In this document: positions 1 to 64,000 of the stretch, one piece after another
Position numbering within the stretch: position 1 is the first letter of the stretch
Layout: the number at the start of each line of letters is the position of its first letter
Source: Deltaproteobacteria bacterium
GTDB lineage: Bacteria; Desulfobacterota; Syntrophorhabdia; Syntrophorhabdales; JANXAF01
DNA: 64,000 bases
Reading direction: 5' to 3'
NCBI GenBank assembly: GCA_026417175.1
Contig: JAOADT010000004.1
Location: 29,519 to 93,518, forward strand
Position numbers and translations under genes: made by a program
The notes under the pieces: model-generated
What the model was told of the DNA's origin: nothing
The model's input: the letters and a program-made list of their open reading frames with translations, nothing else
Databases searched by the model: none

Positions 1-1751
1 CCGATTTTTTTCATTTTTTTCAAGAAATCGCGAAGTATACTGGCTTCTGGCGCGATCATAAGAAAATTGTACGCTTTAAAGAAGCAAAAAAACAAAATTC
101 CAGAGAAAAGGCCAAACAAAATCATAAGACGAATCAGTTTTCCATCTACTTTAAACTGAAGCTTTTTATTTGTGAGACTATGGCCGATTGAGTAAAAAAG
201 AGAGATTTGTCTTTCCAGATCGTAGTTAACGACATGTACCGTCCAATAATAATTAAGCGTGTCAAAAATGAGAGTAGCCATTTTGATAATTGTACTTCCT
301 GGATATGTTTCATTCATAGCTAATAGGTTGACTGTAGGGTCAAATCTTATCCATCCTCTACCTTTTATGTAAACCTCTGCCCACGTATGAGCGTTTTTCT
401 GCCTCACGATGTAATATTTACCCATCTCATTATATTCACCGCCTACGAATCCCAATACAAGTCTTGATGGAACATTTGCTACTCTTAACATTAGGACAAA
501 AGCAGACGCAAAGAACTCGCAATTACCTTTTTTATTCTCAAATAGAAATTTTTCCAATGCGTTATTACCTATAGGCAGATCTTTTAGAGAGTATCTATAC
601 TCACCGCTTGTGAGAAATTCGTAAATACGTCTCACCTTTTCTAAATCCGAACGTGACCCATTGACTAGTTCCGCCACAAGCTTTTTTATGCTTTGCGGAA
701 TGTTTTTCGGAACTTGCACATAGTCCCTTATGTTTGTCACCTCTTCGGAAATTACGTCGGATATTTCAGAGAGCACTGTATATTTCAATCTCTCACCTTT
801 GAAATTGAGAAGTAAAAAGGTGTGATCTTGGAACTCCTTAACTTTGTCAAACATGAAGTATATCGGTTTTTCTAAAGATATAAGGTAGGGCGGGTTTTCC
901 ATTTCAAAGACGAAGGACTGTTTTATCAGTCTCCCTCCTTGATAGGTCGGCTTCCGAGCACAACTCTTATTTCTTCTAGACCATTTTTCTCCATCAAAGT
1001 AATCGAGCACCCAACCTCTCCAGTAAAGATTAGACTCATCTATTTTTTCCATTTGCACACGGAACGCAACCTTTTTGTCCTCATAAACTTCGTTAAAGTC
1101 CCCTAGTCTTAATTGATCTTTTATTCCTGTTTTTGCTATAGAGGAACCCTTCAAAAAATTAAAAAGGGGATAATCGGTTCTAGGAAGAATAAAAAACAAT
1201 AAAAAACTCGCGAAGGTTGAAAAAAGAAATATTAAAACGGAACAGATGATAATCTTTTTCACCAAGGATGTGTGCAGAAAAATATTGGGGGCCTCTCTCT
1301 GAAAGGTCAAAAAAACGGCTGAGAAACTTAAGAAGATGATAGTAAACGTGACATAAACAAAAAAGATTATGTCTAATGAAAGAAGGGCTCTTGAGGCAAG
1401 TAGAACAAGAATCAAAACATATATTTGTAAATAATCTCTAGATGTTTTGTATTCTAGAAATTTTACCCCCGTGAGGAGAAGCCCCGCCATTATCCCCTGT
1501 TCTACAACATTTTCGAGCTTTATCCATCCAAGAGCTAAAATCAGAACTCCAATAGATAAGAGATTCAAAATGAATCGTGGGGGATAGAGTTTCTTTCGGT
1601 CTACGTAGAGAGAAAAAAGAACAAGCATACCGCTTGCTAGAAAAAATTCTTTTTTCACGTATCCAAAAAGGCTTACCCAAACAACCACAAATGAAAAATA
1701 GGTAAGGGTTTTGACTATGGTTTCTGGGTTCGCCTTTTTAAACGTTTTCAT
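1..1751 (-). CDS. Transglutaminase-like membrane protein (TgpA-like), partial; C-terminus lies beyond window start
   Basis: Absent from the ORF track because it has no stop in the window. Manual minus-strand translation from ATG 1751..1749 stays open to position 1. N-terminus MKTFKKANPETIVKTLTYFSFVVVW plus several hydrophobic helices. Also YWRGWVLDYFDGEKW, then the transglutaminase core GNCEFFASAFVLMLR ... AHTWAEVY ... IRFDPT (Cys-His-Asp). The start overlaps the DUF58 3' end by 14 nt. Confidence 0.85.
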   Translation of the reverse strand, partial: MKTFKKANPETIVKTLTYFSFVVVWVSLFGYVKKEFFLASGMLVLFSLYVDRKKLYPPRFILNLLSIGVLILALGWIKLENVVEQGIMAGLLLTGVKFLEYKTSRDYLQIYVLILVLLASRALLSLDIIFFVYVTFTIIFLSFSAVFLTFQREAPNIFLHTSLVKKIIICSVLIFLFSTFASFLLFFILPRTDYPLFNFLKGSSIAKTGIKDQLRLGDFNEVYEDKKVAFRVQMEKIDESNLYWRGWVLDYFDGEKWSRRNKSCARKPTYQGGRLIKQSFVFEMENPPYLISLEKPIYFMFDKVKEFQDHTFLLLNFKGERLKYTVLSEISDVISEEVTNIRDYVQVPKNIPQSIKKLVAELVNGSRSDLEKVRRIYEFLTSGEYRYSLKDLPIGNNALEKFLFENKKGNCEFFASAFVLMLRVANVPSRLVLGFVGGEYNEMGKYYIVRQKNAHTWAEVYIKGRGWIRFDPTVNLLAMNETYPGSTIIKMATLIFDTLNYYWTVHVVNYDLERQISLFYSIGHSLTNKKLQFKVDGKLIRLMILFGLFSGILFFCFFKAYNFLMIAPEASILRDFLKKMKKI

Positions 1752-2499
1752 AAAGTGCAAGCTCCTTAAGCATCTCAAAGATTCTCACCTTTTTCAAAGT
1801 CGGCTCAAAAAATCTACCATTTATCTTTAGGCCTATGGGTCTCTGGTTGTATCTGGCTTCCACTATTGCGTATGTTACCAATTTTATTTTCTCTTCTAAG
1901 TCATCTATCGGGATCTTATGGAAGTCTATAACGAGTGGTTCAAAACCCATAGAACCAAGCTCCTTGATCTTTAAACTCTCCGTCTTTGCCGAGGCCTTCC
2001 AATGGATGAGTCTCGGAGAGTCTCCGTAAGTGTAATCTCTGAGCGAAATGATTTCCGTTTGAATTCCGAGTGTGAGACGCCCATTATAGTTTTGAAAAGA
2101 GTTCGAATTCACAGTATAGAGACCAATAGATCCCTTTTTTAACTCGGGAAAAACAATTATATGTGAGCCGTTATCTATCTTTCGATATCTAGTAAAAAAA
2201 CTAAACGGAAAGATTGAAGAAATATAGATTTTAGAAAAACTATATACTCCTCTCTTTTTGAATACCCAAGGAATGGCGAAAAACCTGGTTTCCCCACTTT
2301 CTATATAAGGGATTAGAAGCTCCTTATCCTCTACATGAAGTCTCAAAAGAAAAGACGTCAAGAATTTCTTTCTGTTTTTCGCGACTATTCTCAGTATAAA
2401 AGGGGATTTTGCATAAACTTCAGCCGGAAATATGATCTCCAATTCTATGCCTTCGAGATTCCTTTTCCCAAAGAAACCAGATACAGCCATAAAACCCAA
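1738..2499 (-). CDS. DUF58 domain protein (MoxR-associated)
   Basis: Motif RDYTYGDSPRLIHWKASAKT is typical of DUF58, and the gene sits directly downstream of the MoxR ATPase. The first canonical start is TTG at 2499, but the conserved N-terminal helix continues upstream in frame (see finding). Confidence 0.85.
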   Translation of the reverse strand: MGFMAVSGFFGKRNLEGIELEIIFPAEVYAKSPFILRIVAKNRKKFLTSFLLRLHVEDKELLIPYIESGETRFFAIPWVFKKRGVYSFSKIYISSIFPFSFFTRYRKIDNGSHIIVFPELKKGSIGLYTVNSNSFQNYNGRLTLGIQTEIISLRDYTYGDSPRLIHWKASAKTESLKIKELGSMGFEPLVIDFHKIPIDDLEEKIKLVTYAIVEARYNQRPIGLKINGRFFEPTLKKVRIFEMLKELALYENV

Positions 2500-2606
2500 A
2501 AGTATGGCATCTATGAGATAGAGTAGATTATTGCCAGTATTAACTGCGGCAACACCAAAGAGAATTGTAAAAAATATGTATAAGATACCCGATTTAGTTA
2601 TTTTTA

Positions 2607-3530
2607 TTACAGGGGGAGTGGTATCTCTTCTATTAAAGATCTTACGAACTCCTTTTTGTCTATATTTTCGTATTCTGCTCTAAATAGCAATCTATGAGGA
2701 ATAACATATTCGGCAAGCTCCTTTATATCCTCTGGAATAACAAAATCTCTTCCGTGAAAAAAAGCATTGGTCTTGGCGGTAGAGACTATCGTCAATGCAC
2801 CTCTTGTGGACAATCCAACATATAAATAATCATGCCTTCTTGTAGCGCTTACAATACTTAATACGTAATTAAGAATCTTTTCTGACACATATACTCCTTT
2901 TTCTATCTCCTCCTGAATTTTCTGGATTTCCTCTTTCTCGATTAAAGGTTCTATATTTGAAATTTCATCCCGTTTTGGACCAACTCTTAAAATCTCCTTT
3001 TCATCTTTTTCTTCCGGATAACCTATTGAGATCTTTATGGCGAATCTGTCAAGTTGTGAATCAGGAAGGGGAAATGTACCGAACTGTTCTAAAGGGTTCT
3101 GAGTAGCTATTACACAGAAAGGCCTTGGAAGTTTATGAGTCTTACCATCGACGGTCACCTGTTTCTCCTCCATTGCCTCAAGAAGTGCACTCTGAGTTTT
3201 AGGTGGAGCTCTGTTGATCTCGTCACATAAAACTACGTTGTTAAAGATCGGACCGGGCTGAAAATTGAAATAACCTAGATTCTTATCGTAAACAGAAATT
3301 CCAGTTATATCAGTTGGTAAAAGATCACTCGTGCATTGTATCCTTCCAAAGCTTAACCCAAGGCACTTAGCAAGGGCAATAGCAAGCGTGGTCTTTCCAA
3401 GTCCTGGCAGGTCTTCGATAAGAAGGTGTCCTTTAGAAAAAAAGGTGAGAAGTGAGAGTTTTAGAGGCTTTTCTTTGCCTTGAAGATGTAACGCAAGTCC
3501 ATCGATAAGTTTTTTTATTCTTTCATTCAC
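2607..3530 (-). CDS. MoxR-family AAA+ ATPase
   Basis: Walker A GLGKTT, Walker B VVLCDEINRAPPKTQSALLEAMEE, about 307 aa, followed by DUF58 and transglutaminase genes. Confidence 0.92.
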   Translation of the reverse strand: MNERIKKLIDGLALHLQGKEKPLKLSLLTFFSKGHLLIEDLPGLGKTTLAIALAKCLGLSFGRIQCTSDLLPTDITGISVYDKNLGYFNFQPGPIFNNVVLCDEINRAPPKTQSALLEAMEEKQVTVDGKTHKLPRPFCVIATQNPLEQFGTFPLPDSQLDRFAIKISIGYPEEKDEKEILRVGPKRDEISNIEPLIEKEEIQKIQEEIEKGVYVSEKILNYVLSIVSATRRHDYLYVGLSTRGALTIVSTAKTNAFFHGRDFVIPEDIKELAEYVIPHRLLFRAEYENIDKKEFVRSLIEEIPLPL

Positions 3531-3609
3531 TTTGTTTGTTATTATATCACAAAGACAAATCCGCTATTGTTTGCATTTTTTAAAAAACGTGGGTAAATTA
3601 CTCCGAAAA

Positions 3610-4047
3610 ATGAAGGTTTTATTAAAAATAGTTCTTATTTTTTTTGGTCTACTTATGTATCTCTCATTCGTACAGGCTACAGACTATGATGAGGAACTTA
3701 AAAGGGCAAAGAGGGAAAATAAGCCCATCCTGCTTTATTTTTACAACAGGTATTGCCCGTACTGTGATATGATGGAAAGAAACGTTATCCTCGATAAGTC
3801 GGTTAAAAAAATTATCGATAATCATATTGTGTTTGTGTGGATAGATGGTGATAAAAGAAAGGATCTTATGAGAAACTACGAAGTCTTTGGGTTCCCTACT
3901 GTGATACTATTAGAACCATCAGGTAAACCTATTTCCTCTGTTCCAGGATATATACATAAGGAAAATTTTCTTAAGATTCTCGAGTACTTAAAAGATGGAC
4001 ATTACAGAAAAATGTCCTTAAAGACTTATCTTCAAAAGAAAAAGTGA
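3610..4047 (+). CDS. Secreted thioredoxin-fold thiol:disulfide oxidoreductase
   Basis: Signal-like N-terminus MKVLLKIVLIFFGLLMYLSFVQA and a CPYC (CxxC) motif in thioredoxin-like context. Translationally coupled to ccdA. The ORF-track start 3532 is a TTG extension; ATG 3610 is preferred. Confidence 0.8.
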   Translation: MKVLLKIVLIFFGLLMYLSFVQATDYDEELKRAKRENKPILLYFYNRYCPYCDMMERNVILDKSVKKIIDNHIVFVWIDGDKRKDLMRNYEVFGFPTVILLEPSGKPISSVPGYIHKENFLKILEYLKDGHYRKMSLKTYLQKKK

Positions 4048-4751
4048 TGAATTTTGGATATTCTTTTTTGGCAGGCATTCTTTCTTTCTTTTCTCCTTGT
4101 GTTCTTCCTCTTCTACCATCCTATCTCGTATACATTGGTGGTATAAATTTAAATGATACTTTTTCTTTCAATGAAAAGAGGAGAAGTTTAGTTCTACATA
4201 CGATTTTTTTTGTTTTCGGATTCTCCTTAGTCTTTATCTCATTTGGCCTTGCAGGGAACATTTTAGGTAAAATGCTCATACATTATAAGACTTACCTTAT
4301 TCTGTTTGGAGGCCTTATACTTATCTTTTTTGGGCTTTTTATTATGGGGATTCTTAATATTTCTTTTCTTGGACGTCATATATCTCTGAATATAAAGCAA
4401 AGACATTCTAGTCTTTTTGGTTCTTTTTTTGTTGGGCTCGCCTTCGCGCTCGGATGGAGTCCCTGCATAGGTCCGGCTTTGTCTTCGGTTTTAATTTTGG
4501 CCCTTGGTGCGGAAACTACTTTAGAAGCTCTGTTTATTCTTGTTTCATACTGCCTTGGTCTAGGAATTCCTTTTATTCTTTCTTCCTTTGGATTAGGAGT
4601 GGTTCTTTCCTATTTTCTAAAGATTACGAGTTTAAGTAGATACGTAAAGCTAATACTGGGAGCACTTCTTGTGGTTGTCGGGATAAGTATGATCTTGAGT
4701 ATCTACCTTCCCTTTACTCAGAAGTTTTTAAAGCTTCTGAATGTCTTTTAA
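4047..4751 (+). CDS. ccdA: Cytochrome c biogenesis / thiol-disulfide transfer membrane protein CcdA (DsbD-core family)
   Basis: Polytopic membrane protein with the two conserved Cys motifs FFSPCVLPLLPSYL and GWSPCIGP. ATG 4047 overlaps the upstream TGA. Confidence 0.88.
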   Translation: MNFGYSFLAGILSFFSPCVLPLLPSYLVYIGGINLNDTFSFNEKRRSLVLHTIFFVFGFSLVFISFGLAGNILGKMLIHYKTYLILFGGLILIFFGLFIMGILNISFLGRHISLNIKQRHSSLFGSFFVGLAFALGWSPCIGPALSSVLILALGAETTLEALFILVSYCLGLGIPFILSSFGLGVVLSYFLKITSLSRYVKLILGALLVVVGISMILSIYLPFTQKFLKLLNVF

Positions 4752-5310
4752 CGAATAAGACTCTTTGAAAAACGGTAATATGGGAGAGAAAAGCTAATAT
4801 AATCATGCAGTATTCTACGATACTAAAAATGAGTCCCACAATCAAAAGGATTGTCCTTTCTGGTCTCTCAAGTATTCCAGTGTCGCAGTTTAAACCTTCT
4901 GCCTGCGCTCTCGCTTTAACATAGGGGATGATCGCAACACCCACACTTGAAATTATCGTGATTACAACAGAATGTATATCCCTATTTAAGAGAAAGTGTA
5001 TTCCTATTCCGGACAAAACAAGAAGATCAGTATATCTATCAAGCACAGAATCCAAGAATCCTCCGAAGACAGTCACTCTCTTAGTCCCCCTGGCTAAAGA
5101 TCCATCGACAAGATCAAAAAATCCAGAGATGATTAGAAAGATTCCTCCTAATGCAAGATAACCAAAAACAACAGAAACAAAGCAACCTATTCCGAATAGA
5201 AACCCCAGTAAGGTAAGTACATTAGGGTTTATCTCCCTTTTAAAAAAGACTATTTTGTAAACCTTTATGATTAAAGGATCCAGTGAGTGACCTAATTTTG
5301 CACTTAACAA
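4714..5310 (-). CDS. CDP-alcohol phosphotransferase family protein (inositol-phosphate-utilising type likely)
   Basis: Motif DLVDGSLARGTKRVTVFGGFLDSVLDRYTD matches D-x2-DG-x2-AR...G-x3-D-x3-D. Membrane protein with a TTG start 6 nt after the stop of the myo-inositol-1-phosphate synthase gene. Confidence 0.8.
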   Translation of the reverse strand: MLSAKLGHSLDPLIIKVYKIVFFKREINPNVLTLLGFLFGIGCFVSVVFGYLALGGIFLIISGFFDLVDGSLARGTKRVTVFGGFLDSVLDRYTDLLVLSGIGIHFLLNRDIHSVVITIISSVGVAIIPYVKARAQAEGLNCDTGILERPERTILLIVGLIFSIVEYCMIILAFLSHITVFQRVLFVKRHSEALKTSE

Positions 5311-5316
5311 ATGATA

Positions 5317-6408
5317 TTATCTCTCCCTTTCTCCCCTTATAAATTCCTCCACCATTAACTTCGCCACACTGTCAGGGTACTGTTTTATAGGGTGTTTCAT
5401 CGTGTATGCTGATATAGATTCTAACACTCCGCCTATTTTTCTATCTCTTGCAACTTTACAGCACCTAATGGCATCTATTATGCAACCAGCGCTATTTGGT
5501 GAATCCTCCACTGATAACCTAAGCTCTAGATTCACCGGAATATCTCCAAAAATCCGCCCTTCCATTCTTATAAAACATACCTTATTGTCTAGTTGCCAAG
5601 GAACATAATCAGAAGGACCTATGTGAATGTTCTCATCGGGTAGTGGAAAATCCAATTGTGACTGAACAGACTCTGTTTTTGAAATCTTCTTTGATGTTAG
5701 CCGCTCTCTATTGAGCATATTCAAAAAATCTGTGTTTCCGCCGGTATTGAGCTGATAAGTTTTGTCTATCTTTACTCCTCTATCATTAAAAAGCTTCATA
5801 AGAGTTCTATGTATTATTGTAGCTCCTATCTGGGATTTTACATCGTCTCCAATTACAGGAATATTTTTCTCCTCGAACCTTTTTGCCCAGTTCTCATCAG
5901 ACGCGATAAAGACTGGCATACAGTTTATAAGGCTAACTCCGGTCTCGAGACAACATTCGGCGTAAAATTTTGTTGCTTCCTCAGAGCCCACAGGTAGATA
6001 ATTCAAAAGGATTTCAACCTCTTTCTCTCTAAGCACCTTTACCACGTCCACAGGTTTTTCCTCAGCTACAACGAACGTTCTGTGTGGGGGATAATCTTTC
6101 ATGTGGGGTGAGACCCCATCAAGTACAGGTCCCATCATAACAATTGTTTCGTAATGAGGTATGTCTTTGGTGATAATCTTGGTGCAGTTAGGAGGCGCAA
6201 ATATAGCCTCGTGTAAGGGCCTGTTTACTTTTCTTGCATCTATGTCGAACGCAGCTACTACCTTTATGTCCTTAGGCTCATAACCGCAAATGCTGTAATG
6301 CATTAACCCTATCGGCTCGTCTTTTTTGTCCGAATAATAGTGAATCCCCTGAATAAGTGAACTGGCACAATTGCCTACTCCAACAATTGCGACCCTTATC
6401 TCTCCCAT
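5317..6408 (-). CDS. ino1: myo-Inositol-1-phosphate synthase (short archaeal/thermophile type)
   Basis: N-terminal Rossmann motif IRVAIVGVGNCASSLIQGIHYY, and about 363 aa as in Archaeoglobus/Thermotoga-type MIPS. AGGAG Shine-Dalgarno upstream. Confidence 0.88.
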   Translation of the reverse strand: MGEIRVAIVGVGNCASSLIQGIHYYSDKKDEPIGLMHYSICGYEPKDIKVVAAFDIDARKVNRPLHEAIFAPPNCTKIITKDIPHYETIVMMGPVLDGVSPHMKDYPPHRTFVVAEEKPVDVVKVLREKEVEILLNYLPVGSEEATKFYAECCLETGVSLINCMPVFIASDENWAKRFEEKNIPVIGDDVKSQIGATIIHRTLMKLFNDRGVKIDKTYQLNTGGNTDFLNMLNRERLTSKKISKTESVQSQLDFPLPDENIHIGPSDYVPWQLDNKVCFIRMEGRIFGDIPVNLELRLSVEDSPNSAGCIIDAIRCCKVARDRKIGGVLESISAYTMKHPIKQYPDSVAKLMVEEFIRGERER

Positions 6409-6469
6409 CTTTCGCTCCTAACAAGATTAAGTTTTTTTAAAACATTTATCATGAAAAGTCAAAGAACTG

Positions 6470-7027
6470 TTACAAAATCTTATATTTTTCAATACCACTT
6501 ACGTATAAGTCTCCTCCATAAATATCATTTGCCACAAAGAGAGGCATCTCTCTCACCTCAAGCATAAATATCGCTTCAGGTCCCAAATCTTCAAAAGCAA
6601 CTATCTGAGAGGATACGACAAATTTAGAGAGTAAAGCGCCTGCTCCGCCTAAGGCAGCGAAGTAAACAGCTTTATTTTCAACGATAGCCTTTTGGACCGT
6701 CTCTGATCTTTTTCCCTTTCCTATCATTCCTTTAAGCCCCATGGACAAAAGTCTAGGTGTATAACTATCCATTCTAGAACTAGTTGTTGGTCCGCAGGCT
6801 CCAATTATCTTCCCGGGTGGAGAAGGGGTAGGTCCACAATAGTAAATTACCTCTCCTGATAACTTTATGGGAAGTTCGCCAGCCCTGTCTAAAATTTCCA
6901 TAAACCTTTTGTGGGCCGCATCTCTTGCGGTGAATATCCTTCCACTTAAGAATACTTTATCTCCTACTCGAAGATTTTCTATCACTTTATCCTGAAGGGG
7001 TGTTTTTATCCACTTCGCGTTTTGCAA
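6470..7027 (-). CDS. Class I (Fe-S) fumarate hydratase / tartrate dehydratase, beta subunit
   Basis: 185 aa with GRIFTARDAAHKR and GPTTSSRMD motifs of the Fe-S hydro-lyase C-terminal domain. Follows the alpha subunit. Confidence 0.88.
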   Translation of the reverse strand: MQNAKWIKTPLQDKVIENLRVGDKVFLSGRIFTARDAAHKRFMEILDRAGELPIKLSGEVIYYCGPTPSPPGKIIGACGPTTSSRMDSYTPRLLSMGLKGMIGKGKRSETVQKAIVENKAVYFAALGGAGALLSKFVVSSQIVAFEDLGPEAIFMLEVREMPLFVANDIYGGDLYVSGIEKYKIL

Positions 7028-7046
7028 CCTCTCTCCTCGGTTGAAT

Positions 7047-7886
7047 TCAAATTATCTTTTCTTTAAATCTGTGTGCATGACACTGGATCGCCACAGCTAC
7101 CGGGAAAGATGCAATATGGCATGGCATGGCCTTTATATGGACATCTAGTGCGGTAATTCGTCCTCCATAACCTTGGGGGCCTATTCCCAGTTTATTCACC
7201 TCGGTTAAAATTTCTATTTCCAATTTAGCTAGAAACAGATCAGGATTCCTCTTTCCATAGGAAATAAGAAGCGCTTCCTTCGCAAGAAGAGGTGCGCTCT
7301 CCAAATTTCCTCCGATACCAATCCCTATTGTAATAGGTGGGCAAGGATTGGGGCCACCCTTTGCTACCATTTCCACTACAAAGCTTTTTACTCCTTCAAT
7401 TCCGTCTGCAGGGGTAAAAACTCTCACCTCACTGTAATTCTCACTCCCTCCACCCTTTGGAAAAGCAATTATTTTGACCTTGTCACCCAGAACAATCCTT
7501 TCATGAATTATAGGTGGTGTGTTATCACCGGTATTCGTTCTTGTCATGGGGTCACAGCAAGAACCTCTCAAATATCCATGTTTGTACGCTCTTCTTACGC
7601 CCTCATAGATGGCATCTTCTAAACTTCCATCAACAAAATGCACATCCTGACCGATTTCTAGAAAAACAGTGGCAATACCTGTATCCTGACATATGGGAAT
7701 TTTTTCAAGTCTTGCAATCTCCGCATTCTTAAGTAACAATTCAATCACCTCTCTCCCAATATCCGAATCTTCCGCTTTTAGAGCTTCTGTTAAGGCCATT
7801 ATCTGATCTTCTGGAAGATGAAAATTCGCCTCTATAAACATTTCCTCTATCTCATCCCTTATCCGATTAACGCTTATCTCTCTCAT
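7047..7886 (-). CDS. Class I (Fe-S) fumarate hydratase / tartrate dehydratase, alpha subunit
   Basis: 279 aa with CQDTGIATVFLEIGQDV and further Cys residues typical of the Fe-S hydro-lyase N-terminal domain. Confidence 0.88.
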   Translation of the reverse strand: MREISVNRIRDEIEEMFIEANFHLPEDQIMALTEALKAEDSDIGREVIELLLKNAEIARLEKIPICQDTGIATVFLEIGQDVHFVDGSLEDAIYEGVRRAYKHGYLRGSCCDPMTRTNTGDNTPPIIHERIVLGDKVKIIAFPKGGGSENYSEVRVFTPADGIEGVKSFVVEMVAKGGPNPCPPITIGIGIGGNLESAPLLAKEALLISYGKRNPDLFLAKLEIEILTEVNKLGIGPQGYGGRITALDVHIKAMPCHIASFPVAVAIQCHAHRFKEKII

Positions 7887-7889
7887 CTT

Positions 7890-9236
7890 TTACTCATCTT
7901 CGCACAATTTTATAACTCCATTTTCCATCAACACTTGAACCTCTTCCCTAGCCCTCCTTATCTTTTCCTCTGCCATTTTGAAAAGTTCTTTTTCAGAAAA
8001 GGAGAGTCTTGCAACATTTTGTTCTATAGCCTTTTTTGCCACCGCTACTGCAACCCTAGGAAAGACCTCCCATTCCTCCATGGTGGGCACCAAGTATTCC
8101 TCATGTAGTCCCCTATCCTCCGCACATTTAGCAAGTTCATAGGCTGCAGCGATACACATCTCGTCAGTTATCATTCTTGCCCGCACATCTAATGCTCCCC
8201 GGAATACGGCTGGAAAACCTAATGAATTGTTGACCTGATTGGGAAAATCACTTCTTCCAGTTGCAACAACCCTCGCTCCTGCTTCCTTTGCTTCCCAAGG
8301 CCACATTTCGGGTATGGGATTCGCGCATAGAAATGCTATCGCATTTGGGGCCATCTTCCCTATCCATTCTTTTTGGATGACCCCGGGTCCTGGCTTCGAG
8401 AGAGCAATAAGGACATCCTGCCCAACTAGTGCTTCCTCTATTCCTCCATCTCTTCCCTCTACGTTGGTTATTCTTGAAAACTCAATTTTTTCCTTATAAC
8501 TCTCCGCTATGTCATCCCTTTTGGTATTTAGAATTCCCTTACTGTCCACAATAATCATCTTCCTGGGATCCGCACCGGCCTTTATCAGAAGCTTTGCTAT
8601 GCATACATTAGCAGCTCCAAAGCCAACAAGCGTTATTTTTACATCTTCTAGTCTTTTTTTTACGAGTTTCAGCGCGTTTATTAGTCCAGCCAATGTGACT
8701 AGAGCAGTACCCTGTTGGTCATCATGCCAGACGGGAATTGGAGACTCCGCTCTGAGTCTCTCAAGAATATAAAAACATTTTGGATTTTCGATATCTTCAA
8801 GGTTTATTCCTCCAAATGAGGGGGCTAGTAATTTAACGGTCCTAATAAACTCTTCTGCATCCACGGTGTCAAGACAAATGGGAAAGGCATCTACTCCTCC
8901 TAGATACTTGAAGAGTATAGCCTTCCCTTCCATAACAGGCAAGGCGGCTAATGGACCAATGTTACCCAGACCTAAAACTCTCGTTCCGTCAGTTATGACT
9001 GCAACCGTGTTTCCCTTATTAGTGTGCTCGAAAACGTTCTCCGGATCTCTAAATATCTCTTTACAGGGTTCGGCAACCCCGGGTGTATACCATATGGAGA
9101 AGTCTTCTAAATTCCTTATGGCGCACTTCGGTATAACCTCTATCTTTCCTTTATACAGTGGATGAAGCTTCAAGGCACGGATTCCAGGTTTCTTTGCCTT
9201 TTCTAAAAGCTCTTGTTCACTTTTCCGCCTATCCAT
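7890..9236 (-). CDS. NAD(P)-dependent malic enzyme (short form, no PTA domain)
   Basis: YTPGVAEPC, GNIGPLAALPVMEGKAILFK and GINLEDI motifs; 448 aa. Confidence 0.9.
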   Translation of the reverse strand: MDRRKSEQELLEKAKKPGIRALKLHPLYKGKIEVIPKCAIRNLEDFSIWYTPGVAEPCKEIFRDPENVFEHTNKGNTVAVITDGTRVLGLGNIGPLAALPVMEGKAILFKYLGGVDAFPICLDTVDAEEFIRTVKLLAPSFGGINLEDIENPKCFYILERLRAESPIPVWHDDQQGTALVTLAGLINALKLVKKRLEDVKITLVGFGAANVCIAKLLIKAGADPRKMIIVDSKGILNTKRDDIAESYKEKIEFSRITNVEGRDGGIEEALVGQDVLIALSKPGPGVIQKEWIGKMAPNAIAFLCANPIPEMWPWEAKEAGARVVATGRSDFPNQVNNSLGFPAVFRGALDVRARMITDEMCIAAAYELAKCAEDRGLHEEYLVPTMEEWEVFPRVAVAVAKKAIEQNVARLSFSEKELFKMAEEKIRRAREEVQVLMENGVIKLCEDE

Positions 9237-9338
9237 TTCAGCTCCTTAAAAATTGTACACATAACACTAAAAAAGTGAAACAAAATTTTGCTTAACTTTT
9301 CACGTAAAATATCGATAATATTATAGTCAGAGGGGATT

Positions 9339-10178
9339 GTGTATCGATCTGTAAGAGATGAGCTAATAAATAGTGCAGTTTCACTCAAACTTTCTCCCTC
9401 CTTCGCATCAGTTGCTGAAAAACTTCTCACGATGATAGAAAGAGATGATGTAAGTTTGAGTGAGATAGCAGATCTTATAAAATGCGACTTAGGTATGGCA
9501 ACAAAAATAATAAGCATTGCCAATTCAGCCTATTACAGTAGAGGCAACCCGATTTTAAGTTTAAATCAGGCCATCTTGACCATTGGACTAAACGAGGTAA
9601 AAAACATAATCGTATGCATGGTTTTCTTAAATAACATACTAAGGGGGACAAAGTTAAAAGAAGATGATCTAATTTTCATGTGGACTCATTCTCTTTTCGT
9701 CGCATGCTGTGCGCGGCTTCTTTCTAAAAGGCTTCTAATAGACGATCCTGAAAAAGTCTTTACAGTTTCTCTATTCCATGATATTGGAAAACTCGTCTTC
9801 TTTATGAACATCGATTGGTATAGGGAAAACATAGAGGAAGCGATCAAAAAAAAGATTCCGTTAATCGATATAGAATCAGAAAGATATGGTGTTTCTCACA
9901 CTGAAATAGGCTCCATTTTGGCTAAAAAATGGAAGTTTCCCGATATATTTGGTTATGTGATAAAGAACCACTGTATTACATGGGACGGATATGGTGATCC
10001 TTCTCAAGTTTCACTGATCGGCCTCATAAATGCATCCAATACGTTCTATTATTTCAAGGACATACCTGATCTTCCTTACGGTTACATTCTAAAGAATGAG
10101 CATCAGATAATTGAAGAGGAAGTGGAGAAATTTATTGAACTTATAAATTCAAGGAAGAAGGGGGACTATGAAGACTAA
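9339..10178 (+). CDS. HDOD domain signalling protein
   Basis: LSEIADLIKCDLGMATKIISIANSAYY and HDIGKLVF are typical of HDOD. GTG start preceded by GAGGGG. Confidence 0.82.
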   Translation: MYRSVRDELINSAVSLKLSPSFASVAEKLLTMIERDDVSLSEIADLIKCDLGMATKIISIANSAYYSRGNPILSLNQAILTIGLNEVKNIIVCMVFLNNILRGTKLKEDDLIFMWTHSLFVACCARLLSKRLLIDDPEKVFTVSLFHDIGKLVFFMNIDWYRENIEEAIKKKIPLIDIESERYGVSHTEIGSILAKKWKFPDIFGYVIKNHCITWDGYGDPSQVSLIGLINASNTFYYFKDIPDLPYGYILKNEHQIIEEEVEKFIELINSRKKGDYED

Positions 10179-12087
10179 CAGAGAACAAGTGTCAAAAGCA
10201 GTAAACTTCCAATGGGACATGTATGAAAGATTCTTGAACATATACTCCATACTCCTCAAACTCACTGAGCTTTTCGAAAGGAGAGAAAAGATTATTGAGC
10301 AAATCCCGGAAGTACTTGTGAGGGGAACAGACTTCGATACATGCTATGCAGTGCTCATGGAAGAAAATGGTGTAAGGGAAGGATTTTACAGCCATTTAAC
10401 AAGAATACCAGACATACACCTTCAATCCATCGAGAGAATCAACAGAGAGGCGCTTTCTCCCTCTGTATTTTTTGACACTCTCGGATATGGAGTTTTATAT
10501 ATCCATCCGATTGTGTTTGATTTCGAAATCAAGGGATTTATCGTTTTAGGTAAAAAGGATGTCGCGCAAAAAGAAAAGATTGGAGTTAAAGAACTTGAGG
10601 TAATATTAGGCATATTTAACCGACTCTTGGCATTTTCCGCCCTTAAAGAACTTGATTTTACTAAGTATTTACCAAGCGCTCTCCTTTTACTAGACAACAA
10701 GGGTACAATTGTTTATTCGAATGAGAAGGCCAGAAATCTGCTTTCCTCTTTCTCGAGGATCATAGAGGGTCGCAAAATAGAACACATATTTCCTGATTTT
10801 GATACATCTTTACTTTACGATGAAAAGCCATTCGTAGGGGAACTCAGTTTCAAGACTTCAGAGGGGCATAAGGTTTATGAGGTTGAACTCTATCCCATAA
10901 TAGACAAAAAGGGGAAGACCGTTCTTAAAGGCATGACTATGAGGGATATATCAGCTCTAAAGACAATGGAAGAAGAATCATTCTATAGAGAGAAAATGGA
11001 AACCCTGGGGCTTCTTTCTGCTGGTATCGCACATGATTTTAACAATCTTTTAACTGGTATTCTCGGTTACGCCTCGATGCTAAAAGGTTTCTTGTCGCAG
11101 GACGAGAAACTTTTGAAGTATGCAGAAGTTATAGAAAGATCCGCTGTGCGAGCCTCTAACTTAACCAAACATCTCCTCAATTTTTCAAGAAGGCAAAAAA
11201 AACCGTCTATGGAATTTGATCTTCACGTGATTCTCGACGATAGTTTATTTTTAATCGGCGAAAGCTTTAGGGACATAGCCATTAAGAAAGAATTTGAACC
11301 GTACCAGTTTCTCATAAAAGGTGATGAGTCTGAATTTCAGCATGTCTTCCTCAATCTTTTTATGAATGCCAAAGATGCCATGGAGGGCTCGGGAACACTG
11401 TTTGTGGAAACGAAAAGGTTAATCATAGGGGGAAAAGAATTTGTAAGGGTTACTGTGGAGGACACAGGACGAGGAATGGATGAAGAGGTTCTGGAAAAAC
11501 TTTTTAAACCCTATTTTACCACAAAGGCCTTTGGTGGGCATCTGGGTCTCGGCCTTTACAGGGTTGAAAAAACGGTCAAGAAGTATGGCGGGTTCATCGA
11601 AGTTCAAAGCCAGAAAGGAAAGGGTACGAGATTCTATGTATATCTTCCATTAACATACGGCAAATCCGAAACGAAGACCGAAAGTATGGAGGCTTTTCAA
11701 AGGCAGAGGTCTAAACCGCAGAAAAAAAAGATCTTGGTTGTGGACGATGAAGACTTCATTTGTGATATGTTCAAACATGTCCTTTCTGACAAATTCGATA
11801 TAACCTGCTGTCTAAGTGGAGAAGAAGCTTTAAAGGAAATTGATAGGAGTGATTTTGATATTATCGTGCTTGACATAATTATGCCGGGAATAAAAGGAGA
11901 CGAGGTTTTGAGAAAGATCAGGGAAACGGGAAAGGAAGTGAAAGTCATTGTTTCCAGTGGTTACATGCGCGAAGACCAGAGAGAAAAGATAAAAAAGTTG
12001 AAAGTTGAGGCCTTTCTTGACAAACCCTTCAGAGAGGAAGACATTCTAAGAACTATAAGTAAACTGGTTAAAGATCAAGACGAATAG
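10168..12087 (+). CDS. Hybrid sensor histidine kinase / response regulator (sensory N-term, PAS, HisKA, HATPase_c, REC)
   Basis: H-box SAGIAHDFNNLLTGILGYA, N-box NLFMNAKDA, G-boxes DTGRGM and GLGLGL. C-terminal receiver KKILVVDDEDF ... DIIMPG. Confidence 0.9.
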   Translation: MKTNREQVSKAVNFQWDMYERFLNIYSILLKLTELFERREKIIEQIPEVLVRGTDFDTCYAVLMEENGVREGFYSHLTRIPDIHLQSIERINREALSPSVFFDTLGYGVLYIHPIVFDFEIKGFIVLGKKDVAQKEKIGVKELEVILGIFNRLLAFSALKELDFTKYLPSALLLLDNKGTIVYSNEKARNLLSSFSRIIEGRKIEHIFPDFDTSLLYDEKPFVGELSFKTSEGHKVYEVELYPIIDKKGKTVLKGMTMRDISALKTMEEESFYREKMETLGLLSAGIAHDFNNLLTGILGYASMLKGFLSQDEKLLKYAEVIERSAVRASNLTKHLLNFSRRQKKPSMEFDLHVILDDSLFLIGESFRDIAIKKEFEPYQFLIKGDESEFQHVFLNLFMNAKDAMEGSGTLFVETKRLIIGGKEFVRVTVEDTGRGMDEEVLEKLFKPYFTTKAFGGHLGLGLYRVEKTVKKYGGFIEVQSQKGKGTRFYVYLPLTYGKSETKTESMEAFQRQRSKPQKKKILVVDDEDFICDMFKHVLSDKFDITCCLSGEEALKEIDRSDFDIIVLDIIMPGIKGDEVLRKIRETGKEVKVIVSSGYMREDQREKIKKLKVEAFLDKPFREEDILRTISKLVKDQDE

Positions 12088-12089
12088 AG

Positions 12090-12863
12090 TTAAAAGATTC
12101 TATCCTTTCTGAAAAAAAGATATTTTCTTTCAATAAGATTTATTGGCTTTTTGAGAAGAGAAAAATTCTGTGCAAATGTATATAGAACGTCGGACAGTCC
12201 CAACTTTTTTGCATCTTCATGCATAGATGCCAGGTGATAGTAAAGAGATCCTTTTTCCTCAAATTCTTTAAGAAGCTCATTAGGGCTTTTTTTCTTTTTC
12301 TTGGTCAATTCTTCCGCTCTTTTTTTCAGATACTCTGGAAACATCCCCGAAAGGAAAAGTGTTGTATCAGCTATTCGCTTTAAAAGGGGAAACCTTTTAT
12401 CTTCCTCTAAATAGTTAAGTTCTTCCTCTAAAGCATCGATATCCAAACTACTCTGTTTAAACTTGTAAAGCTTTTTGCGTATAATTAGGTAGATTGAAAA
12501 TGATTTTACTTTTGTGAAAGAAGCAAGAAGTGATGCAAGGTAGTTTATCACGTCCCTTTTGTGTAAGACGTCCGAAAGTATATCTGTATCGAAAACGTAT
12601 ACGCTATGTAGCCCATGTTTTTCAACAGTGTAACTCTCCCATTTCAGTTCCCTCTGCGCCCTTTTGAGAAGAACTTTGAAAAATAAGAAGGGGGAGATTT
12701 TTAATAAAATTTCTTCATCGCTCATTATCCTTTTAAACAGCATTTCATCACTTAATATTTCTTCTAGGTACTCATTATCTCTTAAATAGTTTTCTGGTAG
12801 AGCTAGGGTTTCAGAAATAAAACGAATATCTTTTGAAGTGAGTTCAGGTGCCCAGTGCCTCAC
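12090..12863 (-). CDS. Hypothetical protein, last gene of the dcw-extended operon
   Basis: 257-aa ORF with host-like K/E/L-rich composition and a GTG start 21 nt downstream of the radical SAM gene. I recognise no motif. Confidence 0.55.
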   Translation of the reverse strand: MRHWAPELTSKDIRFISETLALPENYLRDNEYLEEILSDEMLFKRIMSDEEILLKISPFLFFKVLLKRAQRELKWESYTVEKHGLHSVYVFDTDILSDVLHKRDVINYLASLLASFTKVKSFSIYLIIRKKLYKFKQSSLDIDALEEELNYLEEDKRFPLLKRIADTTLFLSGMFPEYLKKRAEELTKKKKKSPNELLKEFEEKGSLYYHLASMHEDAKKLGLSDVLYTFAQNFSLLKKPINLIERKYLFFRKDRIF

Positions 12864-12884
12864 ATGTAAAACATAAAACTTTTT

Positions 12885-14501
12885 TCATTCATTCTTCAAC
12901 TTGGATAAAAAAATTTCAAATGCTTTATAAAGATCTTCCTTGCTTCTAGTTCCTTCTATGAAATCCCATGGAAATATCTCATCTCTTTCTCGTTCCCTGT
13001 AAACGTAGAATCCCAGATTTACAGGACTTTCGAGCATTATTTTTCTCAGGTTATCCCCTTCCGCTAACTTTTGTACGACAAAGCCAAGCCTCCTGTCCCC
13101 CCTGGCTAAGATAGCCTGGATAAAACTATATTTGATCGATTCGTGAGTAAAAATTAAACTTCCCAACTTTTTAATCTTTGATCTGAGCCATTTTGTTTTT
13201 TCTTCCAGACTATCTAAGTTATCCATTCTCGTCCATTGAAGGGGTGTTCCGGGTTTAGGTACGAAGGGACTGATATGAATTGTAAGCCTCGACATAAATC
13301 CACGAGGGGCCATTTTTTTTACAGCCACGTGTCTTATCTTTTTTGCAAGTTCAAATATAGCCTCTATGTCTTCCATTTTTTCGTCTGGAAGGCCGATCAT
13401 GAAATAAAGTTTTAAATTAAAACCTGCAATATTGAAGATTTTTTCTATATTTGAAATTATCTCTTCATCGCTGATAGGCTTACCGATAGCTCTTCTTAGT
13501 CTAAAAGATCCTGCCTCGATCCCAAACGTTAATGTCTTTACCCGATCCTTTATAACCTCAAGGAGTTCATATGGGATCTTATCGATCCTGAGGGAGGGTA
13601 AGTGCAAATTCTTCCCTCGATCACTTAGATACCCAATTATTCTCGGGAGAGTATTAAGAAACGACACCCCTCCACCTAAAAGGCCAATGTCATCTATATT
13701 TTTTTCTGCTGCTTCATAAATTGATTTCTCATCCACTCTAAAATCATATACATTCCCCATAAGGCAAAATGGACAACGTGAAGGGCAGCCCCTTGTTCCT
13801 TCCACGAGATACATATTTGCGAATTCTGTGTCGGTTGAGAGTATCACGGAACGGCCTAATGGTTCACCTCTATAATAGTTCACTTTTACTTTAAAATCCG
13901 AAGGTTCAAAAGATGAGACTTTTCCGTCATCTCTGTAGTTTATCTTTAGGAAAGAAGGATTATATACCCACGGAAATTTAGATAGTTCTTCTAGGATCTT
14001 ACCCCTGGCCTTTTCTCTAGCCTGAAGATAGGAATCCATAAATTCATGGATTGTTGCCTCCACATCTCCCATGATAAAGAGATCGAAGAAATCAGATATG
14101 GGTTCGGGATTAGCAATTACGGTTATGCCACCCGCCACAATAATAGGAATGGGTTCTTTATCGTTCCTTTCTTTACGTAACAAAGGAATACCGGAATTTT
14201 TTAGAATAGAAGCGACATTTATATAATTAAGTTCATAGGAGAACGTAAAAAAAAGGATCTCAAACGAAGAGAGAGTTCTTTTGGACTCTAAAGAGAAAGA
14301 TTCGCTACCCTTTTCAAAAAAAGCTCTCTCACAAACAATATCTTCTATCCCATTCAAAGTGCAGTAAAGTAAGTGTAGGGCAAGATTTGACATCCCCACA
14401 AAGTAAGAATCTGGATAAACTATACATACGGGTACCCGATTCCTCCAATTCTTTTTTATAAATCCTTTCTCATTTATTACCTCTCGCACCTTTCTTATCA
14501 A
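12885..14501 (-). CDS. Radical SAM protein with N-terminal B12-binding-like domain (TIGR03960-like architecture)
   Basis: Cluster motif CPSRCPFC (CxxxCxxC). N-terminus IVYPDSYFVGMSNLALHLLY resembles the large uncharacterised radical SAM family. TTG start 2 nt after the ftsZ stop. Confidence 0.8.
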   Translation of the reverse strand: MIRKVREVINEKGFIKKNWRNRVPVCIVYPDSYFVGMSNLALHLLYCTLNGIEDIVCERAFFEKGSESFSLESKRTLSSFEILFFTFSYELNYINVASILKNSGIPLLRKERNDKEPIPIIVAGGITVIANPEPISDFFDLFIMGDVEATIHEFMDSYLQAREKARGKILEELSKFPWVYNPSFLKINYRDDGKVSSFEPSDFKVKVNYYRGEPLGRSVILSTDTEFANMYLVEGTRGCPSRCPFCLMGNVYDFRVDEKSIYEAAEKNIDDIGLLGGGVSFLNTLPRIIGYLSDRGKNLHLPSLRIDKIPYELLEVIKDRVKTLTFGIEAGSFRLRRAIGKPISDEEIISNIEKIFNIAGFNLKLYFMIGLPDEKMEDIEAIFELAKKIRHVAVKKMAPRGFMSRLTIHISPFVPKPGTPLQWTRMDNLDSLEEKTKWLRSKIKKLGSLIFTHESIKYSFIQAILARGDRRLGFVVQKLAEGDNLRKIMLESPVNLGFYVYRERERDEIFPWDFIEGTRSKEDLYKAFEIFLSKLKNE

Positions 14502-14503
14502 TG

Positions 14504-15658
14504 CTAGTCAGCCTGCTTTCTCATGAATGTAGGAATCTCATACCTTTCGTCTCCTAAGTCTGCCTGCTCGCCTTTTCTTTTTAGCTCTTTATAATCTATT
14601 GTCACATTTCTCCTTATAAATGGTGGCAGGTCATCTTGGTTAAAAAGACCCACGTTCTTAATACTCTCTCTTACCTCGTCTTTTATTTGAACCTTTTCTT
14701 CAAAGCCGGTGGCTATGACGGTGATTCTAATCCTGTCTCCCATAGACTCATCAAAGACTAGACCCCATATAACTCGGGCCTCTGGATGGGCCTGCTCTTG
14801 GATCATGGAAGAGGCGTCATTTACTTCATACAAAGTCATATCTTTGCTTCCCGTGATGTTTATAAGTACGCCCCGGGCACCATTTATGGAAATGTCTTCC
14901 AATAGTGGACTATAAATGGCTTTTTGAGCTGCCTCTCTAGCCCTATTTTCTCCCTGCGCTTCTCCAACTCCCATAATGGCCATTCCCCTCTCCGACATTA
15001 TGGTCTTCACATCGGCAAAATCCACGACCACGTGACCTGACCCAACGATGAGGTCAGATATACTTCTAACCGCATTCATCAAAACCTCGTCAGCTCGGTA
15101 AAAAGCCTCAATTATGGACATGTGCTTTCCGCCTACTGACATCAAACGTTGGTTTGGTATAGTTATCAGAGAGTCTACTCTCTGTTTCAGTTCTATTATT
15201 CCCCTTTCTGCTTGATTCATCCTTATCTGTCCCTCAAAGGCAAAAGGTTTCGTAGCTATAGCAACCGTAAGTGCTCCCAGTTCTTTCGCTATTTCAGCGA
15301 TTACCGGAGAGGCACCTGTTCCCGTGCCTCCTCCCAACCCGCATGTTATAAAGACCATGTCTGCCCCCCTGAGATGCTCAGTGATAACATCTATGTCTTC
15401 AAGTGCCGCCTTTCTCCCAACCTCTGGGTCAGCACCAGCTCCTAAACCTCTTGTAAGCTTTGATCCTATCTGAATCTTTATTGGAGCTTTACAAAGCCTT
15501 AAGGACTTTACATCGGTATTCACAGCGATAAATTCAACACCTCTGATATTAGCCTCAACCATGTTATTAAGCGCATTACATCCACCACCGCCTACCCCCA
15601 CAACCTTTAAATTGGCTGAAAAACCGTTCCCTTCCTCAAGATAAAAAGTGCTGCTCAT
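14504..15658 (-). CDS. ftsZ: Cell division GTPase FtsZ
   Basis: GVGGGGCNA and the tubulin signature GGGTGTGASPV; C-terminal tail IPTFMRKQAD. Confidence 0.97.
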   Translation of the reverse strand: MSSTFYLEEGNGFSANLKVVGVGGGGCNALNNMVEANIRGVEFIAVNTDVKSLRLCKAPIKIQIGSKLTRGLGAGADPEVGRKAALEDIDVITEHLRGADMVFITCGLGGGTGTGASPVIAEIAKELGALTVAIATKPFAFEGQIRMNQAERGIIELKQRVDSLITIPNQRLMSVGGKHMSIIEAFYRADEVLMNAVRSISDLIVGSGHVVVDFADVKTIMSERGMAIMGVGEAQGENRAREAAQKAIYSPLLEDISINGARGVLINITGSKDMTLYEVNDASSMIQEQAHPEARVIWGLVFDESMGDRIRITVIATGFEEKVQIKDEVRESIKNVGLFNQDDLPPFIRRNVTIDYKELKRKGEQADLGDERYEIPTFMRKQAD

Positions 15659-15669
15659 ATATCCCTCCT

Positions 15670-16914
15670 TTAAAATGTCTCTTCAAACCACTTTCTCATT
15701 CTACTTAGGAGATTTCTCGTCTCCATAAAGTACTTAGAGCTTCTCCTTTTTCTCCTTCCTTTTTCCTTAAAGTGCCTCATACCGTACAGTACTAGACCCA
15801 CGCCGGTAGAATAAATCGGATTATTGATAACATCCACAAGACCACCAACACCTTGTGGATAACCCCTTCTCACAGGCATGTTATTAAACACATTTTCAAA
15901 AAGCTCTACTATTCCTTCAAGATTTGCCGTACCCCCTGTAATAACTGCCCCAGATGCCAAAATCCTTTCAGTACCCGATTTCCTTATTTCCTCATAAATC
16001 ATCCTTCCAATCTCTTCTACCCTGGGCTCAATGATGTCAGCCAGGGTTTTCCTCATTAAAACTCTAGGTTTCCTTCCGCCTACACTCGGAACCTCAATAG
16101 TCTCATTTGCCCCAACCATTCCTGAAAAGGCACAACCGTGCTTCTTTTTTATCTTTTCGGCTTCCTCTAATGGGGTTCTCAGACCGATAGCTATGTCATT
16201 AGTTATGTTGTTTCCTCCAAAAGGGATTATAGACGTGAACTTTATACTTCCATTTGAGAATATGGCTATATCACTCGTACCACCCCCGATATCTATTAAT
16301 GCAACCCCTATCTCCTTCTCCTCCGGACTTAATGTGGCCTCCGAAGAGGCAAGTTGACCTACAACAATATCTTCCACTTCTAGTCCAGCCATCTTTAAAC
16401 ACTTTAGAATATTTTGCGCCGCTGAAACACTGCCAGTTATGATGTGTACCTTCACTTCTAGTCTTACGCCCTGTATACCAAGGGGGTCCTTTATGCCATC
16501 CTGATCATCAACTATGTACTCTTGAGGAATTACATGGATGATCTGCCTGTCTGCAGGGATCGCAACCGCCTTCGCAGCATCTATAGCTCTTATTATGTCG
16601 TCTTCCTTTACTTCTTTTTCTTTTATGGCGACAACGCCGTTACTATTAAAACTCTTTATGTGAGCGCCACCTATGGATGCGATACAACTAGTTATTTTAA
16701 CTCCTGCCATGAGCTCTGCTTCGTGCACCGCCTTTTTAATGGAGTTTATGGTGTTGTCCATATTCACTACAACACCTTTTCTTAAACCAGAGGATGGGTG
16801 TGATCCTATACCTACAATGTTTATCTTACCTTCTGAAACCTTAGAAACGACTACACAGATCTTTGTTGTGCCTATGTCAATTCCTACTATCACTTCCTCT
16901 TCCTTTACCATCAT
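15670..16914 (-). CDS. ftsA: Cell division protein FtsA
   Basis: Actin-fold motifs GIDIGTTKICVVV and DIGGGTSDIA; upstream of ftsZ. Confidence 0.95.
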   Translation of the reverse strand: MMVKEEEVIVGIDIGTTKICVVVSKVSEGKINIVGIGSHPSSGLRKGVVVNMDNTINSIKKAVHEAELMAGVKITSCIASIGGAHIKSFNSNGVVAIKEKEVKEDDIIRAIDAAKAVAIPADRQIIHVIPQEYIVDDQDGIKDPLGIQGVRLEVKVHIITGSVSAAQNILKCLKMAGLEVEDIVVGQLASSEATLSPEEKEIGVALIDIGGGTSDIAIFSNGSIKFTSIIPFGGNNITNDIAIGLRTPLEEAEKIKKKHGCAFSGMVGANETIEVPSVGGRKPRVLMRKTLADIIEPRVEEIGRMIYEEIRKSGTERILASGAVITGGTANLEGIVELFENVFNNMPVRRGYPQGVGGLVDVINNPIYSTGVGLVLYGMRHFKEKGRRKRRSSKYFMETRNLLSRMRKWFEETF

Positions 16915-17612
16915 CCCTCCTGTCTTTCTCGAATAATCGCTCCCTTTTCAAATCTGGCATCTATGCACCTTATGAGAAGCCCCCTCTTTTTCGCATCTTC
17001 CATAATTCTTATTGCCTTTTTTAGCCTATTTTCAAACTCTTCCTTTCCCAGGATAATCTCGATCTTTTCAGAACTTATTATACGAAGACCGTTCTCGGAG
17101 TCTACCAGTTCTGATATGAAGCTTCTTTGTATTATCCCTCCGGATATCCAACGGCTGACAAGCTCCAAGATCTTTTTTGCCTCACTCTCGCTTCTGGCGT
17201 GAATGAGAAGCATATCTGACCTTTCGCTCCTTACGAGGTCTCTGAATACCCGTCCTTCCTCGTCCAGCACTTTTAGTGTACCGTCATTTCTAACCCATAT
17301 TGCGCATGGAATCTTTTCCTTTATCTCTATATGAAGAGAGAAGGGGTAAACCCTTTTTATTTTCACATCCCTCACATAAGGATGACGCATTATTTCTTCT
17401 CTCATTTTCTCTACATTTACGCTCAGGATGTTTAAGCCCATATAAGGGGTAATTATAGCAGCTATCTCATTTTCTAAGCACTGCCTACACCCTGAAATTT
17501 TGAGCCCTTTTAGCAAAAAAAGGGGTTCTTTTTTTGAGAAAAGATGAAAAGCTATAGCGATCGATATAAACGATAAACACATGATAAAAACAAGGTGAAT
17601 TGGCTTCCTCAC
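16911..17612 (-). CDS. ftsQ: Cell division protein FtsQ/DivIB (POTRA)
   Basis: Single N-terminal TM helix and a POTRA-like region (LKISGCRQCLENEI...). Positioned between ddl and ftsA. Confidence 0.8.
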   Translation of the reverse strand: MRKPIHLVFIMCLSFISIAIAFHLFSKKEPLFLLKGLKISGCRQCLENEIAAIITPYMGLNILSVNVEKMREEIMRHPYVRDVKIKRVYPFSLHIEIKEKIPCAIWVRNDGTLKVLDEEGRVFRDLVRSERSDMLLIHARSESEAKKILELVSRWISGGIIQRSFISELVDSENGLRIISSEKIEIILGKEEFENRLKKAIRIMEDAKKRGLLIRCIDARFEKGAIIRERQEG

Positions 17613-18514
17613 AGTTTCAGCGAAGCTCCTTTCAGTATCTCTTCCACTAGTTCTTCAAATGTTCCGCCCATATAACTCCATGCTTTTGGAACAAGGGAAG
17701 TTTCTGTCATTCCCGGAGACGTGTTCACATCTATCACATAAGGCGTATTACCCTTCACAATCATGTCAATCCTAACACATCCGGAAAGCTCGAAAGCCTC
17801 GTATATCTTTTTTGCCATCATACACGCTTTTGATTCCACATCCTCGGGTATTTCTGCTGGAATTAAATACTCAGTCATACCAGGTGTATACTTTGCTTCG
17901 TAGTCATAAAAACCCTTCTTTGGCTTTATGCTGATCGCAGGAAGGGTCCTTCCATTCACTATTCCAACTGTTATCTCATCTCCTTCGACATACTCTTCCA
18001 CAATAAGTTTTCTGTCATACATGAAAGCCCTTTGTTTTGCTTCCTCCACCTCGCTCAAATTCCGCACAATGGTCACGCCTATTGTGGACCCCTCATTTGC
18101 CGGTTTGAATACACACGGAATCGAAAAATCCATTAGAATCTCGCCTTTTTTATGTATCTGGTAACGAGGTGTAGGAATCTTCATAGCATCCAAAAGCATC
18201 TTCATTACAGCCTTATCCATAGATATAGATGAACCAAGGACTCCTGAGCCAGTGTAAGGTATACCCATAACTTCGAGTAAACCTTGAACTGTTCCGTCCT
18301 CTCCCCATCTTCCATGTAAAGCTATATATGCAACTTCTATCCCCTTTTCTTTGAGCTTTTCTGGAAGACGTTCATCTACCTCAATTTGTTCACTCATATA
18401 CCCTCTTCGGATTAGCGCCGCATGAACTGCCATCCCGCTTTTTATAGAAATTTCTTTTTCCGAAGATCTTCCACCCATTAGTACCCCGATCTTTCTCTTC
18501 TTTAGTTCAACCAT
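17609..18514 (-). CDS. ddl: D-alanine--D-alanine ligase
   Basis: IGVLMGGRSSEKEISIKSG, HGRWGEDGTVQGLLE and an ATP-grasp C-terminus. Confidence 0.95.
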   Translation of the reverse strand: MVELKKRKIGVLMGGRSSEKEISIKSGMAVHAALIRRGYMSEQIEVDERLPEKLKEKGIEVAYIALHGRWGEDGTVQGLLEVMGIPYTGSGVLGSSISMDKAVMKMLLDAMKIPTPRYQIHKKGEILMDFSIPCVFKPANEGSTIGVTIVRNLSEVEEAKQRAFMYDRKLIVEEYVEGDEITVGIVNGRTLPAISIKPKKGFYDYEAKYTPGMTEYLIPAEIPEDVESKACMMAKKIYEAFELSGCVRIDMIVKGNTPYVIDVNTSPGMTETSLVPKAWSYMGGTFEELVEEILKGASLKL

Positions 18515-19400
18515 CGAATCCCCAAAGTTCTACTTCCTCTTCCAGAATCACACCCTCTTTTTCGTAAACCTCTTTTTTTATTTTATCTATCAGTAACTTT
18601 ATGTCCTGGGCAGTAGCATTTCCTAGGTTCACAATGAAATTTGCGTGTTTTTCTGAAACACAAGCATCGCCAATCCTTAAACCTTTAAGACCAGACCGCT
18701 CTATGTACCTCCATGCGGGAACACCATTTACTGCTTTGAAAATCGAACCAGCTGACGGTAAATCTATTGGATGCCGTTTTTTTCTCTCATTAAGTACAAA
18801 CTCTATCTGCGACATAATCTCAGTTTTGGTTCTCGGAATCAGAGCCATTTCTACATCAAGGATGCACATATCAGATAGAAAAGGAGAACTCCTATATGAA
18901 AAATTGATACTCTCTCTCGATAATTTTTCTTTTTCAGCATCGCAGTTCAGGTAGGTCACGGAAAGAACCACATCTGAAATGGATACACCAAAACTCCCAG
19001 CGTTCATCTTTACAGCACCACCAAGGGTACCAGGGATAGAGTAAAGTTTTTCAAGACCGCTTAAGCCCAGATTTACTATCTTAAATATAAGGTTTTTTAG
19101 AGACCAACCAGCGGCAGCCCGGACTGTCACACCTTTCTGTACCTCTGATATTAAAAAACCCTTAAGTCTTGTTATTTTTATCACTGCCTCATCCAGTCCC
19201 TTGTCACTTACAATCACATTTGTTCCGTTTCCAAGCATCCTCCAGGGGATACCTTCAACTTTAAGTATCTTTATGACCTCGATCAAATCGTTTTCGTCTC
19301 TAGGATAAATTAGGTAGCGCACCGGACCACCTACTTTCATTGAAGTGTATCTACTCATTTTGGCTTTTGGGACCACTTTGCCTTTTATTTTCCACTCCAT
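18507..19400 (-). CDS. murB: UDP-N-acetylenolpyruvoylglucosamine reductase
   Basis: FAD-binding YTSMKVGGPVRYL, LGNGTNV, and C-terminal SAGSIFK. Confidence 0.93.
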   Translation of the reverse strand: MEWKIKGKVVPKAKMSRYTSMKVGGPVRYLIYPRDENDLIEVIKILKVEGIPWRMLGNGTNVIVSDKGLDEAVIKITRLKGFLISEVQKGVTVRAAAGWSLKNLIFKIVNLGLSGLEKLYSIPGTLGGAVKMNAGSFGVSISDVVLSVTYLNCDAEKEKLSRESINFSYRSSPFLSDMCILDVEMALIPRTKTEIMSQIEFVLNERKKRHPIDLPSAGSIFKAVNGVPAWRYIERSGLKGLRIGDACVSEKHANFIVNLGNATAQDIKLLIDKIKKEVYEKEGVILEEEVELWGFDG

Positions 19401-20776
19401 ATATCTTTCAACCTTTCAGCTACCTTATAGATGTCACCTGCTCCTAGGGTTACAACTATATCTCCATCTCTTGCATAAAGGAGTACCTTTTCACAAACCT
19501 CATCCAGATTTCTTGCGTATTCCACATGTTTATGGCCACTGGCCTTTATACTTTCGGAAAGTATCTCTCCTGACACACCTTCTATCTTTTGTTCTGATGC
19601 AGGATAAATTTCACTTACAATGAGAATGTCCGCATCGTTGAATGAAGTAACAAAATCGTACATGAGCGCCTTCGTTCTGGTATAACGATGAGGTTGAAAC
19701 GCAACGATTATTCGTCCATCCCATATTTGTTTGAGAGTTCCTATTGTAGCCCTTATCTCTGTTGGGTGATGGGCATAATCATCAATGAGCTTTATTTTTC
19801 CGTTCCATTTTATTTCCAGCCTTCTTTGAATTCCTTGAAAACTCGATAATGCCTCCTTTATGACCTCAAACGGTATTTCCAACTCCGCACAAGTGGCAAT
19901 TGCAGCAAGGCTATTTACCACGTTATGTATGCCAGGCATCGATAAAGTCACGTTACCCAGCAATTCCCCCCTGTAAATTACCTGAAAATTGGTGGAGAAC
20001 CCATTTTTTACAATATTGTCAGCCCTTACATCCGCTTGTTTTGACAAACCATAAGTTAGGTATCTTCGTTTAAGTGATGGAATGATGTTTTGCAAGTGTG
20101 GATTATCAATGCACACAACGTCAAGTCCAAAAAATGGCACCTTATTCAAAAATCTTAAGAAAGCATCTTTAATCTCTTCTATGTCTTTGTAATAGTCGAG
20201 ATGCTCCAGATCTATGTTTGTGGCAATAGCAATTATGGGAGATAATAGCAAAAAAGAACCGTCACTCTCATCTGCCTCTGCTACAAGAAACTTTCCAGTC
20301 CCTAACCTTGCGTTCGAATCTATACTTTTGAGTTTTCCGCCGATAACACAGGTCGGATCGTACCCGGCGGATGCGAGTATCGTAGAGATGAGAGATGTTG
20401 TAGTGGTTTTTCCATGAGCGCCTGCCACTGCTATTCCAAATTTCATCCTCATAAGTTCTGCAAGCATTTCGGCTCTTGGGATGACCGGTATAAACGAATC
20501 CTTGGCGTGAATCAACTCTGGATTATCATTTTTTATTGCTGAAGACACAACAACTACGTCCACCCCCTCCACGTTTTCTGGTCTGTGGGCGTAGCTTATC
20601 CTAGCTCCCAATTTTTCCAACCTCTCTGTGACATCGCTTTTCTTTACGTCCGAGCCAGAAACCGAATATCCCAGGTTAATTAAAACCTCTGCAATTCCAC
20701 TCATTCCAATGCCGCCTATTCCAACGAAGTGTATTCTTTTTACTTTATGGAATATGTATCCTTCGCTTCTAGTCAT
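19385..20776 (-). CDS. murC: UDP-N-acetylmuramate--L-alanine ligase
   Basis: IHFVGIGGIGMSGIAEVL and the Mur ligase P-loop GAHGKTTTTS. Confidence 0.95.
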   Translation of the reverse strand: MTRSEGYIFHKVKRIHFVGIGGIGMSGIAEVLINLGYSVSGSDVKKSDVTERLEKLGARISYAHRPENVEGVDVVVVSSAIKNDNPELIHAKDSFIPVIPRAEMLAELMRMKFGIAVAGAHGKTTTTSLISTILASAGYDPTCVIGGKLKSIDSNARLGTGKFLVAEADESDGSFLLLSPIIAIATNIDLEHLDYYKDIEEIKDAFLRFLNKVPFFGLDVVCIDNPHLQNIIPSLKRRYLTYGLSKQADVRADNIVKNGFSTNFQVIYRGELLGNVTLSMPGIHNVVNSLAAIATCAELEIPFEVIKEALSSFQGIQRRLEIKWNGKIKLIDDYAHHPTEIRATIGTLKQIWDGRIIVAFQPHRYTRTKALMYDFVTSFNDADILIVSEIYPASEQKIEGVSGEILSESIKASGHKHVEYARNLDEVCEKVLLYARDGDIVVTLGAGDIYKVAERLKDIWSGK

Positions 20777-21831
20777 ATATACCCCATGATCTCATTTGCG
20801 ATTCTCTCATCCGCATCTTCTACATAGAGCTTTCCCATATTTTCTCCCATTTCCTTAAGGAGATTTTCGTTTTTCATTAATCCTTCCAATTTGGAGTACA
20901 GGATTTTACCTGAAAGCTCGTTATCAGGTACCAAATATGCTCCCCCTATTTTTTCTACGTACAGAGCGTTCTTCCACTGGTGTTTTCCGGCAGAGTAAGG
21001 GTACGGAATAAGAATTGCCGGTTTTTTCATGAAAGCAAGTTCAAATATAGTGCTGGAACCAGCTCTTGAAATTACAAGATCTGAAATGCTGTAATATTTG
21101 GCCATATCTTCCGTGAACGGAAAGACTTCGCCCTTGATGTTAAATCTTTGGTAAGCTATTTTTACTCTCTCGTATTCTTCGTACCCAGTCTGATGATAAA
21201 TTCTGAGTTCTTTCAGCTGAGATACAAATGGCAGAAGCTCACAAATCGCTTTATTTATACTTTTTGCACCCCTACTCCCGCCAAACACAAACAATCCGAA
21301 CCCTTTTTTACCGTTTGACGGGAGCCTCGCTTTAATACTCTTCCTTATGGGGTTTCCAGTGTACGAGTAATTTTCTATTCTATGGATCTTTGCTGTCTCT
21401 TCAAAGCTTAAGAATATTTTTTTTGCAAATCTATGAAGGATCCTATTTGTAAGTCCAAGTATGAGATTTTGTTCGTGCAAAAAGGACGGAACATTCAATA
21501 ATACTGCTGAGAGTACGGCCGGAAAAGAGACAAAGCTCCCCATGCCAAGTACACAAATAGGTTTTTCCTCTCTGATTATCTGGATGCACTCAATTATTCC
21601 CTTGAGAATTTTTGTACTTGTTTTTAATTTGGTACTCAAATTCTTTCCCACAAATTGACCGCTGGAAATGGTAATCAGTTCAAAGCCGTACTTTGGGACT
21701 ATGTATTTTTCCATCCCTTCTTTTGTGCCCAAAAAAATGACTTCAACACTTCTTTCCCTCAATCTTTCTCCTACAGATATCGCTGGATATATGTGACCTC
21801 CTGTTCCACCTGCAGCAATAAGTACCTTCAT
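20773..21831 (-). CDS. murG: Undecaprenyl-PP-MurNAc-pentapeptide GlcNAc transferase
   Basis: AAGGTGGHIYPA N-terminus, GGSRGA, and dcw position. Confidence 0.94.
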   Translation of the reverse strand: MKVLIAAGGTGGHIYPAISVGERLRERSVEVIFLGTKEGMEKYIVPKYGFELITISSGQFVGKNLSTKLKTSTKILKGIIECIQIIREEKPICVLGMGSFVSFPAVLSAVLLNVPSFLHEQNLILGLTNRILHRFAKKIFLSFEETAKIHRIENYSYTGNPIRKSIKARLPSNGKKGFGLFVFGGSRGAKSINKAICELLPFVSQLKELRIYHQTGYEEYERVKIAYQRFNIKGEVFPFTEDMAKYYSISDLVISRAGSSTIFELAFMKKPAILIPYPYSAGKHQWKNALYVEKIGGAYLVPDNELSGKILYSKLEGLMKNENLLKEMGENMGKLYVEDADERIANEIMGYI

Positions 21832-22619
21832 CTGAGCTCCGATTCTTTCTTCATCATAAATCCAGATAAAAGAATGACAATTAGAGAGGCTAAATAAGGG
21901 ACTTTGAAAAGACCGAACCTAAAGGAGAACCCGATTGAAAGAATCACATCAAAAACTATACCGAGCATACCCACAAAAACTAACATTACTAAAGGGTTCT
22001 GTTTTTTATCTCTCACAAACTGTAAGAAACTGATTGTAAACAGCAAAAAAGAAGCTCCAATAAGAGTAAATTTTACTCTCCCACCTAATATGGGATGTAA
22101 ATCAAAAAATTTAAAATCCTGAACCCACATATATAAAATTGAAGCTACACACATAATTGAGAGACATATTAACTGCTTTGTCTTCATTATCACGTAAAGA
22201 TAGAGACATCCTGCAATGGAAATGGGAAGTATAAGAGGTAGATGACCTAAAAAGAAAAGATTCACACATGAGCTTAAGTATACAATCACCAATGGTATAC
22301 ATTCTTTAAGGATGCTTCCTTCTTTCTTGTTCGAAAAGGCAAGAAACATCAGAAAAGAAGACAGTGCGATAAACTCTATTACAGTATCCGCTATCTGAAC
22401 CTTAAGGAAACTAGGATAGCCAAAAGCTAAAAGACTCACAAATAAATTAAGTGCGATAACGGGATATCGTACTTTCTCAAGTATGCCCGCATGTACTTTG
22501 CTTACGAGTATTCCCAGTAATAACGCTAACATGATAGCCACTAAACTAAAAAATGAAATCTTAGAAAAGTACCCATAAATTAAAAGACAGCTTAAAACAA
22601 TCACAACTATTTTTTTCAT
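21828..22619 (-). CDS. Polytopic membrane protein occupying the FtsW slot of the dcw operon; no SEDS motifs recognisable
   Basis: 263 aa with roughly 8 hydrophobic segments. ATGA-coupled to murD upstream and murG downstream. Lacks QPSE, PDxGT, TDFIF and SYGGS-type SEDS motifs and is about 100 aa shorter than FtsW. Confidence 0.7.
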   Translation of the reverse strand: MKKIVVIVLSCLLIYGYFSKISFFSLVAIMLALLLGILVSKVHAGILEKVRYPVIALNLFVSLLAFGYPSFLKVQIADTVIEFIALSSFLMFLAFSNKKEGSILKECIPLVIVYLSSCVNLFFLGHLPLILPISIAGCLYLYVIMKTKQLICLSIMCVASILYMWVQDFKFFDLHPILGGRVKFTLIGASFLLFTISFLQFVRDKKQNPLVMLVFVGMLGIVFDVILSIGFSFRFGLFKVPYLASLIVILLSGFMMKKESELR

Positions 22620-23950
22620 AGCGCCATGACTATTTCTTTGAATCTGTTTCCCCTCTCTACGTAATCTCTGAACATGTCAAAGCTACTGCACATAGGGGAA
22701 AATAGGATCGTGTCTCCCGGTATTCCGATTTCGTAAGCTCTTTTTACTGCCGATTCAAGATCCTTTTCTATAAAAGACTCTATGAAATCACCGAGTTCCT
22801 CTATGATCCTTTCCTTGGCCTCACCAAAAACAACCATCGCCTTTATCTTTTCTTTTTCCTCAAGTATAGGCTTGTAACTTCCCATTTTGTCCTTGCCCCC
22901 GACAATGAGCACGACTGGTCCATTTACACTTTCTAAAGCCCTTTTTGTGGCATCCACGTTCGTCGCCTTTGAGTCATTTATAAAGACTACGCCGTTTAAC
23001 TCACGAACGAACTCAGTTCTATGGGGGAGTCCTCTGAATTTTTTTATACAGTCTTCTATTAACCCTTTCTCTATTCCAAAAAGACGGGCGACAAGTATAG
23101 AAGCCATAAGATTTTCCGTGTTATGGTTTCCAAAAAGCGGGGAGATTGACCTCGGATAAACTTCTTCAATCCCTCCAACATTTACCAATATCTTTTCTCC
23201 GTCAAAAAAAGCACCCTCATTTACTGGCTTTCTTGATGAGAAAATGAATTTTTTCGCTCTTAAGTTATTTTTTAATGTCACCTCGCTATTAATAACAGCA
23301 AAATCCTTTTCCGACTGATTTTCAAATATCCTCAACTTTGCGTCAACATACTCAGAAAAGTTCTTATACCGATCAAGATGATCTTCTGTGATATTAAGCA
23401 GAACCGCACAATTTGGTCGAAAAGTCTCGATAGTCTCCAGTTGAAAACTACTAACCTCTAAAACCAAAAACTTCGCCTTTTTCTTTTGCATGACATATTC
23501 GATAAGAGGGTTTCCTATGTTACCACCCACAAATACTTCTCCAAATGCTTCTTGAAACAACTTTCCAATGAGAGTAGTCACAGTTGTCTTTCCATTGGTT
23601 CCAGTCACAGCTATTATTGGATCTTCAACAAATCTTGATGCAAATTCAAGTTCTCCCGTTACCTTAACGCCCTTTTCTTGCGCCTCTAATACAAGATGGA
23701 AATTTGTATCAACGCCAGGGCTGAGTATTATCAAATCAGTGGAAAAGAAATCCTCTCTTCTGTGTCCACCAAAGTACGATTTAAAGTTAAGATCTCCGAG
23801 CTTTTCGAGTTGTGGTTTTAACTCATCCTCTTTTTTTATATCGGTAACAGTGACTTCCACACCCATCTCTCTTAAAAAACGCACAAGAGCCACCCCTGTT
23901 TTTCCTAATCCTACAACTAGAATTCTTTTTGGAAGATCCTCTTCTCTCAT
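22616..23950 (-). CDS. murD: UDP-N-acetylmuramoylalanine--D-glutamate ligase
   Basis: ILVVGLGKTGVA and GTNGKTTVT. Start placed at ATG 23950, which forms an ATGA overlap with the mraY stop; the ORF track extends to 24004. Confidence 0.93.
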   Translation of the reverse strand: MREEDLPKRILVVGLGKTGVALVRFLREMGVEVTVTDIKKEDELKPQLEKLGDLNFKSYFGGHRREDFFSTDLIILSPGVDTNFHLVLEAQEKGVKVTGELEFASRFVEDPIIAVTGTNGKTTVTTLIGKLFQEAFGEVFVGGNIGNPLIEYVMQKKKAKFLVLEVSSFQLETIETFRPNCAVLLNITEDHLDRYKNFSEYVDAKLRIFENQSEKDFAVINSEVTLKNNLRAKKFIFSSRKPVNEGAFFDGEKILVNVGGIEEVYPRSISPLFGNHNTENLMASILVARLFGIEKGLIEDCIKKFRGLPHRTEFVRELNGVVFINDSKATNVDATKRALESVNGPVVLIVGGKDKMGSYKPILEEKEKIKAMVVFGEAKERIIEELGDFIESFIEKDLESAVKRAYEIGIPGDTILFSPMCSSFDMFRDYVERGNRFKEIVMAL

Positions 23951-25023
23951 CTCAACTTTAAAGTACTCAATGCGATAAGTGCCAAGATAACTGAAATTAT
24001 CCAAAACCTGACAACTATCTTTTCTTCACTCCAACCCTTAAGTTCAAAATGATGGTGGATCGGGGCCATCTTAAAAATTCTCTTTTTCTTCCATTTATAG
24101 GATAAAACTTGAATTATAACTGAGAGCGTCTCAGCAACAAATATTCCACCCGTGATCACCAGGAGTATTTCCTGTTTGATTAGAATCGCGATAACCCCGA
24201 GAGCTGCTCCTAAAGAAAGTGAGCCTGTGTCTCCCATAAAAAGCTCCGCAGGGTATGCATTGTACCAGAGAAAACCTATTCCTGCTCCTAACATTGCACC
24301 ACATAGTATAGCCAGCTCCCCTGCTCCCCTCACGTAAAATATCTGTAAGTAATTTGCAAACTTCACATGTCCCACAAGATAAGCAAAAAGCATGAATGTT
24401 CCACAAACACTCAGGACCGGGCCTATTGCAAGACCATCCAAACCATCGGTTAGATTAACACTGTTTGAAGCACCAACAATGATAAAAACCGAAAGAAGGA
24501 TGTATAACAATCCTAGATCGGGAGTAAAATTCTTAAAGAATGGAACAGAAAGGGATGTGTTAAAATCCGTTCCAAAGTATATGTAAACACTTATTACAAT
24601 GGCTGATACCACCTGTAGTAAAAACTTTGTATTACCCTTTATTCCTTTTCCATTTTGGTTCTTTAGCTTTCTGAAATCATCGATGAATCCTATAAAACCG
24701 AAGAGTAAAAGTGCGACGATTACTATCCATACGTATTTGTTACCAAGATCTGCCCAAAGTAAAGTGGGAATGATCGTTGAAATGAGTATTACCGATCCCC
24801 CCATTGTAGGTGTATCTCTTTTTGAGTTGTGCCTTTCAGGAACATCTTCTCTCTTTCCGCTTTTGATTCGCCAGTGGTTGAATTTTTTTATAACGTAAGG
24901 CGTAAGGACAAAACTTATAAATAGAGCTGTCATTATCGAAAGAAAAGTCCTAAAGGTGATATAGCGAAATACGTTAAAAGCGGATATAGACTCATGAAGA
25001 CCATAAAGTAACTGATAAAGCAT
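23947..25023 (-). CDS. mraY: Phospho-N-acetylmuramoyl-pentapeptide transferase
   Basis: FRYITFRT, KRDTPTMGG, NSVNLTDGLDGLA and MGDTGSL. Start placed at ATG 25023 (ATGA overlap with the murF stop). Confidence 0.95.
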   Translation of the reverse strand: MLYQLLYGLHESISAFNVFRYITFRTFLSIMTALFISFVLTPYVIKKFNHWRIKSGKREDVPERHNSKRDTPTMGGSVILISTIIPTLLWADLGNKYVWIVIVALLLFGFIGFIDDFRKLKNQNGKGIKGNTKFLLQVVSAIVISVYIYFGTDFNTSLSVPFFKNFTPDLGLLYILLSVFIIVGASNSVNLTDGLDGLAIGPVLSVCGTFMLFAYLVGHVKFANYLQIFYVRGAGELAILCGAMLGAGIGFLWYNAYPAELFMGDTGSLSLGAALGVIAILIKQEILLVITGGIFVAETLSVIIQVLSYKWKKKRIFKMAPIHHHFELKGWSEEKIVVRFWIISVILALIALSTLKLR

Positions 25024-26378
25024 CACCCGATCTCCTTTACAAGCAAGTCTAGATTTAGCGATCTCGATCCTTTGATAAGCACACAATCTTTTTCTTCTAA
25101 AACGGACAAAAGACGATCTAGAAGCTCGCCCATATTTTCAAAGTACAATTTTTCACCTTTTTTTGTTTCTAGATAGGTATCCCGTATTTTTTCACCGAAA
25201 AAAAAGGCATAATGAAAGTCTATCTCATTTAGAGTCCTTCCGAGATCTCGATGGTAATAAACCGAATACTCCCCAAGCTCGTTCATGTCACCAAGAACGA
25301 GAATTTTTTTTCCTTCACAAGGAAGTTCACTAAAAGTCCTTAAGGCCTCATACATTGATGCAGGATTCGCGTTATAAGTGTCATCGAGGATCACGTAACC
25401 TTTTTCAGATTTCTTAGGGTTCATCCGCATTGGATAGGGACCAAATTCCTCCAAAGCTTCTACAATCTTGACCTTGGGAATTCCAAGTGTGTAAGCGATA
25501 GATGCAGCAATAAGGACGTTATAAAGATTATGTTTTCCCAGAAGTCTTACTTTTGCCCGAGACTCTTCTTTTCCAAGATTGATATTGACCTCGTATCCAT
25601 CCCATCCGTAAGATTTTTCTACACTAAGGGAAAAATCGGCAGGATTTTTTATACCAAAGTAACAAATTCTTTTTCTATCATCCCTGAACTCCCTGATAAG
25701 GTCCTCGTCTTTATTTACGAAAAGAATACCCCCTTCTTTCGTATATCGGTAAATATCTAGTTTCTCGTTAGCTACACCCGATATGCTCTTTAGACCTTCC
25801 AGATGGGAGGGTCTAACGTTGGTAATAACAGAAATATCTGGTTCTACCACTTGAGTTAACGTCTTTATCTCTCCGGGAGCGTTTGTCCCAAGTTCAAATA
25901 TTGCTACTTCTGGATTTGAATCTATTCCGACTAGGGATAAAGCTACCCCAAAAAGGTTGTTGTAGTTTTTTTCGTTGTATGCCACAGTTTTGCTTTTTTT
26001 GACTATGTGAACCAACACTTCTTTTGTAGTTGTTTTTCCACAACTTCCAGTTATTGCAACAAACGTTGAATTCATCAATTTTCTTTTGTAATAAGCTACA
26101 TCTGCCAATGCCATATTTGTGTCTTTTACAGCGATTATGGTTTTATCTAGATTGGAGGTAAGCTCTAACTTATTGAACTCGCATAGGGTTCCAGAACCGA
26201 AATTCTTCATGGCATGTTGGATAAAATCATGTCCATCATGTTTCTTTCCTTTTAAAGGGATAAAAAGCTCTCCCTCCTTTATTGTCCTCGAGTCAGTAGA
26301 TATTCCATTAAAAGTTTCGGCTTTAAGTTTTATGAGCTCCCCTTTGGTTGCTTTTAAAATGTCCTTATAATGCCACAC
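25023..26378 (-). CDS. murF: UDP-MurNAc-tripeptide--D-alanyl-D-alanine ligase
   Basis: ISTDSRTIKEGELFIPLKG and the P-loop GSCGKTTTK. Confidence 0.94.
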   Translation of the reverse strand: MWHYKDILKATKGELIKLKAETFNGISTDSRTIKEGELFIPLKGKKHDGHDFIQHAMKNFGSGTLCEFNKLELTSNLDKTIIAVKDTNMALADVAYYKRKLMNSTFVAITGSCGKTTTKEVLVHIVKKSKTVAYNEKNYNNLFGVALSLVGIDSNPEVAIFELGTNAPGEIKTLTQVVEPDISVITNVRPSHLEGLKSISGVANEKLDIYRYTKEGGILFVNKDEDLIREFRDDRKRICYFGIKNPADFSLSVEKSYGWDGYEVNINLGKEESRAKVRLLGKHNLYNVLIAASIAYTLGIPKVKIVEALEEFGPYPMRMNPKKSEKGYVILDDTYNANPASMYEALRTFSELPCEGKKILVLGDMNELGEYSVYYHRDLGRTLNEIDFHYAFFFGEKIRDTYLETKKGEKLYFENMGELLDRLLSVLEEKDCVLIKGSRSLNLDLLVKEIG

Positions 26379-27831
26379 TTAAAATTTCCTCCGCTACTTC
26401 CCTGTCATTAAAACGTATAATTTTTCCACCTATAATCTGGTAATCCTCATGCCCCTTCCCTGCAATTAGAAGTATATCGTCTGAGTTCATCATTTTTATG
26501 GCCTCATAAATAGCCTCTTTTCTATCAATTACCACTTTGTAATTTTCACCTACAATCCCCTTCTTTATCTCCTCTATTATCTGATTCGGATCCTCGCTTC
26601 TCGGATTATCGGATGTGATAATCGAAAAGTCCGCCAAAGTGCTCGCTATCCGGCCCATGACGGGTCTTTTTTGCCTATCCCTATCACCACCACATCCAAA
26701 GACGACCAAAAGCCTACCTCTTTTCAGATCTGACAAAACATTGAGGACATTTTTTAAAGCGTCAGGCGTATGTGCGTAATCTATAAATATTTGATATCCC
26801 TTTTGGTTTATTACCCTCTCGAGTCTTCCGGGTACACCATGAAAATTTTCTATCCCCTTTTTTATGAGGTCTGGTTCCATACCCATTATTTTACATGCTA
26901 AAGAGGCTGCAAGAATGTTATATATGTTAAAGTTTCCTATGAGCCTAGATTTCAATTTAATTTTTTCTCCAAAAAGTGAAAATTCTATCTCCATACCATC
27001 TATATTCTGGTTGTAGCGTACAAGTTTTGCATGGTATTCATTTGTAAATCCATAGTAAAAAATCTTTACATTCTTACTTTCTGGAATCATGTACGAGACA
27101 TTAGGATCATCCCCGTTGAGGATAGCTGTCTTTTCAGGCTTAGAGCTTTTCTCCAAATAATATTGAAACAGTAAAGCTTTAGCATTTCTATAAGCCGAAA
27201 ATTCACCGTGATAGTCTAAATGATCGTGTGAAAGATTAGTAAATATACAAATGTCAAAATTCACTCCTTCAACACGTTTCTGTTCAAGTGAATGGGATGA
27301 AACCTCCATTGTGAGATGAGTAACCCCCGCGTCTTTCATTTGTCTCAGAATTCTTTGAAGCTCTATGGCTCCCGGGGTAGTATTCTCAGCTTTTATTACA
27401 TACCCGTTGTAACGATAAAATATCGTTCCTATAATGGCCTGCTTTGTTCCTGCAGTCTGCAAAATCGAATCAATAAGAAAACATGTGGTAGTTTTCCCAT
27501 TTGTGCCTGTTATGCCCGTAATGAATATATCTTTTGATGGTTCCCCATAAAATGTAGAGGCGATCTGGCCCATAACTTTTTCAACATCAGGCACCTTTAC
27601 AACACAGGGAACAGAAGATAAGTCCTCATCAATATCAGTTATTACAACCTTTACACCTTTATTTTTCACTTCTTGAAGGTAAATCCTATTTTTTTTGGTC
27701 ATGAAAAAAAGATATCCATCGCTTACTTCTCGAGAGTCCTTACTTATGCCTTTCACTCTAACGTTGTCAGACCCTTTCATTTCTTTTATGTCAACATTCT
27801 TTAGAAGTTCTCTTAAGTTCATCTCTATCAT
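26365..27831 (-). CDS. murE: UDP-MurNAc-L-Ala-D-Glu--2,6-diaminopimelate ligase
   Basis: GTNGKTTT and GCGGDRDRQKRP. Start chosen at ATG 27831 (ATGA overlap with the upstream stop); the ORF track extends to 27855. Confidence 0.92.
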   Translation of the reverse strand: MIEMNLRELLKNVDIKEMKGSDNVRVKGISKDSREVSDGYLFFMTKKNRIYLQEVKNKGVKVVITDIDEDLSSVPCVVKVPDVEKVMGQIASTFYGEPSKDIFITGITGTNGKTTTCFLIDSILQTAGTKQAIIGTIFYRYNGYVIKAENTTPGAIELQRILRQMKDAGVTHLTMEVSSHSLEQKRVEGVNFDICIFTNLSHDHLDYHGEFSAYRNAKALLFQYYLEKSSKPEKTAILNGDDPNVSYMIPESKNVKIFYYGFTNEYHAKLVRYNQNIDGMEIEFSLFGEKIKLKSRLIGNFNIYNILAASLACKIMGMEPDLIKKGIENFHGVPGRLERVINQKGYQIFIDYAHTPDALKNVLNVLSDLKRGRLLVVFGCGGDRDRQKRPVMGRIASTLADFSIITSDNPRSEDPNQIIEEIKKGIVGENYKVVIDRKEAIYEAIKMMNSDDILLIAGKGHEDYQIIGGKIIRFNDREVAEEILSVAL

Positions 27832-28592
27832 TTTAACCTTCCTCTGAGTACGCACTCGATTTCGCCTCTTAATCTTTCATTGGGCTTTGGTTCTTGATCT
27901 TCCACTTCTCCGAAACCTTCTATTCTTATGAACCTCGTATAGGCGCTCAATCTCAGCACAGCATCCCTCATGGTGTAACCTCTTAAATCAGGCATTATCC
28001 AACTTGAGTTATTATCTCTTGGTTCTTCTGCATAGTCCTTCTTACCTTCTGTAATAACATTATTTGACAAAAGCAGATGAGAGTATTTTTCTGGTACATA
28101 TTTCTTTTTCAGTTCATTCAGCTTTTCCAGTTCTAATACATAGCCTTTCCCCTGGAAAATAGCCTCGACCCCCAGGTCTTTAGGAATGTTCACACCTTCT
28201 TTTTCTAGAAACTTTGTAAGATAGGTCTTTCCCATGAGGCGGGAGAGACTTTCGAAACCTTCTCTGTCCTTATCTCTTATTATCTCGAGCGGCTTTTTCC
28301 ATGAAATATTATCACCTCTTCTTACCAAAATCAAATAATCCTCATCAATTTGACCTTCTTTTATAGCCGCAAAAACAAGTATGCATGGAAAAATGAGGGT
28401 GACGTCTTTTTCAGCCTCATAAGTCTTTTTCTCCCTTATTTCTATGGGTGCCACGCTTTGGACTAAAAAATTCTCTTTTGTTCCTTCCCTTCTTATTTCA
28501 ATTTTCTTTTGTAACTCTAGAATGATAATCGCATACAGTCCAGTAACTAAAAGAAAAACATATAAAGCTCTCCTATTTGTCCTTTTCTTCAT
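27828..28592 (-). CDS. Truncated, apparently catalytically dead FtsI/PBP3-like protein (TM anchor + degenerate transpeptidase remnant + PASTA-like C-terminus)
   Basis: 254 aa in the ftsI slot, ATGA-coupled on both sides. It has an N-terminal TM helix. IFPCILVFAAIKEG aligns by eye with PGSTFK..AAALEEG but has no Ser/Lys. ESLSRLMGKTYLTKFLEKEGVNIPKDLGVE resembles the SSN..LG...YL..FGFG..TGIDLPGE region without SxN. No KTG is present. The C-terminus MPDLRGYTMRDAVLRL...IEGFGEVEDQEPKP is PASTA-like. Confidence 0.65.
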   Translation of the reverse strand: MKKRTNRRALYVFLLVTGLYAIIILELQKKIEIRREGTKENFLVQSVAPIEIREKKTYEAEKDVTLIFPCILVFAAIKEGQIDEDYLILVRRGDNISWKKPLEIIRDKDREGFESLSRLMGKTYLTKFLEKEGVNIPKDLGVEAIFQGKGYVLELEKLNELKKKYVPEKYSHLLLSNNVITEGKKDYAEEPRDNNSSWIMPDLRGYTMRDAVLRLSAYTRFIRIEGFGEVEDQEPKPNERLRGEIECVLRGRLK

Positions 28593-28885
28593 TTGAGCAC
28601 ATACACCTCGTCCTCTTTCGGTCGTCTAAATCCTAGTTTTTCTTGGGCAAAAAGTACCATGAACCTCTCACGCGTAATTGTTAATATCTCTGTCTTTAAA
28701 GCTACATTTTCAGTTCTTAAACCATTCTCCCATAATAGCGCCTCAATCAAATCTTCTCTGGAAGAATTACATGCATTTCTTATGATTCCAAAAACGATGA
28801 GAAGCGCGATAAATATGATAAAATAAACAACCTGATTTTTTAGCTCCCCCGAGCTTTTTCTTTTTGTTCTGAGGAATTCTTTCAT
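28589..28885 (-). CDS. ftsL: Cell division protein FtsL
   Basis: 98 aa with a single TM helix and a coiled-coil segment. The C-terminal RERFMVLFAQEKLGFRRPKEDEVYVL matches the FtsL pattern. Positioned between rsmH and the ftsI slot. Confidence 0.8.
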   Translation of the reverse strand: MKEFLRTKRKSSGELKNQVVYFIIFIALLIVFGIIRNACNSSREDLIEALLWENGLRTENVALKTEILTITRERFMVLFAQEKLGFRRPKEDEVYVLK

Positions 28886-28894
28886 TTACCCCCC

Positions 28895-29764
28895 CTATAC
28901 CTTCTCTGCCACCCTTAGTTTCGCACTCCTTGATCTTGGATTTTTTAAGATTTCCTCCCTTTCTGGGGTAATTGGCTTTTTAGTTACAGGTTTTAAGGAA
29001 GACTCGTTCTTAAAAAACTCTTTCACAATCCTGTCTTCTACAGAGTGGAATGATATAACACCAATTTTGCCTCTTTTTTTGAGAATCCTACATGCATTAA
29101 CCAGTCCCATTTTTAGATTCTCCACTTCACGGTTGACCTCCATTCTTATTGCTTGAAAGGTTAATGTTGCAGGATGTACTCTTCCTTTTTTTCGTTTGGC
29201 TTTCTCTACAATTTCAGCCAGTTCTCTTGTTGTTTCGATATATTTGGTCTTTCTTCGGTTAACTATGGCTTTAGCTATACGAAGGGCCTCATTTTCATCT
29301 GAATTATTGCGAAGAATTTCTACCAATTTTGTCAACGGGTACCTATTTACGACATCATAGGCTGTAACTTCTTCCCTTATATCCATCCGCATGTCTAGAA
29401 ATTCGTCTTCTTGAAAACTAAATCCTCTTTTAGATCTAAGTTGGTATGAGGAGAGTCCAAGATCAAACAAAATTGCATCTACCATTTGGATTCCAATTTT
29501 TTGAAGAGCATTTGCCATATTCCTATAATTTTCCCTCAAGATAAAAACCCTATTGCCGAACTCTTTAAGCCTCTCCTTCGCAATCTCTAATTCATCTTCA
29601 TCCACATCAAAACCTACCACCTTGATTCTATCGAACCTTCTGAGAATTTCATAGGAATGCCCTCCTAGGCCCATTGTAGCATCCACAAAAACTTCCGTTT
29701 TCTCATCTACCAAGTTACAAATTGTCTCTTCAACGAGGACCGGGACATGGAGTACTTCGTCCAT
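28895..29764 (-). CDS. rsmH: 16S rRNA (cytosine1402-N4)-methyltransferase
   Basis: HVPVLVEE, DATMGLGGHS, DLGLSSYQL and FHSVEDRIVK. Confidence 0.95.
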   Translation of the reverse strand: MDEVLHVPVLVEETICNLVDEKTEVFVDATMGLGGHSYEILRRFDRIKVVGFDVDEDELEIAKERLKEFGNRVFILRENYRNMANALQKIGIQMVDAILFDLGLSSYQLRSKRGFSFQEDEFLDMRMDIREEVTAYDVVNRYPLTKLVEILRNNSDENEALRIAKAIVNRRKTKYIETTRELAEIVEKAKRKKGRVHPATLTFQAIRMEVNREVENLKMGLVNACRILKKRGKIGVISFHSVEDRIVKEFFKNESSLKPVTKKPITPEREEILKNPRSRSAKLRVAEKV

Positions 29765-30204
29765 TAAAGGCCAAGTTCTGACACTATATCCATAACCTTC
29801 TCCATATCGGAAGTTGCCTCCTTCACAACCTCATTCCATTTTTCTTTACTCCATATCTCGATCTTTTTATTCATCCCTATGATCACAACATCTTTCACTA
29901 TATTTGCATATGTCCTTAAAGATTGCGGAAGGAGAATTCTTCCCAATCTATCGATGGCACATTCACACACACCGGAAAAGTAGAACCTTAGAAAAGTTCT
30001 TGCTTCTTTTTTAAGAGAAGGTAGCTTAGATATGTTTTCTTTTATAATTTCCCATTCTCTCTTTGGATACGCAACAATACACCCGTCAAGATTTGTGAGA
30101 ATAAGATTCATGTCATAATGACGTGCTAATATTTCTCTGAACCTTGCTGGAATACTTACTCTATTCTTTTCATCGAGTGTATACTCAAATCGACCTTCAA
30201 ACAT
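29764..30204 (-). CDS. mraZ: Transcriptional regulator MraZ
   Basis: MFEGRFEYTLDEKNRVSIPARFR and a second SpoVT/AbrB-like repeat DRLGRILLPQSLR; first gene of the dcw cluster. Confidence 0.95.
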   Translation of the reverse strand: MFEGRFEYTLDEKNRVSIPARFREILARHYDMNLILTNLDGCIVAYPKREWEIIKENISKLPSLKKEARTFLRFYFSGVCECAIDRLGRILLPQSLRTYANIVKDVVIIGMNKKIEIWSKEKWNEVVKEATSDMEKVMDIVSELGL

Positions 30205-30207
30205 TTA

Positions 30208-30231
30208 CCACCTTATACCACTATTTTCCAC
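30208..30231 (-). promoter_or_regulatory. Candidate MraZ operator: three GTGG direct repeats with exact 10-bp phasing in the mraZ 5' UTR
   Basis: On the plus strand, ccac occurs at 30208, 30218 and 30228. The minus strand reads AAGTGGA / TAGTGGT / AGGTGGT, between the predicted -10 and the ATG. This matches the published GTGG/TGGG-type MraZ repeat logic. The proximal copy doubles as the Shine-Dalgarno. Confidence 0.5.
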
Positions 30232-30235
30232 TTCA

Positions 30236-30264
30236 ACTATATGCTTATGCGAATCCGATGTCAA
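30236..30264 (-). promoter_or_regulatory. Pmra-like sigma70 promoter for the dcw operon
   Basis: Minus strand TTGACA (30264..30259), 17-nt spacer, TATAGT (30241..30236); about 31 nt upstream of the mraZ ATG. Confidence 0.6.
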
Positions 30265-30938
30265 GAATTTTTTGTCTACCCTTATGATCTTTGGATATAG
30301 CTCGTATTTTCCACATCCAATCTATGGTTTTCGACTTCTTTAAAACAGAAAGGCATGAACTTAATAAAAAGTTACGGAAAGAAATCTTGTTTGAGGAATT
30401 GATAGAATACATAGGCTAATAAAAATCTTGGCCAATCCAAGGATATCCTGAGCACAAAAACCTAATAATACCGCAAAATTTTTAGATTTACTCTGTTTCA
30501 AATTTTGAGAAAGCCATTTGACCTTAAACTAATTGTTACCTAAAGCGTTCGTACGAATGAAAGATAGTTATAATACCATCAGAGAGTCAGGCGTAAAAGG
30601 ATTTTCTACTGCAATTAATTTTGCCTCTACAGGCTTTTCTGATACGTAAAAGATAGAGGATACTGGTTGTTTTTCAACTTTCTTTACACTTAATAATTTT
30701 TAAAAAGGAAATTAGAGATCCCTTCTAATCGTCGATATGGGAGTTTCCATCTCTTCTAACAATCTTTTAAATCGGTTCGAACTAAGTATAAAAGGTATTT
30801 ATCGCAAGAATTTGTCTAGGGCTGCCCACTTTTTGTTTTCCAAATGTGAGACTAAATGGAAAAGAAAAACACTTCTAAAGAGCCACAGAAAAACTGTGTT
30901 AACGGTAATCTCTTTAAAACTTCCTTTTCCCTTTATTA

Positions 30939-31406
30939 CTAAAATTGATCTCTCTCGATCCTATTTAGGCTTTTAAGAACCGCACATAGAAGTTTAGGTA
31001 AATTTTCCTTTACATCCGGGGAAAGCTCCAATCCAATCTCCAGTGACCTCGGCTCTATACCAAAAATCTCGATTTTCGGACTTTTGCCCAAAAGCTCTGC
31101 TGCTCTTAAAACATCTAATATGGTAATTTCGTGGGCTGAGTTTCCGAAAGAGGCTGGGAGTTTGCAGAAGTCATCTATCTTGAAATGATATACGGTACCC
31201 GGTTTTTCGCCACCTTTTATCGCATCTATTATGATCAACCGATCCGCCTCACATATCACATCAAGTAACCCAAAACCAAGGGTTCCTCCATCCAAAATTT
31301 CTACATTTTCCGGGATTTTTTCCTTTAACAATTCCTTTACGGCGTGAACGCCAACCCCCTCATCCGTGAGAAGTATGTTACCTATACCTAATACGACAGT
31401 TTTCAT
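30939..31406 (-). CDS. [NiFe]-hydrogenase maturation endopeptidase (HyaD/HybD/HycI family)
   Basis: VLGIGNILLTDEGVGVHAV, LDGGTLGFGLLD, IIIDAIKGGEKPGTVY and GIEP motifs; 155 aa. Confidence 0.88.
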   Translation of the reverse strand: MKTVVLGIGNILLTDEGVGVHAVKELLKEKIPENVEILDGGTLGFGLLDVICEADRLIIIDAIKGGEKPGTVYHFKIDDFCKLPASFGNSAHEITILDVLRAAELLGKSPKIEIFGIEPRSLEIGLELSPDVKENLPKLLCAVLKSLNRIERDQF

Positions 31407-31440
31407 GAAGCATAATTATCCATCTTATTTTTCGTCACTT

Positions 31441-31469
31441 TATCTATCAGCATCTGGAAATATTGTCAA
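31441..31469 (-). promoter_or_regulatory. Candidate sigma70 promoter for the hydrogenase protease gene
   Basis: Minus strand TTGACA (31469..31464), 17-nt spacer, TAGATA (31446..31441); about 35 nt upstream of the ATG at 31406. Confidence 0.45.
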
Positions 31470-31601
31470 GATAAATACGGGTCTAACTTCAGGAATTTTA
31501 AAAAAATGGCCTTTGCAGGGTTAAATTAATCCTTTCAAAATATAGAAAACTCGAACCAAATTTTGGAAACGAACAAATCACAAACAAACTCTGAAAATCC
31601 G

Positions 31602-31697
31602 TGGCGGAAGTGCATGGGAATCGAACCCACCTACCAGCTTTTGGCCGGTACACTGGTTTTGAAGACCAGGAGGCCCACCAGGCGCCTTGGCACTTCC
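31602..31697 (-). tRNA. selC: tRNA-Sec (anticodon UCA), CCA encoded
   Basis: The reverse complement is GGAAGTGCCAAGGCGCCTGGTGGGCCTCCTGGTCTTCAAAACCAGTGTACCGGCCAAAAGCTGGTAGGTGGGTTCGATTCCCATGCACTTCCGCCA (96 nt). It has an 8-bp acceptor GGAAGTGC/GCACTTCC, an anticodon arm CTGGT-CTTCAAA-ACCAG, a long variable arm TACCGGC-CAAAA-GCTGGTA, and a 5-bp T arm with a TTCGATT loop, which gives the bacterial 8/5 Sec architecture. Confidence 0.92.
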
Positions 31698-31703
31698 AAA
31701 AAA

Positions 31704-31732
31704 AATTTACTGAAGTACATATCCTTTGTCAA
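31704..31732 (-). promoter_or_regulatory. sigma70 promoter of selC
   Basis: Minus strand TTGACA (31732..31727), 17-nt spacer, TAAATT (31709..31704). Six A/T nucleotides then precede G1 of the tRNA. Confidence 0.6.
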
Positions 31733-31735
31733 TTT

Positions 31736-32182
31736 TTACTCGATTATAAAATCCCATGCGCTATCTTCTATCCAAAGACTAAAATATCCTCTGCCCAGGA
31801 CCTCTTTTGACTTGATCATATATGTCTTATCTTTTAGCTTTTTGATCTCTATTGAGATATCCCGTCCAAATATGAATCTGGGCTTTCCCACCAGAGAAGA
31901 GTGAAAAAATTCCATCGGGTTAAAAGTGAGTACTTCTATATTGTAGTCACCGTAAATTATGAAGTATTCAACGTCTTTTAAAAGAAATCTTGGAGGGGAA
32001 AGGCTTTCTATGTAGTATATACCCTCCTCTATGAAAACGATGTTGGGCATAAGTCTTATGAGACCTTTGGGAGTTTTAACATAGACCCCGTATTCTTTCG
32101 GTAACTGAAGTTTGTCAGCGGAGTAAGAGGAGCTGAGAATTAGAGCAAAGAGTACAATCAGAAAAATTAAAATGTTTCTCAT
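31736..32182 (-). CDS. Hypothetical secreted protein
   Basis: 148 aa with a signal-like N-terminus MRNILIFLIVLFALILSSSYSA; overlaps the yjbQ stop by 4 nt. No motif recognised. Confidence 0.6.
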   Translation of the reverse strand: MRNILIFLIVLFALILSSSYSADKLQLPKEYGVYVKTPKGLIRLMPNIVFIEEGIYYIESLSPPRFLLKDVEYFIIYGDYNIEVLTFNPMEFFHSSLVGKPRFIFGRDISIEIKKLKDKTYMIKSKEVLGRGYFSLWIEDSAWDFIIE

Positions 32183-32562
32183 AATAGAGTAACTACCACC
32201 TTTCTTTCTCTTGGTCCATCAAACTCCAAGAGAAATATGCCCTGCCAAGTTCCTAGGGCAAGTTTTCCTGACATTACAGGTACTTGAACGGAGGAACCAA
32301 CAAGGACCGATTTTATATGAGAATCCGCGTTTCCCTCGGTGTGTCTGTATGGAAAGTCTCGAGGGGCTATTCTCTCTAAAGCATCCAGAATGTCTTTCAT
32401 AACATTTGGGTCCGCGTCCTCATTGATTGTCAGACCACAGGTTGTATGTGGTGTGAAAACGTGGGCTAGCTTGGCCTCTTTTTCTTTAAGAACTGACTCT
32501 ACTTTCTCAGTTATATTTACGGCTTCTATTCGCTTCGTAGTCTTTATCCTTATCTCTATCAT
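32179..32562 (-). CDS. YjbQ/UPF0047 family protein (secondary thiamine-phosphate synthase-like)
   Basis: HTTCGLTINEDADPNVMKD, YRHTEGNADSHIKS and GTWQGIFLLEFDGPRERKVVV. Confidence 0.85.
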   Translation of the reverse strand: MIEIRIKTTKRIEAVNITEKVESVLKEKEAKLAHVFTPHTTCGLTINEDADPNVMKDILDALERIAPRDFPYRHTEGNADSHIKSVLVGSSVQVPVMSGKLALGTWQGIFLLEFDGPRERKVVVTLL

Positions 32563-32951
32563 CAGTTGTCCCTCTTTTCCTTTTTTTTCTTATAATCTTC
32601 GATTGCAGCTTTTAAGGCATCCTCTGCTAGTACAGAACAGTGCATCTTCTCCGGTGGTAAGCCCCCCAAGGCTTCTGCAACCACCTCATTGGTCAATTTT
32701 AATGCTTCATCCACAGTTTTCCCTTTTATTAATTCTGTAGTCATACTGCTTGACGCTATAGCTGCTCCACACCCAAACGTTTTGAATTTCGCATCTACTA
32801 TTATGTCATTTTCTATCTTTAGATAGAGTTTCATCACATCGCCGCATACGGGACTTCCCACTTCTCCTATCCCGTCTGCATCTTCAATCTCACCCATGTT
32901 TCTAGGGTTCATAAAATGATCCATAACCTTTTCACTGTATGGCCCTGCCAT
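32562..32951 (-). CDS. iscU: Fe-S cluster assembly scaffold IscU/NifU N-terminal type
   Basis: VMDHFMNPRNMG, GSPVCGDVMKLY, FKTFGCGAAIASSS and KMHCSVLAEDA (three conserved Cys). Confidence 0.9.
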   Translation of the reverse strand: MAGPYSEKVMDHFMNPRNMGEIEDADGIGEVGSPVCGDVMKLYLKIENDIIVDAKFKTFGCGAAIASSSMTTELIKGKTVDEALKLTNEVVAEALGGLPPEKMHCSVLAEDALKAAIEDYKKKKEKRDN

Positions 32952-33227
32952 ATACTCCTCCTCTTTTATATTAATTCATTAACTTCTTAACTTTCTATTG
33001 TACCTCTTCGCATACTAAGCTTCATTTTAATCCCATTTTTTCCTCAGAAAAAGCAATTACTCATTACCACATCTAATCAAAAATTCACCTTCCAAAAACT
33101 TAACCAAGGAACTTAAGGCTCCACATTTTGGAATCTTTGTTTAGTATACCACGCAGATTCTGACTTTTCTATGGATAAATCTTCTCTTTGTTAATGCTAG
33201 AGAGTTTTAAGGAATGCGAGTCTTTTT

Positions 33228-33257
33228 TTCGCCACATTTAGCTTCGCCACATTTAGC
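33228..33257. repeat. Perfect 15-bp tandem direct repeat (TTCGCCACATTTAGC x2) upstream of the XDH-family operon
   Basis: Read directly at 33228..33242 and 33243..33257. Related CCACATTT / CCACAT cores also occur at 33121 and about 33066. The repeat lies about 90 bp upstream of ATG 33346. Confidence 0.9.
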
Positions 33258-33345
33258 TGAAGTAGATGCGCGAAGAATCACAATTATCCAACTCTAAGAA
33301 TCTTTACCTTGACTGTGCACTAAAAAAAGTTGTACATCTCGGTAT

Positions 33346-36132
33346 ATGGGGAAGAAACCGAAAGAAATAAATCTTTTCGTGAATGGAAAGCGCTACAGCT
33401 TTTCTGTTGGTGAAAACAAGAACCAAGTTTCTCCGAATCATACCCTGGCCTATACGATTAGGGAAGTTATTGGATTGAAAGGAACAAAAATCTCATGCGA
33501 AAGCGGAGCTTGTGGTGCCTGTACAGTAATCATGGATGGAATCCCGGTCCTTTCTTGTATGCTTCTTACGGTTGAATGTAACGGGAAAAGCATTTTGACT
33601 ATAGAAGGACTAGAAAAAGACGGGAAACTAGATCCTGTTCAAGAGGCATTTATAAAACATTCGGCATTTCAGTGTGGATTTTGCACTCCAGGAATAATAA
33701 TGAGTTCAAAAGCTCTATTAACCCAAAACCCATCACCTTCTGATGAGGATATAAGACAAGCCCTATCCGGCCATTTTTGTAGATGCGTAAGCCACTATCA
33801 GGTCATAGACGCGGTGAAGGAAGCCTCCGGTAAAGCTGTAACAAAAAAAAGACTCCTGAGAGAAAAAACCGATAGCAAACTTAGTATCATAGGAAAAGAA
33901 ACCCACAGGACGGATGCGAAAAAAATAGTTACAGGAAAAGTTGAATATTTAAATGATCTTAGATTTGACAATCTCCTGTTTGGCAAGATTCTTAGAAGTT
34001 CTTATGCTCACGCCCTAATAAAAAAAATAGACGTATCAGAAGTAGAAAAAATGGATGGGGTAAAAGCTATCCTTACATGGGAAAATGTTCCAGATTTAAG
34101 AGGAGGTACTCCCAGATTTAAAAGAGCCCTCGATCAAAAAGTCCGGTTTGTTGGTGACGCGGTCGCTGTTGTAGCTGCAGAGAGTGAGGAACTCGCCGAG
34201 GAGGCTATCAGTAAGATAAGGGTGGATTATGAAGTGATTGATCCTGTTATTAAGCCAGAAAGTGCTTTGAAAAAAGGAGCACCTTCGCTTTATTTGGAGT
34301 TTCCGGAAAATGTGCTTCCCTCACATACCAACTTCTTTGGTCCTAAATCTCTAAAAGAACTAATTTTTGGAGACCCAGAGAAAGGTTTAAACGAGGCTGA
34401 TTGTATAATTGAAGACGAGTTTTCCTATAACGGCATTCCAAATCCCTTACCGGCTGAGTCCCCTGCTGTTATAGCTTTATGGGAAGACCCTAATCGACTC
34501 ACTCTTTGGACTTCAACTCAGGCACCTTATTTTGATAAATTGGTACTTTCTCGTATCTTCGGAAAAGAGATCAACATCCGAGTTATAAGTCCCACCTGTG
34601 GTGGAAGCTTCGGAAGCAAACTCATGTCTTGGCAATTGCAAGTTTTTGCCGCACTTCTAAGTAAGAAAACCGGGCATCCCGTTAAAGTTTCCTTGACAAA
34701 GGACGAACACCTTGCAACATTCACACTGAGGCCAGGTGTAAAGCTAAAAGGTAAAATAGGTATGAAGAAGGATGGAACCGTGACTGCCGTCTCAGGTGAT
34801 CTAATAATAGATACGGGATACTATTCATTTACCACCCAGGCACAGCTAGCTGTTGGGTTAGGGGAAGTTCAGATAATGCTCAGGTGTGAGAATTGGAATT
34901 TACGGCCAAAAATTGTGGTCACAAATAGAAATGCATCAGGAATAGTGAGAGGTTTCGGAGGACAAGAGATAAAGTGTGTTTTAATACCGCTTCTCTGTCG
35001 TGCAATGGAAAGGCTAAATATTGATCCCTTTGAATTCTTCAAAAAAAATTTTGTCAAGCCAGGTGATGGATATTACTGGAGAGATGGAAAATGGTATTCT
35101 TACAGAGGAGTAAATTACTCTAAAGCCATGGAAAAGGGGGCAACCATCTTTGGGTGGAGAAATAAGTGGAAGGGCTGGCTTAAGCCTACAAAAATAAATG
35201 GAAGCAAAAGAAGAGGGGTCGGTGTGGCAGTCCACGGCAATGCGGATGTGGGAGAGGACGTATCAGAAGCTTTTGTTTCATTACATCCAGAAGGGAGAGC
35301 TACAATTTTTTCCTGTATAACAGAACACGGCACAGGTCAGGTGAGTAACATAGTAAAAATGGTTGCCGAGGTTTTGGGCCTCAAAATAGAAGATATCAAT
35401 CTTTCACCTGCGGATTCTCTTGTTACGCCTTTTGAATTTGGTCCCGTGGGGTCAAGAGGTACATACGCCATAGGAAGCGCAACAATAGCTGCAGCTGAGA
35501 ATGCAAAACAAAAGCTTTTGAGGAAAGCTTCAAAGCTCTTTGGTGTTGATCCTGCAAAACTCGATACAAAAGATGGATTCGTTTACATTAAGGCCAATCC
35601 TCTAAAGAAAATACCTTGGCATAAGATAATCGGATGGGAAAAAACCTTATCTGGATACGGAAGATTTGAGGCAGATCATACACTCACTAATTGTATGATG
35701 AGCTTCGTTGAGGTCGAAGTGGACATTGATACGGGCGAGACCCAAATCATCGAGATTGTAAACGCGACTGACGTGGGTATGGTAATAGATCCAATGGGAC
35801 TTGAAGGTCAACTCAATGGCTGCTTGGGGTCTGCAGGAATAGATACGGCTATATTTGAGGAAACCGTGTTAGATAAAGGAACAGGAGTGATTTTGAACCC
35901 AAACATGATAGACTACAAATGGAGAACATTTGCTGAGCTCCCAGAGATAAAACACGTTGTACTTGAGACACCCTTTCCGACTCACAAGTTCCACGCAATA
36001 GGTGTAGGAGAGATTGCTACATCGCCTGGTCCTGCAGCCACATTTATGGCCATATGTAATGCGATAGGTACCTGGTTAAAAGAATATCCAGTTACTCCGG
36101 ACAAGATATTGGAGGCGGTAAAAGAAAAATGA
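33346..36132 (+). CDS. Xanthine dehydrogenase/aldehyde oxidase-family molybdenum hydroxylase, fused [2Fe-2S] + Moco-binding subunit
   Basis: N-terminal CESGACGACTV and QCGFCTPG...CRCVSHYQ (two 2Fe-2S sites), fused to an a/b-hammerhead and large Moco domain (GGSFGSK, GVGEIATSPGP); 928 aa. Confidence 0.88.
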   Translation: MGKKPKEINLFVNGKRYSFSVGENKNQVSPNHTLAYTIREVIGLKGTKISCESGACGACTVIMDGIPVLSCMLLTVECNGKSILTIEGLEKDGKLDPVQEAFIKHSAFQCGFCTPGIIMSSKALLTQNPSPSDEDIRQALSGHFCRCVSHYQVIDAVKEASGKAVTKKRLLREKTDSKLSIIGKETHRTDAKKIVTGKVEYLNDLRFDNLLFGKILRSSYAHALIKKIDVSEVEKMDGVKAILTWENVPDLRGGTPRFKRALDQKVRFVGDAVAVVAAESEELAEEAISKIRVDYEVIDPVIKPESALKKGAPSLYLEFPENVLPSHTNFFGPKSLKELIFGDPEKGLNEADCIIEDEFSYNGIPNPLPAESPAVIALWEDPNRLTLWTSTQAPYFDKLVLSRIFGKEINIRVISPTCGGSFGSKLMSWQLQVFAALLSKKTGHPVKVSLTKDEHLATFTLRPGVKLKGKIGMKKDGTVTAVSGDLIIDTGYYSFTTQAQLAVGLGEVQIMLRCENWNLRPKIVVTNRNASGIVRGFGGQEIKCVLIPLLCRAMERLNIDPFEFFKKNFVKPGDGYYWRDGKWYSYRGVNYSKAMEKGATIFGWRNKWKGWLKPTKINGSKRRGVGVAVHGNADVGEDVSEAFVSLHPEGRATIFSCITEHGTGQVSNIVKMVAEVLGLKIEDINLSPADSLVTPFEFGPVGSRGTYAIGSATIAAAENAKQKLLRKASKLFGVDPAKLDTKDGFVYIKANPLKKIPWHKIIGWEKTLSGYGRFEADHTLTNCMMSFVEVEVDIDTGETQIIEIVNATDVGMVIDPMGLEGQLNGCLGSAGIDTAIFEETVLDKGTGVILNPNMIDYKWRTFAELPEIKHVVLETPFPTHKFHAIGVGEIATSPGPAATFMAICNAIGTWLKEYPVTPDKILEAVKEK

Positions 36133-37100
36133 AAAAGTTCGAATACATTGAGGCTGAAGATCTAGAAGATCTTCTTTCCATATTATGGGATTTCAAAAAC
36201 GAAGCCAGGGTAATTGCCGGAGGGACTGACCTTTTATCCATTTTTAAGGACCAATACCTGTTATCGTATCCAAAACTGGTGGTAAACGCCAAACCTGTAA
36301 AAGAACTGGATTATGTCTACATTGAGGGCGGTATATTAAAAATTGGAGCCCTCACGAGACTATCAACACTTTTATCACACCCATTGGTCATTGAAAAATT
36401 TCCAATTATCAAAGAAGCAATAATGACTATAGCAACTCCGCAAATAAGGAACGTTGGAACTGTAGGTGGTAATCTTTGCCAGGATATAAGATGTTGGTAT
36501 TATAGATATCCTGCCAGACTTGGAGGCCCACTGATATGTTTAAGAAAGGGTGGAAAAACCTGTTTGGCCATAAGGGGTGACAATCGATACCACGCTTTGA
36601 TAGGAAAAAGGTGCTATGCCGTATGTCCTTCCGACTTGGCCATCGTACTTTGTTGTCTGAACGCAGAGATAATTGTGGTAAAAAAGAAAAATCAGAGAAA
36701 ACTTGATGTTCAGTCGCTTTATACGCCTTTAGGTCTGTCGCTTCAACCTGATGAAATTGTAAAGGAAATACAAGTGCCCTGTAACTACGGTTTTCGCCAG
36801 AGATTCATAAAATTCACAATTAGGAGACCTATAGATTTTGCAGTTCTCAGTTTAGCAGGCCAATTGAAATTTGAAAAAAAAGACTTAAGCAAGTGGATAA
36901 TAACCTTTGGGGGTATATCTTACCGACCTGAAGTAGTTGTTGTAACAAAATATTTTCAGAAAAATGAGAAAACAGTGGAAAAACTATTAGAGGAGATAGT
37001 AAGATCTGTGCTAGTTAAAGCGAAGCCACTCACGAAAAATGCTTACAAAATACCGTTACTAAAAGGTCTTTCAAGAAAACTGATTCACTCTCTTATGTAA
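36129..37100 (+). CDS. FAD-binding subunit of XDH-family enzyme with HcrB-like Cys-rich ([4Fe-4S]-type) insertion
   Basis: AGGTDLL FAD motif. GGNLCQDIRCWYYRYPARLGGPLICLRKGGKTCLAIRGDNRYHALIGKRCYAVCPSD (residues about 113-168). 323 aa, which is longer than the CoxM-type FAD-binding subunits as I recall them. ATGA-coupled to the large subunit. Confidence 0.8.
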   Translation: MKKFEYIEAEDLEDLLSILWDFKNEARVIAGGTDLLSIFKDQYLLSYPKLVVNAKPVKELDYVYIEGGILKIGALTRLSTLLSHPLVIEKFPIIKEAIMTIATPQIRNVGTVGGNLCQDIRCWYYRYPARLGGPLICLRKGGKTCLAIRGDNRYHALIGKRCYAVCPSDLAIVLCCLNAEIIVVKKKNQRKLDVQSLYTPLGLSLQPDEIVKEIQVPCNYGFRQRFIKFTIRRPIDFAVLSLAGQLKFEKKDLSKWIITFGGISYRPEVVVVTKYFQKNEKTVEKLLEEIVRSVLVKAKPLTKNAYKIPLLKGLSRKLIHSLM

Positions 37101-37773
37101 GATTAACGCCGTACTTAAGTTCTGCCTCAGATCTTCTTCCATACACAGGCAGGATATTTTGGTTTCCCTCGTTTACTCTCTCAAGTCCCAGTTTGACAAG
37201 GGTAGCCATGGGCACATGCTTAAAAAGCTCGCTCGCCATAATCACATCCTCATCAATCTTTCCTTTGATCAACTTCACTCCCGAGCCTAAAATTACACAT
37301 GGCTTCATTATCATGTCCTTAATCTCAAAGGGCTTTTTAGCTTCGTAAGAAGTAAGCCTTTCTAGTTTTCTACCATCTGAAAGATAAAGGGCGCAGAAAA
37401 CCTCCCCTTTTTTTGCATCGATCATGGGGAAAATATAAAATCCGCGCATAAATGAGAAAATCTGTGCAAGGCAATCGAGGGTTGGAACACCCACCAAAGG
37501 TATGTTAAGTCCCACTTTCATTCCTTTAAGGAACGCCAGAGCGACTCTTATCCCAGTAAACGAGCCTGGCCCTGTTGTGCACAGAAGTAATGAGAGATCG
37601 CCTGGTTTTAGGTCTTGCTTCCCTAAAAGTTCCAAAACTTCCTCCCCAATGATTTGGGAGGGGCTCTGCCTATTCTTAATCTTCCGCTCTTCAACTATTT
37701 CATCTTCTAAGGATAACGAAATACACAGATATTCCAATGAATTATCTATAGCCAGAATGTATTTATTTCCCAT
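37093..37773 (-). CDS. tsaB: tRNA t6A37 biosynthesis protein TsaB (YeaZ)
   Basis: ILAIDNSLEYLCISL and GPGSFTGIRVALAFLKG. Confidence 0.85.
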   Translation of the reverse strand: MGNKYILAIDNSLEYLCISLSLEDEIVEERKIKNRQSPSQIIGEEVLELLGKQDLKPGDLSLLLCTTGPGSFTGIRVALAFLKGMKVGLNIPLVGVPTLDCLAQIFSFMRGFYIFPMIDAKKGEVFCALYLSDGRKLERLTSYEAKKPFEIKDMIMKPCVILGSGVKLIKGKIDEDVIMASELFKHVPMATLVKLGLERVNEGNQNILPVYGRRSEAELKYGVNLT

Positions 37774-38833
37774 GAAACATTCTCATTATGTCGTTGAAAA
37801 ATGCGAGAACCATTATTCCAATAAGAACACCCATTCCGATTCTCTGTGAAACTTCAATCCACCGTGGTGAAATCCTTTTTCTGGAGACAACCTCTATCAT
37901 GTGAAAAAGGATATACCCGCCATCAAGAACTGGAATCGGTAGAAGATTTATAACAGCAAGATTGACACTTATCAGTCCAAGAAAGTAAAGGAAATTCCTT
38001 TTCCCCTCTTTTGCCTGTTTTCCAGCAACTTCCATAATCATAAGCGGCCCACCAATCTCACTTGGTGAAATAACTCCCTGCAAAAGCTTCCATATTCCTA
38101 CAAGTGTGAGAAATGTGAGGTTTACGGTTTGGTTCAAACCTTTGATTACGGCTTGGGTAAATGGCTCTTTTTTAACCATGAATTCGTCTGAGGCCGTGAT
38201 TCCTATAACTTTTCTTTTTATTTTCTCTCCGAAAACGGTTTTTGATTCGACTACTTTGGGTACAAGTACAACTTCCCTAATTCCTTTCTCATCCATTACT
38301 GTGAGAGTCACACTTTCTCCCTCTTTTTTATCATTTAAAATGCCTGTTAAATCACTCCACTCTTCTACCTTTTTTCCATCTATTGCCAGGATTTTGTCTC
38401 CTTTCTTTATTCCCGCTTCATAGGCAGGATATCCCTTTTCCACATTGCCCACCTTTGTGGTTAGAACCTTATAACCAGATGCAAGTAACAGGGAAAATAC
38501 AAAAAAGGCAAAAACGAGATTTGCCAACGGCCCAGAAAATGCAATCATAAGTTTGGTTAAAGGACTTTTATGTGAATAGGACCTCGTTACATCTTCATCT
38601 CTGAGTTCCTCTTCTGGCGATTCTCCCAGGAGTTTTACGTATCCTCCTAAAGGAAAAAGAGAAATAACATACTCCGTCTCTCCCTTTTTGTAGGTTATTA
38701 ATCTTTTGCCAAAGCCTATGGAAAAAATAAGAACCTTTACATTGGAAAGTCGAGCAAATAAAAAATGACCAAGTTCGTGAACGATTATCAAAATACTAAG
38801 TGTAACCAAACCGTAGATTATACTTTGTGCCAT
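37763..38833 (-). CDS. rseP: RIP site-2 zinc metalloprotease RseP
   Basis: HELGHFLFAR (HExxH), a PDZ segment, and LLPIPVLDGG. Confidence 0.92.
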   Translation of the reverse strand: MAQSIIYGLVTLSILIIVHELGHFLFARLSNVKVLIFSIGFGKRLITYKKGETEYVISLFPLGGYVKLLGESPEEELRDEDVTRSYSHKSPLTKLMIAFSGPLANLVFAFFVFSLLLASGYKVLTTKVGNVEKGYPAYEAGIKKGDKILAIDGKKVEEWSDLTGILNDKKEGESVTLTVMDEKGIREVVLVPKVVESKTVFGEKIKRKVIGITASDEFMVKKEPFTQAVIKGLNQTVNLTFLTLVGIWKLLQGVISPSEIGGPLMIMEVAGKQAKEGKRNFLYFLGLISVNLAVINLLPIPVLDGGYILFHMIEVVSRKRISPRWIEVSQRIGMGVLIGIMVLAFFNDIMRMFHGK

Positions 38834-38837
38834 ATGT

Positions 38838-39986
38838 CTAATATCCTTTCCTTAGTAGTTCTTCCGTGTAACCCTTAGCCCAATGATAAATCTCCCAGAC
38901 AGATTCTAAATCTAATATTATCTCTTTTTTTGGGTGTCTTTCTAAGACCCTTTCTATTATAACAGGAATATCAGTAAAACGGATCTTATTCTCCAGAAAA
39001 GCGGTTGATACCACTTCGTTTGAAGTGTTGAGGGTGATCTGCGCACTATCTCCTTCTTTTAGAGCTTCATATGCAAGTTTAAGGGCCGGAAACCTATCAA
39101 CATCCGGAGGGTAGAAGGTCAGTTTCATGGCTGAATCGATTCCTAACTTTGGTAAACTAATTGCGTGCCTTTCCTCTTGGTTTAAAGCATAGGAAATAGG
39201 TATCATCATGTCAGGATAGGCCATATACGCCATAAAAGATTCATCTATAAGCTCTAGAAGTCCATGAAGGATACTCTCTGGATGTATTAGGACTTTAATA
39301 CGATCCACGTCGAAGCCAAAAAGCCACCGCGCCTCAATTACTTCTAGACCTTTATTCATTAAGGTGGCTGAATCTAATGTTATCTTTTTGCCCATCTTCC
39401 ATATAGGGTGCTTTAGTGCGTCCGCCGGTCTCACTTTTTTTAATTGATCTTTTGAAAAATCTTTAAAAGGTCCCCCCGAAGCGGTGAGTATTATGCTTTT
39501 GACCTCGTCTCTATTCACTGTTTTTAAAAGTTGGTAAAGAGCAGAGTGCTCACTGTCAACGGGTATAAGTTTAGCTTTATATTTTTCCAGATACTCTCTA
39601 ACAATTCTACCCGCCATGACTACGCTTTCTTTATTAGCCAATGCAAGGACAGTTCCAATTTTTAGTGCTTCCATAGTGGGAATAAGTCCCGTACTTCCAG
39701 GCAGAGCATTAACAACTATATCAGGGCCTGCATGGATCATTTCTTTAAGCCCATCCAAACCTAGTAGAATTTTAAATCCTTTACCCTTAATCAGCCTTTT
39801 TTTGTTTTCATCGAATACACAAACGTATCTAGGTCTAAACCTCTCAATCTGCTCATTTAAAGTTTTTACGTTTTCTTTGCATGAAAGTCCGAGCACTTCG
39901 AATCGGTCTTTTTGCTCGTCAATAACTCTTAATGTGGCTTTTCCAATCGATCCAGTAGAGCCCAGTACGACGACTTTCTTTTTCAC
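38838..39986 (-). CDS. dxr: 1-deoxy-D-xylulose-5-phosphate reductoisomerase
   Basis: VVLGSTGSIGKATL, LANKESVV and PVDSEHSA. Confidence 0.95.
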   Translation of the reverse strand: MKKKVVVLGSTGSIGKATLRVIDEQKDRFEVLGLSCKENVKTLNEQIERFRPRYVCVFDENKKRLIKGKGFKILLGLDGLKEMIHAGPDIVVNALPGSTGLIPTMEALKIGTVLALANKESVVMAGRIVREYLEKYKAKLIPVDSEHSALYQLLKTVNRDEVKSIILTASGGPFKDFSKDQLKKVRPADALKHPIWKMGKKITLDSATLMNKGLEVIEARWLFGFDVDRIKVLIHPESILHGLLELIDESFMAYMAYPDMMIPISYALNQEERHAISLPKLGIDSAMKLTFYPPDVDRFPALKLAYEALKEGDSAQITLNTSNEVVSTAFLENKIRFTDIPVIIERVLERHPKKEIILDLESVWEIYHWAKGYTEELLRKGY

Positions 39987-39988
39987 TT

Positions 39989-40777
39989 TTAGGATCTCAA
40001 ACTAAGGATTTTATATAAAAATGGGGCTGTAAATATGAAGCTATCCATTCGATCCAAAATTCCGCCGTGTCCAGGAAAAATTTCAGAGGAATCTTTAATG
40101 CCCAAAAATCTCTTTATTATGGATTCAAATAAATCACCTATCTGACCAAGCAGGCCTAAAAAGATCCCAACAACTGTGGCCGATATCAACTCAAAACCGG
40201 TTGTCCTTGAAAGAACCAAAAATACCGCAGTGCTACCCATAACTGCCCCTCCTAAACCCTCAAAGGTTTTTCCGGGACTTATGGCCGGGCACAATTTCAT
40301 CCTTCCAAAGGTTTTTCCCACAAAATAAGCTAATATATCACTCGTCCATACAGTGAAAAGCAAAACAAGTGGGTAAATCTCCTTTAACTCTTTTAGTGCG
40401 TAAATCGAGTATAAGGGAAAAATGACAAACAAAATAATGAATAAGTTGATAACTACGGTTTTCAAAATCTCAAATGGAGAATAGCTCGCTTTCTTCTCCA
40501 AAACCGCGAATATGATGAAGATACAATTCGAAAAAAGAATCCAGAGAAGAAAACTCTCGTATCTTTTAAAATAAAGAAAGAAAAAAGAAAAGACAGAAAA
40601 AGTAAGGATCGCAGCCCTCATCTTTGGTGTAGATATTTTAGTACTTTCTAAAGCTGCCAAGACTCCGACTAAAAAGATAAACAGAAAAAAAGGGAAAAGA
40701 GGCAACACGTAAAACAAGGATATTATAATAGGTCCTATAACTACGGCCGTGACAACACGTTTTTTCAGATCACCCAC
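39989..40777 (-). CDS. cdsA: Phosphatidate cytidylyltransferase
   Basis: Membrane protein with C-terminal SIIKRFLGIKDSSEIFPGHGGILDRMDS. Confidence 0.92.
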   Translation of the reverse strand: MGDLKKRVVTAVVIGPIIISLFYVLPLFPFFLFIFLVGVLAALESTKISTPKMRAAILTFSVFSFFFLYFKRYESFLLWILFSNCIFIIFAVLEKKASYSPFEILKTVVINLFIILFVIFPLYSIYALKELKEIYPLVLLFTVWTSDILAYFVGKTFGRMKLCPAISPGKTFEGLGGAVMGSTAVFLVLSRTTGFELISATVVGIFLGLLGQIGDLFESIIKRFLGIKDSSEIFPGHGGILDRMDSFIFTAPFLYKILSLRS

Positions 40778-41501
40778 TCGAATCTTCCTTCACTGTACCA
40801 AATCTTCTTTCTCTTCTCGCATAATCAGCTAATGCTTCTAAGTATTCCTTTTTTCTAAAATCTGGCCACAAAGTATCCGTTACATATATCTCGGTATATG
40901 CCATTTGATATAAGAGAAAATTGCTAACTCTTTTTTCTCCGCTTGTTCTGATGAGGAGATCGGGATCTGGAAGATCTTTAGTGTATAGATACTTCTTAAA
41001 ACTTTGCTCATCAATGTCTTCTATTTTACCCACTTTAGCGTCCTTTAATATCTCCTTTACGGCTCGTATTATTTCGCTTCTTCCACTGTAACTTAAAGCC
41101 ACTGTGAGTGTGAGCGAGCTATTTTTATCTGTCTCTTCCATAACCCATTCAATTTTTTTTTGAATATTTTCCGGAAAATCTTCAATCTCACCTATGGCTT
41201 TAAACCTAATGTTATTTTCCATAAGTAAAGGGTAATCTTTATCCAGGTACAATTCAAGAAGTTCCAAGAGCTTTCTTACCTCGCTTTCAGGTCTATTCCA
41301 GTTTTCCTTTGAAAATGCGTAGAGCGTGAGGAATGGTATATTAAGTTCTTTTGTTGTTTTTACCACCTCTCTCACTGATTCAATTCCAGTTATATGACCT
41401 TCTATTCTCGGTAGATTTCTTAATCTTGCCCATCTGCCGTTACCATCCATGATTATAGCCACATGTCTGGGCAAGTTTTTAATCTCCATCATACCAAACA
41501 A
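40770..41501 (-). CDS. uppS: Undecaprenyl diphosphate synthase (cis-isoprenyl transferase)
   Basis: HVAIIMDGNGRWA, FSKENWNRP and RTSGEKRVSNFLLYQ. The start may be one of the internal Met codons 4-5. Confidence 0.93.
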   Translation of the reverse strand: MFGMMEIKNLPRHVAIIMDGNGRWARLRNLPRIEGHITGIESVREVVKTTKELNIPFLTLYAFSKENWNRPESEVRKLLELLELYLDKDYPLLMENNIRFKAIGEIEDFPENIQKKIEWVMEETDKNSSLTLTVALSYSGRSEIIRAVKEILKDAKVGKIEDIDEQSFKKYLYTKDLPDPDLLIRTSGEKRVSNFLLYQMAYTEIYVTDTLWPDFRKKEYLEALADYARRERRFGTVKEDSSG

Positions 41502-41504
41502 CAG

Positions 41505-42062
41505 TTAAATCTCTAAAATTTCTTTCTCCTTTTCCGCATAAGCCTTTTCCGCCATTTCTATGTATTTGTCCGTAATCTTTTGGACCGCTTCTTGCTTTTT
41601 GAAAAGATCATCCTTAGAGATGATTTTGTCCTTTTCCATTTTCTTTAACTTTTCGTTCATATCTCTTCTTATATTCCTCATGGCAACCCGAGCGTTTTCT
41701 AACATTTTCCCCCCTTGCTTTGTGAGTTCCCGCCTTCTTTCTTCTGTTAGTCTTGGCAAGATTATTCTTATAACCTTTCCGTCAGATACAGGATTCACCC
41801 CCAAGTCCGATTTTTGAATAGCTCTTTCGATCTCTCCAATTATCGATGTATCCCACGGTTGAATCACGATGGTTCTGCTGTCAGGAACAGAAAGAGAAGC
41901 TACCTGGTTTATGGGTGTAGGTTGGTTATAATAGGTGATCCGGATATCATCCAGTAAAGAGACAGATGCAACACCTGTCCTTAAACGTGAAAGATCTTTT
42001 TTGAGAGCTTCAAGAGATTTCTTTAATTTACTTTCTAGTTCTTCTATTATTTCGTCCTTCAT
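41505..42062 (-). CDS. frr: Ribosome recycling factor
   Basis: 185 aa; LSRLRTGVASVSLLD and PRLTEERRRELTK. Confidence 0.95.
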   Translation of the reverse strand: MKDEIIEELESKLKKSLEALKKDLSRLRTGVASVSLLDDIRITYYNQPTPINQVASLSVPDSRTIVIQPWDTSIIGEIERAIQKSDLGVNPVSDGKVIRIILPRLTEERRRELTKQGGKMLENARVAMRNIRRDMNEKLKKMEKDKIISKDDLFKKQEAVQKITDKYIEMAEKAYAEKEKEILEI

Positions 42063-42071
42063 GGAACCTCC

Positions 42072-42782
42072 CTAAGCTCTTATCGTTGTACCGATTGGTT
42101 CCTTCATTATAACTCTTTTGAGGTTTCCACTTACTTTTATGTTGAAGACTATAATAGGAATCTGTCTCTCCATTGCAAGAGTAAGTGCTGTTAAGTCTAA
42201 CACTCTAAGTTGCATTCTAAGTGCTTCCCAGTATGATATTTCTGAGTAAAATTTCGCGTCTTTGTAACTGAGTGGATCCTTATCAAACACACCATCCACT
42301 TTTGTTGCTTTAAGTACTGCTTCCGCTTCTATTTCCGATGCCCTAAGAACCGCTGCAGTGTCAGTTGAAAAGAAAGGATTTCCTGTTCCTCCTGCAAAAA
42401 TGACTACACGTCTCTTCTTTAAATCTTCTAAAATTCTCTCTCTGTTCCATGTATCTGTCACCTTCTCCACATTCAAAGCTCCGTATATTCTAGCTTCGAT
42501 ACCCTTTTTTTTCAAAAAACCCTCAAGTCCCAAAGCATTAATGTAGGTAGCAATCATTCCCATGTAGTCTGCCCTTTGTCTATCTACACCATGTTCTTCG
42601 GAGCTTATACCCCGTATAAAATTCCCCCCTCCCACAACTATACCTAGTTGGCAATTAATGCTTAAAATTTCCTGTATCTCGCCACATAGGCGTAACACAG
42701 TATCACTGTCCATCCCATGTTTTTTTTCGCCTGCCAGGACTTCCCCACTTAGTTTTAGAAGTACTCTTTTATACGTGTCCAT
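42072..42782 (-). CDS. pyrH: UMP kinase
   Basis: KRVLLKLSGE, VVGGGNFIRG, FAGGTGNPFFSTDTAA and TKVDGVFDKDP. Confidence 0.95.
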   Translation of the reverse strand: MDTYKRVLLKLSGEVLAGEKKHGMDSDTVLRLCGEIQEILSINCQLGIVVGGGNFIRGISSEEHGVDRQRADYMGMIATYINALGLEGFLKKKGIEARIYGALNVEKVTDTWNRERILEDLKKRRVVIFAGGTGNPFFSTDTAAVLRASEIEAEAVLKATKVDGVFDKDPLSYKDAKFYSEISYWEALRMQLRVLDLTALTLAMERQIPIIVFNIKVSGNLKRVIMKEPIGTTIRA

Positions 42783-42793
42783 TGTATACTTGG

Positions 42794-43399
42794 CTAATCC
42801 ATATCTGTCTCTCCCAGCTGAAACCTAACAAAACGACTTATCACGATCTTTTCCCCAGTCTTCATCATTAAATCATCCAAAAGATGCTTCACAGTTATCT
42901 CTGGATTTTTGATGAAAGCCTGCTCAAGAAGACAAACTTCCTGAAAATATTTTTCAAGCTTTCCTTCTGCGATCTTTTCCGCTATTTTCTCAGATTTTCC
43001 TGCCTCGATCGCTTGTTTACGGTATATTGCCTTTTCTTTTTCCACAACATCTGGAGGGACATCTTCTTTTTTAACATAAAGTGGCGATGAAGCTACGACT
43101 TGCATCGCTATATCCTTCGCAAAATCCTGAAACTCCTTGGTATTGGCGACAAAGTCAGTCTCACAGTTTATCTCTACCATCCCACCTATCTTTCCACCAG
43201 TGTGAATGTAAGCTGCTATAATCCCATCGCGCGCTTTCTTGGCCATTCTTTTCTGGATTTTAGCCAAACCCTTCTCTCTGAGATATTCAATGGCCTTCTC
43301 AAGATCGCCATTTGCGTGCTTTAAGGCCTCCTTACAATCCATGAGTCCTACACCAGTTCTCTCCCTTAGTATCTTGACTAGTTCCGCCTTTATCTCCAT
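42794..43399 (-). CDS. tsf: Elongation factor Ts (short form)
   Basis: LRERTGVGLMDCKEALKHANGDLEKAIEYLREKG and YIHTGGKIGGMVEINCETDFVA. Confidence 0.95.
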   Translation of the reverse strand: MEIKAELVKILRERTGVGLMDCKEALKHANGDLEKAIEYLREKGLAKIQKRMAKKARDGIIAAYIHTGGKIGGMVEINCETDFVANTKEFQDFAKDIAMQVVASSPLYVKKEDVPPDVVEKEKAIYRKQAIEAGKSEKIAEKIAEGKLEKYFQEVCLLEQAFIKNPEITVKHLLDDLMMKTGEKIVISRFVRFQLGETDMD

Positions 43400-43408
43400 G
43401 TTACCTCC

Positions 43409-44206
43409 TTAATCACGCTCGTAGTATTCTTCGTATTTCTCAAAGGTTTCATCTGCTGTACCTTCATCGATACGTGGCTTTGGTTCTATGCTTTCTGATT
43501 CCTTTCCCTCAAATTCTTGGGAATACATCATTTTTCCCTCTAGGATTGCATCGGCTATCTTCATAGTGATAAGCTTTATTGCCCTTATTGCATCGTCATT
43601 TCCGGGTATAACGAAGTCTATATCGTCTGGATCGCAGTTGGTATCCACAATCCCAACCGTAGGAATTCCCAATTTTTTGGCTTCCCTTACTGCTATATGC
43701 TCCTTTTTTGGATCTACTATGTACAGTGCCCCTGGAAGTCTGTCCATGTTTTTTATGCCACCTAAGTTTTTTTCAAGTTTCTGAATCGTTCTTTCAATAG
43801 TTATTGCTTCTTTCTTTGGAAGTTTCCTGAATACCTCACTGTTCTTTAACTCTTCCAGCCTTTTTAAGCGTTCTATACTCTTTTGAATTGTCTGAAAATT
43901 TGTCATTGTACCGCCTAACCACCTGTTGTTCACATAAAAAGCCCCACACCTTTTAGCTTCCTCCTCTATTGCCTCCTGTGCCTGCTTTTTTGTACCCACA
44001 AAAAGTATGTATTCGTTTCTTGAAGCAACATCCCGAATGAAGTTGTACGCATCCTTAAACATTTTCAATGTCTTTTGCAAATCGATTATGTATATTCCAT
44101 TCCTTGCACCAAAGATGTAAGGCTTCATTTTTGGATTCCATCTCTTAGTCTGGTGACCAAAGTGAACACCTGCTTCAAGGAGCTGCTTAATGGTGAGATT
44201 AGACAT
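43409..44206 (-). CDS. rpsB: 30S ribosomal protein S2
   Basis: [19 protein letters not shown] and VDTNCDPD, with an acidic C-terminal tail. Confidence 0.96.
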
Positions 44207-44399
44207 TTGATACCTCCTGGTTAATCTTCCGCCTTTCGCATCTCAGTATCAGACAGGTTACCCTGCACCCTGAAACTGATTGAAAGACGTGCAAATTTGA
44301 AACCCTGTATAATTATCACACCATTTCGAATATTTCAACACAAATTCTTAATAACAAAAGAGATTTTTGTGGTATATTTAAACTCGAAAAGAGGAGAAA

Positions 44400-45479
44400 G
44401 TGGACAAGGAACTTATACAGAGATATCTAGCTTCTGAAAAAAAAGAAAGGATTAAAATTCTTGAGTCGCTTGAAAAAGAGAAAACGTATGAGACTGTTTC
44501 ACTTCTTTCGGCTTTATACGAGGCAGAAAAAGATAAGGAAGTATTGAAACTGATAAGAAGGATTATGTTTTATTTTAGGACAGCTGGCCTTAAAGTAGAA
44601 CTACCAAAAGAAAAAGGGCTCTCTGTTCTGCGACGTACCGAAAAAAAATTCTCAGCAAAAAGTTACATTTCCAATTATGACCAGGATCTCAATAGGGTTG
44701 TTTTCATTGAAACGAGTGTGAAAAAAGACCTTCTTTTTTTGACTCAAGCTTTCATTAATCTACAGGAAGGGCTACTCGAATTAAGGATGGGTGAGGCAAG
44801 AAAGGAAGAATATTCTTCATGGTTTAAGGAAAAAATCAAAATGTGGGTTAACTTACAGATGCTTTTCTCAGAGGTATCCCCGGAATACGCATATTATTTA
44901 ATAGAGGAAGGGTCCAGTAAGTCAAAAAAATTCAAAGATGAAATTTCCAATCTAAAAACGCTTATAGTGAGGCTGGATTCCAAAGAAAAAATAAGGAAAC
45001 CGGAAGATATTTACAGTCTTTACGATCGTGGTACCTTAGAAGATATGCCAATAGATCAAATACTCAACCACAGAATCTTTAAAAACTTTTTTATGAAATG
45101 GGAAAAAATTAAAAAAGATGTACTGGAATACGAAAAAATAGGAGAAGGTACAATAGTTTTACCTGAGTATCTCAAACGAGAAAAGAGAATGGAATATTTA
45201 AGGATTCTGGCAAAAAGACCGGATTTGGAATACCTGTCAAAAGATTTAAAAAGGGTTTTGGAAGATTATGCTTACATGCTAAGTTCTTCTGGGGAACACA
45301 ACTATGCAAAAGCGATAGTTAATGTTCTTAGAAAGCCAGAAATTTTTGAGGACATTTTCATATTCCTTCTCGAAAAGTCTATTCTTCACAATTCTTGTCA
45401 GGAAGAATCTCCTAGGCTTCTGGTCACACCTCAGGAATATTTTCAAAGTGCGTATGGGAAGATTTCCCCGAAAGGATAA
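44400..45479 (+). CDS. Hypothetical protein (359 aa)
   Basis: GTG start with a strong GAGGAGAAA Shine-Dalgarno, helix-rich K/E/L composition, and a 26-nt overlap of its 3' end with the rlmE start. No motif recognised. Confidence 0.6.
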   Translation: MDKELIQRYLASEKKERIKILESLEKEKTYETVSLLSALYEAEKDKEVLKLIRRIMFYFRTAGLKVELPKEKGLSVLRRTEKKFSAKSYISNYDQDLNRVVFIETSVKKDLLFLTQAFINLQEGLLELRMGEARKEEYSSWFKEKIKMWVNLQMLFSEVSPEYAYYLIEEGSSKSKKFKDEISNLKTLIVRLDSKEKIRKPEDIYSLYDRGTLEDMPIDQILNHRIFKNFFMKWEKIKKDVLEYEKIGEGTIVLPEYLKREKRMEYLRILAKRPDLEYLSKDLKRVLEDYAYMLSSSGEHNYAKAIVNVLRKPEIFEDIFIFLLEKSILHNSCQEESPRLLVTPQEYFQSAYGKISPKG

Positions 45480-46053
45480 GTTTTATTTAAAAGCAAAAGA
45501 CGAAGGTTTTAGAGCGCGAAGCGCATACAAACTCTTAGAGATCCAAAAAAGATTTCAGCTTATAAAAAGTGGAGACCGGGTGCTGGATCTTGGTTGTTCA
45601 CCTGGAAGCTTCATTCAGGTAATACATAGGATCGTCGGTGAGAAAGGGTTTATCGTTGGAATTGACCTGTTAGAAACAGAGTCCTTTCCTTCGAGTAACG
45701 TAGTTATTAGAAAGGGAGACGTGTGCGAGATCGATATAAAAAGTATAATGGAGGAATACGGTATACCCTCATTTGACATTATAACTTCGGATATTTCTCC
45801 AAACATTTCAGGAATAAGAGAAGTAGATGAGGAAAACAGAAAAAGGGTATACGAGTCGATAAAAAAAATAACAGTTGCGGGACTTAAAACTGGTGGTCAT
45901 TTAATAATGAAGTGTTTCTTTACAGAAAGTTTCATACCCATCAAAAACGATTTGAAAAATATGTTTAAAAGAGTAGTAGTTTTCAAACCTCAGGCATCTA
46001 GAAAAATAAGTCCAGAGGTATACCTTATTGGCATGTCTTTGAAAAAAAGCTAA
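45454..46053 (+). CDS. rlmE: 23S rRNA (uridine2552-2'-O)-methyltransferase RlmE/FtsJ
   Basis: RARSAYKLLEIQKRF and VLDLGCSPGSF, with the downstream D-K catalytic context. ATG 45454 chosen; the ORF-track start 45322 lies inside the upstream gene. Confidence 0.9.
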   Translation: MGRFPRKDKFYLKAKDEGFRARSAYKLLEIQKRFQLIKSGDRVLDLGCSPGSFIQVIHRIVGEKGFIVGIDLLETESFPSSNVVIRKGDVCEIDIKSIMEEYGIPSFDIITSDISPNISGIREVDEENRKRVYESIKKITVAGLKTGGHLIMKCFFTESFIPIKNDLKNMFKRVVVFKPQASRKISPEVYLIGMSLKKS

Positions 46054-46204
46054 TATTTCAGCTATGATGATCGGAGGTTCCCAAAGTTTTGGGTTTCTAA
46101 TTTGTTAAACCTCATAACATCAAAACCCAAATCATATTTTTGAAAACATAAGGAATTATTTGCCTAACTATCTGCAATCTGTTATAAAAATACCTATTTT
46201 GGAA

Positions 46205-48634
<2,430 letters not shown>

Positions 48635-48635
48635 A

Positions 48636-48986
48636 GTGGCAAGATACGAAAACATTATAATCTTAAACCCTGACTCGCCGAAAGAAGAGAAAGATGAACT
48701 TTTAAAGAGGATAAGAGCAAACATTGAGAGAACTGGAGCAAAGATAATAAGGTTCGATGACTGGACCGTACGGAAGCTGGCTTACTCAATAAAGAAAATG
48801 GACAGGGGGCACTATTTTTATATACTCTTTGATGCCGAAAAAGAAACAATCCCCCAGATTGACAGATTTTATAAAACACAGGACAACCTGTTGAGACACC
48901 TCTTTATAAGGGTTGATGACGAAGAAGAGGGTCCGACTGCTGTGCCCGAACAAGTTATTTTCGATGAACTCGAAGGTGAGTACTAG
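48636..48986 (+). CDS. rpsF: 30S ribosomal protein S6
   Basis: MARYENIIILNPD and WTVRKLAYSIKK, with an acidic C-terminus. Confidence 0.93.
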   Translation: MARYENIIILNPDSPKEEKDELLKRIRANIERTGAKIIRFDDWTVRKLAYSIKKMDRGHYFYILFDAEKETIPQIDRFYKTQDNLLRHLFIRVDDEEEGPTAVPEQVIFDELEGEY

Positions 48987-49249
48987 TGAATAGAATTTTT
49001 TTTACAGGAAGGACTGGAGACCTAAGGATATTCTTCACCCCTAAAGGTGAAAAAGTTGCTTTGTTTCCTGTAAAGATAGAAGATTTTGAAACAGTCGAAG
49101 TTTTGTACCTGGACAATGAGGGAAATTTGAATGAAAAGGATTTTAAAGGAAAAAAAATCATGGTCTTCGGAAGCTTCATCAAATCTGATGAAGTAACCGG
49201 TAAAATGCTTAGAATTAAAGCAAAAAAAATCGAGTTGTTGGAGGAATAG
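48986..49249 (+). CDS. Miniature SSB-derived OB-fold protein (PriB-like position), no acidic C-terminal tip
   Basis: 87 aa with a GTG start overlapping the rpsF stop; it ends 1 nt before rpsR. MNRIFFTGRTGDLRIFFTPKGEKVALFPV matches the SSB N-terminal pattern (M.NKV.LIGRLG.DPELRYT..G..VA.F.LAV). No Gly/Pro-rich linker or DDDIPF-type tail. Confidence 0.65.
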   Translation: MNRIFFTGRTGDLRIFFTPKGEKVALFPVKIEDFETVEVLYLDNEGNLNEKDFKGKKIMVFGSFIKSDEVTGKMLRIKAKKIELLEE

Positions 49250-49510
49250 ATGATAAACAAATCAAAACCACAGGATTTGCAAAAAAAGAGGGTCTATGTC
49301 AGAAGAAAAGTTTGCAAATTTTGCGAGGACCCATCGATCGAGATTAATTACAAAAATCCCAAACTTCTCAAACAGTTTATCACAGAAAGGGGTAAAATAA
49401 TGCCCAGGCGCATGACAGGTACCTGTGCCTTCCATCAAAGAAAACTAAGAAATGCGATAAAGATCGCAAGAATTATTGCACTTCTGCCCTTTACTACACT
49501 TTCACGTTAG
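49250..49510 (+). CDS. rpsR: 30S ribosomal protein S18
   Basis: [36 protein letters not shown] and [13 protein letters not shown]. Confidence 0.95.
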
Positions 49511-49519
49511 GGGGAAAAA

Positions 49520-49969
49520 ATGAGGGTAATTTTGACTGAAAACCTTGAGGGTGTAGGAAAAAGAGGAGACGTAATCAATGTCAGAGACGGATATGGAAGA
49601 AATTATTTGATACCAAAAGGATTTGCCGTTTTGGCCACAGATGGAAATTTAAAAAGGTTAGAACATTTAATAAAGGAGAGGGAGAAAAAAAGAGATCGTA
49701 TTAAAAAACACTCCGAGGAAATAAAAAAATTGTTAGAGGAGAAAGAAATCACCGTATTCAAAAAGATTGGAAAAGATGGGAAGCTTTTCGGTTCAGTAAC
49801 TCAGAAAGATATAGCTGAGGCAATGGAGAAGGCGCTTAAGGTATCAATTGACAAGAGAAACATACATATCCATGAACCCATAAAAACCGAGGGACTGCAT
49901 ATGGTAGAGGTGGATTTGGGTCAGGGCATCAAAGCAGAAGTTAAAATCGCCGTGGAAAAAAAGAAATAG
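49520..49969 (+). CDS. rplI: 50S ribosomal protein L9
   Basis: MRVILTENLEGVGKRGDVINVRDGYGRNYLIPKGFA. Confidence 0.95.
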   Translation: MRVILTENLEGVGKRGDVINVRDGYGRNYLIPKGFAVLATDGNLKRLEHLIKEREKKRDRIKKHSEEIKKLLEEKEITVFKKIGKDGKLFGSVTQKDIAEAMEKALKVSIDKRNIHIHEPIKTEGLHMVEVDLGQGIKAEVKIAVEKKK

Positions 49970-51337
49970 ATGGAGCTTGCGCGGGCGAGAAAAACTAAAA
50001 AAACAAAGCCTGATGTTAGGTTACCACCCCAGAATCTTGAAGCGGAGCAGTCTGTGCTCGGAGGTATTCTAGCTGAATCAGAGGCTATAAATAAAGTGAT
50101 AGATATAATAGGTCCTGAAGATTTTTACCGGGAAGCTCATAAAAAGATTTATGAGCTTATGATTGAACTTTACGAAAGAAGCGAGCCGATAGACATAATA
50201 ACCTTAAGCTCAGTAGCAAGAGATAAGGGGGTACTCGATCAGATCGGGGGTGTAACTTACCTTAGTTCCCTCGTAGATATGATGCCAAGCGCGGCAAATA
50301 TCGTCCAATACGCCAAAATGGTGAGAGAGAAATCCATACTGAGGGAGCTTATAAATGTAGCAAATGAGATCATAGAGAGAAGTTATGAGATTGATCTTGA
50401 TGTAGAGGACTACGTAGACGATGCGGAAAAGATGATATTTCAGGTTTCAGAGAAAAAGTTCAAACCCTCCTTTTACTCTGTAAGAGATGTAGTCAAAGAA
50501 AATATAAAAACCATATGGAAGCTGTACGAGCAAAAACAAGCAGTCACAGGAATACCTACAGGTTTTATCGAGCTTGACAGACTAACTAGCGGTCTTCAAC
50601 CTTGTGATCTAATAGTCGTTGCCGGAAGACCAAGTATGGGTAAAACTGCGTTCTGTATGAACATTGCACAGTATGTATCCATGTTGAAAGAGTCTCCTAT
50701 TCCAGTAGGGATCTTTTCCATGGAGATGTCCAAGGAACAACTGGTCACTAGAATGCTCAGTTCCGAGGCAGAAGTGGATCACACAAGACTAAGGACAGGC
50801 ACTTTCTCAAGTAGTGAACTTCAAAGAATCTTTCAGGCTGCTGGAAGACTATCTGAAGCAAAGATCTTTATCGATGATTCTCCATCGATGACCATTTTAG
50901 AACTGAGGGCGAGAGCAAGAAGATTAATAAGAGAACATAATGTGGGCCTGCTGATAATAGATTATCTTCAGCTTATAAAAGGTAGAACCAATACAGAAAG
51001 AAGAGAACAGGAAATATCTGAGATTTCAAGGTTTTTAAAAGCCCTCGCAAAGGAACTAAAAATCCCTGTGATCGCCATATCTCAACTTAACAGGATGGTA
51101 GAACAGAGAGAGGACAAGAGACCCCGTTTGGCTGACTTGAGGGAATCGGGAGCTATAGAACAAGATGCAGATTTAATACTTTTTATATATAGAGACGAAG
51201 TGTACCACAAGGATAAAGACTCTAATAAGGGAGTAGCAGAGATAATCATTGGCAAGCAACGAAATGGACCAACTGACACTGTAAAGCTTGCTTTTATTGA
51301 CAAATACGCGACTTTTAAAAATCTTTACAGGGAATGA
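49970..51337 (+). CDS. dnaB: Replicative DNA helicase DnaB
   Basis: PPQNLEAEQSVLGGIL, Walker A GRPSMGKTAF, IIDYLQL and SQLNR. Normal length with no intein. Confidence 0.96.
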   Translation: MELARARKTKKTKPDVRLPPQNLEAEQSVLGGILAESEAINKVIDIIGPEDFYREAHKKIYELMIELYERSEPIDIITLSSVARDKGVLDQIGGVTYLSSLVDMMPSAANIVQYAKMVREKSILRELINVANEIIERSYEIDLDVEDYVDDAEKMIFQVSEKKFKPSFYSVRDVVKENIKTIWKLYEQKQAVTGIPTGFIELDRLTSGLQPCDLIVVAGRPSMGKTAFCMNIAQYVSMLKESPIPVGIFSMEMSKEQLVTRMLSSEAEVDHTRLRTGTFSSSELQRIFQAAGRLSEAKIFIDDSPSMTILELRARARRLIREHNVGLLIIDYLQLIKGRTNTERREQEISEISRFLKALAKELKIPVIAISQLNRMVEQREDKRPRLADLRESGAIEQDADLILFIYRDEVYHKDKDSNKGVAEIIIGKQRNGPTDTVKLAFIDKYATFKNLYRE

Positions 51338-51867
51338 CTTTCCCAAACTTTCTCTCGGCTTTCAGACTTATTGGGACATTTTTCTTTCTTTTCTTTGTTA
51401 TCAGAGAAAGATATAACATAGCCTTTATCATATTTGTACTTCAAGGTCTAAGCGACTTGATGGATGGATTAATAGCTCGTACATTCAAGTCGAAGACAAC
51501 TGTTGGTGCATTTCTTGATCCATTGGCAGATAAGTTCATGCTTGTATCCTCATATCTTATCCTAACATATAAGAATATAATTCCCCAGTGGATAACCCTT
51601 CTTGTGGTGCTTAGAGATTCTTTTGTACTTTTAGGCTTTATTGTGCTTTATCGTATCTCAAACGAGAAAATTCCGCATCCCCGTGTTTTAGGTAAAGTTT
51701 GTACGGCAATACAAGCGATAACCATTGCTTACGTGCTTTGGTCAAAAGACGATAGGCTCCGACTTTTTTTCTTTTATCCCACCGTAATTTTAACCATTAC
51801 TTCGGGACTTGATTATCTGTTTGCAAGTCTCCGTCTTTTCGTAAGATATAAACCAATGAGGAGCTAA
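51334..51867 (+). CDS. CDP-alcohol phosphatidyltransferase (PgsA-like)
   Basis: SDLMDGLIARTFKSKTTVGAFLDPLADK motif; 177-aa membrane protein; ATGA overlap with dnaB. Confidence 0.8.
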   Translation: MTFPNFLSAFRLIGTFFFLFFVIRERYNIAFIIFVLQGLSDLMDGLIARTFKSKTTVGAFLDPLADKFMLVSSYLILTYKNIIPQWITLLVVLRDSFVLLGFIVLYRISNEKIPHPRVLGKVCTAIQAITIAYVLWSKDDRLRLFFFYPTVILTITSGLDYLFASLRLFVRYKPMRS

Positions 51868-53039
51868 ACCCCTTCTCTAATTTTGAATACTACAAAACTT
51901 ATTCCAATCACTGTGAGTCCTAATATTTTTATCCCAAGGGCAAAGCTAAGATAATCTCCAAAAAATCCGAGTATGTATGGCAAAACACCTATTCCTACCG
52001 CAGAAGCTATAGAAACTACAAAACCCATAGCAAATGCCCTTTTTTCAAGTGGAATAATTCTCGAACTCAAAACAAAACAGAGCGGAAACATCGCGGATAT
52101 TATGGTAGCTTGGACGAAGAGTATATACACCATAAAGTCCAGTGGGCAAATGGGTATAAAAAAAGTGAGAAACCCGGAGATAAAAAGAATGACAAACAGA
52201 ACTTTTTTAATGTCAAAAAAATCTAGCACAAATCCCACTAGAAACACGAAGAAAAACGAACCTATTCTTGAAAATCCAAGGACCTTTTGAGTAAAGGAAA
52301 TGTCAAACATAAGTTCCTTAGAAAGAAATAGAGGAAGGATGTAATAAAGGCCCATGTTAGCCCCTGCTGAAAAGATAAGAATGATACTTATTGCCCATAG
52401 AGTTCTATTTTTAACTATCTCGAAAAATATCTTCTTGGTATCCCCTTTTTCTACTTTTATTTCTTCTACTTCCCTCGTAATTAGATAAAAAACAAGGCTA
52501 AGAAACACAAAACAGAAACCTAAAAGAAGAAAAACACCACGCCAAGAAACGTATTTTAAAAGTTGATAAGCAATAAAAGGCGCTAATAGTATGCTAGCGG
52601 ATGCACCCGAATCATGAATAGGTATAACTTTCCCCCAAAGTTTTTCACTGTAAACTTTTGTTATTATGGATATAGCTGATGGCAGATACGTCCCAGCTGT
52701 GAAACCTAAAGCAAAAAGAAAAGGATAAAACAATAAAAAAACTTTGTTCTGTGAAAGAACCAAAAGAAAAAAGGCATTACATATAAATGAAAAAATAATC
52801 GATCTCTTGTGTCCAAGAGTATTTGAAAATATCCCCATGAGAAAGAGAGCAACCCCGTTTCCGATTGATATCGCAGCGAAAAGACCACCTGCAGCTGTGT
52901 GGGAAACACCGAATTCGTCTTCAAGTATGGGTGCAATCGGCGCAAGGATAGTCCGACATGTGAAATTCAAAAACCAAAATACCCAGAAGAGAAAGAGGTA
53001 GATTATTGATAGAGAATTAAAACGATCGAATGTTTTCAT
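51864..53039 (-). CDS. MFS transporter
   Basis: 391 aa with about 12 hydrophobic segments; the loop GIFSNTLGHKRS resembles the MFS motif A region. Confidence 0.8.
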   Translation of the reverse strand: MKTFDRFNSLSIIYLFLFWVFWFLNFTCRTILAPIAPILEDEFGVSHTAAGGLFAAISIGNGVALFLMGIFSNTLGHKRSIIFSFICNAFFLLVLSQNKVFLLFYPFLFALGFTAGTYLPSAISIITKVYSEKLWGKVIPIHDSGASASILLAPFIAYQLLKYVSWRGVFLLLGFCFVFLSLVFYLITREVEEIKVEKGDTKKIFFEIVKNRTLWAISIILIFSAGANMGLYYILPLFLSKELMFDISFTQKVLGFSRIGSFFFVFLVGFVLDFFDIKKVLFVILFISGFLTFFIPICPLDFMVYILFVQATIISAMFPLCFVLSSRIIPLEKRAFAMGFVVSIASAVGIGVLPYILGFFGDYLSFALGIKILGLTVIGISFVVFKIREGV

Positions 53040-53149
53040 TCTCTAATTATGATTACTCGCTCAGATTAACACAATGGTGGTATTACATTCCAGATTTTTT
53101 TGTTGACAAGATTTAGTCCGTACCGTAAAAATATGTAATTGATAACAAA

Positions 53150-53165
53150 GTTCTATATACAGAAC
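53150..53165. promoter_or_regulatory. 16-bp near-perfect palindrome GTTCTATATACAGAAC (candidate operator)
   Basis: Read directly. The half-sites GTTCTATA / TACAGAAC differ at one position. It lies in the divergent region between the MFS and IclR genes. Confidence 0.4.
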
Positions 53166-53191
53166 GAAGAAAGGAAAGCTCAGACGGTTAA

Positions 53192-53200
53192 TGCTATAAT
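53192..53200 (+). promoter_or_regulatory. Extended -10 promoter element TGcTATAAT with no annotated gene downstream for about 300 nt
   Basis: Perfect TATAAT at 53195..53200 preceded by TG at 53192..53193. Confidence 0.4.
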
Positions 53201-53645
53201 GGAAATGGAACCTTACAACCAGATAAGATGTGATGTGCGCGAGGGAATACTAACCAATAATATCAAATATGGCTCTTAATAACAGAGTGTTACAAACTGG
53301 ATAAGTCATCTGAAATAAAGAAAGTTATGACCGTACTTAAATCCATCAGGGGAAGGTTATAATTCGTGTGGAGTAATTATAAGTTTAGCTGGGTAATCAC
53401 TGATTATCCCTCTTTTGAAATGGATTCATAGAGATGTATTTACTTAACTTTTTTTCTCTTAAATTCCGATGCATATGGTTGTATCCGGATAATTCAAAAG
53501 TAGAGAGAGAATAAAAATGAACAAGTTCATACCCTTGTGGAAACCTGAACTGATTTTGGAGGCAAGGATCGAATACACCGGTTTCAAAGTTTGGTACGAA
53601 AAGATCTACTTTAACAGGAAAGAATTTTTTCACATCCTAATCAAG

Positions 53646-53676
53646 GAGAACGGGAAAATTCGTGCTCATCTTTTTT
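53646..53676 (+). terminator. Terminator-like hairpin plus T6 tract
   Basis: GAGAACG (53646..53652), an 8-nt loop, then CGTGCTC (53661..53667) with one A.G mismatch, then ATC and TTTTTT (53671..53676). It lies inside the doubtful 127-aa ORF 53517..53900. Confidence 0.3.
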
Positions 53677-53963
53677 CGCTCATATCACCCAGGGTCCGTA
53701 GAGGTTATACTATCAGGCCTATTTTTTTCTCAAAAATATATAAAACATCTGGAATTACTATAGCTAACAAATCATGTAGTCCACTCACAAGGAAAAGGGA
53801 TGAGGAGGAATTTTCTATGAAGCACAATACTTTTTATCGAAGTTACAAAGGATGCCATCAAAGGAATATCTTTCATAACTTCGAAAAAGACAAAAGGTGA
53901 GATGAAGATAAAAAGTAATGCCTCTATCATACTCAAGCCTGGAGTTGTGAAATGTGGAGTATG

Positions 53964-53972
53964 TGCTAATAT
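53964..53972 (+). promoter_or_regulatory. Extended -10 element TGcTAATAT, candidate promoter of the iclR / Mo-enzyme operon
   Basis: Read directly; it ends 27 nt upstream of ATG 53999. Confidence 0.4.
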
Positions 53973-53998
53973 ATAGCTATTAAGTAAGCTAACTACCC

Positions 53999-54820
53999 AT
54001 GAATAGAAGAAAAACTTCTTCAAATTACACAAAAACAGTGCCAGCTGTTGATCAAGCATTGAAGATCCTTTTCTTTATGGCAAAAGATAAACACCCGAAG
54101 CTTTCACTTACGGAGATATGTAAAGGGGTAGGGATTCATAAGAGCAAGGGCTTCTCCATACTTAATACGCTTGCGAAATATGGACTGGTACAAAAAGATT
54201 CCGAGGACAAACAGTACGCGTTGGGATTAGGAATTCTTTCTCTGTCGAGGAAGGTTCTTGAGAATTTAGATTATAGAAGAATCGCCATGCCATATCTTGA
54301 GAAAATATCTAATTTGACAAAGGCAACTGCAATTTTTGGTGTCATTCTTGGAGAAGATTTATTCGTGGTGGCAAAAAAAGAACCGAAGAGCTCTGTACAC
54401 ATCACTATCCGCCTCGGCTACCGGTTTCACATAACTCATGGCGCCCATGGAAAAGCTATAGCTGCCTTTCTTGAAGAAAAAGAACTTTTATCTTTGATAA
54501 AAAAAAGAAAAACATATTTTTTTGGCAACCAGACAGTGCTAGATAAGGATAGGCTTATGTCAGAAATAAGAGAATGCCGAAAAAAGGGTTTCGCTTACGA
54601 CATAGGCGAACTTCATCCGGGTATCTCTGCTATTTCATCTCCTGTTTTCGACTCGAAAAACACTCCTATAGGTGTGCTGATAATACTCGGTACCTTAGAA
54701 AAAGAAAAGATGGAAGATTTCGGAAGGATAGTCCACGAGGCCGCACGGGATTTTTCCTTGGAGCTCGGTGCGGACTTAAAAAAGACTTACGAAAAATATG
54801 CAAATTTAGCAAGGGAGTGA
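53999..54820 (+). CDS. IclR-family transcriptional regulator
   Basis: N-terminal wHTH VPAVDQALKILFFMAKDKHPKLSLTEICKGVGIHKSKGFSILNTL and a C-terminal IclR effector domain (ISAISSPVF); 273 aa. Confidence 0.88.
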   Translation: MNRRKTSSNYTKTVPAVDQALKILFFMAKDKHPKLSLTEICKGVGIHKSKGFSILNTLAKYGLVQKDSEDKQYALGLGILSLSRKVLENLDYRRIAMPYLEKISNLTKATAIFGVILGEDLFVVAKKEPKSSVHITIRLGYRFHITHGAHGKAIAAFLEEKELLSLIKKRKTYFFGNQTVLDKDRLMSEIRECRKKGFAYDIGELHPGISAISSPVFDSKNTPIGVLIILGTLEKEKMEDFGRIVHEAARDFSLELGADLKKTYEKYANLARE

Positions 54821-54824
54821 AACA

Positions 54825-57251
54825 ATGAATCAGGAAGGGTTCCATATTATAAGAACAACTACCTGGTCCGCAGGACCGGGTTGCCACGGTGGATGTGGCG
54901 TTATTGCGTATGTAAAGGATGGAAAGTTGATTAAAGTAGAGGGAGATCCAGACCATCCGTGGAACCAGGGAAGGCTTTGTGCAAGGGCTTTAGCAATGAA
55001 ACAGTATGTTTATCATCCAAAAAGATTGAAAAAGCCTTTAGTAAGAAAAGGGCAGAGAGGAGAAGGAAAATGGGAGGAAGTTTCATGGGATTTCGCTTAT
55101 GACCTAATTGAAAAAAGGATGAAAAAGATCAGAGACGAGTTTGGTCCAGAAAGTTTTATCTTTGCGATGGGCACAGGTCGGGACATAGGCCCATGGATAT
55201 GTATGTTAGCTTATGCATACGGAAGTCCAAACGTCATGTTTGCCTTGAGTGGAAACGCTTGTTACAGTCCGCGCATAGCTGCACTAGATACGTTCCAAGG
55301 AGACTACTGTGTTTTCGATGCTGGTCAGTGGTTTGAGAAAAGATACGATGATCCAAGATTTGTTCGTCCAGAGTGTATGATTATATGGGGCTATAACATA
55401 CATTCTACCTGTCCGGATAACCTTTTTGGCCACTGGATCGTGGACTTGATGAAAAAGGGAACGAAAATAATTGTAGTTGATCCAAGACTAACATGGTTTT
55501 CTTCAAGGGCTGAAATTTGGCTCAGAGTTAGACCCGGTACTGATTCTGCGCTTGCCCTTGGTTTATTACATGTAATAGTAAAGGAGGAACTCTTCGATCG
55601 TACGTTTTTGGAAAGATGGACCAATGCCTTTTTACTTCTTCGAACTGACAAAAACGTGCTTTTACGCGAAAGTGATCTTATCCCGAACGGGAAACGTGAG
55701 AACTTTGTCGTATGGGATAAGAATTCTGAAAGAGTTGCTTTCTGGGATACAGAAAAACTTGAATTTAGGCCGGCTTCTACTACCCCCTCCTTTTCGTGCG
55801 AGATTGATCTCGCATGTGTAGACGGAAATACAGTTCGATGCCACACGGTATGGGATGCATTCAGAAAAAGAGTAATGGAATATGATCCTTCCACTGTTGA
55901 GAAGATAACAGGTGTTCCCAAAGAAGATGTAATCAGAGCCGCAAGAATGTATGCAAAAAGTAAACCTGCCTCCATTCATTGGGGAGTGCCAATAGATATG
56001 ACACCTAATGTTACACCTCTTTGTCACGCAATTGCTTGTCTTTGGGCTCTCACTGGGAATTTGGATGTGCCGGGCGGAAATGTTGTGGCCCGTTTTGCTT
56101 TTGACGCTGTGGCATATGCCCTCCCAGGGGCTGAAGGTATAATACGCCTCAAATCGAAAGAGCAGGATATACCTAGAATCGGAAGGGAAAAATACGGACC
56201 TTTCCAAAAATTTATCTGGAGATGTCAGACTGATACCGCCTTTGAGCAGATATTTTCCGAAAAACCTTATCCAATTAAGGGAATGTGGATACAGACGTTA
56301 AATCCCTTGGCCGGCATAGGCATGGATCCAAAAAGGTGGAGAGAGGCTCTTCTCAAAATGGATTTCGTAGTGGGTGTTGATCTTTTCATGACTCCGACGC
56401 TTATGTACGCAGACGTAATTTTGCCGGCAGCGACCTTCCTTGAAAAGGAAGGGATAAGATCCTGGTGGGTTCCACTACAGAGCATAAACAAAGCCTTAAC
56501 AGTAGACGAATGTAAATCCGATGCTGAGATAAACTTTGAGCTAGCTAAGAGATTTGATCCTGAATTCAGATGGAAATCTTTGGAGGAACTATTTGATGAA
56601 ATCATAAAACCCTCAGGCCTAACTTACAAGGAATTAAAAGAAAGAGTGTGGGTTTTACCGACTGAGGGACACCCAAGTCATCCGTACTTGCGTCACGAAA
56701 AAGGTCTTTTAAGAAAAGATAGAAAGCCTGGTTTCCAAACACCAACGGGAAGATTTGAACTCTATTCAGTCTTGAGAGAGGAATGGGGTTACGAACCGCT
56801 TCCCATTCATGAAGAGCCACCTTTCACGCCTGTTTCTAGGCCAGACCTTACAAAGGATTATCCGTTGATACTCTCAACGGGAAGAAGGTCTCCGGCTTAT
56901 TTCCATTCGGAACATAGGATGATACCGTGGCTGAGAAGTATAGACCCAGATCCGGTCGTAGAAGTACATCCCAATACCGCAAAAAAATACGGGATTGCCG
57001 ATGGAGAATGGGTATACGTAGAAAACTGGATGGGGAAGGCAAAATTTAGGGCAAAAGTAACACCCATTGTACCCGAATGGATGGTCATGGCAACCCATGG
57101 TTGGTGGTTTCCTGAGAAAAATCCAGAGGAACCCGAACTTTTCGGAGTTTGGGAGTCTAATATTAATCTTCTAATCCCCATGGGTCAACACGGAAAAGAT
57201 GGACTCGGTGCACCCATAAAACATTTGCTGTGCAAAATTTATAGAGCTTAG
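54825..57251 (+). CDS. Cytoplasmic molybdopterin/tungstopterin (bis-PGD) oxidoreductase, catalytic subunit, acetylene-hydratase-like clade, substrate unknown
   Basis: 808 aa with no twin-arginine signal. N-terminal FeS region WSAGPGCHGGCGVIAYVKDGKLIKVEGDPDHPWNQGRLCAR. Putative metal-ligand region SGNACYSPR. The C-terminal third (DYPLILSTGRR...DPDPVVEVHPNTAKKYGIADGEWVYVEN...GAPIKHLLCKIYRA) aligns by eye with the acetylene hydratase C-terminus. Confidence 0.85.
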   Translation: MNQEGFHIIRTTTWSAGPGCHGGCGVIAYVKDGKLIKVEGDPDHPWNQGRLCARALAMKQYVYHPKRLKKPLVRKGQRGEGKWEEVSWDFAYDLIEKRMKKIRDEFGPESFIFAMGTGRDIGPWICMLAYAYGSPNVMFALSGNACYSPRIAALDTFQGDYCVFDAGQWFEKRYDDPRFVRPECMIIWGYNIHSTCPDNLFGHWIVDLMKKGTKIIVVDPRLTWFSSRAEIWLRVRPGTDSALALGLLHVIVKEELFDRTFLERWTNAFLLLRTDKNVLLRESDLIPNGKRENFVVWDKNSERVAFWDTEKLEFRPASTTPSFSCEIDLACVDGNTVRCHTVWDAFRKRVMEYDPSTVEKITGVPKEDVIRAARMYAKSKPASIHWGVPIDMTPNVTPLCHAIACLWALTGNLDVPGGNVVARFAFDAVAYALPGAEGIIRLKSKEQDIPRIGREKYGPFQKFIWRCQTDTAFEQIFSEKPYPIKGMWIQTLNPLAGIGMDPKRWREALLKMDFVVGVDLFMTPTLMYADVILPAATFLEKEGIRSWWVPLQSINKALTVDECKSDAEINFELAKRFDPEFRWKSLEELFDEIIKPSGLTYKELKERVWVLPTEGHPSHPYLRHEKGLLRKDRKPGFQTPTGRFELYSVLREEWGYEPLPIHEEPPFTPVSRPDLTKDYPLILSTGRRSPAYFHSEHRMIPWLRSIDPDPVVEVHPNTAKKYGIADGEWVYVENWMGKAKFRAKVTPIVPEWMVMATHGWWFPEKNPEEPELFGVWESNINLLIPMGQHGKDGLGAPIKHLLCKIYRA

Positions 57252-57265
57252 GAAAGGAGAATAAG

Positions 57266-57607
57266 ATGAACGAGAAAGAAGTTCATGGGATGTTGATAGA
57301 CTATGAATATTGCACAGGATGTCATACTTGCGAAGTAGCATGTGCTCAGGAATACAACTGGGAAGAGGGAGTTTCGGGGATGAAAGTTATAGAAATCGTA
57401 GAGAAACTTCCAAATGATAGATATTATCTCGTGTACCTCCCATTTCCAACGGAAGCATGTTCCCTATGCATAGGGAGAGTGAAGAAAGGCATGGAACCAC
57501 AATGTGTAAAGCACTGTATGGCTAAATGTTTAGAATTCGGGCCAGTAGAGAATCTCCTAGAAAAAATGAAAGGAAAAAAGAGGACTGTTCTTTTTAGGCC
57601 TAGATAA
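57266..57607 (+). CDS. Small 4Fe-4S ferredoxin-type subunit (half-size DmsB/PsrB-like beta subunit)
   Basis: 113 aa with CTGCHTCEVAC (CxxCxxCxxxC) and CSLC-x11-CVKHC. Starts 14 nt after the catalytic subunit. Confidence 0.8.
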   Translation: MNEKEVHGMLIDYEYCTGCHTCEVACAQEYNWEEGVSGMKVIEIVEKLPNDRYYLVYLPFPTEACSLCIGRVKKGMEPQCVKHCMAKCLEFGPVENLLEKMKGKKRTVLFRPR

Positions 57608-57620
57608 GAGCATAGAGGTT

Positions 57621-59177
57621 TTAATTTCTTAATCTATACCGAATAAGCTTGCCTGTTGTAGTCCTTGGAAGGTCACTTACAAAAGACACCCACTTAGGTG
57701 TTTTAAAATGAGCTGTCCTATTCTTTACGTGTTCGATGATTTCTTTTTCTAATTTTTCATCTGGCGTATATCCTTCATTTAGAACTACAAATGCCTTTAT
57801 CCTTAAGAGTCCTTCCTCCGAAGGAACTCCGACTACCCCACATTCCCTAACCGCGGGATGTCCCATTATTATGTTTTCTATCTCAATTGGCGAAACCCAC
57901 TGTCCGCTAACCTTTAGCATGTCGTCAGCTCGACCCTGATAATAAAAATATCCATCTTCGTCCATTAAGAATAGATCACCTGTATTAAACCATTCACCTT
58001 TTATTACCTCCTTATTTTTATCGTGTCTTCTCCAATAACCGGGGGTAACACCGTCGTTTTTAATCCATAATGTACCCACGCTTCCTTTGGGTACAGGTTT
58101 GAAATTTTCGTCTCTTAATTCTGCTTCAAATCCCGGGATGATTTTTCCGCTTGCTCCAGGCTTTTTCCGACCTTCTACATTAGCCATATAAATACCGCCT
58201 ACGTCCGTACTCCCCACCCCATCTATTATTTCGATTCCAAAAATCTTCTCCCACCTTTCGAAAACCTCCTTAGGAAGAGGTTCACCTGCAGAAATACATG
58301 TTCTAAGTGACGAAAAATCACACTTTTCTCTTTTTTCTATTTCTTTTAACAACGATATATAAAAAGTAGGAACACTGAATAGAACCGTTGGTTTTTTGGT
58401 TTCGATTATCTCTATGATCTCCTGAGGTTTCGGCCATTTTGGCCAAAGTATCACTGAGGCTCCATAAAGAAGAGGTATTTCAAGTGATGCATTTCTTCCA
58501 TATGAGAAAAACATTTTGGATGTTGCAAATATGAGATCTTTTTCTCTTATTCCAAGAATGTACTCGGAAAAAGGTGGTATGTAGTAAATAATATCGTGAT
58601 GGAGGTGAACTACGGCCTTTGGAAGCCCTGTTGTACCTGAAGTATACATCCAGAATGCCATATCATCCTTTGATGTGGGTTCTGTCTCAAGAATTGAAGA
58701 AGAGGCGTGTAAAAGCTCCGAATAACTCAGAGTTTCTTTCTTAGGTTCTCCTACAACTACCACGTGTTTCAGAAAAGGAACTTCATTCCTTAAGTCTTTT
58801 AACTTTTCGTAAAGTTCTGACTCTATAAATAGGACCTTTGCCCTTGAATCTTTAAGAAAAAAAAGATAATCCTTGGGAGAGGCCAACGTATTTACAGGGA
58901 TAGGTATTGCTCCGATCTTCATTGTCCCGAGGTAGGTAGCCACGAATTCTGGCGAATCGTTAAGAACGATAAGAACCCGGTTTTCTGGTTCTATACCGAT
59001 GTTCTTCAAGGCATTTCCCAGTTTATTTGCCATCATGTGCAAATTCTCGTAGGTTATAATATCATTCCCATAGACAATTGCCTGATTTTTCCCTCTTTTT
59101 TCCTTGATGTGTCTTTCGAGAAGAACTTCTACCTGGTTAAAAATCTCTGGTACTTCGAAACCTATAAGTGAGATCAC
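57621..59177 (-). CDS. Aryl-CoA ligase of the benzoate / 4-hydroxybenzoate-CoA ligase family (AMP-forming)
   Basis: P-loop YTSGTTGLPKAVVHLHHD. The N-terminal pattern NQVEVLLERH...GKNQAIVYGNDIITYENLHMMANKLGNALKNIGIEPENRV...DSPEF...GTMKIGAIPIPVNT is typical of the benzoate-CoA ligase family. C-terminal PRTTTGKL. Confidence 0.8.
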   Translation of the reverse strand: MISLIGFEVPEIFNQVEVLLERHIKEKRGKNQAIVYGNDIITYENLHMMANKLGNALKNIGIEPENRVLIVLNDSPEFVATYLGTMKIGAIPIPVNTLASPKDYLFFLKDSRAKVLFIESELYEKLKDLRNEVPFLKHVVVVGEPKKETLSYSELLHASSSILETEPTSKDDMAFWMYTSGTTGLPKAVVHLHHDIIYYIPPFSEYILGIREKDLIFATSKMFFSYGRNASLEIPLLYGASVILWPKWPKPQEIIEIIETKKPTVLFSVPTFYISLLKEIEKREKCDFSSLRTCISAGEPLPKEVFERWEKIFGIEIIDGVGSTDVGGIYMANVEGRKKPGASGKIIPGFEAELRDENFKPVPKGSVGTLWIKNDGVTPGYWRRHDKNKEVIKGEWFNTGDLFLMDEDGYFYYQGRADDMLKVSGQWVSPIEIENIIMGHPAVRECGVVGVPSEEGLLRIKAFVVLNEGYTPDEKLEKEIIEHVKNRTAHFKTPKWVSFVSDLPRTTTGKLIRYRLRN

Positions 59178-59186
59178 CTTGACTCC

Positions 59187-60488
59187 TTACTTCACAAAAG
59201 ATGGGAGAAATGTAGCAATTGGCGGATAAAATAGAATTATGATTGAGGCAACTATCATAGCAACCAGAAATGGAAAAATACCTTTAAAAATCTGTTCGAG
59301 AGGAACCTCTTTCGCTATCCCTTTAATTACGTAAACGTTCACTCCAACAGGAGGTGTAATAACCCCCATACAGGTAACAAGCACGATAATAACACCAAAC
59401 CATATGGGATCGTAGCCTAGATGCAACACTATCGGAAAAAGTATGGGAATGGTAAGTATGATAAGGGGTATAGCATCTATGAAACAACCGCCGATTAAGT
59501 AAATGAAAATAATAATCAACATGATCAAATATGGTGGAACCTGTAAAGAAGACACCCAACTTGAAATCATGACAGGAATTTTAGAAACGGTTATAAAACG
59601 TCCAAAAACAGTTGCGCAAGCAATGATTGTCAAGATCATACAAGAAGTTCTTAGCGCTTCCCGAGTATTCTGTACAAAAGAATCCCATGTAATCTCTCTT
59701 CTTATGAGGCCAAGGATAAGTGCGCCGGCCGCACCTATACCTCCTGCTTGCGTAGGCGTAAAAAAGCCAAATAAAAGCCCTCCTACAACCAGCACAAAAA
59801 GTCCAACAGCATCGAGAATTTTAAGACAAGCGACAACCTTTTCTTTGAAAGTCGATTTTTCTCCTTCTGGGCCGTAGGACGGATTTCGATAGCATATAAT
59901 TAAGACTGCTACACTCATGAGGGTGGCAAGAAGAATACCTGGAAGAATACCAGATATGAAAAGCTTTCCTATGGATTGTTCGGTCATGAAACCATAAATG
60001 AGAAATATAACACTAGGAGGTATAAGTATCCCTAAGCTTCCAGCCGAAGCAATACATCCGGTAGCTAAGGTATCATCATATCCGTATTTCTTCATGGCTG
60101 GTAGGGCAAGCTTGCCCATCGTGGCAGCCGTTGCAGTTGAAGAACCACATATAGCACCAAAAGCAGCGCAGGCAAATATAGAAGCTATCGCTAGACCACC
60201 TTTTATATGTCCGAACACTTTATAAGCTGCATCGTAAAGTCTCGAGCCGAGACCTGCCGAGAAAGCGTAATATCCCATGAGAATAAACATGGGGATTGCG
60301 CTTATGGAATACGACGTAAGTTGTTCGAATATGTTCCTTGGAAGAACTGCTAATCCTGTTTTTAACGAAGTCACATAAGAAAATCCCACAAACCCAACAA
60401 ATGCCATAGAAAAAGCAATCGGCATCCTTATTACAAAAAATGCGACAAGAATTACAATTCCCAAAATTCCTGCCATTTCAGGACTCAT
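59187..60488 (-). CDS. TRAP transporter large permease (DctM)
   Basis: 433-aa polytopic membrane protein, immediately downstream of the small permease with a 4-nt overlap. Confidence 0.88.
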   Translation of the reverse strand: MSPEMAGILGIVILVAFFVIRMPIAFSMAFVGFVGFSYVTSLKTGLAVLPRNIFEQLTSYSISAIPMFILMGYYAFSAGLGSRLYDAAYKVFGHIKGGLAIASIFACAAFGAICGSSTATAATMGKLALPAMKKYGYDDTLATGCIASAGSLGILIPPSVIFLIYGFMTEQSIGKLFISGILPGILLATLMSVAVLIICYRNPSYGPEGEKSTFKEKVVACLKILDAVGLFVLVVGGLLFGFFTPTQAGGIGAAGALILGLIRREITWDSFVQNTREALRTSCMILTIIACATVFGRFITVSKIPVMISSWVSSLQVPPYLIMLIIIFIYLIGGCFIDAIPLIILTIPILFPIVLHLGYDPIWFGVIIVLVTCMGVITPPVGVNVYVIKGIAKEVPLEQIFKGIFPFLVAMIVASIIILFYPPIATFLPSFVK

Positions 60489-60967
60489 CTTTTCATCCTC
60501 ACGTTTTTTACTAATTCAATAATGTAATACAGAATTACAGGAACCAAGCTTATGGCGAACGCATACGCTAAGGGATAAAGCGGTAATTTTAAGACAGAAC
60601 CCATTTCGCCTGATATCTGCAAAGATTTAGCATACTTTAGTCCGTAAATGAATAAAATAAAGAATAACGTGAGACAACAGAGAGATACAAAAGTGTCCAG
60701 AATTTTTTTGATCGAAAAAGGTAATTTATCCGCAATAAACTCAATTTTAAGATGAGTTCCAAGGTAAAGACCGAAAGCAATTGCGAAAGATATGGCTACA
60801 ACCTGAGCAAAACTTATTATTTCTAAAGCCCCGGGCAGGGGCCATCCAAAAAATTTTGCACCTACAACATCAACAAGGTTAGCAAAAAACATTACCAGGA
60901 AAAAAATGGCCCCTATCCCTTCTAGATATCTACTTATATTTCGCGTGAGTTTATCGAGCCCTTCCAT
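60485..60967 (-). CDS. TRAP transporter small permease (DctQ)
   Basis: 160 aa with four hydrophobic helices, lying between the DctP and DctM genes. Confidence 0.85.
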   Translation of the reverse strand: MEGLDKLTRNISRYLEGIGAIFFLVMFFANLVDVVGAKFFGWPLPGALEIISFAQVVAISFAIAFGLYLGTHLKIEFIADKLPFSIKKILDTFVSLCCLTLFFILFIYGLKYAKSLQISGEMGSVLKLPLYPLAYAFAISLVPVILYYIIELVKNVRMKR

Positions 60968-60994
60968 CGGAAATTCCTTATCTTATTGATCTCT

Positions 60995-62068
60995 TTATTT
61001 GATCCTTACCTCGTCAGGACCCGTTGTCGATTTTATTTTTAGCTCCTTCTGTCGTTTGGTCCAATAGTCTATCCTTTCTTTTACAAACGAGATCCAACCT
61101 CTCACTTCCTTTTCCGGATACCCTGCAGAAACCATCGATTTTACGTACTTTTCGATAACTGTCTCTGCCGCCTTGATCCATCTCTTTTCTTCTTCAGGGG
61201 ACAACGTAATGAACTGAATCCCTTTCTCCTTCCCTAACTGTTTTCCATCTATATCAATTTCGTTCCACATTGTGGCTAGCTTTTCCTCAAAGGGATACTC
61301 ATTGAAGACTTTCTTCACATCGTCAGGAAGCTTCTTCCAAGTCTCTTTATTCATAACAATGTAAAAGTTATACTGTTGTCCTATACCCCAACACTCGGTT
61401 GTGTATTTTATGACTTCAGCAAACCTAAATGCTCTATACGTCTCCATTGGGATGTAGACACCGTCAACCACTTTTTTGAGAATCGCATCATAAGTTTCAG
61501 GTGTCGCTAGTCCCCTAGGGGTTGCTCCGAGTGCAGCAACAGTGTCCGCAATGTACCCAACAGCTCTAATATTTAGACCTTTTAAATCCTCAAGTTTATA
61601 AACCGGCTTTGTTGCGGTCATCATCACGTTTATTGGAGAGCTATGTAAGGTGATCACTTGCACATCATCCCATTCCTTCGGCTTAAACTTCCTATAAAAG
61701 TCATTAACTACGCGGTTTGATACCCATGCATTCGGAAAACCCAAAGGCATGTCCAAAACTTCTGTCACTTTGAATCTACCTGGCGTATAAGCTATGTGGG
61801 AAAACCCTATGTCCGCAATACCTTCAACAACACCATCGTACATTTTAGCCGGACTCAGAAGGGTTCCTGCAGCAAAGTAACTGAATTTTACTTTGCCACC
61901 AGTTCTTGCTTCAAGATCTTTTATGAACTCCTCACATATTTTCGATTGTCTAGCAACTACGGGAAAGTAATTGGCCCATTTGAGTTCGATAGCCGGGGCT
62001 GAAAGGACGGTTTTAGAAAAAAGCAAAAGTGAAGTGATCATAAATAGCAACATACCCAATTTTTTCAT
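60995..62068 (-). CDS. TRAP transporter periplasmic solute-binding protein (DctP family)
   Basis: Signal peptide MKKLGMLLFMITSLLLFSKTVLSA; ELKWANYFP...GGKVKFSYFAAGTLL is typical of DctP-type SBPs. Confidence 0.85.
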   Translation of the reverse strand: MKKLGMLLFMITSLLLFSKTVLSAPAIELKWANYFPVVARQSKICEEFIKDLEARTGGKVKFSYFAAGTLLSPAKMYDGVVEGIADIGFSHIAYTPGRFKVTEVLDMPLGFPNAWVSNRVVNDFYRKFKPKEWDDVQVITLHSSPINVMMTATKPVYKLEDLKGLNIRAVGYIADTVAALGATPRGLATPETYDAILKKVVDGVYIPMETYRAFRFAEVIKYTTECWGIGQQYNFYIVMNKETWKKLPDDVKKVFNEYPFEEKLATMWNEIDIDGKQLGKEKGIQFITLSPEEEKRWIKAAETVIEKYVKSMVSAGYPEKEVRGWISFVKERIDYWTKRQKELKIKSTTGPDEVRIK

Positions 62069-62203
62069 GACACCCTCCCTATTTTGTGTTTTACATAATC
62101 TCTATTACTTTTCTCGTTTGCATGTCAAGAGAAAAAGAGAGAGATAAGCTCTGGTTATACATCTTTGGTCGAGCGGTTAGAAAAATGTTATATTTTATAT
62201 AAA

Positions 62204-63166
62204 ATGATCCTGAAAGCAAACGATCCGTCTGCAATACAGACCGCGTGTGAGCTCTTGAGGAAAGGGGAGATTGTTGCCTTCCCGACTGAGACCGTATATG
62301 GACTTGGAGCGGATGCTCTTAATCCTTACGCTGTCGCTAAGATATTCGAGGTGAAAAAAAGACCCCGTTTCGATCCTATAATAGTGCATGTTTCAGATTT
62401 TTTTTGGGTGGAAAATTTAGTAAAGAAAGTCCCTCCAGAGGTTAAAATAATTACAGAGAAATTATGGCCGGGACCCCTGACGATTCTATTTGAAAAAAAT
62501 GAAAAGATTCCGGACATAGTTACAGCCGGTCTTCCCACAGTTGGTATAAGGATGCCCTCCCATCACATCGCAAAAAGACTGATAGAGTCATTTGGTAGAC
62601 CAGTAGCTGCTCCTAGTGCAAATCCCTTTGGATACATTAGTCCAACAAAAGCGTCTCATGTATACAGACTCCTTGGGGATAAAATCCCTATTATACTAGA
62701 CGGGGGTGACAGTGTTTACGGAATAGAATCAACAGTTATCTCTATCGATGAAAAAAAGATACGCATCCATCGATTTGGTGCTGTGACTATGGAAGAACTT
62801 TCGCAGTTTGGCGAGGTTGTTGTAGCAACACAAGAAAAGGGAGTCGCATCTCCAGGACAGCTACCCTACCACTATGCCCCGAATAAACCATTGAAAATTG
62901 TCGATGGTCCACAAGGAATAAAAAACCCTTTTTCTTCTTATCTTGCATTCACCAATCCGGAAATTCCCGTAAATTCGAAATACATAAAGGTCCTCACAAA
63001 AAATGGAGATTTAAGAGAGGCTGCGTCTAACTTTTTTTCTTATCTCATAGAACTTGACAGGGATGATGTAGAGGTAATATATGCAGAAAGAATACCCGAG
63101 GTTGGTTTAGGAAGAGCTATGATGGAAAGACTCAGAAAGGCCGAGAAAAAATCTTTATATACTTGA
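62204..63166 (+). CDS. tsaC: L-threonylcarbamoyladenylate synthase (Sua5/TsaC long form: YrdC + Sua5 domains)
   Basis: GEIVAFPTETVYGLGADA, KKRPRFDPIIVHV and SAPSANPFGYISPT. ATG 62204 preferred over the TTG at 62165. Confidence 0.9.
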   Translation: MILKANDPSAIQTACELLRKGEIVAFPTETVYGLGADALNPYAVAKIFEVKKRPRFDPIIVHVSDFFWVENLVKKVPPEVKIITEKLWPGPLTILFEKNEKIPDIVTAGLPTVGIRMPSHHIAKRLIESFGRPVAAPSANPFGYISPTKASHVYRLLGDKIPIILDGGDSVYGIESTVISIDEKKIRIHRFGAVTMEELSQFGEVVVATQEKGVASPGQLPYHYAPNKPLKIVDGPQGIKNPFSSYLAFTNPEIPVNSKYIKVLTKNGDLREAASNFFSYLIELDRDDVEVIYAERIPEVGLGRAMMERLRKAEKKSLYT

Positions 63167-63292
63167 GAAAGTGCTCGCAAAATGCTATCCTACAAATATA
63201 ATTTTCTTTATATCATGGCTTTCAAATACGATAATAATTCCGCAAAATTAGAGTTAAAATACCACTTTTTATCAACAAGTTTTCAACAAAAA

Positions 63293-63583
63293 ATGTTGAA
63301 AATTATCCCTCTAATAATTTTTGCTTTCGTTGTTAGCGTATTTATTTGTTCTTGTGCAACTTATCCATCGAACAAGTCAGAAAATCTAAAAGAAGTGAAA
63401 ATTGGCATGACAGAAGAACAGGTGATAGGTATCTTCGGTGAACCGAATGTGATAAGTAAAACTTCTGAGGGTACGATTTTGTGGTCGTATAGGCCATCTT
63501 GGAAGATCATCCCTGATAACAGAGGAACTTTAATGATAGAATTTCGTGAAGGAAAAGTAGTGAAAGTTGTAAAGGTGAGGTGA
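63293..63583 (+). CDS. Small putative lipoprotein (SmpA/OmlA-like fold possible)
   Basis: MLKIIPLIIFAFVVSVFICSCA is a lipobox-like signal, and KIGMTEEQVIGIFGEPN resembles the BamE/SmpA motif. ATG 63293 preferred over the longer ORF-track start. Confidence 0.6.
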   Translation: MLKIIPLIIFAFVVSVFICSCATYPSNKSENLKEVKIGMTEEQVIGIFGEPNVISKTSEGTILWSYRPSWKIIPDNRGTLMIEFREGKVVKVVKVR

Positions 63584-63585
63584 AA

Positions 63586-63807
63586 ATGCTTTGTCCTACA
63601 TGTGAAAAAGAATTGAAGAAAACGACGTGTGAAGAATGTGGAAAAACCATTTACCTCCTCGGGGCTTACTGTTACGAATGTGGTAGCAAAATCGAAGAGA
63701 ATGATTTTGACTTGACCGAAAGGATACTGTGTAGTGACGATACCTGTATTGGCACAATAAACGAAAAGGGTATATGTAACGTTTGCGGAAAACCTTATAA
63801 ACTTTAA
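63586..63807 (+). CDS. Double zinc-ribbon small protein
   Basis: CPTC...CEEC, CYEC, CSDDTC and CNVC pairs. AAAGGTGAGG Shine-Dalgarno 6 nt upstream of ATG 63586. Confidence 0.6.
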   Translation: MLCPTCEKELKKTTCEECGKTIYLLGAYCYECGSKIEENDFDLTERILCSDDTCIGTINEKGICNVCGKPYKL

Positions 63808-63816
63808 ACTCGTTCA

Positions 63817-64000
63817 ATGGGATTCTTTGAAAAAATAAAAAACGGACTAAAAAAGACTCGGGACGAGCTGAAAACACGGATCCAATGGGCCTTAAAGGGC
63901 ACATTTGATGAAAGTGTGTTTCTAGATATTGAAGAGGCTCTCATACTTTCTGACTGCGGAGTGGAGACGTCTTCTAAACTCGTACAAAAACTCAGGGAAA
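63817..64000 (+). CDS. ftsY: Signal recognition particle receptor FtsY, N-terminal fragment (runs off window)
   Basis: Manual translation gives MGFFEKIKNGLKKTRDELKTRIQWALKGTFDESVFLDIEEALILSDCGVETSSKLVQKLRE. This matches the FtsY N-domain pattern (F..LK.GL.KT...L ... L.E.LI.AD.GV.T). It is not in the ORF track because there is no stop in the window. Confidence 0.85.
   Translation, partial: MGFFEKIKNGLKKTRDELKTRIQWALKGTFDESVFLDIEEALILSDCGVETSSKLVQKLRE

What the first reader, a model, noticed from the sequence alone, without database searches (positions are those of the whole stretch)
33346..37100. XDH-family enzyme with fused 2Fe-2S/Moco subunit and a 4-hydroxybenzoyl-CoA-reductase (HcrB)-type Cys-rich insertion in the FAD subunit
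Seen in sequence:
- The FAD subunit (323 aa) carries about 45 extra residues between GGNLCQ and CPSDLA: CQDIRCWYYRYPARLGGPLICLRKGGKTCLAIRGDNRYHALIGKRCYAVC. The Cys residues are at 117, 122, 137, 145, 162 and 166.
- The small 2Fe-2S subunit is fused to the N-terminus of the Moco subunit (928 aa).

Established knowledge, recalled from memory and to be verified: among molybdenum hydroxylases, the beta subunit of Thauera 4-hydroxybenzoyl-CoA reductase is distinguished by a loop insertion binding a [4Fe-4S] cluster. As I recall it, the pattern is GGNLCQDTRC...C...C...RCYA, which closely resembles the one here. That cluster lets the enzyme run in the reductive, ferredoxin-driven direction.

Inference: this is probably a low-potential reductive dehydroxylase-type enzyme rather than a purine or aldehyde hydroxylase. 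Together with the aryl-CoA ligase 20 kb away, it hints at hydroxy-aromatic-CoA metabolism, which I would not have assumed for an organism of this type and which I have not checked.
Basis: partly seen in the sequence, partly recalled or inferred. Interest (0 to 1): 0.6.

Follow-up and report, generated by a model that had tools for sequence, protein, structure and literature searches.

The report
HCR-like molybdenum enzyme, unknown substrate

Summary
ORF 33346-36132 fuses two [2Fe-2S] domains to a Moco domain. ORF 36129-37100 is an FAD subunit with a ~45-residue Cys-rich loop. C122, C137, C145 and C162 are invariant in 120/120 homologues.

- The loop is not HCR-specific. E. coli PaoB and the Methylobacillus aldehyde oxidase, both oxidative enzymes, have it too. 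The window's four Cys align column for column with theirs.
- Bona fide HcrB shares only three of those columns.
- The urolithin dehydroxylase UcdCFO is reductive and lacks the loop. The loop therefore does not predict direction.
- Neither subunit reaches the NCBIfam HCR cutoffs (370 vs 994; 153 vs 404).
- The Moco domain is 25-29 % identical to HcrA, XdhA, CoxL and PaoC. It sits in its own clade (100 % bootstrap) with thousands of relatives in anaerobes.

Relatives often lie next to aryl/acyl-CoA ligases, IclR regulators, TRAP transporters and CoA-ester enzymes. The window's IclR and DctP, 17-25 kb away, are orthologous to such neighbours. The window's ligase is a benzoate-CoA-ligase family member.

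Best guess (~0.4): a ferredoxin-coupled enzyme acting on an aromatic acyl-CoA, possibly by reductive dehydroxylation. Aldehyde or heterocycle oxidation remains possible.

The parts
33346..36132 (+). Gene for the fused small/large subunit (928 aa): N-terminal 2x[2Fe-2S] module (aa 1-~165), linker (~160-180) and the Moco-binding catalytic domain (aa ~180-928).
   Evidence: ORF. Pfam Fer2_2, Ald_Xan_dh_C, MoCoBD_1 and MoCoBD_2. 100 % identical to NCBI MAG protein P0121.
33496..33786 (+). Codons for the eight [2Fe-2S] ligand Cys: C51, C56, C59, C71 (plant-type motif) and C110, C113, C145, C147.
   Evidence: Motif positions. Fer2/Fer2_2 hits.
33883..36129 (+). Moco domain with a hydroxylase-type active site: Gln392, Arg535 (VRGFGGQE) and catalytic Glu889 (GVGEIA). 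It has no CODH 'AYRCSFR' loop. It carries a family-specific invariant Cys418.
   Evidence: These residues are invariant in 120/120 family members.
36129..37100 (+). Gene for the FAD subunit (323 aa), translationally coupled to the upstream gene by an ATGA overlap.
   Evidence: FAD motifs AGGTDL (aa 30) and TVGGN (aa 111). AF2 model has pLDDT 82 and pTM 0.85.
36477..36626 (+). Cys-rich insertion (aa 117-166), the predicted [4Fe-4S] binding loop. The predicted ligands are C122, C137, C145 and C162.
   Evidence: The four Cys are invariant in 120/120. They align column for column with PaoB C119/C129/C138/C157 and 5y6q_B C118/C130/C139/C158.
32952..33345 (.). Upstream intergenic region, the presumed promoter/operator. 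It contains a perfect 15-bp tandem direct repeat at 33228-33257.
   Evidence: No function tested.
53999..54820 (+). IclR-family regulator, a possible distant partner (inferred).
   Evidence: 42-46 % identical to the IclR genes lying directly upstream of the homologous operon in L003, L016, L017, L020 and L023.
57621..59177 (-). Benzoate-CoA ligase family protein, a possible supplier of an aryl-CoA substrate (inferred).
   Evidence: TIGR02262 505.9 bits vs cutoff 375.25. Second best is the 3-hydroxybenzoate-CoA ligase HbdA model, 439 vs 1000.
59187..62068 (-). TRAP transporter DctM-DctQ-DctP, possibly for uptake of the acid substrate (inferred).
   Evidence: Pfam hits. The DctP is 46 % identical to the DctP that follows the operon and ligase in the Syntrophorhabdus locus L003.

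Best explanation
The two genes encode a cytoplasmic molybdenum enzyme of the xanthine-oxidase/CODH family with five redox centres. The large subunit carries Mo-pyranopterin and two [2Fe-2S] clusters. The medium subunit carries FAD and a peripheral [4Fe-4S] cluster held by C122, C137, C145 and C162.

Electrons are expected to pass along Mo <-> [2Fe-2S] <-> [2Fe-2S] <-> FAD <-> [4Fe-4S] <-> a ferredoxin-type partner. This path is inferred by homology to HCR and PaoABC.

The enzyme belongs to a large, uncharacterised clade of anaerobe enzymes. That clade is a paralogue of 4-hydroxybenzoyl-CoA reductase, not its orthologue.

The most likely role is action on an aromatic or related carboxylic acid after CoA activation. 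HCR-type reductive removal of a ring substituent (OH or NH2), driven by reduced ferredoxin, is the leading candidate.

- **Shown:** domain and cofactor make-up, conservation of the ligands, clade membership and gene neighbourhoods.
- **Inferred:** the electron path, the CoA-ester substrate and the reductive direction.
For: **Cofactor modules**
- Domains and motifs.
- The four Cys are invariant in 120/120 homologues.
- The active-site residues Gln392, Arg535 and Glu889 are invariant in 120/120.
- The fold matches loop-bearing FAD subunits best.

**Location and gene order**
- The protein has no Tat signal, unlike PaoA.
- The gene order is FeS-Moco-FAD, as in hcrCAB.

**Links to CoA-ester metabolism in relatives**
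- An AMP-ligase cluster occurs in 9 of the 28 closest loci. In L003 and L022 it overlaps the end of the FAD gene.
- An IclR gene lies directly upstream in 6 of the 28.
- In L083/L084 the order is corrinoid protein, two MtaA-type methyltransferases, acyl-CoA ligase, acyl-CoA dehydrogenase, then the fused operon.
- In L085 the fused operon overlaps a 2-hydroxyacyl-CoA-dehydratase/BCR-type pair and is followed by a PaaI-like thioesterase.
- In L018 and L027 it lies next to an HCR-like operon.

**Links within the window**
- The IclR and DctP are orthologous (42-46 % identity) to neighbours of the operon elsewhere. The ligase belongs to the benzoate-CoA ligase family.

**Literature precedent**
- D. 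anilini has several differentially induced HCR-like gene sets for phenol and for aniline/4-aminobenzoate (PMC6114531, PMC7500099).
Against: - The Cys topology matches the oxidative aldehyde enzymes PaoB and 5y6q_B, not HcrB.
- The best sequence match for the FAD subunit in the PDB is an aldehyde oxidase.
- Having the loop does not imply reduction.
- In the window's own lineage (window, L001, L086) the operon sits between IscU/YjbQ and TsaB/RseP/Dxr, with no pathway genes adjacent.
- The ligase is about 20 kb away. It is only 24-28 % identical to the ligases that flank the operon elsewhere.
- Only about a third of related loci show CoA-type neighbours. The neighbourhoods are heterogeneous: 152 Pfam families among 110 neighbours.
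- Two loci instead have adenine-deaminase-like and XdhA-type neighbours.
- No Bcr/Bam or dearomatisation gene lies in the 64-kb window.
Confidence: 0.4

Rival explanations
1. It is a cytoplasmic molybdenum aldehyde oxidoreductase, a PaoABC/Methylobacillus-AO/D. gigas MOP-like function. It would oxidise (aromatic) aldehydes to acids and pass the low-potential electrons through FAD and the [4Fe-4S] cluster to ferredoxin. The neighbouring ligases would then activate the acid product.
For: - All four Cys columns match PaoB and 5y6q_B.
- The best PDB sequence hit for the FAD subunit is the aldehyde oxidase 5y6q_B (8.6e-30).
- The FeS-Moco fusion mirrors D. gigas MOP, which aligns over residues 32-926.
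- The NF045668 aldehyde oxidoreductase model scores 388 bits, close to the top.
- A stand-alone operon in housekeeping surroundings suits a detoxifying role.
- Ligase, transporter and O-demethylase-like neighbours also fit an aldehyde -> acid -> CoA route.
Against: - The Moco domain is only 25.5 % identical to PaoC. It is separated from PaoC with 100 % bootstrap.
- All aldehyde-enzyme models score far below cutoff: 388 vs 1100 and 246 vs 1180.
- There is no Tat signal, the gene order differs from paoABC, and no PaoD/XdhC chaperone was seen in the window.
- Unlike MOP it has an FAD subunit.
- An operon-internal 2-hydroxyacyl-CoA-dehydratase-type pair (L085) and an acyl-CoA dehydrogenase (L083) point to CoA esters rather than free aldehydes.
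Confidence: 0.25
2. It is an oxidative hydroxylase of an N-heterocycle or a heteroaryl compound or its CoA ester, in the manner of nicotinate, purine or furoyl-CoA dehydrogenases. Ferredoxin would be the electron acceptor in anaerobes.
For: - The hydroxylase-type active site (Gln392, Arg535, Glu889) is fully conserved.
- The XdhA models are nominally the best NCBIfam hits (404 bits).
- In L028 and L030 the operon lies beside an adenine-deaminase-like amidohydrolase. In L030 it also lies beside a bona fide XdhA-type subunit (1102 vs 780 bits).
- The ligase + enoyl-CoA hydratase + acyl-CoA dehydrogenase neighbours resemble the furoyl-CoA dehydrogenase cluster logic. That comparison is recalled from memory and was not tested.
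Against: - The residue equivalent to the purine-binding Glu802 of bovine XDH is Leu/Phe (position 426). This equivalence was read from motif alignment and is recalled knowledge.
- The Moco domain does not group with XdhA.
- The scores are less than half of the equivalog cutoffs.
- Purine-type neighbours occur in only 2 of 28 loci.
Confidence: 0.2
3. It is a true orthologue of 4-hydroxybenzoyl-CoA reductase (HcrCAB/HbaBCD) with fused gamma and alpha subunits. This is the strictest form of the first reader's reading.
For: - HcrA is the top PDB hit for the Moco domain (3e-73).
- The HcrB model is the top NCBIfam hit for the FAD subunit.
- The gene order is the same.
Against: - Scores are 370 vs cutoff 994.55 and 152.8 vs 404.55. 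Thauera HcrA and HcrB score 1387 and 558.
- Identity to HcrA is 29 %.
- Both trees exclude it from the HCR clade.
- The HcrB-clade Cys spacing 15-7-8, found in 115/120 sequences, is not shared. One ligand column differs.
- In L018 and L027 an HCR-like operon coexists with this clade.
- Geobacter has a separate, true hcr operon (PMC1924859).
Confidence: 0.05

Closest known systems
4-hydroxybenzoyl-CoA reductase HcrCAB of Thauera aromatica (PDB 1rm6)
   Same: - It has the same set of modules: 2x[2Fe-2S], Moco, and FAD with an inserted Cys loop.
- The gene order is the same: FeS-Moco-FAD.
- It is cytoplasmic.
- It is the top structural and sequence match, tied with others, for both subunits.
   Different: - Identity is 29 % (Moco) and ~23 % (FAD).
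- The window proteins fail the curated HCR models.
- They form separate clades in both trees.
- The FeS and Moco subunits are fused here.
- One of the four cluster-ligand positions differs: HcrB C146 aligns with window R153, and window C137 aligns with a deletion/Trp in HcrB.
E. coli periplasmic aldehyde oxidoreductase PaoABC (PDB 5g5g) and Methylobacillus aldehyde oxidase (PDB 5y6q)
   Same: - The FAD subunit has a four-Cys [4Fe-4S] loop.
- All four Cys columns coincide with those of the window protein.
- The 'G.N..HA..G' stretch between the third and fourth Cys is similar (PMC13404670).
   Different: - PaoA has a Tat signal and PaoABC is periplasmic.
- The gene order is FeS-FAD-Moco, with a PaoD chaperone gene alongside.
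- PaoC is only 25.5 % identical and lies in another clade.
- The subunits are not fused.
- PaoB lacks the RCWYYRYP signature, C117 and C166.
Desulfovibrio gigas aldehyde oxidoreductase MOP (PDB 1sij/1vlb)
   Same: It is a single polypeptide with the N-terminal 2x[2Fe-2S] module fused to the Moco domain. It aligns over residues 32-926.
   Different: - MOP has no FAD subunit or domain and no [4Fe-4S] cluster (PMC10223205).
- The NF045668 model scores 388 bits against a cutoff of 1100.
Urolithin C dehydroxylase UcdCFO/Ucdh of Enterocloster bolteae
   Same: It is an XO-family heterotrimer from a strict anaerobe. It performs reductive dehydroxylation, so reductive chemistry in this family is wider than HCR (PMC11760930; bioRxiv 10.1101/2025.01.17.632430).
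   Different: It lacks the [4Fe-4S] loop and uses NADH. Its substrate is not a CoA ester. No sequence comparison was made here.

Membership tests
4-hydroxybenzoyl-CoA reductase (HcrCAB/HbaBCD) | Alpha subunit reaches the curated equivalog model TIGR03194 (cutoff 994.55 bits) | tested here: not met
   The window scores 370.4 bits. The Thauera HcrA control scores 1387.
4-hydroxybenzoyl-CoA reductase (HcrCAB/HbaBCD) | Beta subunit reaches TIGR03195 (cutoff 404.55 bits) | tested here: not met
   The window scores 152.8 bits. The Thauera HcrB control scores 558.2.
4-hydroxybenzoyl-CoA reductase (HcrCAB/HbaBCD) | The four [4Fe-4S] ligand Cys of HcrB (C122, C138, C146, C155; ligand identity recalled from Unciuleac et al. 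2004) are conserved in the same columns | tested here: not met
   Three of four columns are conserved. HcrB C146 aligns with window R153. Window C137 has no HcrB counterpart. The result is the same in phmmer and two L-INS-i alignments. The HcrB-clade spacing is 15-7-8 in 115/120 sequences, against 14-7-16 here.
4-hydroxybenzoyl-CoA reductase (HcrCAB/HbaBCD) | Groups phylogenetically with HcrA/HcrB | tested here: not met
   In the Moco tree the window family is split from HcrA and all other references at 100 % bootstrap. In the FAD tree the HcrB clade (100 %) excludes the window clade (99.5 %). These are NJ trees only.
4-hydroxybenzoyl-CoA reductase (HcrCAB/HbaBCD) | Operon order gamma(FeS)-alpha(Moco)-beta(FAD) | tested here: met
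   The order is the same in the window (with a fusion) and in 21 of 28 related loci. The Thauera locus L087 is shown.
4-hydroxybenzoyl-CoA reductase (HcrCAB/HbaBCD) | [quoted passage not shown] | not testable with these tools
   This requires an enzyme assay.
4-hydroxybenzoyl-CoA reductase (HcrCAB/HbaBCD) | Genome encodes a benzoyl-CoA reductase and the downstream pathway | tested here: inconclusive
   None was found in the 64-kb window. The rest of the 107-kb contig and the MAG could not be reached.
PaoABC-type periplasmic aldehyde oxidoreductase | Four-Cys [4Fe-4S] motif in the FAD subunit, in the same columns | tested here: met
   Window C122/C137/C145/C162 align with PaoB C119/C129/C138/C157, which are the only four Cys in PaoB.
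PaoABC-type periplasmic aldehyde oxidoreductase | Tat signal on the FeS subunit (periplasmic location) | tested here: not met
   PaoA has ...LTRRDLIK.... The window N-terminus MGKKPKEINLFVNGK has no twin-arginine motif.
PaoABC-type periplasmic aldehyde oxidoreductase | PaoC equivalog model NF041671 (cutoff 1180) and grouping with PaoC | tested here: not met
   The score is 245.8 bits. Identity is 25.5 % and the clades are separate.
PaoABC-type periplasmic aldehyde oxidoreductase | Gene order paoA(FeS)-paoB(FAD)-paoC(Moco) with a paoD chaperone | tested here: not met
   The E. coli locus is shown. The window order is FeS/Moco-FAD, and no XdhC/PaoD-like gene was found among the annotated window ORFs.
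D. gigas MOP-type aldehyde oxidoreductase | Single chain 2x[2Fe-2S]+Moco with no flavin component; model NF045668 (cutoff 1100) | tested here: not met
   The fusion is present, but so is a coupled FAD subunit gene. The score is 388.1 bits.
Aerobic Mo-Cu CO dehydrogenase (CoxSML) | Active-site loop VAYRCSFR with the Cu-binding Cys | tested here: not met
   The window has IVRGFGGQE at that position. The CoxL models score 227-259 bits against cutoffs of 950-991.
Xanthine-oxidase family molybdenum hydroxylases (general) | Moco-binding domains plus the conserved Gln, Arg (RGFG) and catalytic Glu, two [2Fe-2S] motifs, and an FAD_binding_5 subunit | tested here: met
   Gln392, Arg535 and Glu889 are invariant in 120/120.

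The most novel reading that the evidence does not exclude
This clade (Moco >=50 % identical across Thermodesulfobacteriota, Bacillota, Dehalococcoidia, Actinomycetota and Bathyarchaeia) may be a second, widespread family of ferredoxin-driven reductive aryl-CoA 'de-functionalising' enzymes, distinct from HCR. Members could remove substituents for which activities are known but genes are not. [quoted passage not shown] If so, it would be a major gateway from lignin-derived and xenobiotic aromatics into the benzoyl-CoA pathway in strict anaerobes.
Probability: 0.25. Interest if true: 0.65.

Novelty: new member of a known kind. Interest (0 to 1): 0.4.

Why it matters
Only a few XO-family enzymes are known to carry a [4Fe-4S] cluster on the flavin subunit: HCR, PaoABC and the Methylobacillus aldehyde oxidase. 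Very few XO-family enzymes are known to run reductively.

This work shows that the loop-bearing FAD subunit is very common.
- More than 6,800 90 %-identity clusters match at E<=1e-10.
- At least 600 reference species match a search pattern derived from the loop region.
- One well-conserved Moco clade that uses this subunit has no characterised member.

The result also corrects a tempting shortcut, 'extra Cys loop = HCR = reductive'. Annotation pipelines and readers could otherwise propagate it.

If the clade acts on aryl-CoA esters, it would be a good target for finding missing enzymes of anaerobic aromatic degradation. The specific instance in this window is, however, one ordinary member of that clade.

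Tried and rejected
- **CO dehydrogenase.** Rejected. The window has no AYRCSFR loop and scores low on the CoxL models.
- **Purine XDH orthology.** Rejected. XdhA scores 404 vs 780/916, identity is 28.7 %, and the clades are separate.
- **Fusion as an assembly or frameshift artefact.** Rejected. 27 independent fused homologues exist, and the fusion is polyphyletic within the clade.
- **Using the AF2 model to test cluster geometry.** Not possible. Coordinates are not exposed, and the loop has low confidence (pLDDT 53-60) without the cluster. Foldseek could not separate HcrB from PaoB or 5y6q_B.
- **Reaching the rest of the source contig** to look for Bam/Bcr. Three exact-sequence look-ups failed.
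- **Reading the HCR structure paper.** It is not held, so the HcrB ligand identities rest on recall plus conservation.
- **Linking the clade to the phenol- or aniline-induced HCR-like genes of Desulfatiglans anilini** (PMC6114531, PMC7500099). Suggestive, because that cluster has a 'DHB-AMP ligase' neighbour as in L003, L011 and L022. The sequences could not be obtained, so the link is unverified.
- **Pfam census of neighbours.** It gave no Bcr/Bam or pps/ppc enrichment.
- **First Biopython bootstrap run.** It timed out and was replaced by a numpy NJ implementation.

Full report
**1. Checking the observation**

They overlap by ATGA, which suggests translational coupling.

Pfam finds four domains in the large protein: Fer2/Fer2_2, the a/b-hammerhead, MoCoBD_1 and MoCoBD_2. 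In the small protein it finds FAD_binding_5 and a weak CO_deh_flav_C hit.

Both [2Fe-2S] motifs are intact: C51/56/59/71 and C110/113/145/147. The FAD-subunit Cys are at 117, 122, 137, 145, 162 and 166, as stated. Against loop-less FAD subunits the segment is a ~45-48-residue insertion.

The proteins are 100 % identical to entries from an NCBI MAG labelled 'Deltaproteobacteria bacterium', on a 107-kb contig.

The insertion is not a chance feature.
- In the 120 best homologues C122, C137, C145 and C162 are invariant.
- The loop has a strong signature, RCWYYRYP..GG...C.RKG..C.A..GDNRYHA.

The fusion is not an artefact. 27 of the 120 best Moco homologues, from independent assemblies, are fused.

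**2. Is the loop 'HcrB-type'?**

A PDB sequence search with the FAD subunit returns three proteins that align through the loop:
- the Methylobacillus aldehyde oxidase medium subunit 5y6q_B (8.6e-30);
- Thauera HcrB 1rm6_B (2.3e-23);
- E. coli PaoB 5g5g_B (7.4e-23).

CoxM, NdhF, QorM and the other hits align only up to residue ~117.

An AlphaFold2 model (pLDDT 82) gives the same three as the top Foldseek matches. They are essentially tied at TM 0.81-0.84. Loop-less subunits score 0.71-0.76.

So the loop is homologous to HcrB's, but it is not unique to HCR.
- RefSeq annotates PaoB as the 'FAD-binding Fe-S subunit'.
- A recent preprint describes the four-Cys [4Fe-4S] motif as characteristic of PaoABC (PMC13404670).

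The alignment detail is consistent across the phmmer pairwise alignment and two L-INS-i alignments of 14 and 41 sequences.
- Window C122/C137/C145/C162 fall in the same columns as PaoB C119/C129/C138/C157. These are the only four Cys in PaoB.
- They also fall in the same columns as 5y6q_B C118/C130/C139/C158.
- Bona fide HcrB has Cys at 117, 122, 138, 146 and 155, with spacing 15-7-8 in 115 of 120 HcrB-clade sequences.
- HcrB shares only three columns: C122 = C122, C138 = window C145, and C155 = window C162.
- HcrB has a deletion/Trp where the window has C137. Its own C146 ('GDKC') aligns with window R153.

The topology is PaoB-type. The identity of the HcrB ligands (C122, C138, C146, C155) is recalled from Unciuleac et al. 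2004, which I could not open.

**3. Is it an HCR?**

No curated equivalog model is reached.

| Model | Window score (bits) | Cutoff (bits) |
|---|---|---|
| HcrA | 370 | 994.55 |
| HcrB | 152.8 | 404.55 |
| XdhA | 404 | 780 / 916 |
| Aldehyde oxidoreductase NF045668 | 388 | 1100 |
| PaoC | 246 | 1180 |

As controls, Thauera HcrA scores 1387 and HcrB 558. A typical unfused relative (L003) scores like the window: 377 and 164.

The Moco domain is 29.0 % identical to HcrA, 28.7 % to E. coli XdhA, 27.6 % to CoxL, 25.8 % to QorL and 25.5 % to PaoC. It is 52-77 % identical to its own family.

In a bootstrapped NJ tree the family (window, fused and unfused relatives) is separated from all references by a 100 % split. 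In the FAD-subunit tree:
- the window's fused clade has 99.5 % support;
- HcrB forms its own clade at 100 %;
- the RCWYYRYP super-group is split from HcrB, PaoB and the loop-less subunits at 69 %.

Two further points argue for paralogy.
- In two Desulfobacterales loci (L018, L027) an operon of this family lies next to a second, more HCR-like operon. That one scores 660 bits on the HcrA model.
- Geobacter metallireducens is reported to have a separate, truly hcr-like operon (PMC1924859).

The family is thus a paralogue of HCR, not its orthologue. It does not group with purine or nicotinate hydroxylases, nor with CODH. It lacks the AYRCSFR loop.

The hydroxylase-type active-site residues Gln392, Arg535 and Glu889 are invariant in 120/120 members.

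**4. Does the loop imply reductive catalysis?**

It does not. PaoABC carries the loop and oxidises aldehydes. The Enterocloster urolithin C dehydroxylase is an XO-family reductive dehydroxylase without the loop, and it is driven by NADH (PMC11760930; bioRxiv 10.1101/2025.01.17.632430).

What the loop most plausibly provides is a surface port for a ferredoxin-type partner, usable in either direction. This is an inference.

**5. Size and distribution of the family**

- The FAD-subunit search returned 6,892 clusters at E<=1e-10 among the 8,000 candidates scored. Many carry the JGI label 'YagS'.
- The scan used two peptide patterns from the loop region, RCWYYRYP and [AG]T[ILV]GGNLCQ. Among the closest 28 loci kept, 26 carry CWYYRYP exactly.
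- Taxa include Syntrophorhabdus, Syntrophobacteraceae, Desulfobacterales, Geobacter, Smithella, Desulfosporosinus nitroreducens, Peptococcaceae, Dehalococcoidia, Actinomycetota, Bathyarchaeia, Acidobacteriota and Poribacteria.
- Unfused Moco subunits 62-65 % identical to the window's occur in several of these lineages.
- The FeS-Moco fusion appears more than once within the clade.

**6. Gene context**

In the window the operon is flanked by housekeeping genes. Upstream are HycI, a 148-aa ORF, YjbQ and IscU. Downstream are TsaB, RseP, Dxr, CdsA and UppS. This synteny is kept in two relatives with 74-75 % Moco identity (L001, L086).

Context elsewhere is more informative but heterogeneous.

- Among the 28 closest reference loci, one AMP-ligase cluster occurs in 9.
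  - In L003 and L022 the ligase overlaps the end of the FAD gene.
  - Its best model is the 2,3-dihydroxybenzoate-AMP ligase, below threshold.
- An IclR regulator lies directly upstream in 6 of the 28.
- TRAP or ABC transporters, acyl-CoA dehydrogenases and enoyl-CoA hydratases recur.
- In fused relatives L083/L084 the order is: corrinoid protein, two MtaA-type methyltransferases, acyl-CoA ligase, acyl-CoA dehydrogenase, then the operon.
- In fused relative L085 the order is: the operon, a 2-hydroxyacyl-CoA-dehydratase/benzoyl-CoA-reductase-B/C-type pair with overlapping genes, thioredoxin, then a PaaI-like thioesterase.

Against this, 110 immediate neighbours span 152 Pfam families. Two loci carry adenine-deaminase-like genes, and one of these (L030) also has a bona fide XdhA-type subunit.

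In the window itself, the region 17-25 kb downstream holds several candidate partners.
- An IclR regulator 42-46 % identical to the operon-adjacent IclRs of five genomes.
- A TRAP DctP 46 % identical to the one following the operon and ligase in Syntrophorhabdus L003.
- A ligase that passes the benzoate-CoA ligase family cutoff (505.9 vs 375.25). It is only 24-28 % identical to the operon-adjacent ligases.

No Bcr/Bam or ring-cleavage gene is in the window. The rest of the contig could not be reached.

**7. Most likely mechanism**

- **Shown:** the enzyme is a cytoplasmic heterodimer-type unit. It has no Tat signal, unlike PaoA. It carries Moco, two [2Fe-2S] clusters, FAD and a four-Cys loop.
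- **Inferred from homologues:** the loop binds a [4Fe-4S] cluster that connects FAD to a ferredoxin-like partner.
- **Inferred from context:** the substrate is probably an aromatic or related carboxylic acid activated as a CoA thioester. Reductive removal of a ring substituent, as in HCR, is the leading candidate (~0.4).

There is precedent in Desulfatiglans anilini. It expresses different HCR-like gene sets on phenol and on aniline/4-aminobenzoate. One phenol-induced cluster contains a 'DHB-AMP ligase' of unknown role (PMC6114531, PMC7500099). I could not verify that those genes belong to this clade.

The rivals are:
- an aldehyde:ferredoxin-type Mo oxidoreductase (~0.25). It is favoured by the PaoB-type Cys topology, the MOP-like fusion and the housekeeping setting;
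- an oxidative heterocycle or heteroaryl-CoA hydroxylase (~0.2);
- strict HCR orthology (~0.05), which is largely refuted.

**8. Verdict**

Its premise, that the loop marks HCR and implies reduction, is wrong, and orthology to HCR is rejected.

The object is a new member of a known kind. It is an uncharacterised, very widespread clade of [4Fe-4S]-bearing XO-family enzymes in anaerobes. Interest is moderate. The clade is a worthwhile biochemical target, but this window's copy is a typical member.

Noticed in passing
L041, L042, L048-L053, L058, L060, L061, L065, L067, L069, L072, L076, L078, L080, L081 (FAD-subunit genes at ~10001-11000): A distant subgroup of loop-bearing FAD subunits in Poribacteria and Pyrinomonadaceae/Acidobacteriota lacks the fourth Cys. 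The window-C162 column is Val or Ser ('GGGPVYIVHPSD'), leaving a three-Cys loop. This could mean a [3Fe-4S] cluster or a non-Cys ligand.
   Followed up: partly
window 34597-34599 (Cys418 of the 928-aa protein): An invariant Cys (120/120) sits directly before the GGSFGSK motif near the Mo site. HcrA, CoxL and QorL have Leu or Ile there in the alignments, and bovine XDH has Met (recalled). It is a family-specific residue of unknown role.
   Followed up: no
window 53999-62068: A small island holds an IclR regulator, a DMSO-reductase-family molybdoenzyme that reaches no equivalog model (best PhsA, 281 vs 694), a benzoate-CoA ligase family gene and a TRAP transporter. It is possibly an aromatic-acid uptake and activation module. 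The DMSOR-family enzyme is uncharacterised.
   Followed up: partly
window 33228-33257: A perfect 15-bp tandem direct repeat (TTCGCCACATTTAGC x2) lies about 90 bp upstream of the operon start codon. It is a candidate regulator-binding site.
   Followed up: no
window 32951-33346 compared with L001:3901-5133 and L086:8807-9982: The cysteine desulfurase (IscS/Aminotran_5) gene lies between IscU and the operon in two close relatives. It is absent at that position in the window, where only a 395-bp intergenic region remains.
   Followed up: no
window 31736-32182 (-): A 148-aa ORF has no Pfam hit but is conserved in the same position next to YjbQ in L001 and L086.
   Followed up: no
L018:2051-8528 and L027:204-8368+: In two Desulfobacterales MAGs an operon of the window's clade lies beside a second, more HCR-like XO-family operon, separated by an MFS transporter gene. 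The second operon scores 660 bits on the HcrA model, and its FAD loop reads 'NRCAYYNQSHTF...'. This shows two paralogous loop-bearing enzymes in one locus.
   Followed up: partly
L030:11060-16445 and L028:4825-6630: The clade's operon is flanked by an adenine-deaminase-like amidohydrolase (334.8 bits vs cutoff 472.5). In L030 it is also flanked by a bona fide XdhA-type Moco subunit (1102 bits vs 780). This hints at heterocycle metabolism in some members.
   Followed up: partly
L036:7623-10993, L045:7602-10966: FAD subunits carrying the same RCWYYRYP loop are paired with Moco subunits only ~30 % identical to the window's. The FAD/[4Fe-4S] module therefore serves several different catalytic subunits.
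   Followed up: no

Follow-up and report, generated by a model that had tools for sequence, protein, structure and literature searches.

A candidate reductive dehydroxylase module beside a convergent aryl-CoA ligase and TRAP transporter operon in a Desulfobacterota bacterium

The Gordonibacter-type cytoplasmic catechol dehydroxylases of gut Actinobacteria (Cldh, Dodh, Gp Hcdh and Eadh1-3) consist of a bis-MGD alpha subunit of ~770-800 aa without a Tat signal, whose gene is followed by that of a small 4Fe-4S protein, with LuxR-type regulators and reported adjoining MFS transporters (Maini Rekdal et al. 2020, PMC7028382; PMC11585353; PMC12771579). The Eggerthella-type enzymes (Dadh, Cadh and Hcdh) are instead Tat-exported proteins of ~1000-1200 aa with a four-Cys FS0 motif, a four-cluster subunit and a membrane anchor. 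Acetylene hydratase (AH) of Pelobacter acetylenicus (2e7z) is a cytoplasmic enzyme with a Cys metal ligand and an N-terminal FeS cluster domain, but it is a non-redox monomer that has no beta subunit. The classical anaerobic phenolic dehydroxylase, 4-hydroxybenzoyl-CoA reductase, follows a benzoate-family ligase and uses the CoA ester as its substrate. It belongs to the unrelated xanthine-oxidase (XO) superfamily of Mo enzymes, has an MCD cofactor as well as FAD and 2Fe-2S subunits, and would be a functional analogue of the enzyme described here.

We analysed a window of 64,000 nucleotides from an environmental Desulfobacterota-type bacterium, which contains the following features:

51864-53039, minus strand: MFS transporter gene, divergent from the module (Pfam MFS_1, E 2e-39)
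53170-54003, strand not assigned: AT-rich replacement segment with the doubtful orf127 (53517-53900)
53999-54820, plus strand: IclR-family regulator gene, 4 nt ahead of alpha
54825-57251, plus strand: alpha, bis-MGD (Mo or W) catalytic subunit, 808 aa
57266-57607, plus strand: beta, small FeS subunit, 113 aa
57621-59177, minus strand: ligase, 518 aa, GTG start, last gene of the convergent operon
59187-60488, minus strand: DctM, TRAP large permease
60485-60967, minus strand: DctQ, TRAP small permease, 4-nt overlap with dctM
60995-62068, minus strand: DctP, TRAP periplasmic solute-binding protein

All open reading frames of an earlier, sequence-only reading of this DNA were recovered at the positions it gave, together with its spacings: iclR lies 4 nt ahead of alpha, and beta and ligase converge with 13 nt separating their stop codons. 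The alpha/beta gap is 14 nt. Domain matches across the module genes are strong and full-length, which rules out chance ORFs. The block is bordered by two sets of housekeeping genes, dnaB-pgsA and tsaC-bamE; these flanks and the divergent MFS gene had not been mentioned before. The window also encodes, 18 kb upstream, an XO-family enzyme resembling 4-hydroxybenzoyl-CoA reductase.

Alpha carries the Pfam domains Molybdop_Fe4S4, Molybdopterin and Molydop_binding, and its AF2 model (pLDDT 83, pTM 0.88) finds its nearest solved fold in AH (2e7z, TM 0.86). Neither alpha nor beta has a Tat or Sec signal, so that the term cytoplasmic, already used in the sequence-only reading, is justified by sequence. 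In BLASTP searches, alpha scored 592 bits against Cldh and 586 against Dodh, compared with 302 for AH (26-31% identity), 296 for Dadh (only 28% identity) and 120 for a Psr-like reference. A neighbour-joining tree grouped the alpha clade with Cldh and Dodh to the exclusion of AH and Dadh (100/100 bootstraps). These analyses place alpha with Cldh and Dodh and far from Psr/Phs-type groups, and on its sequence we assign alpha to the Gordonibacter-type clade of cytoplasmic two-subunit catechol dehydroxylases. The earlier label of an acetylene-hydratase-like branch therefore named the right side of the superfamily but was too broad, as alpha nests with Cldh and Dodh. Its immediate clade is tight (at least 62% identity) and occurs mainly in Desulfobacterota MAGs; at 50% identity it clusters apart from all other sequences, scores dropping by a wide margin outside it, from 1346 to 755 bits. 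The family is not unrecognised: a homologue from Desulfobacula toluolica Tol2, 66% identical to alpha, was already included among the putative dehydroxylases of a tree published in 2020.

The motifs of alpha agree with this placement. Cldh, Dodh and the alpha clade have in common a derived N-terminal motif, TxWSxGPGC-Hx-GC, that lacks the first cluster Cys and contains a four-residue insertion; in alpha it reads TxWSxGPGC20-H21-xGC24...C52, with three Cys. The metal-ligand Cys lies in C146-x-x-P-R, and this CxxPR signature is found in Cldh, Dodh and also Dadh, but not in AH, which has a four-Cys cluster motif and a catalytic Asp13 at the position of His21. Unlike Cldh and Dodh, alpha has retained an insertion of 70 aa (residues 270-343), homologous to one that follows the WTNA motif in Dadh and Cadh, enzymes with which it presumably has catechol para-dehydroxylation in common. 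Although its 38-49% identity to Cldh and Dodh, which are themselves only 45% identical, is too low to fix the chemistry, membership of this clade and the diagnostic motifs favour reductive dehydroxylation; hydroxylation and hydration, which had been listed beside it, appear less favoured.

We also considered whether alpha/beta could be an inorganic S, N or Se oxyanion reductase (Psr/Phs/Ttr/Nap-like) or a formate dehydrogenase, an identity that we regard as effectively refuted and that retains only a very slight probability. The top NCBIfam scores do belong to such enzymes (PhsA, 281 bits; Fdh-alpha, 264 bits), and some database records are named "dimethylsulfide dehydrogenase" or "selenocysteine-containing dehydrogenase". 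However, no NCBIfam profile passed its cut-off with alpha and every score lay far below (694 for PhsA), alpha has no Tat signal and no selenocysteine codon, no membrane anchor gene occurs at the locus, and both the BLASTP contrast and the tree position lie far from these groups. The earlier placement of alpha on the acetylene-hydratase/catechol-dehydroxylase side, away from the sulfur and nitrogen oxyanion reductases, is borne out by the same observations.

Beta lies directly 3' of alpha at every locus where the contig continues. Its nine Cys include two ferredoxin-type groups, C16-x2-C19-x2-C22-x3-C26 and C65-x2-C68-x11-C80-x3-C84, and it is predicted to carry two [4Fe-4S] clusters; towards the N terminus it matches the first Cys group of ArrB, a beta subunit with four clusters, and towards the C terminus the last such group in FdnH and PsrB. 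The regulator has IclR_C (E 1e-28) and HTH_IclR domains and reached no NCBIfam cut-off (top scores BhcR, 113 bits, and the PcaR/PcaU/PobR family, 97 bits); it differs from the LuxR-type regulators of the Gordonibacter systems. At least 14 other loci, and Desulfonema magnum, carry an orthologue at ~40% identity directly 5' of alpha. The MFS gene adjoins the module in all close relatives (L001, L065 and L068, 65-73% identity); its product matches the aromatic acid/H+ symporter family TIGR00895 weakly, at 47.5 bits and far below the cut-off, and it is possibly a second importer or a product exporter. Between MFS gene and regulator, DNA homology of the window with L068 ends at 53169 and restarts at 54004. 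At this spot L068 and L065 have the alpha gene of an indolepyruvate:ferredoxin oxidoreductase, iorA (TIGR03336, 703.7 > 650.9); within 53170-54003 of the window there is no iorA remnant, and orf127 has no homologue.

On the convergent strand, the ligase (AMP-binding, E 8e-82) passes the benzoate-CoA ligase model TIGR02262 (505.9 bits against a cut-off of 375.25) and aligns full-length with its best solved relatives, the anthranilate-CoA ligase 4wv3 (415 bits) and the benzoate-CoA ligases 2v7b (378) and 4eat (333). This upholds the family call of the sequence-only reading and gives it a likeness to BCL, HbdA and the anthranilate-CoA ligase AuaEII; the 3-hydroxybenzoate-CoA ligase (HbdA) equivalog, by comparison, was not reached (439 against 1000). 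Within this family, the sequence does not assign the ligase a particular substrate. DctM (Pfam DctM, E 3e-103; TIGR00786, 355.8 against 268), DctQ (Pfam DctQ, E 6e-19) and DctP (Pfam DctP, E 3e-42; NF037995, 93 against 50), the last with the signal peptide MKKLGMLLFMITSLLLFSKTVLSA, make up a TRAP carboxylate transporter, and the adjacent MFS protein possibly carries carboxylates likewise. The best solved relatives of DctP are the Desulfovibrio-type solute-binding proteins 4n6d, 4pgn/4pgp and 4nap, followed by 7nr2/7nra. We take these to include proteins for aromatic or indole acids, the nearest ones presumably binding indole acids.

Together with iorA in the operon of the closest relatives, these indole-acid-type proteins point towards arylpyruvate or arylacetate, which sits awkwardly with a benzoate-family ligase. 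They also speak for the possibility that alpha/beta carries out another chemistry on an aromatic or indolic acid, such as AH-like hydration or hydroxylation, side-chain oxidation or reduction of another group. The same can be said of the AH fold, of the separate cluster that the clade forms and of the anthranilate-CoA ligase as best solved relative of the ligase. We consider this unlikely, because the invariant His21 replaces the catalytic Asp13 of AH, an enzyme that works without a beta subunit, the dedicated two-cluster electron-transfer subunit indicates redox catalysis, and phylogeny and motifs place the clade with the dehydroxylases.

The convergent arrangement of alpha/beta with the ligase and TRAP genes is kept in one narrow syntenic lineage, comprising the window, L068, L065 and L001 (alpha identity 81-87%). 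Throughout the clade, alpha and beta are always paired, with several paralogues per genome, and outside this lineage their partners are other transporters, regulators or ligases. Most often the pair adjoins regulators (IclR 9, MarR 7, PAS/His-kinase 8-9, sigma-54 activators 4 of 138) and transporters, a behaviour that matches substrate-specific inducible reductases. Most clade members have no ligase nearby, which argues for a free-acid substrate, and conservation at 62% identity or more across such different neighbourhoods could reflect one common substrate unrelated to benzoate-type acids. The sequence-only reading had held that its proposal would fail if the two operons were not co-conserved in relatives: they are in this four-genome lineage, but elsewhere alpha/beta occurs without the ligase and TRAP genes, and with synteny limited to one lineage co-conservation is weak by that measure.

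The link between alpha/beta and the ligase and TRAP genes thus rests on a single vertically related lineage, and the two convergent operons are separate transcription units that are not co-transcribed. Their adjacency might then be incidental, with IclR-alpha-beta (and the MFS gene) self-contained and dctPQM-ligase an unrelated benzoate-type uptake and activation operon, a reading we find rather doubtful. IclR-alpha-beta is indeed widespread without this ligase or TRAP system, and ligase homologues at 62-63% identity, like those further below, stand in unrelated contexts that do not adjoin alpha/beta. Against it, the arrangement has been retained in four genomes despite gain and loss of iorA and iclR around it, the whole block is a single insert between housekeeping genes, and in a second clade context alpha/beta is associated with a TRAP system, genes resembling those of beta-oxidation and a different, non-homologous CoA ligase.

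The conserved convergence of a benzoate-CoA-family ligase on alpha/beta across a 13-nt gap, and the CoA ligase in that second context, would also suit the same reductive dehydroxylation on a CoA thioester, with the ligase acting first and forming, for example, protocatechuyl-CoA or gentisyl-CoA. Dehydroxylation of both thioesters has reportedly been observed in Thauera, Desulfobacterium and Syntrophus, and our literature search found no paper that assigns genes to these activities. If this were true, alpha/beta would be the long-sought dehydroxylating aryl-CoA reductase, known biochemically in anaerobes. We judge it improbable, however: with the window's ligase as TBLASTN query, only 14 of ~56 alpha loci have an AMP-binding ligase within 10 kb (the two most distant loci, L057 and L060, among them), nothing beyond IclR-MFS-alpha-beta is present in D. 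magnum, and free small molecules are the substrates of all characterised relatives. The analogy drawn earlier with PadBCD-like action on aryl-CoA is likewise without support.

We therefore prefer, with moderate confidence, to read the module as encoding an inducible enzyme that would reductively dehydroxylate an imported aromatic acid, phenolic or catecholic, and so feed CoA-dependent degradation. A hydroxylated aromatic carboxylic acid would be imported by DctPQM, possibly also by the MFS protein, and would induce the module. At its Cys146-ligated Mo or W centre, alpha/beta would then reductively strip this catecholic or phenolic acid (for instance protocatechuate, DOPAC or hydrocaffeate) of a ring hydroxyl. 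A low-potential donor would provide the electrons, which would travel through beta's two [4Fe-4S] clusters and the unusual three-Cys cluster of alpha. The ligase would thioesterify the less hydroxylated acid, which would then enter a pathway of the benzoyl-CoA type with its genes elsewhere. Where iorA belongs to the operon, as in the closest relatives, it could provide reduced ferredoxin or connect the module with the metabolism of arylpyruvate. In favour of this reading are the placement and motifs of alpha, the architecture that the locus has in common with the Gordonibacter-type systems (no Tat signal, a small FeS partner, a regulator and an MFS transporter close by) and the Tol2 homologue in the published tree. 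An aromatic-acid setting is further suggested by the family of the ligase, by the aromatic or indole acids presumably bound by relatives of DctP, by the second clade context, in which alpha/beta has independently been combined with a CoA ligase and a TRAP system, and by the XO-family enzyme 18 kb upstream. A soluble cytoplasmic reductase alone conserves no energy, which counts against this reading, as do the gut-actinobacterial origin and the LuxR-type regulators of the characterised relatives. Unlike in the Gordonibacter-type systems, a TRAP transporter and an aryl-CoA ligase are coupled to the enzyme, and this suggests a catabolic role instead of a terminal electron sink. As the sequence-only reading had supposed, our literature search found no described pathway with this IclR, alpha, beta, ligase and TRAP gene set. 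The module may thus represent a candidate route for the anaerobic breakdown of phenolic acids in a sediment-type relative of sulfate reducers.

The sequence-only reading had described a gene block in which an IclR regulator, a bis-MGD catalytic subunit (alpha) and its FeS partner (beta) converge on a dctPQM-ligase operon. Its gene coordinates were all reproduced by the ORF list of the window, and all seven genes gave strong, full-length profile matches.

Genes of the block and the adjoining transporter gene (window positions, strand, product; evidence in brackets)
53999-54820, + strand: IclR regulator (ORF list, profile match)
54825-57251, + strand: alpha, 808 aa (ORF list; Fe4S4, molybdopterin and MGD-binding Pfam domains)
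57266-57607, + strand: beta, 113 aa, two-cluster FeS protein (ORF list, Cys pattern)
59177-57621, - strand: ligase (ORF list; TIGR02262, 505.9 bits)
60488-59187, - strand: dctM (ORF list, profile match)
60967-60485, - strand: dctQ (ORF list, profile match)
62068-60995, - strand: dctP (ORF list, profile match, signal peptide)
51864-53039, - strand: MFS transporter, divergent from the block (Pfam; syntenic in all close relatives)

Alpha starts 4 nt after iclR and beta 14 nt after alpha, and the stop codons of beta and the convergent ligase gene are 13 nt apart. DctP, with its signal peptide, forms a TRAP transporter with DctQ and DctM from a single operon; alpha and beta lack signal peptides. 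The ORF list and domain search revealed no membrane anchor gene within the block, promoter and terminator scans of the module gave signals no better than chance, and no riboswitch was found near it. Housekeeping genes form both flanks (queA-tgt-yajC-rpsF-rpsR-rplI-dnaB-pgsA on one side, tsaC-bamE on the other), and the block sits as an insert between pgsA and tsaC. The G+C content of the module (window 54000-62000) is 0.39-0.43, against 0.35-0.39 in neighbouring housekeeping DNA, a difference that could reflect either joint acquisition of the block or compositional constraints acting on conserved enzymes.

Two architectures have been described among Mo-dependent catechol dehydroxylases (Maini Rekdal et al. 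2020, PMC7028382). The Eggerthella enzymes Dadh, Cadh and Hcdh are Tat-exported and membrane-anchored, and the Gordonibacter enzymes Cldh and Dodh are smaller, devoid of Tat signals, encoded beside a small 4Fe-4S protein and MFS transporters, and thought to be soluble (PMC7028382). Later papers give the same account of the Gordonibacter type for Eadh1-3 and for the two-subunit Gp Hcdh of 770 aa. On sequence grounds, the clade formed by alpha and its tight relatives almost certainly groups with this second type. With references taken from the supplement alignment of PMC7028382 (Cldh, Dodh, Dadh, acetylene hydratase (AH), an AH-like Desulfococcus protein and a Psr-like outgroup), BLASTP scored alpha at 592 bits against Cldh (49% in the N-terminal half, 40% in the C-terminal half), 586 against Dodh, 302 against AH, 296 against Dadh and 120 against the Psr-like enzyme. 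Cldh and Dodh are themselves just 45% identical, and Cldh and AH 26% (table in PMC7028382). In a tree of 70 representatives of 50%-identity clusters, built by neighbour-joining rather than maximum likelihood from a trimmed MAFFT alignment, the clade lies beside Cldh/Dodh and apart from AH and Dadh. Bootstrapping (100 replicates, 38 taxa) recovered the clade as monophyletic in 99 replicates, and its union with Cldh and Dodh to the exclusion of AH and Dadh in all 100.

The N-terminus of alpha (MNQEGFHIIRTTTWS) has no RR motif and hence no Tat signal. Its cluster motif, RTTTWSAGPGC20-H21-GGC24...C52, recurs in the same arrangement in Cldh (TTMWSGPGCHEGC) and Dodh (TSVWTGPGCHNGC): relative to the usual C-x2-C-x3-C motif, the first Cys is absent from all three and four residues (SAGP in alpha) are inserted, whereas AH and Dadh retain four Cys. 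The FS0 motif of alpha (residues 13-24 and 52) therefore contains just three Cys, C20, C24 and C52. Such a site may hold a [3Fe-4S] cluster or use a non-Cys fourth ligand; we found no comment on the three-Cys motif in the dehydroxylase literature examined. The predicted metal ligand is C146 within LSGNACYSPR, and C-x-x-P-R is common to alpha, Cldh (CMLPR), Dodh (CYQPR) and Dadh (CKGPR) but differs in AH (CIGNT). Both signatures, TxWSxGPGC-Hx-GC and C-x-x-P-R, which were derived here from the published alignment, are present in alpha and invariant in 57-58 clade members, the former in the 57 of 58 examined that cover the N-terminus. The position of the catalytic Asp13 of AH, beside cluster Cys12, is an invariant His21 in the clade. 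These motif features support the placement with Cldh/Dodh. Alpha also carries an insertion (residues 270-343) absent from AH, Cldh and Dodh; its homology to that of Dadh/Cadh (WTNA-PFLV...LLKESD...FLVYD) suggests an ancestral feature and not a new one. The nine Cys of beta follow the layout of the first and the last Cys group in the superfamily's four-cluster subunits, and two [4Fe-4S] clusters are therefore predicted.

Among solved proteins, AH is the closest to alpha by sequence (267.7 bits). The AF2 model of alpha (pLDDT 83, pTM 0.88) aligned to AH by Foldseek with TM 0.86 at 26% identity, and its matches in the PDB were AH and generic family members only. Alpha was nevertheless rejected as a true AH: the latter is monomeric and non-redox, with a four-Cys FS0 site and Asp13, whereas the window encodes His21 in place of this catalytic residue, three Cys with the first absent, and a beta subunit. 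In the NCBIfam profile search no model reached its cut-off, the best being PhsA (281 against 694), so that alpha bears no curated name. The sequence-only reading would have failed had alpha nested within a characterised inorganic sulfur or nitrogen oxyanion reductase clade, and alpha proved closer to Cldh/Dodh. Psr/Phs/Ttr-type enzymes have a Tat signal, a four-cluster subunit and a membrane anchor; this assignment was dismissed given the missing Tat signal and anchor gene and the subthreshold scores (PhsA as above; TtrA 79 against 1750). A formate dehydrogenase was dismissed on like grounds, alpha having neither Tat signal nor anchor gene nor selenocysteine codon and scoring low. That alpha-beta belongs to either of these classes is highly improbable and effectively refuted.

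The architecture of the pair likewise resembles the Gordonibacter type, in which bis-MGD subunits of ~770-800 aa without Tat signal (alpha, 808 aa, fits) are accompanied by a small 4Fe-4S partner without anchor, here the 113-aa two-cluster protein 14 nt downstream. Gordonibacter enzymes adjoin an MFS gene and a substrate-specific LuxR-type regulator; here MFS is present but the regulator is IclR. PadBCD, the phenylacetyl-CoA:acceptor oxidoreductase, differs as far as descriptions allow comparison, being membrane-bound with three subunits rather than soluble with two.

A word-indexed database search returned 6,623 homologues of alpha at E <= 1e-20. The best 120 of these are 68-100% identical to it, measure ~813 aa and come mostly from Desulfobacterota MAGs, with Desulfonema magnum in addition; other host labels in the clade are Chloroflexi/Dehalococcoidales, Acidobacteriota and Hyphomicrobiales. 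An exhaustive search of 50%-identity representatives gave one at 67% (1346 bits), the next at 755 bits (49%), and beyond it many clusters of 35-45% identity. This sharp fall after 1346 bits indicates a tight and distinct clade. A Desulfobacula toluolica Tol2 sequence in the Figure 7 alignment of PMC7028382 is 66% identical to alpha over its full length, so the clade was already listed in 2020 among "putative dehydroxylases" from environmental bacteria that degrade aromatics, though not characterised. We found nothing on the clade in literature on AH-like enzymes with benzoate-CoA ligase or TRAP genes, on anaerobic benzene degradation (PMC4033198, PMC13416013) or on protocatechuate dehydroxylation. 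A Candidatus Bathyarchaeia MAG (L057) encodes a nearly full-length homologue at 34% identity, extending the wider dehydroxylase-like group to Archaea.

We compared gene neighbourhoods at 63 loci from species-representative genomes and five located by exact protein. Beta directly follows alpha wherever the contig continues, and in at least 14 loci the gene immediately upstream of alpha encodes an IclR orthologue with ~40% identity; D. magnum has the order IclR-MFS-alpha-beta. Transporters and regulators lead a Pfam census of 138 neighbours within ~2.6 kb (among regulators, IclR 9, PAS/His-kinase 8-9, MarR 7 and sigma-54 activators 4), which showed no constant catabolic partner of alpha-beta. 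Several genomes hold two or more paralogues. Taken together, alpha-beta behaves as a substrate-dedicated, presumably inducible unit that brings its own regulator and importer, as described for the gut dehydroxylases. Nine Desulfobacula-type loci (L009, L010, L011, L013, L014, L020, L022, L027 and L048) carry a tandem alpha-beta-alpha'-beta', behind IclR in most; alpha' shares 57-59% identity with the alpha of the window. Several of these loci are flanked by aconitase, NAD-malic enzyme and a small class III multihaem cytochrome c, the last being unusual company for a cytoplasmic enzyme. In a further context (L036, L042-L045 and L056, partially L040 and L052), MarR and a PaaI-type thioesterase are divergent from alpha-beta; downstream lie genes for an OYE-type enoate/dienoyl-CoA reductase, for a CoA ligase sharing 26% identity with that of the window, for an acyl-CoA dehydrogenase of 600 aa, for DctPQM and for a 3-hydroxyacyl-CoA dehydrogenase. 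The gene set suggests that the side chain of a phenylpropanoid-type acid is beta-oxidised. A Liv-type ABC system after alpha-beta is another recurrent context.

The assignment of the window's ligase to the benzoate-CoA ligase family, made earlier from sequence patterns, was confirmed by TIGR02262 (505.9 against a cut-off of 375.25 bits; residues 12-518 on model positions 2-507 of 508). The second-best NCBIfam model was HbdA, the 3-hydroxybenzoate-CoA ligase equivalog NF053567, which was rejected at 439.3 bits against a cut-off of 1000. Among solved proteins, the window's ligase is closest to an anthranilate-CoA ligase, at 415 bits, and then to benzoate-CoA ligases, at 378 and 333. This ligase and TRAP system lie beside alpha-beta in one lineage only, comprising the window and the related loci L068, L001 and L065 (alpha identity to the window 100%, 87%, 82% and 81%, respectively), with identical dnaB-pgsA ... 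tsaC synteny. The co-conservation of the two operons, which the sequence-only reading had proposed as a check, is therefore real, but phylogenetically shallow: four syntenic loci of one lineage, with ligase homologues at 62-63% identity lying elsewhere, adjoining glyoxalase-family genes.

The surroundings of this arrangement vary. The gene iorA, for indolepyruvate:ferredoxin oxidoreductase alpha (TIGR03336, 703.7 against 650.9), occurs at L068 3339-5156 and L065 14169-15989, the two closest relatives with iclR, between the MFS gene and iclR and in the direction of the latter, with iorB absent next to it. L001 has neither iorA nor iclR. In the window the place of iorA (53170-54003) is taken by ~830 bp of unrelated AT-rich DNA holding a 127-codon ORF without homologues, and a search of the window for an iorA remnant found none. 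The oxidoreductase of the relatives could tie the module to arylpyruvates or supply reduced ferredoxin as electron donor. Given the shallow co-conservation, the two operons might be functionally unrelated neighbours, which would be compatible with the enzyme assignment; we consider this unlikely, since the arrangement persists while iorA and iclR come and go around it, and since a non-homologous ligase and TRAP system joined alpha-beta independently in another subgroup. The ligase next door also raises the reading that alpha-beta acts on a CoA ester. Most clade members lack a nearby ligase, which makes a free acid the more economical substrate and a CoA ester an improbable one.

The block thus encodes a carboxylate importer (TRAP, with MFS adjacent), IclR directly upstream of alpha-beta and a benzoate-family CoA ligase, and alpha-beta is a soluble two-subunit bis-MGD enzyme of the dehydroxylase clade. 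From these gene contents we propose, with moderate confidence, that the module serves import, reductive dehydroxylation and CoA activation. A hydroxylated aromatic acid would be imported and then reductively dehydroxylated at a Cys146-ligated Mo/W centre, electrons passing through the two clusters of beta and the three-Cys cluster of alpha; the product would be thioesterified and degraded via a benzoyl-CoA-type route encoded elsewhere.

Clues to the substrate, which come from the ligase, DctP, iorA and a xanthine-oxidase-family enzyme, are all weak. The best solved relatives of DctP are the Desulfovibrio-type solute-binding proteins 4n6d, 4pgn/4pgp and 4nap, which we take to be indole-acid binders, followed by 7nr2/7nra, presumably from work on lignin-derived aromatic acids. 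General statements on TRAP solute-binding proteins, including one in a review, name "indole acids" and lignin aromatics among the ligands. Indole-acid ligands would also suit a rival reading in which alpha-beta catalyses another transformation of an aromatic or indolic acid; with alpha-beta in the dehydroxylase clade, we regard this as unlikely.

A second molybdoenzyme, of the xanthine-oxidase family, is encoded 18 kb upstream of the module (window 33346-37100, + strand), made up of an FAD subunit (323 aa) and a 928-aa subunit to whose N-terminus a 2x[2Fe-2S] domain is fused. Among NCBIfam models the FAD subunit scores best with 4-hydroxybenzoyl-CoA reductase beta (152.8 bits over the full length, short of the cut-off), and its Cys-rich insertion (C117, C122, C137, C145, C162 and C166) resembles the additional [4Fe-4S] loop of this reductase. 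The enzyme may be a further reductive dehydroxylase, and its presence agrees with the organism catabolising phenolic acids. The window also holds a tRNA-Sec gene (31602-31697, - strand; Rfam 70.5 bits, ARAGORN anticodon tca) adjoining a HycI-type hydrogenase maturation protease gene (30939-31406, - strand). The organism therefore uses selenocysteine, and alpha itself has Cys.

The hydroxyl removed by known catechol dehydroxylases is the para one (PMC11887054). As a conjecture, para removal from protocatechuate would yield 3-hydroxybenzoate, matching a 3-hydroxybenzoate-type ligase. Reductive dehydroxylation of protocatechuate-type acids or their CoA esters was reported from biochemical work on anaerobes decades ago; to our knowledge, the step has never been assigned to a gene. 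We consider it doubtful that alpha-beta is this long-unassigned anaerobic protocatechuate/protocatechuyl-CoA dehydroxylase and an enzyme of major importance in sediments.

The enzyme class and the cytoplasmic two-subunit architecture are already known, and environmental homologues, one from the same clade, were noted in 2020; our prediction is homology-based. What is new is that the clade is placed explicitly with the Gordonibacter type, that three-Cys and CxxPR signatures link the two, and that alpha-beta is found paired with a TRAP system and a benzoate-family ligase, to which relatives add iorA. Cultured carriers (Desulfobacula toluolica Tol2, Desulfonema magnum) and Gordonibacter urolithinfaciens, a published heterologous host for the enzyme class (PMC11887054), make the prediction testable. 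Nearly all catechol dehydroxylases that we know of come from human gut Actinobacteria. If our reading is correct, the cytoplasmic type would occur in a sulfate-reducer-like bacterium and serve aromatic-acid catabolism through import, dehydroxylation and CoA activation, and the function of the clade, which appears abundant in sediment metagenomes, would bear on the anoxic degradation of phenolic plant and algal carbon. Were the protocatechuate assignment also true, it would provide genes for an old biochemical activity, an enzyme with a previously unexamined three-Cys FS0 cluster, and a major route by which catechols from lignin and tannins reach the benzoyl-CoA pathway in anoxic sediments.

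Follow-up and report, generated by a model that had tools for sequence, protein, structure and literature searches.

By homology, the gene pair described here, located in a window of 64,000 nucleotides (the whole stretch of DNA analysed), belongs with the two-subunit Gordonibacter-type catechol dehydroxylases of gut bacteria, as a relative from an environmental sulfate reducer. We propose, with moderate confidence, that it encodes a soluble, cytoplasmic α–β bis-MGD (Mo or W) reductive dehydroxylase of this clade, acting on a hydroxylated aromatic acid. The pair, its cofactor motifs and the adjoining genes are listed in Table 1.

Table 1. Positions of the α–β pair, its motifs and its neighbours in the window
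Feature	Position	Strand	Basis or remark
IclR-family transcriptional regulator	53999..54820	+	Pfam HTH_IclR + IclR_C
α, bis-MGD (Mo or W) subunit, 808 aa	54825..57251	+	Pfam Molybdop_Fe4S4 + Molybdopterin + Molydop_binding
FS0 motif W14-S-A-G17-P-G-C20-H21-G-G-C24	54864..54896	+	Alignments; motif common to Cldh and Dodh
C52-A-R54-A55: last FS0 ligand, Arg at usual Lys/Arg relay position, Ala55	54978..54989	+	
Cys146, predicted Mo/W ligand, motif C146-x2-P149-R150	55260..55262	+	NACYSPR aligns with PsrA SLCTAPR
β-rich insertion, ~74 aa, residues 269–342	55629..55850	+	Gapped in >80% of Cldh-like sequences
β, 113 aa, two [4Fe-4S] sites (mini PsrB/DmsB)	57266..57607	+	14 nt after α stop; AGGAG RBS
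β Cys group I: C16-x2-C19-x2-C22-x3-C26	57311..57343	+	100% conserved, 123 sequences
β Cys group IV: C65-x2-C68-x11-C80-x3-C84, plus C88	57458..57529	+	First four 100% conserved
Aryl-carboxylate CoA ligase (benzoate-CoA ligase family), convergent with pair	57621..59177	-	TIGR02262, 506 bits
TRAP transporter: DctM 59187–60488, DctQ 60485–60967, DctP 60995–62068	59187..62068	-	Pfam DctM, DctQ, DctP

Affiliation and features of the catalytic subunit

BLASTP of α against Cldh, Dodh and a third sequence of the Gordonibacter clade, taken from the eLife alignment, gave 38–49% identity in two segments and ~590–630 bits summed. For acetylene hydratase, the phmmer score was 268 bits and identity was 26%. 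On these pairwise scores, α groups with Cldh and Dodh, not with acetylene hydratase, the Eggerthella type or other bis-MGD enzymes. The Cldh sequence was transcribed from the supplement and matched P0121/P0122 at 100% and Gordonibacter sp. 28C at 95%. Between Cldh and Dodh, identity is 45% (supplement 2c), and DOPAC induces Dodh together with its small partner (supplement 2d). The Desulfobacula toluolica Tol2 protein of the eLife Fig. 7 alignment proved 66% identical to α over 808 aa, and this homologue stands among the Gordonibacter sequences in the eLife 2020 catechol-dehydroxylase data (Fig. 7). More than 120 protein clusters (clustered at 90% identity), all sharing 68% identity or more with α, came mostly from Desulfobacula, Desulfobacteraceae and Syntrophorhabdaceae, with some from Dehalococcoidales. 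A literature search returned no substrate or experimental data for the Desulfobacula/Desulfonema homologues or other Desulfobacterota members.

The Gordonibacter-type class, whose members are Cldh, Dodh, Gp Hcdh and Eadh1/2 (PMC7028382, PMC11585353, PMC11887054, bioRxiv 10.1101/2025.01.17.632430), is defined by the lack of a TAT signal, a smaller α, a small 4Fe-4S partner and likely solubility (PMC7028382, PMC11887054, PMC11585353). Its α subunits measure ~770–800 aa, versus 1000–1200 in the Eggerthella type (Gp Hcdh 770 aa, El Hcdh 1193 aa; PMC11585353). The window pair likewise showed no Tat leader, an adjacent small Fe-S partner without an anchor, and a smaller α (808 aa). An initial sequence-only reading had proposed a distinct subfamily architecture. 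This was not supported, as the two-subunit cytoplasmic arrangement was described in PMC7028382 (2020), PMC11585353 (2024) and PMC11887054 (2025), and the 2020 tree includes a Desulfobacula member; with the class known since 2020, the α–β architecture cannot count as new. The suggestion that chemistry other than acetylene hydration is likely gained support, since those characterised enzymes to which α is most closely related dehydroxylate catechols reductively. Identity of the Desulfobacterota family to the characterised enzymes is ~40–45% and substrates vary widely within the Gordonibacter clade, so catechol chemistry is an extrapolation.

The α open reading frame is maximal, with a GGGAG ribosome-binding site 8 nt before its ATG. 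The IclR gene ends at 54820, leaving 4 nt to the α start; an N-terminal extension is therefore impossible. No RR/Tat leader was found on α, whose cluster motif begins at residue 14, and the cytoplasmic location first read from the sequence was thus borne out. That reading had placed the pair at 54864–57607; its motif and numbering were correct, but 54864 is the W14 codon and the gene begins at 54825. The best solved match of the AF2 model of α (pLDDT 91.1) was acetylene hydratase 2e7z (Foldseek E 1.1e-56). No NCBIfam family scored above cut-off for α or β, the best matches, among them PhsA (the top one for α), FDH alpha and DmsB, lying far below.

The insertion at residues 269–342 was modelled confidently as strands by AF2. 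The whole Desulfobacterota family has it, but Cldh, Dodh, acetylene hydratase and PsrA do not. Its stretch 'WTNA...LL(K/R)ESD' resembles an insertion of Eggerthella Dadh, and the PcrA alignment extends into it. This 74-aa insertion and the lack of Cys55 (see below) are both unlike the characterised enzymes and count against the dehydroxylase reading. Cys146 is the probable Mo/W ligand of α; its motif aligns with PsrA SLCTAPR, whose Cys we take to be the Mo ligand, and C146, P149 and R150 were at least 93–95% conserved in each of two families (234 sequences) and invariant in a 59-sequence alignment (A2).

The FS0 site and the small subunit

At the FS0 site of α, G17 occupies the position of the first Cys and is followed by C20, H21, C24 and C52. 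This register agrees with HMMER alignments to acetylene hydratase (C9-x2-C12-D13-x2-C16...C46) and PsrA (C-x2-C-x3-C), which confirmed the columns behind two proposals of the sequence-only reading, namely a three-Cys FS0 with Gly at its first position and a His (H21) aligned with Asp13 of acetylene hydratase. A third, that no NarG-type His substitute is present, also stood: no His was found at the NarG-type spacing in α, where position 16 is Ala. Neither of the NarG-type (type II) traits, a His-x3-Cys-x3-Cys FS0 and an Asp metal ligand, was seen, α having Ala16 and Cys146 in C-x2-P-R. Among the 117 homologues covering the N-terminus (of the 120 closest), G17, C20 and C24 were present in all and H21 in 116, and 228 of 234 clade members had His at position 21. 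From its conservation across the 117 homologues, the motif is no sequencing accident. AF2 pLDDT fell below 50 for residues 18–20.

With its three Cys, FS0 would therefore be either of the [3Fe-4S] type or a [4Fe-4S] cluster in which solvent or a non-Cys group fills one ligand position. To our knowledge, a [3Fe-4S] FS0 among bis-MGD enzymes is known only from arsenite oxidase. A candidate fourth ligand may be C126, C184, C196, C563 or C803, which were 97–100% conserved in the Desulfobacterota family and not in the sister clade. His44 was considered as a NarG-like substitute and discarded, as H-P-x-N-x-G-x-L-C is common to four-Cys formate dehydrogenases (e.g. 7qv7_S). C88 of β, 91% conserved in 123 homologues, was discarded as a general fourth ligand because it is missing in the Gordonibacter partners and in the remaining 9% of homologues.

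A Cys at +3 of the last FS0 ligand (position 55) was found in 113 of 114 Cldh-like proteins, which lack the first Cys. In the window protein's own family, position 55 was distributed as A64/C28/V27. The Cys17/Cys55 association gave a Fisher p = 1.4e-9, a value that ignores kinship and includes about nine sequences put out of register by the regex; in the clean count, Cys55 occurred in 14 of 19 relatives without the first Cys versus 0 of 69 retaining it. Because no relative that retains the first Cys was seen with Cys55, the ligand has probably been relocated to position 55 in relatives without the first Cys. A fourth ligand from elsewhere, which would make FS0 conventional, is thus probably present in most relatives and not in the window protein, which, with Ala55, is left with three FS0 Cys. 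The relocation pattern appears to be new.

The β subunit aligned to residues 4–40 and 113–148 of PsrB and to residues 4–56 and 150–197 of ArrB, so that it corresponds to Cys groups I and IV of these proteins and lacks groups II and III. This agrees with its initial description as a two-cluster protein with the first and last Cys groups only. Its eight cluster Cys were invariant in the 123 homologues, and the best folds for its AF2 model (pLDDT 82.7) were PsrB and FdnH, with long gaps. β was found directly downstream of α wherever sequence was available among 56 related loci, and was 45% identical (E 3e-29) to a 115-aa Gordonibacter gene. This gene comes immediately after the closest Cldh homologue and is itself followed by an MFS transporter gene. 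At locus L064, a GGDEF_2/HTH_30 protein adjoins the Cldh homologue. As to whether the 113-aa partner is common and already described, it largely is, because the Gordonibacter-type two-subunit architecture is published and both subunits are homologous to that pair. No biochemical characterisation of the small partner's clusters was found in the literature search.

Gene neighbourhood, proposed function and rival explanations

In the 56 related loci, an IclR gene lay directly upstream of the pair in 12, and a divergent MarR gene stood beside it in 14; IclR was also found in this position in Desulfonema magnum. Aromatic-acid operons typically carry regulators of these two families. The TIGR02262 score of the window CoA ligase exceeds the cut-off of 375 bits, and its HbdA score (439 bits) lies under that family's cut-off; its best PDB matches were anthranilate-CoA and benzoate-CoA ligases. 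TRAP genes were close to the pair in ~13 related loci, and TRAP, Liv-type ABC or MFS transporters were frequent across the 56. These neighbours, together with the AMP-ligases, the OYE reductase and the 4-hydroxybenzoyl-CoA-reductase-like enzyme described below, count in favour of the dehydroxylase reading. Two points weigh against it: the convergent aryl-CoA ligase arrangement was confined to the window and one related locus (L001), and the Desulfobacula loci carry aconitase and malic enzyme upstream of the pair, a common context that is not obviously aromatic. A 4-hydroxybenzoyl-CoA-reductase-like candidate of the XO family lies at 33346–37100 of the window, 19 kb from the pair. No NrfD/DmsC-type membrane-anchor gene was found among the pair's neighbours, an Rfam scan around the operon returned neither a Moco riboswitch nor any other RNA, and the promoter/terminator scan gave fewer promoter-like sites than shuffled sequences and was set aside.

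In the proposed mechanism, the adjacent TRAP transporter would import a hydroxylated aromatic carboxylic acid, most likely a catecholic one, and this acid would induce the operon via IclR. A cytoplasmic low-potential donor would reduce the two [4Fe-4S] clusters of β, from which we infer that electrons pass to FS0 (C20, C24, C52) and then through Arg54 and the pterin, reaching the metal that Cys146 holds. The metal would remove one ring hydroxyl as water, with His21, at the Asp13 position, as the likely proton donor. The adjacent benzoate-CoA-ligase-family enzyme would then make the CoA ester of the product for the anaerobic benzoyl-CoA route.

The same type of enzyme might instead act on an aryl-CoA thioester, the ligase working first, as in a conversion of protocatechuyl-CoA to 3-hydroxybenzoyl-CoA. 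This is unlikely, although a cytoplasmic enzyme suits such a substrate and a CoA ligase neighbours the pair in the window, as AMP-ligases do in 13 of the 56 loci. An OYE reductase, NCR-like and with 2-naphthoyl-CoA reductase as closest solved relative, lies downstream in 10 of the 56 together with acyl-CoA dehydrogenase and 3-hydroxyacyl-CoA dehydrogenase, and CoA-ester enzymes including a thioesterase occur in ~10 loci; these, too, favour a thioester. So does the route described in nitrate and sulfate reducers, from protocatechuate to protocatechuyl-CoA and then by reductive dehydroxylation to 3-hydroxybenzoyl-CoA (PMC4585845). By contrast, all characterised relatives act on free catechols (PMC7028382, PMC11887054). 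The ligase is also absent from many loci, and the window has its own 4-hydroxybenzoyl-CoA reductase-type candidate. In Thauera, a promiscuous 4-hydroxybenzoyl-CoA reductase does the protocatechuyl-CoA step, which likewise counts against a thioester substrate here. A non-aromatic oxygenated organic acid or other oxo-substrate, with the aromatic-looking neighbours coincidental, is quite unlikely: the window ligase passes the benzoate-CoA ligase family cut-off, the OYE neighbour is closest to an aryl-CoA reductase, and the regulators are of the IclR/MarR kind. In its favour, the Desulfobacula-type loci place the pair beside aconitase and malic enzyme, TRAP, Liv-type ABC and MFS transporters carry many kinds of acid, and the divergence between the Desulfobacterota family and every enzyme tested so far is ~55–60%.

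Two explanations remain. Operation in the oxidative direction, the pair being a water-dependent hydroxylase or dehydrogenase that acts on an (aromatic) acid and β carrying electrons away from the metal, seems distinctly improbable, as the closest characterised relatives are all reductases and no high-potential acceptor gene is adjacent. The superfamily hydroxylases known to us belong, moreover, to other clades, are periplasmic and have a NarH-type four-cluster β. Still, the bis-MGD superfamily does include anaerobic hydroxylases, electron direction is not readable from sequence, and perchlorate reductase and ethylbenzene dehydrogenase are the next structural matches of α after acetylene hydratase. 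A three-Cys FS0, if a higher-potential [3Fe-4S], would also parallel arsenite oxidase, an oxidase. A non-redox hydratase with Fe-S clusters that are only structural or redox-poising is very unlikely indeed. Acetylene hydratase is the closest solved structure (1.8e-78; TM 0.86 normalised to target) and keeps a redox-inactive cluster and a Cys-ligated metal, but in α its Asp13 is replaced by His, the sequence is much nearer the dehydroxylases, and strict co-inheritance of a dedicated two-cluster electron-transfer subunit is seen across the 56 loci, in contrast to acetylene hydratase, which works without a partner.

Significance and comparison with known systems

If reductive dehydroxylation is indeed the function, a gut-microbiome enzyme class would extend to marine and freshwater sulfate reducers, and the pair would offer candidate genes for the step by which hydroxy-aromatic acids from lignin are reductively dehydroxylated in anoxic sediments. 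The FS0 series would represent a natural experiment (first Cys lost, Cys gained at +3 of the last ligand and lost again here) that could show how the ligand set tunes electron delivery to the pterin. On a broader and frankly doubtful view, the abundant Desulfobacterota/Chloroflexota family would be a cytoplasmic dehydroxylase funnelling protocatechuate-type lignin monomers into the benzoyl-CoA pathway in strict anaerobes. Its main branch, including the window protein, would have an FS0 with three protein ligands ([3Fe-4S] or open-corner [4Fe-4S]), and position 55 would act as a natural Cys/Ala/Val switch between cluster types. Neither the functional assignment nor the FS0 ligand pattern alters the classification, the architecture being already published.

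The pair shares with the Gordonibacter type an α of ~770–800 aa without a Tat leader, the invariant Cys146-x2-P-R, the FS0 pattern [GA]-P-G-C-H-x1-2-G-C...G-R-L-C (GPGCH-x-GC in Cldh and Dodh), 38–49% identity in α and 45% in the downstream two-cluster partner, and a transporter and substrate-responsive regulator adjoining the pair. It differs in its host, a sulfate-reducing Desulfobacterota MAG rather than gut Coriobacteriia, in the 74-aa insertion (269–342) and Ala55 (Cys in 113 of 114 Cldh-like proteins), and in having TRAP, aryl-CoA ligase and IclR neighbours instead of MFS and differing substrate-specific regulators. The Eggerthella type (Dadh, Hcdh, Cadh) belongs to the same wider clade near acetylene hydratase and has, after 'WTNA', an insertion resembling window residues 269–342, but carries RR Tat leaders, ~1000–1200 aa, a four-cluster β with membrane anchor, and a four-Cys FS0 (C-C-R-G-C...G-K-M-E-C).

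Acetylene hydratase of Pelobacter acetylenicus (2e7z), the closest solved structure, has in common with α a cytoplasmic location, Cys as the metal ligand and a cluster domain at the N-terminus. Its C9, C12, C16, C46 and Asp13 contrast with Gly17 and His21 in α, and it lacks a β subunit and the 74-aa insertion, catalyses a non-redox reaction and is only 26% identical; its Asp13, which it requires to activate water, its four-Cys cluster and its single-subunit state were all absent here, β being always adjacent. Relative to PsrABC/PhsABC/DmsABC, the window β is a truncated PsrB/DmsB and the C-x2-P-R metal-ligand motif is as in PsrA, yet none of the canonical traits (Tat leader, four-cluster β, anchor) was found, the pair having no Tat leader, no β groups II/III and no anchor gene nearby. 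4-Hydroxybenzoyl-CoA reductase of the xanthine-oxidase family, finally, is an analogue in that it reductively removes a phenolic hydroxyl in the cytoplasm of anaerobes, with an unrelated fold and cofactor set (MCD, FAD, 2Fe-2S).

Gene limits, partner subunit and surroundings

The molybdopterin (bis-MGD) catalytic subunit, alpha, starts with residues MNQEGFHIIRTTTW14-S-A-G17-P-G-C20-H21-G-G-C24...G-R-L-C52-A-R54-A55. This N-terminus cannot be longer because the IclR regulator gene in front stops at 54820 and the ATG has a GGGAG ribosome-binding site ahead of it, so the cytoplasmic location proposed by the sequence-only reading holds; the start given there, 54864, is the codon of Trp14 at the beginning of the cluster motif. 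All three domains of bis-MGD enzymes were detected in alpha with Pfam. In HMMER alignments, G17 falls into the column of the first cluster Cys of acetylene hydratase, PsrA and FdhF, and C20, H21 and C24 align with Cys12, Asp13 and Cys16 of acetylene hydratase. The segment NAC146YSPR was aligned to SLCTAPR of PsrA, the Cys of which we take to be the metal ligand of that enzyme.

The Fe-S partner, beta, has the Cys pattern C16-x2-C19-x2-C22-x3-C26 and C65-x2-C68-x11-C80-x3-C84-x3-C88, and aligns to residues 4–40 and 113–148 of PsrB and to residues 4–56 and 150–197 of ArrB. Beta thus retains the outer two Cys groups of the four-cluster type and lacks the middle two, whose absence upholds the shortened electron wire suggested earlier. 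What had been observed for the motif and the two-cluster partner is confirmed in every detail. Eight of the Cys residues are invariant among 123 sequences; C88, the ninth, shows 91% conservation and is missing from the Gordonibacter partners. Structure matches of the beta model (pLDDT 82.7) to PsrB, FdnH and FDH beta subunits all contain long gaps (TM 0.60–0.67, query-normalised), and no solved two-cluster equivalent was found among the matches.

Features of the window (window coordinates)
Feature	Coordinates	Strand	Description
Alpha, maximal ORF	54825–57251	+	808 aa
Insertion in alpha	55629–55850	+	residues 269–342, 74 aa; beta-rich, confidently modelled (AF2)
Beta ORF	57266–57607		113 aa; AGGAG ribosome-binding site
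Xanthine-oxidase-family Mo enzyme	33346–37100	+	928-aa and 323-aa proteins
tRNA-Sec gene	31606–31697	-	Rfam RF01852, 70.5 bits; only Rfam match in the window
HycI-type hydrogenase maturation protease	30939–31406		adjoins the tRNA-Sec gene
359-aa ORF	44400–45479	+	overlaps the start of an FtsJ-like methyltransferase gene
254-aa ORF	27828–28592	-	
Housekeeping block	12000–30200	-	a Mur ligase gene and the end of rsmH (MraW methylase); apparently part of a dcw/mur cluster
Housekeeping block	37700–44200	-	rpsB-tsf-pyrH-frr-uppS-cdsA-dxr-rseP

The alpha–beta operon lies in the core chromosome, as indicated by the housekeeping blocks of the same window, and its GC content of 0.41–0.43, against 0.35–0.43 elsewhere in the window, gave no sign of an island. 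The organism uses selenocysteine; the metal-ligand position of alpha is occupied by Cys146 and not Sec, although the window has a tRNA-Sec gene. In the xanthine-oxidase-family enzyme, the 928-aa protein comprises a 2x[2Fe-2S] domain fused to the MoCo-binding subunit, followed by the 323-aa FAD subunit, whose best NCBIfam match was 4-hydroxybenzoyl-CoA reductase beta (full length, 153 bits, which is below the cut-off). The latter subunit contains a Cys-rich insertion (CQDIRC...ICLRKGGKTC...KRCYAVC) like the extra [4Fe-4S] loop of 4-hydroxybenzoyl-CoA reductase. The window thus has another candidate aromatic dehydroxylase in this enzyme, which is unrelated to alpha–beta and lies 19 kb away. The 359-aa ORF, which may be mis-started and also lacked an NCBIfam match, and the 254-aa ORF, which was scanned with Pfam only, had no Pfam match at E<=1e-5.

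Conservation of the pair and clade membership

The 120 best homologues of alpha are 68–100% identical to it, and every one that covers the N-terminus keeps W-S-x-G-P-G-C-H-G-G-C and G-R-L-C. Across 56 related loci, mainly from Desulfobacula and other Desulfobacteraceae along with Syntrophorhabdaceae and one Acidobacteriota MAG, a beta homologue lies directly downstream of alpha wherever downstream sequence exists. The pair is a widespread conserved module. A 34%-identical homologue is encoded in a Bathyarchaeia MAG (L057:3457–5916), and a small Bathyarchaeia Fe-S partner (P0351) shares 61% identity with beta; therefore, the module extends to Archaea.

The best solved relative of alpha is acetylene hydratase (E 1.8e-78), against which the AF2 model (pLDDT 91.1) scored a TM of 0.86 (target-normalised) in Foldseek at 26% identity. 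A closer match in the literature is provided by the enzymes of Maini Rekdal et al. (PMC7028382), for which the name "Gordonibacter-type" comes from later papers (PMC11585353, PMC11887054). The alignment deposited with PMC7028382 contains three motif types, namely that of the catechol dehydroxylases Cldh (...RTTMWSGPGCHEGC...NQGRLCMRC) and Dodh (...RTSVWTGPGCHNGC...NQGRLCLRC), that of the Eggerthella enzymes, which differ in having RR leaders and four Cys, and that of acetylene hydratase, which reads C-Q-S-C-D-I-N-C. Cldh, Dodh and a third sequence were transcribed from this alignment for comparison with alpha and showed 38–49% identity over two segments, with ~590–630 bits in total (BLASTP). 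The transcription of Cldh is sound, given its 100% identity to database proteins and 95% to a protein of Gordonibacter sp. 28C. On the contig of the latter, a 115-aa ORF comes next after the Cldh-like gene and shares the Cys pattern and 45% identity with beta (E 3e-29); an MFS transporter gene lies beyond it. DOPAC induces Dodh together with its small partner (supplement 2d, PMC7028382).

We assigned the two genes to the Gordonibacter-type catechol dehydroxylase clade, as a new member from the environment. The proposal of a distinct subfamily architecture fails, since both subunits match the Gordonibacter pair and the architecture and the family's clade membership are already published: a Desulfobacula toluolica Tol2 protein in the Fig. 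7 alignment of the same eLife paper is 66% identical to alpha over the full length, and Desulfobacula is named among environmental carriers of putative dehydroxylases (PMC7028382). Chemistry other than hydration holds as an interpretation.

The insertion at residues 269–342 is present throughout the Desulfobacterota family; Cldh-like sequences show a gap there, and neither acetylene hydratase nor PsrA has it. Since its start (WTNA...LLRESD) is similar to the insertion of Eggerthella Dadh, it seems to be an ancestral element that the Gordonibacter branch has lost.

Ligands of the FS0 cluster

FS0, the iron-sulfur site of alpha, was analysed in an alignment of 120 members of alpha's family and 114 Cldh-like proteins. 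Conservation of C20, C24, C52 and C146 reaches at least 97% in each of the two groups, 228 of the 234 sequences have His21, and Cys never occurs at position 17 (G217/A11/P1). Position 55, three residues past the last ligand C52, is Cys in 113 of the 114 Cldh-like proteins; of the 120 members of alpha's family, 64 have Ala, 28 Cys and 27 Val at this position, alpha itself having Ala. Among the best 150 representatives of 50%-identity clusters out of 1.84 billion proteins, 14 of the 19 with [G/A/P]-P-G-C-H have a Cys at +3 of the last ligand, and none of the 69 that retain the first Cys does (C-x-K/R is then mostly followed by Gly or Ala). The Fisher test of first-Cys loss versus +3 Cys yielded a nominal p of 1.4e-9, a statistic that takes no account of common descent, and one event may underlie part of the signal. 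Read most simply, the ligand would have been relocated, with a Cys shifted from position 1 to 4+3 and a Gly in the opposite direction, in which case most Gordonibacter-type enzymes would still be four-Cys.

Neither Cys is present in alpha, in the majority of its family or in a handful of further lineages (P0362, P0383, P0387). When alpha's family was arranged in a neighbour-joining tree, the sequences with Cys55 grouped as a single block flanked by two Ala/Val groups. The predicted three-Cys FS0 stands for alpha because the protein has Gly17 and Ala55, i.e. neither the first Cys nor Cys55, which leaves only C20, C24 and C52. His44 is unlikely as a fourth ligand because H-P-x-N-x-G-x-L-C is also found in four-Cys formate dehydrogenases. 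C126, C184, C196, C563 and C803, which are 97–100% conserved in alpha's family and not in the sister clade, are candidate substitute ligands. Residues 18–20, in the cluster loop, are the sole segment of alpha of at least three residues with pLDDT <50 (AF2). The association of first-Cys loss with Cys55, the re-loss of Cys55 in this branch and the retained 74-aa insertion appear undiscussed in the dehydroxylase literature consulted.

Two alpha–beta pairs occur in tandem in Desulfobacula (loci L009, L010, L011, L013, L014, L020, L022, L027 and L048; e.g. L009:10001–15600), with a divergent class III cytochrome c gene downstream. The first copy has Ala55 (GRLCARAL, WSAGPGC), and the second, ~57% identical, is of the Cys55 kind (GRLCSRCL, WSPGPGC). 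Among the 50%-identity cluster representatives, the relatives P0367, P0476 and P0492 read W-S-[AP]-P-G-D-H instead of ...P-G-C-H, with Asp in the position of Cys20; P0367 reads WSAPGDHPTGAG and has apparently lost the next Cys too. FS0 may be further degraded or otherwise ligated in these lineages.

Neighbourhood and proposed role

In the window, the IclR regulator gene is followed by alpha–beta, a convergent CoA ligase gene and then a TRAP transporter. The ligase scored 506 bits against a benzoate-CoA ligase family cut-off of 375, and among solved structures it is closest to anthranilate-CoA and benzoate-CoA ligases. Related loci comprise IclR-alpha-beta, often with a second alpha–beta pair, with aconitase and malic enzyme upstream; divergent MarR-alpha-beta, after which come an OYE reductase nearest to 2-naphthoyl-CoA reductase and then AMP-ligase, acyl-CoA dehydrogenase, TRAP and 3-hydroxyacyl-CoA dehydrogenase; MarR-alpha-beta with a Liv-type ABC transporter behind it; and IclR-MFS-alpha-beta in Desulfonema magnum. 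Their shared theme is a ligand-responsive regulator and an organic-acid importer, often with CoA-ester enzymes.

On account of these shared regulators, importers and CoA-ester enzymes, we infer a dehydroxylase function: alpha–beta would be a substrate-induced cytoplasmic reductive dehydroxylase of a hydroxylated aromatic acid, and its product would be activated by the neighbouring ligase. Substrates of the protocatechuate type would be attractive, since sulfate and nitrate reducers that degrade protocatechuate anaerobically are reported to dehydroxylate it reductively to the 3-hydroxybenzoyl level (PMC4585845), a step for which a literature search found no gene assignment in sulfate reducers. 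The shared theme of the related loci resembles the regulator-transporter-enzyme layout of Gordonibacter.
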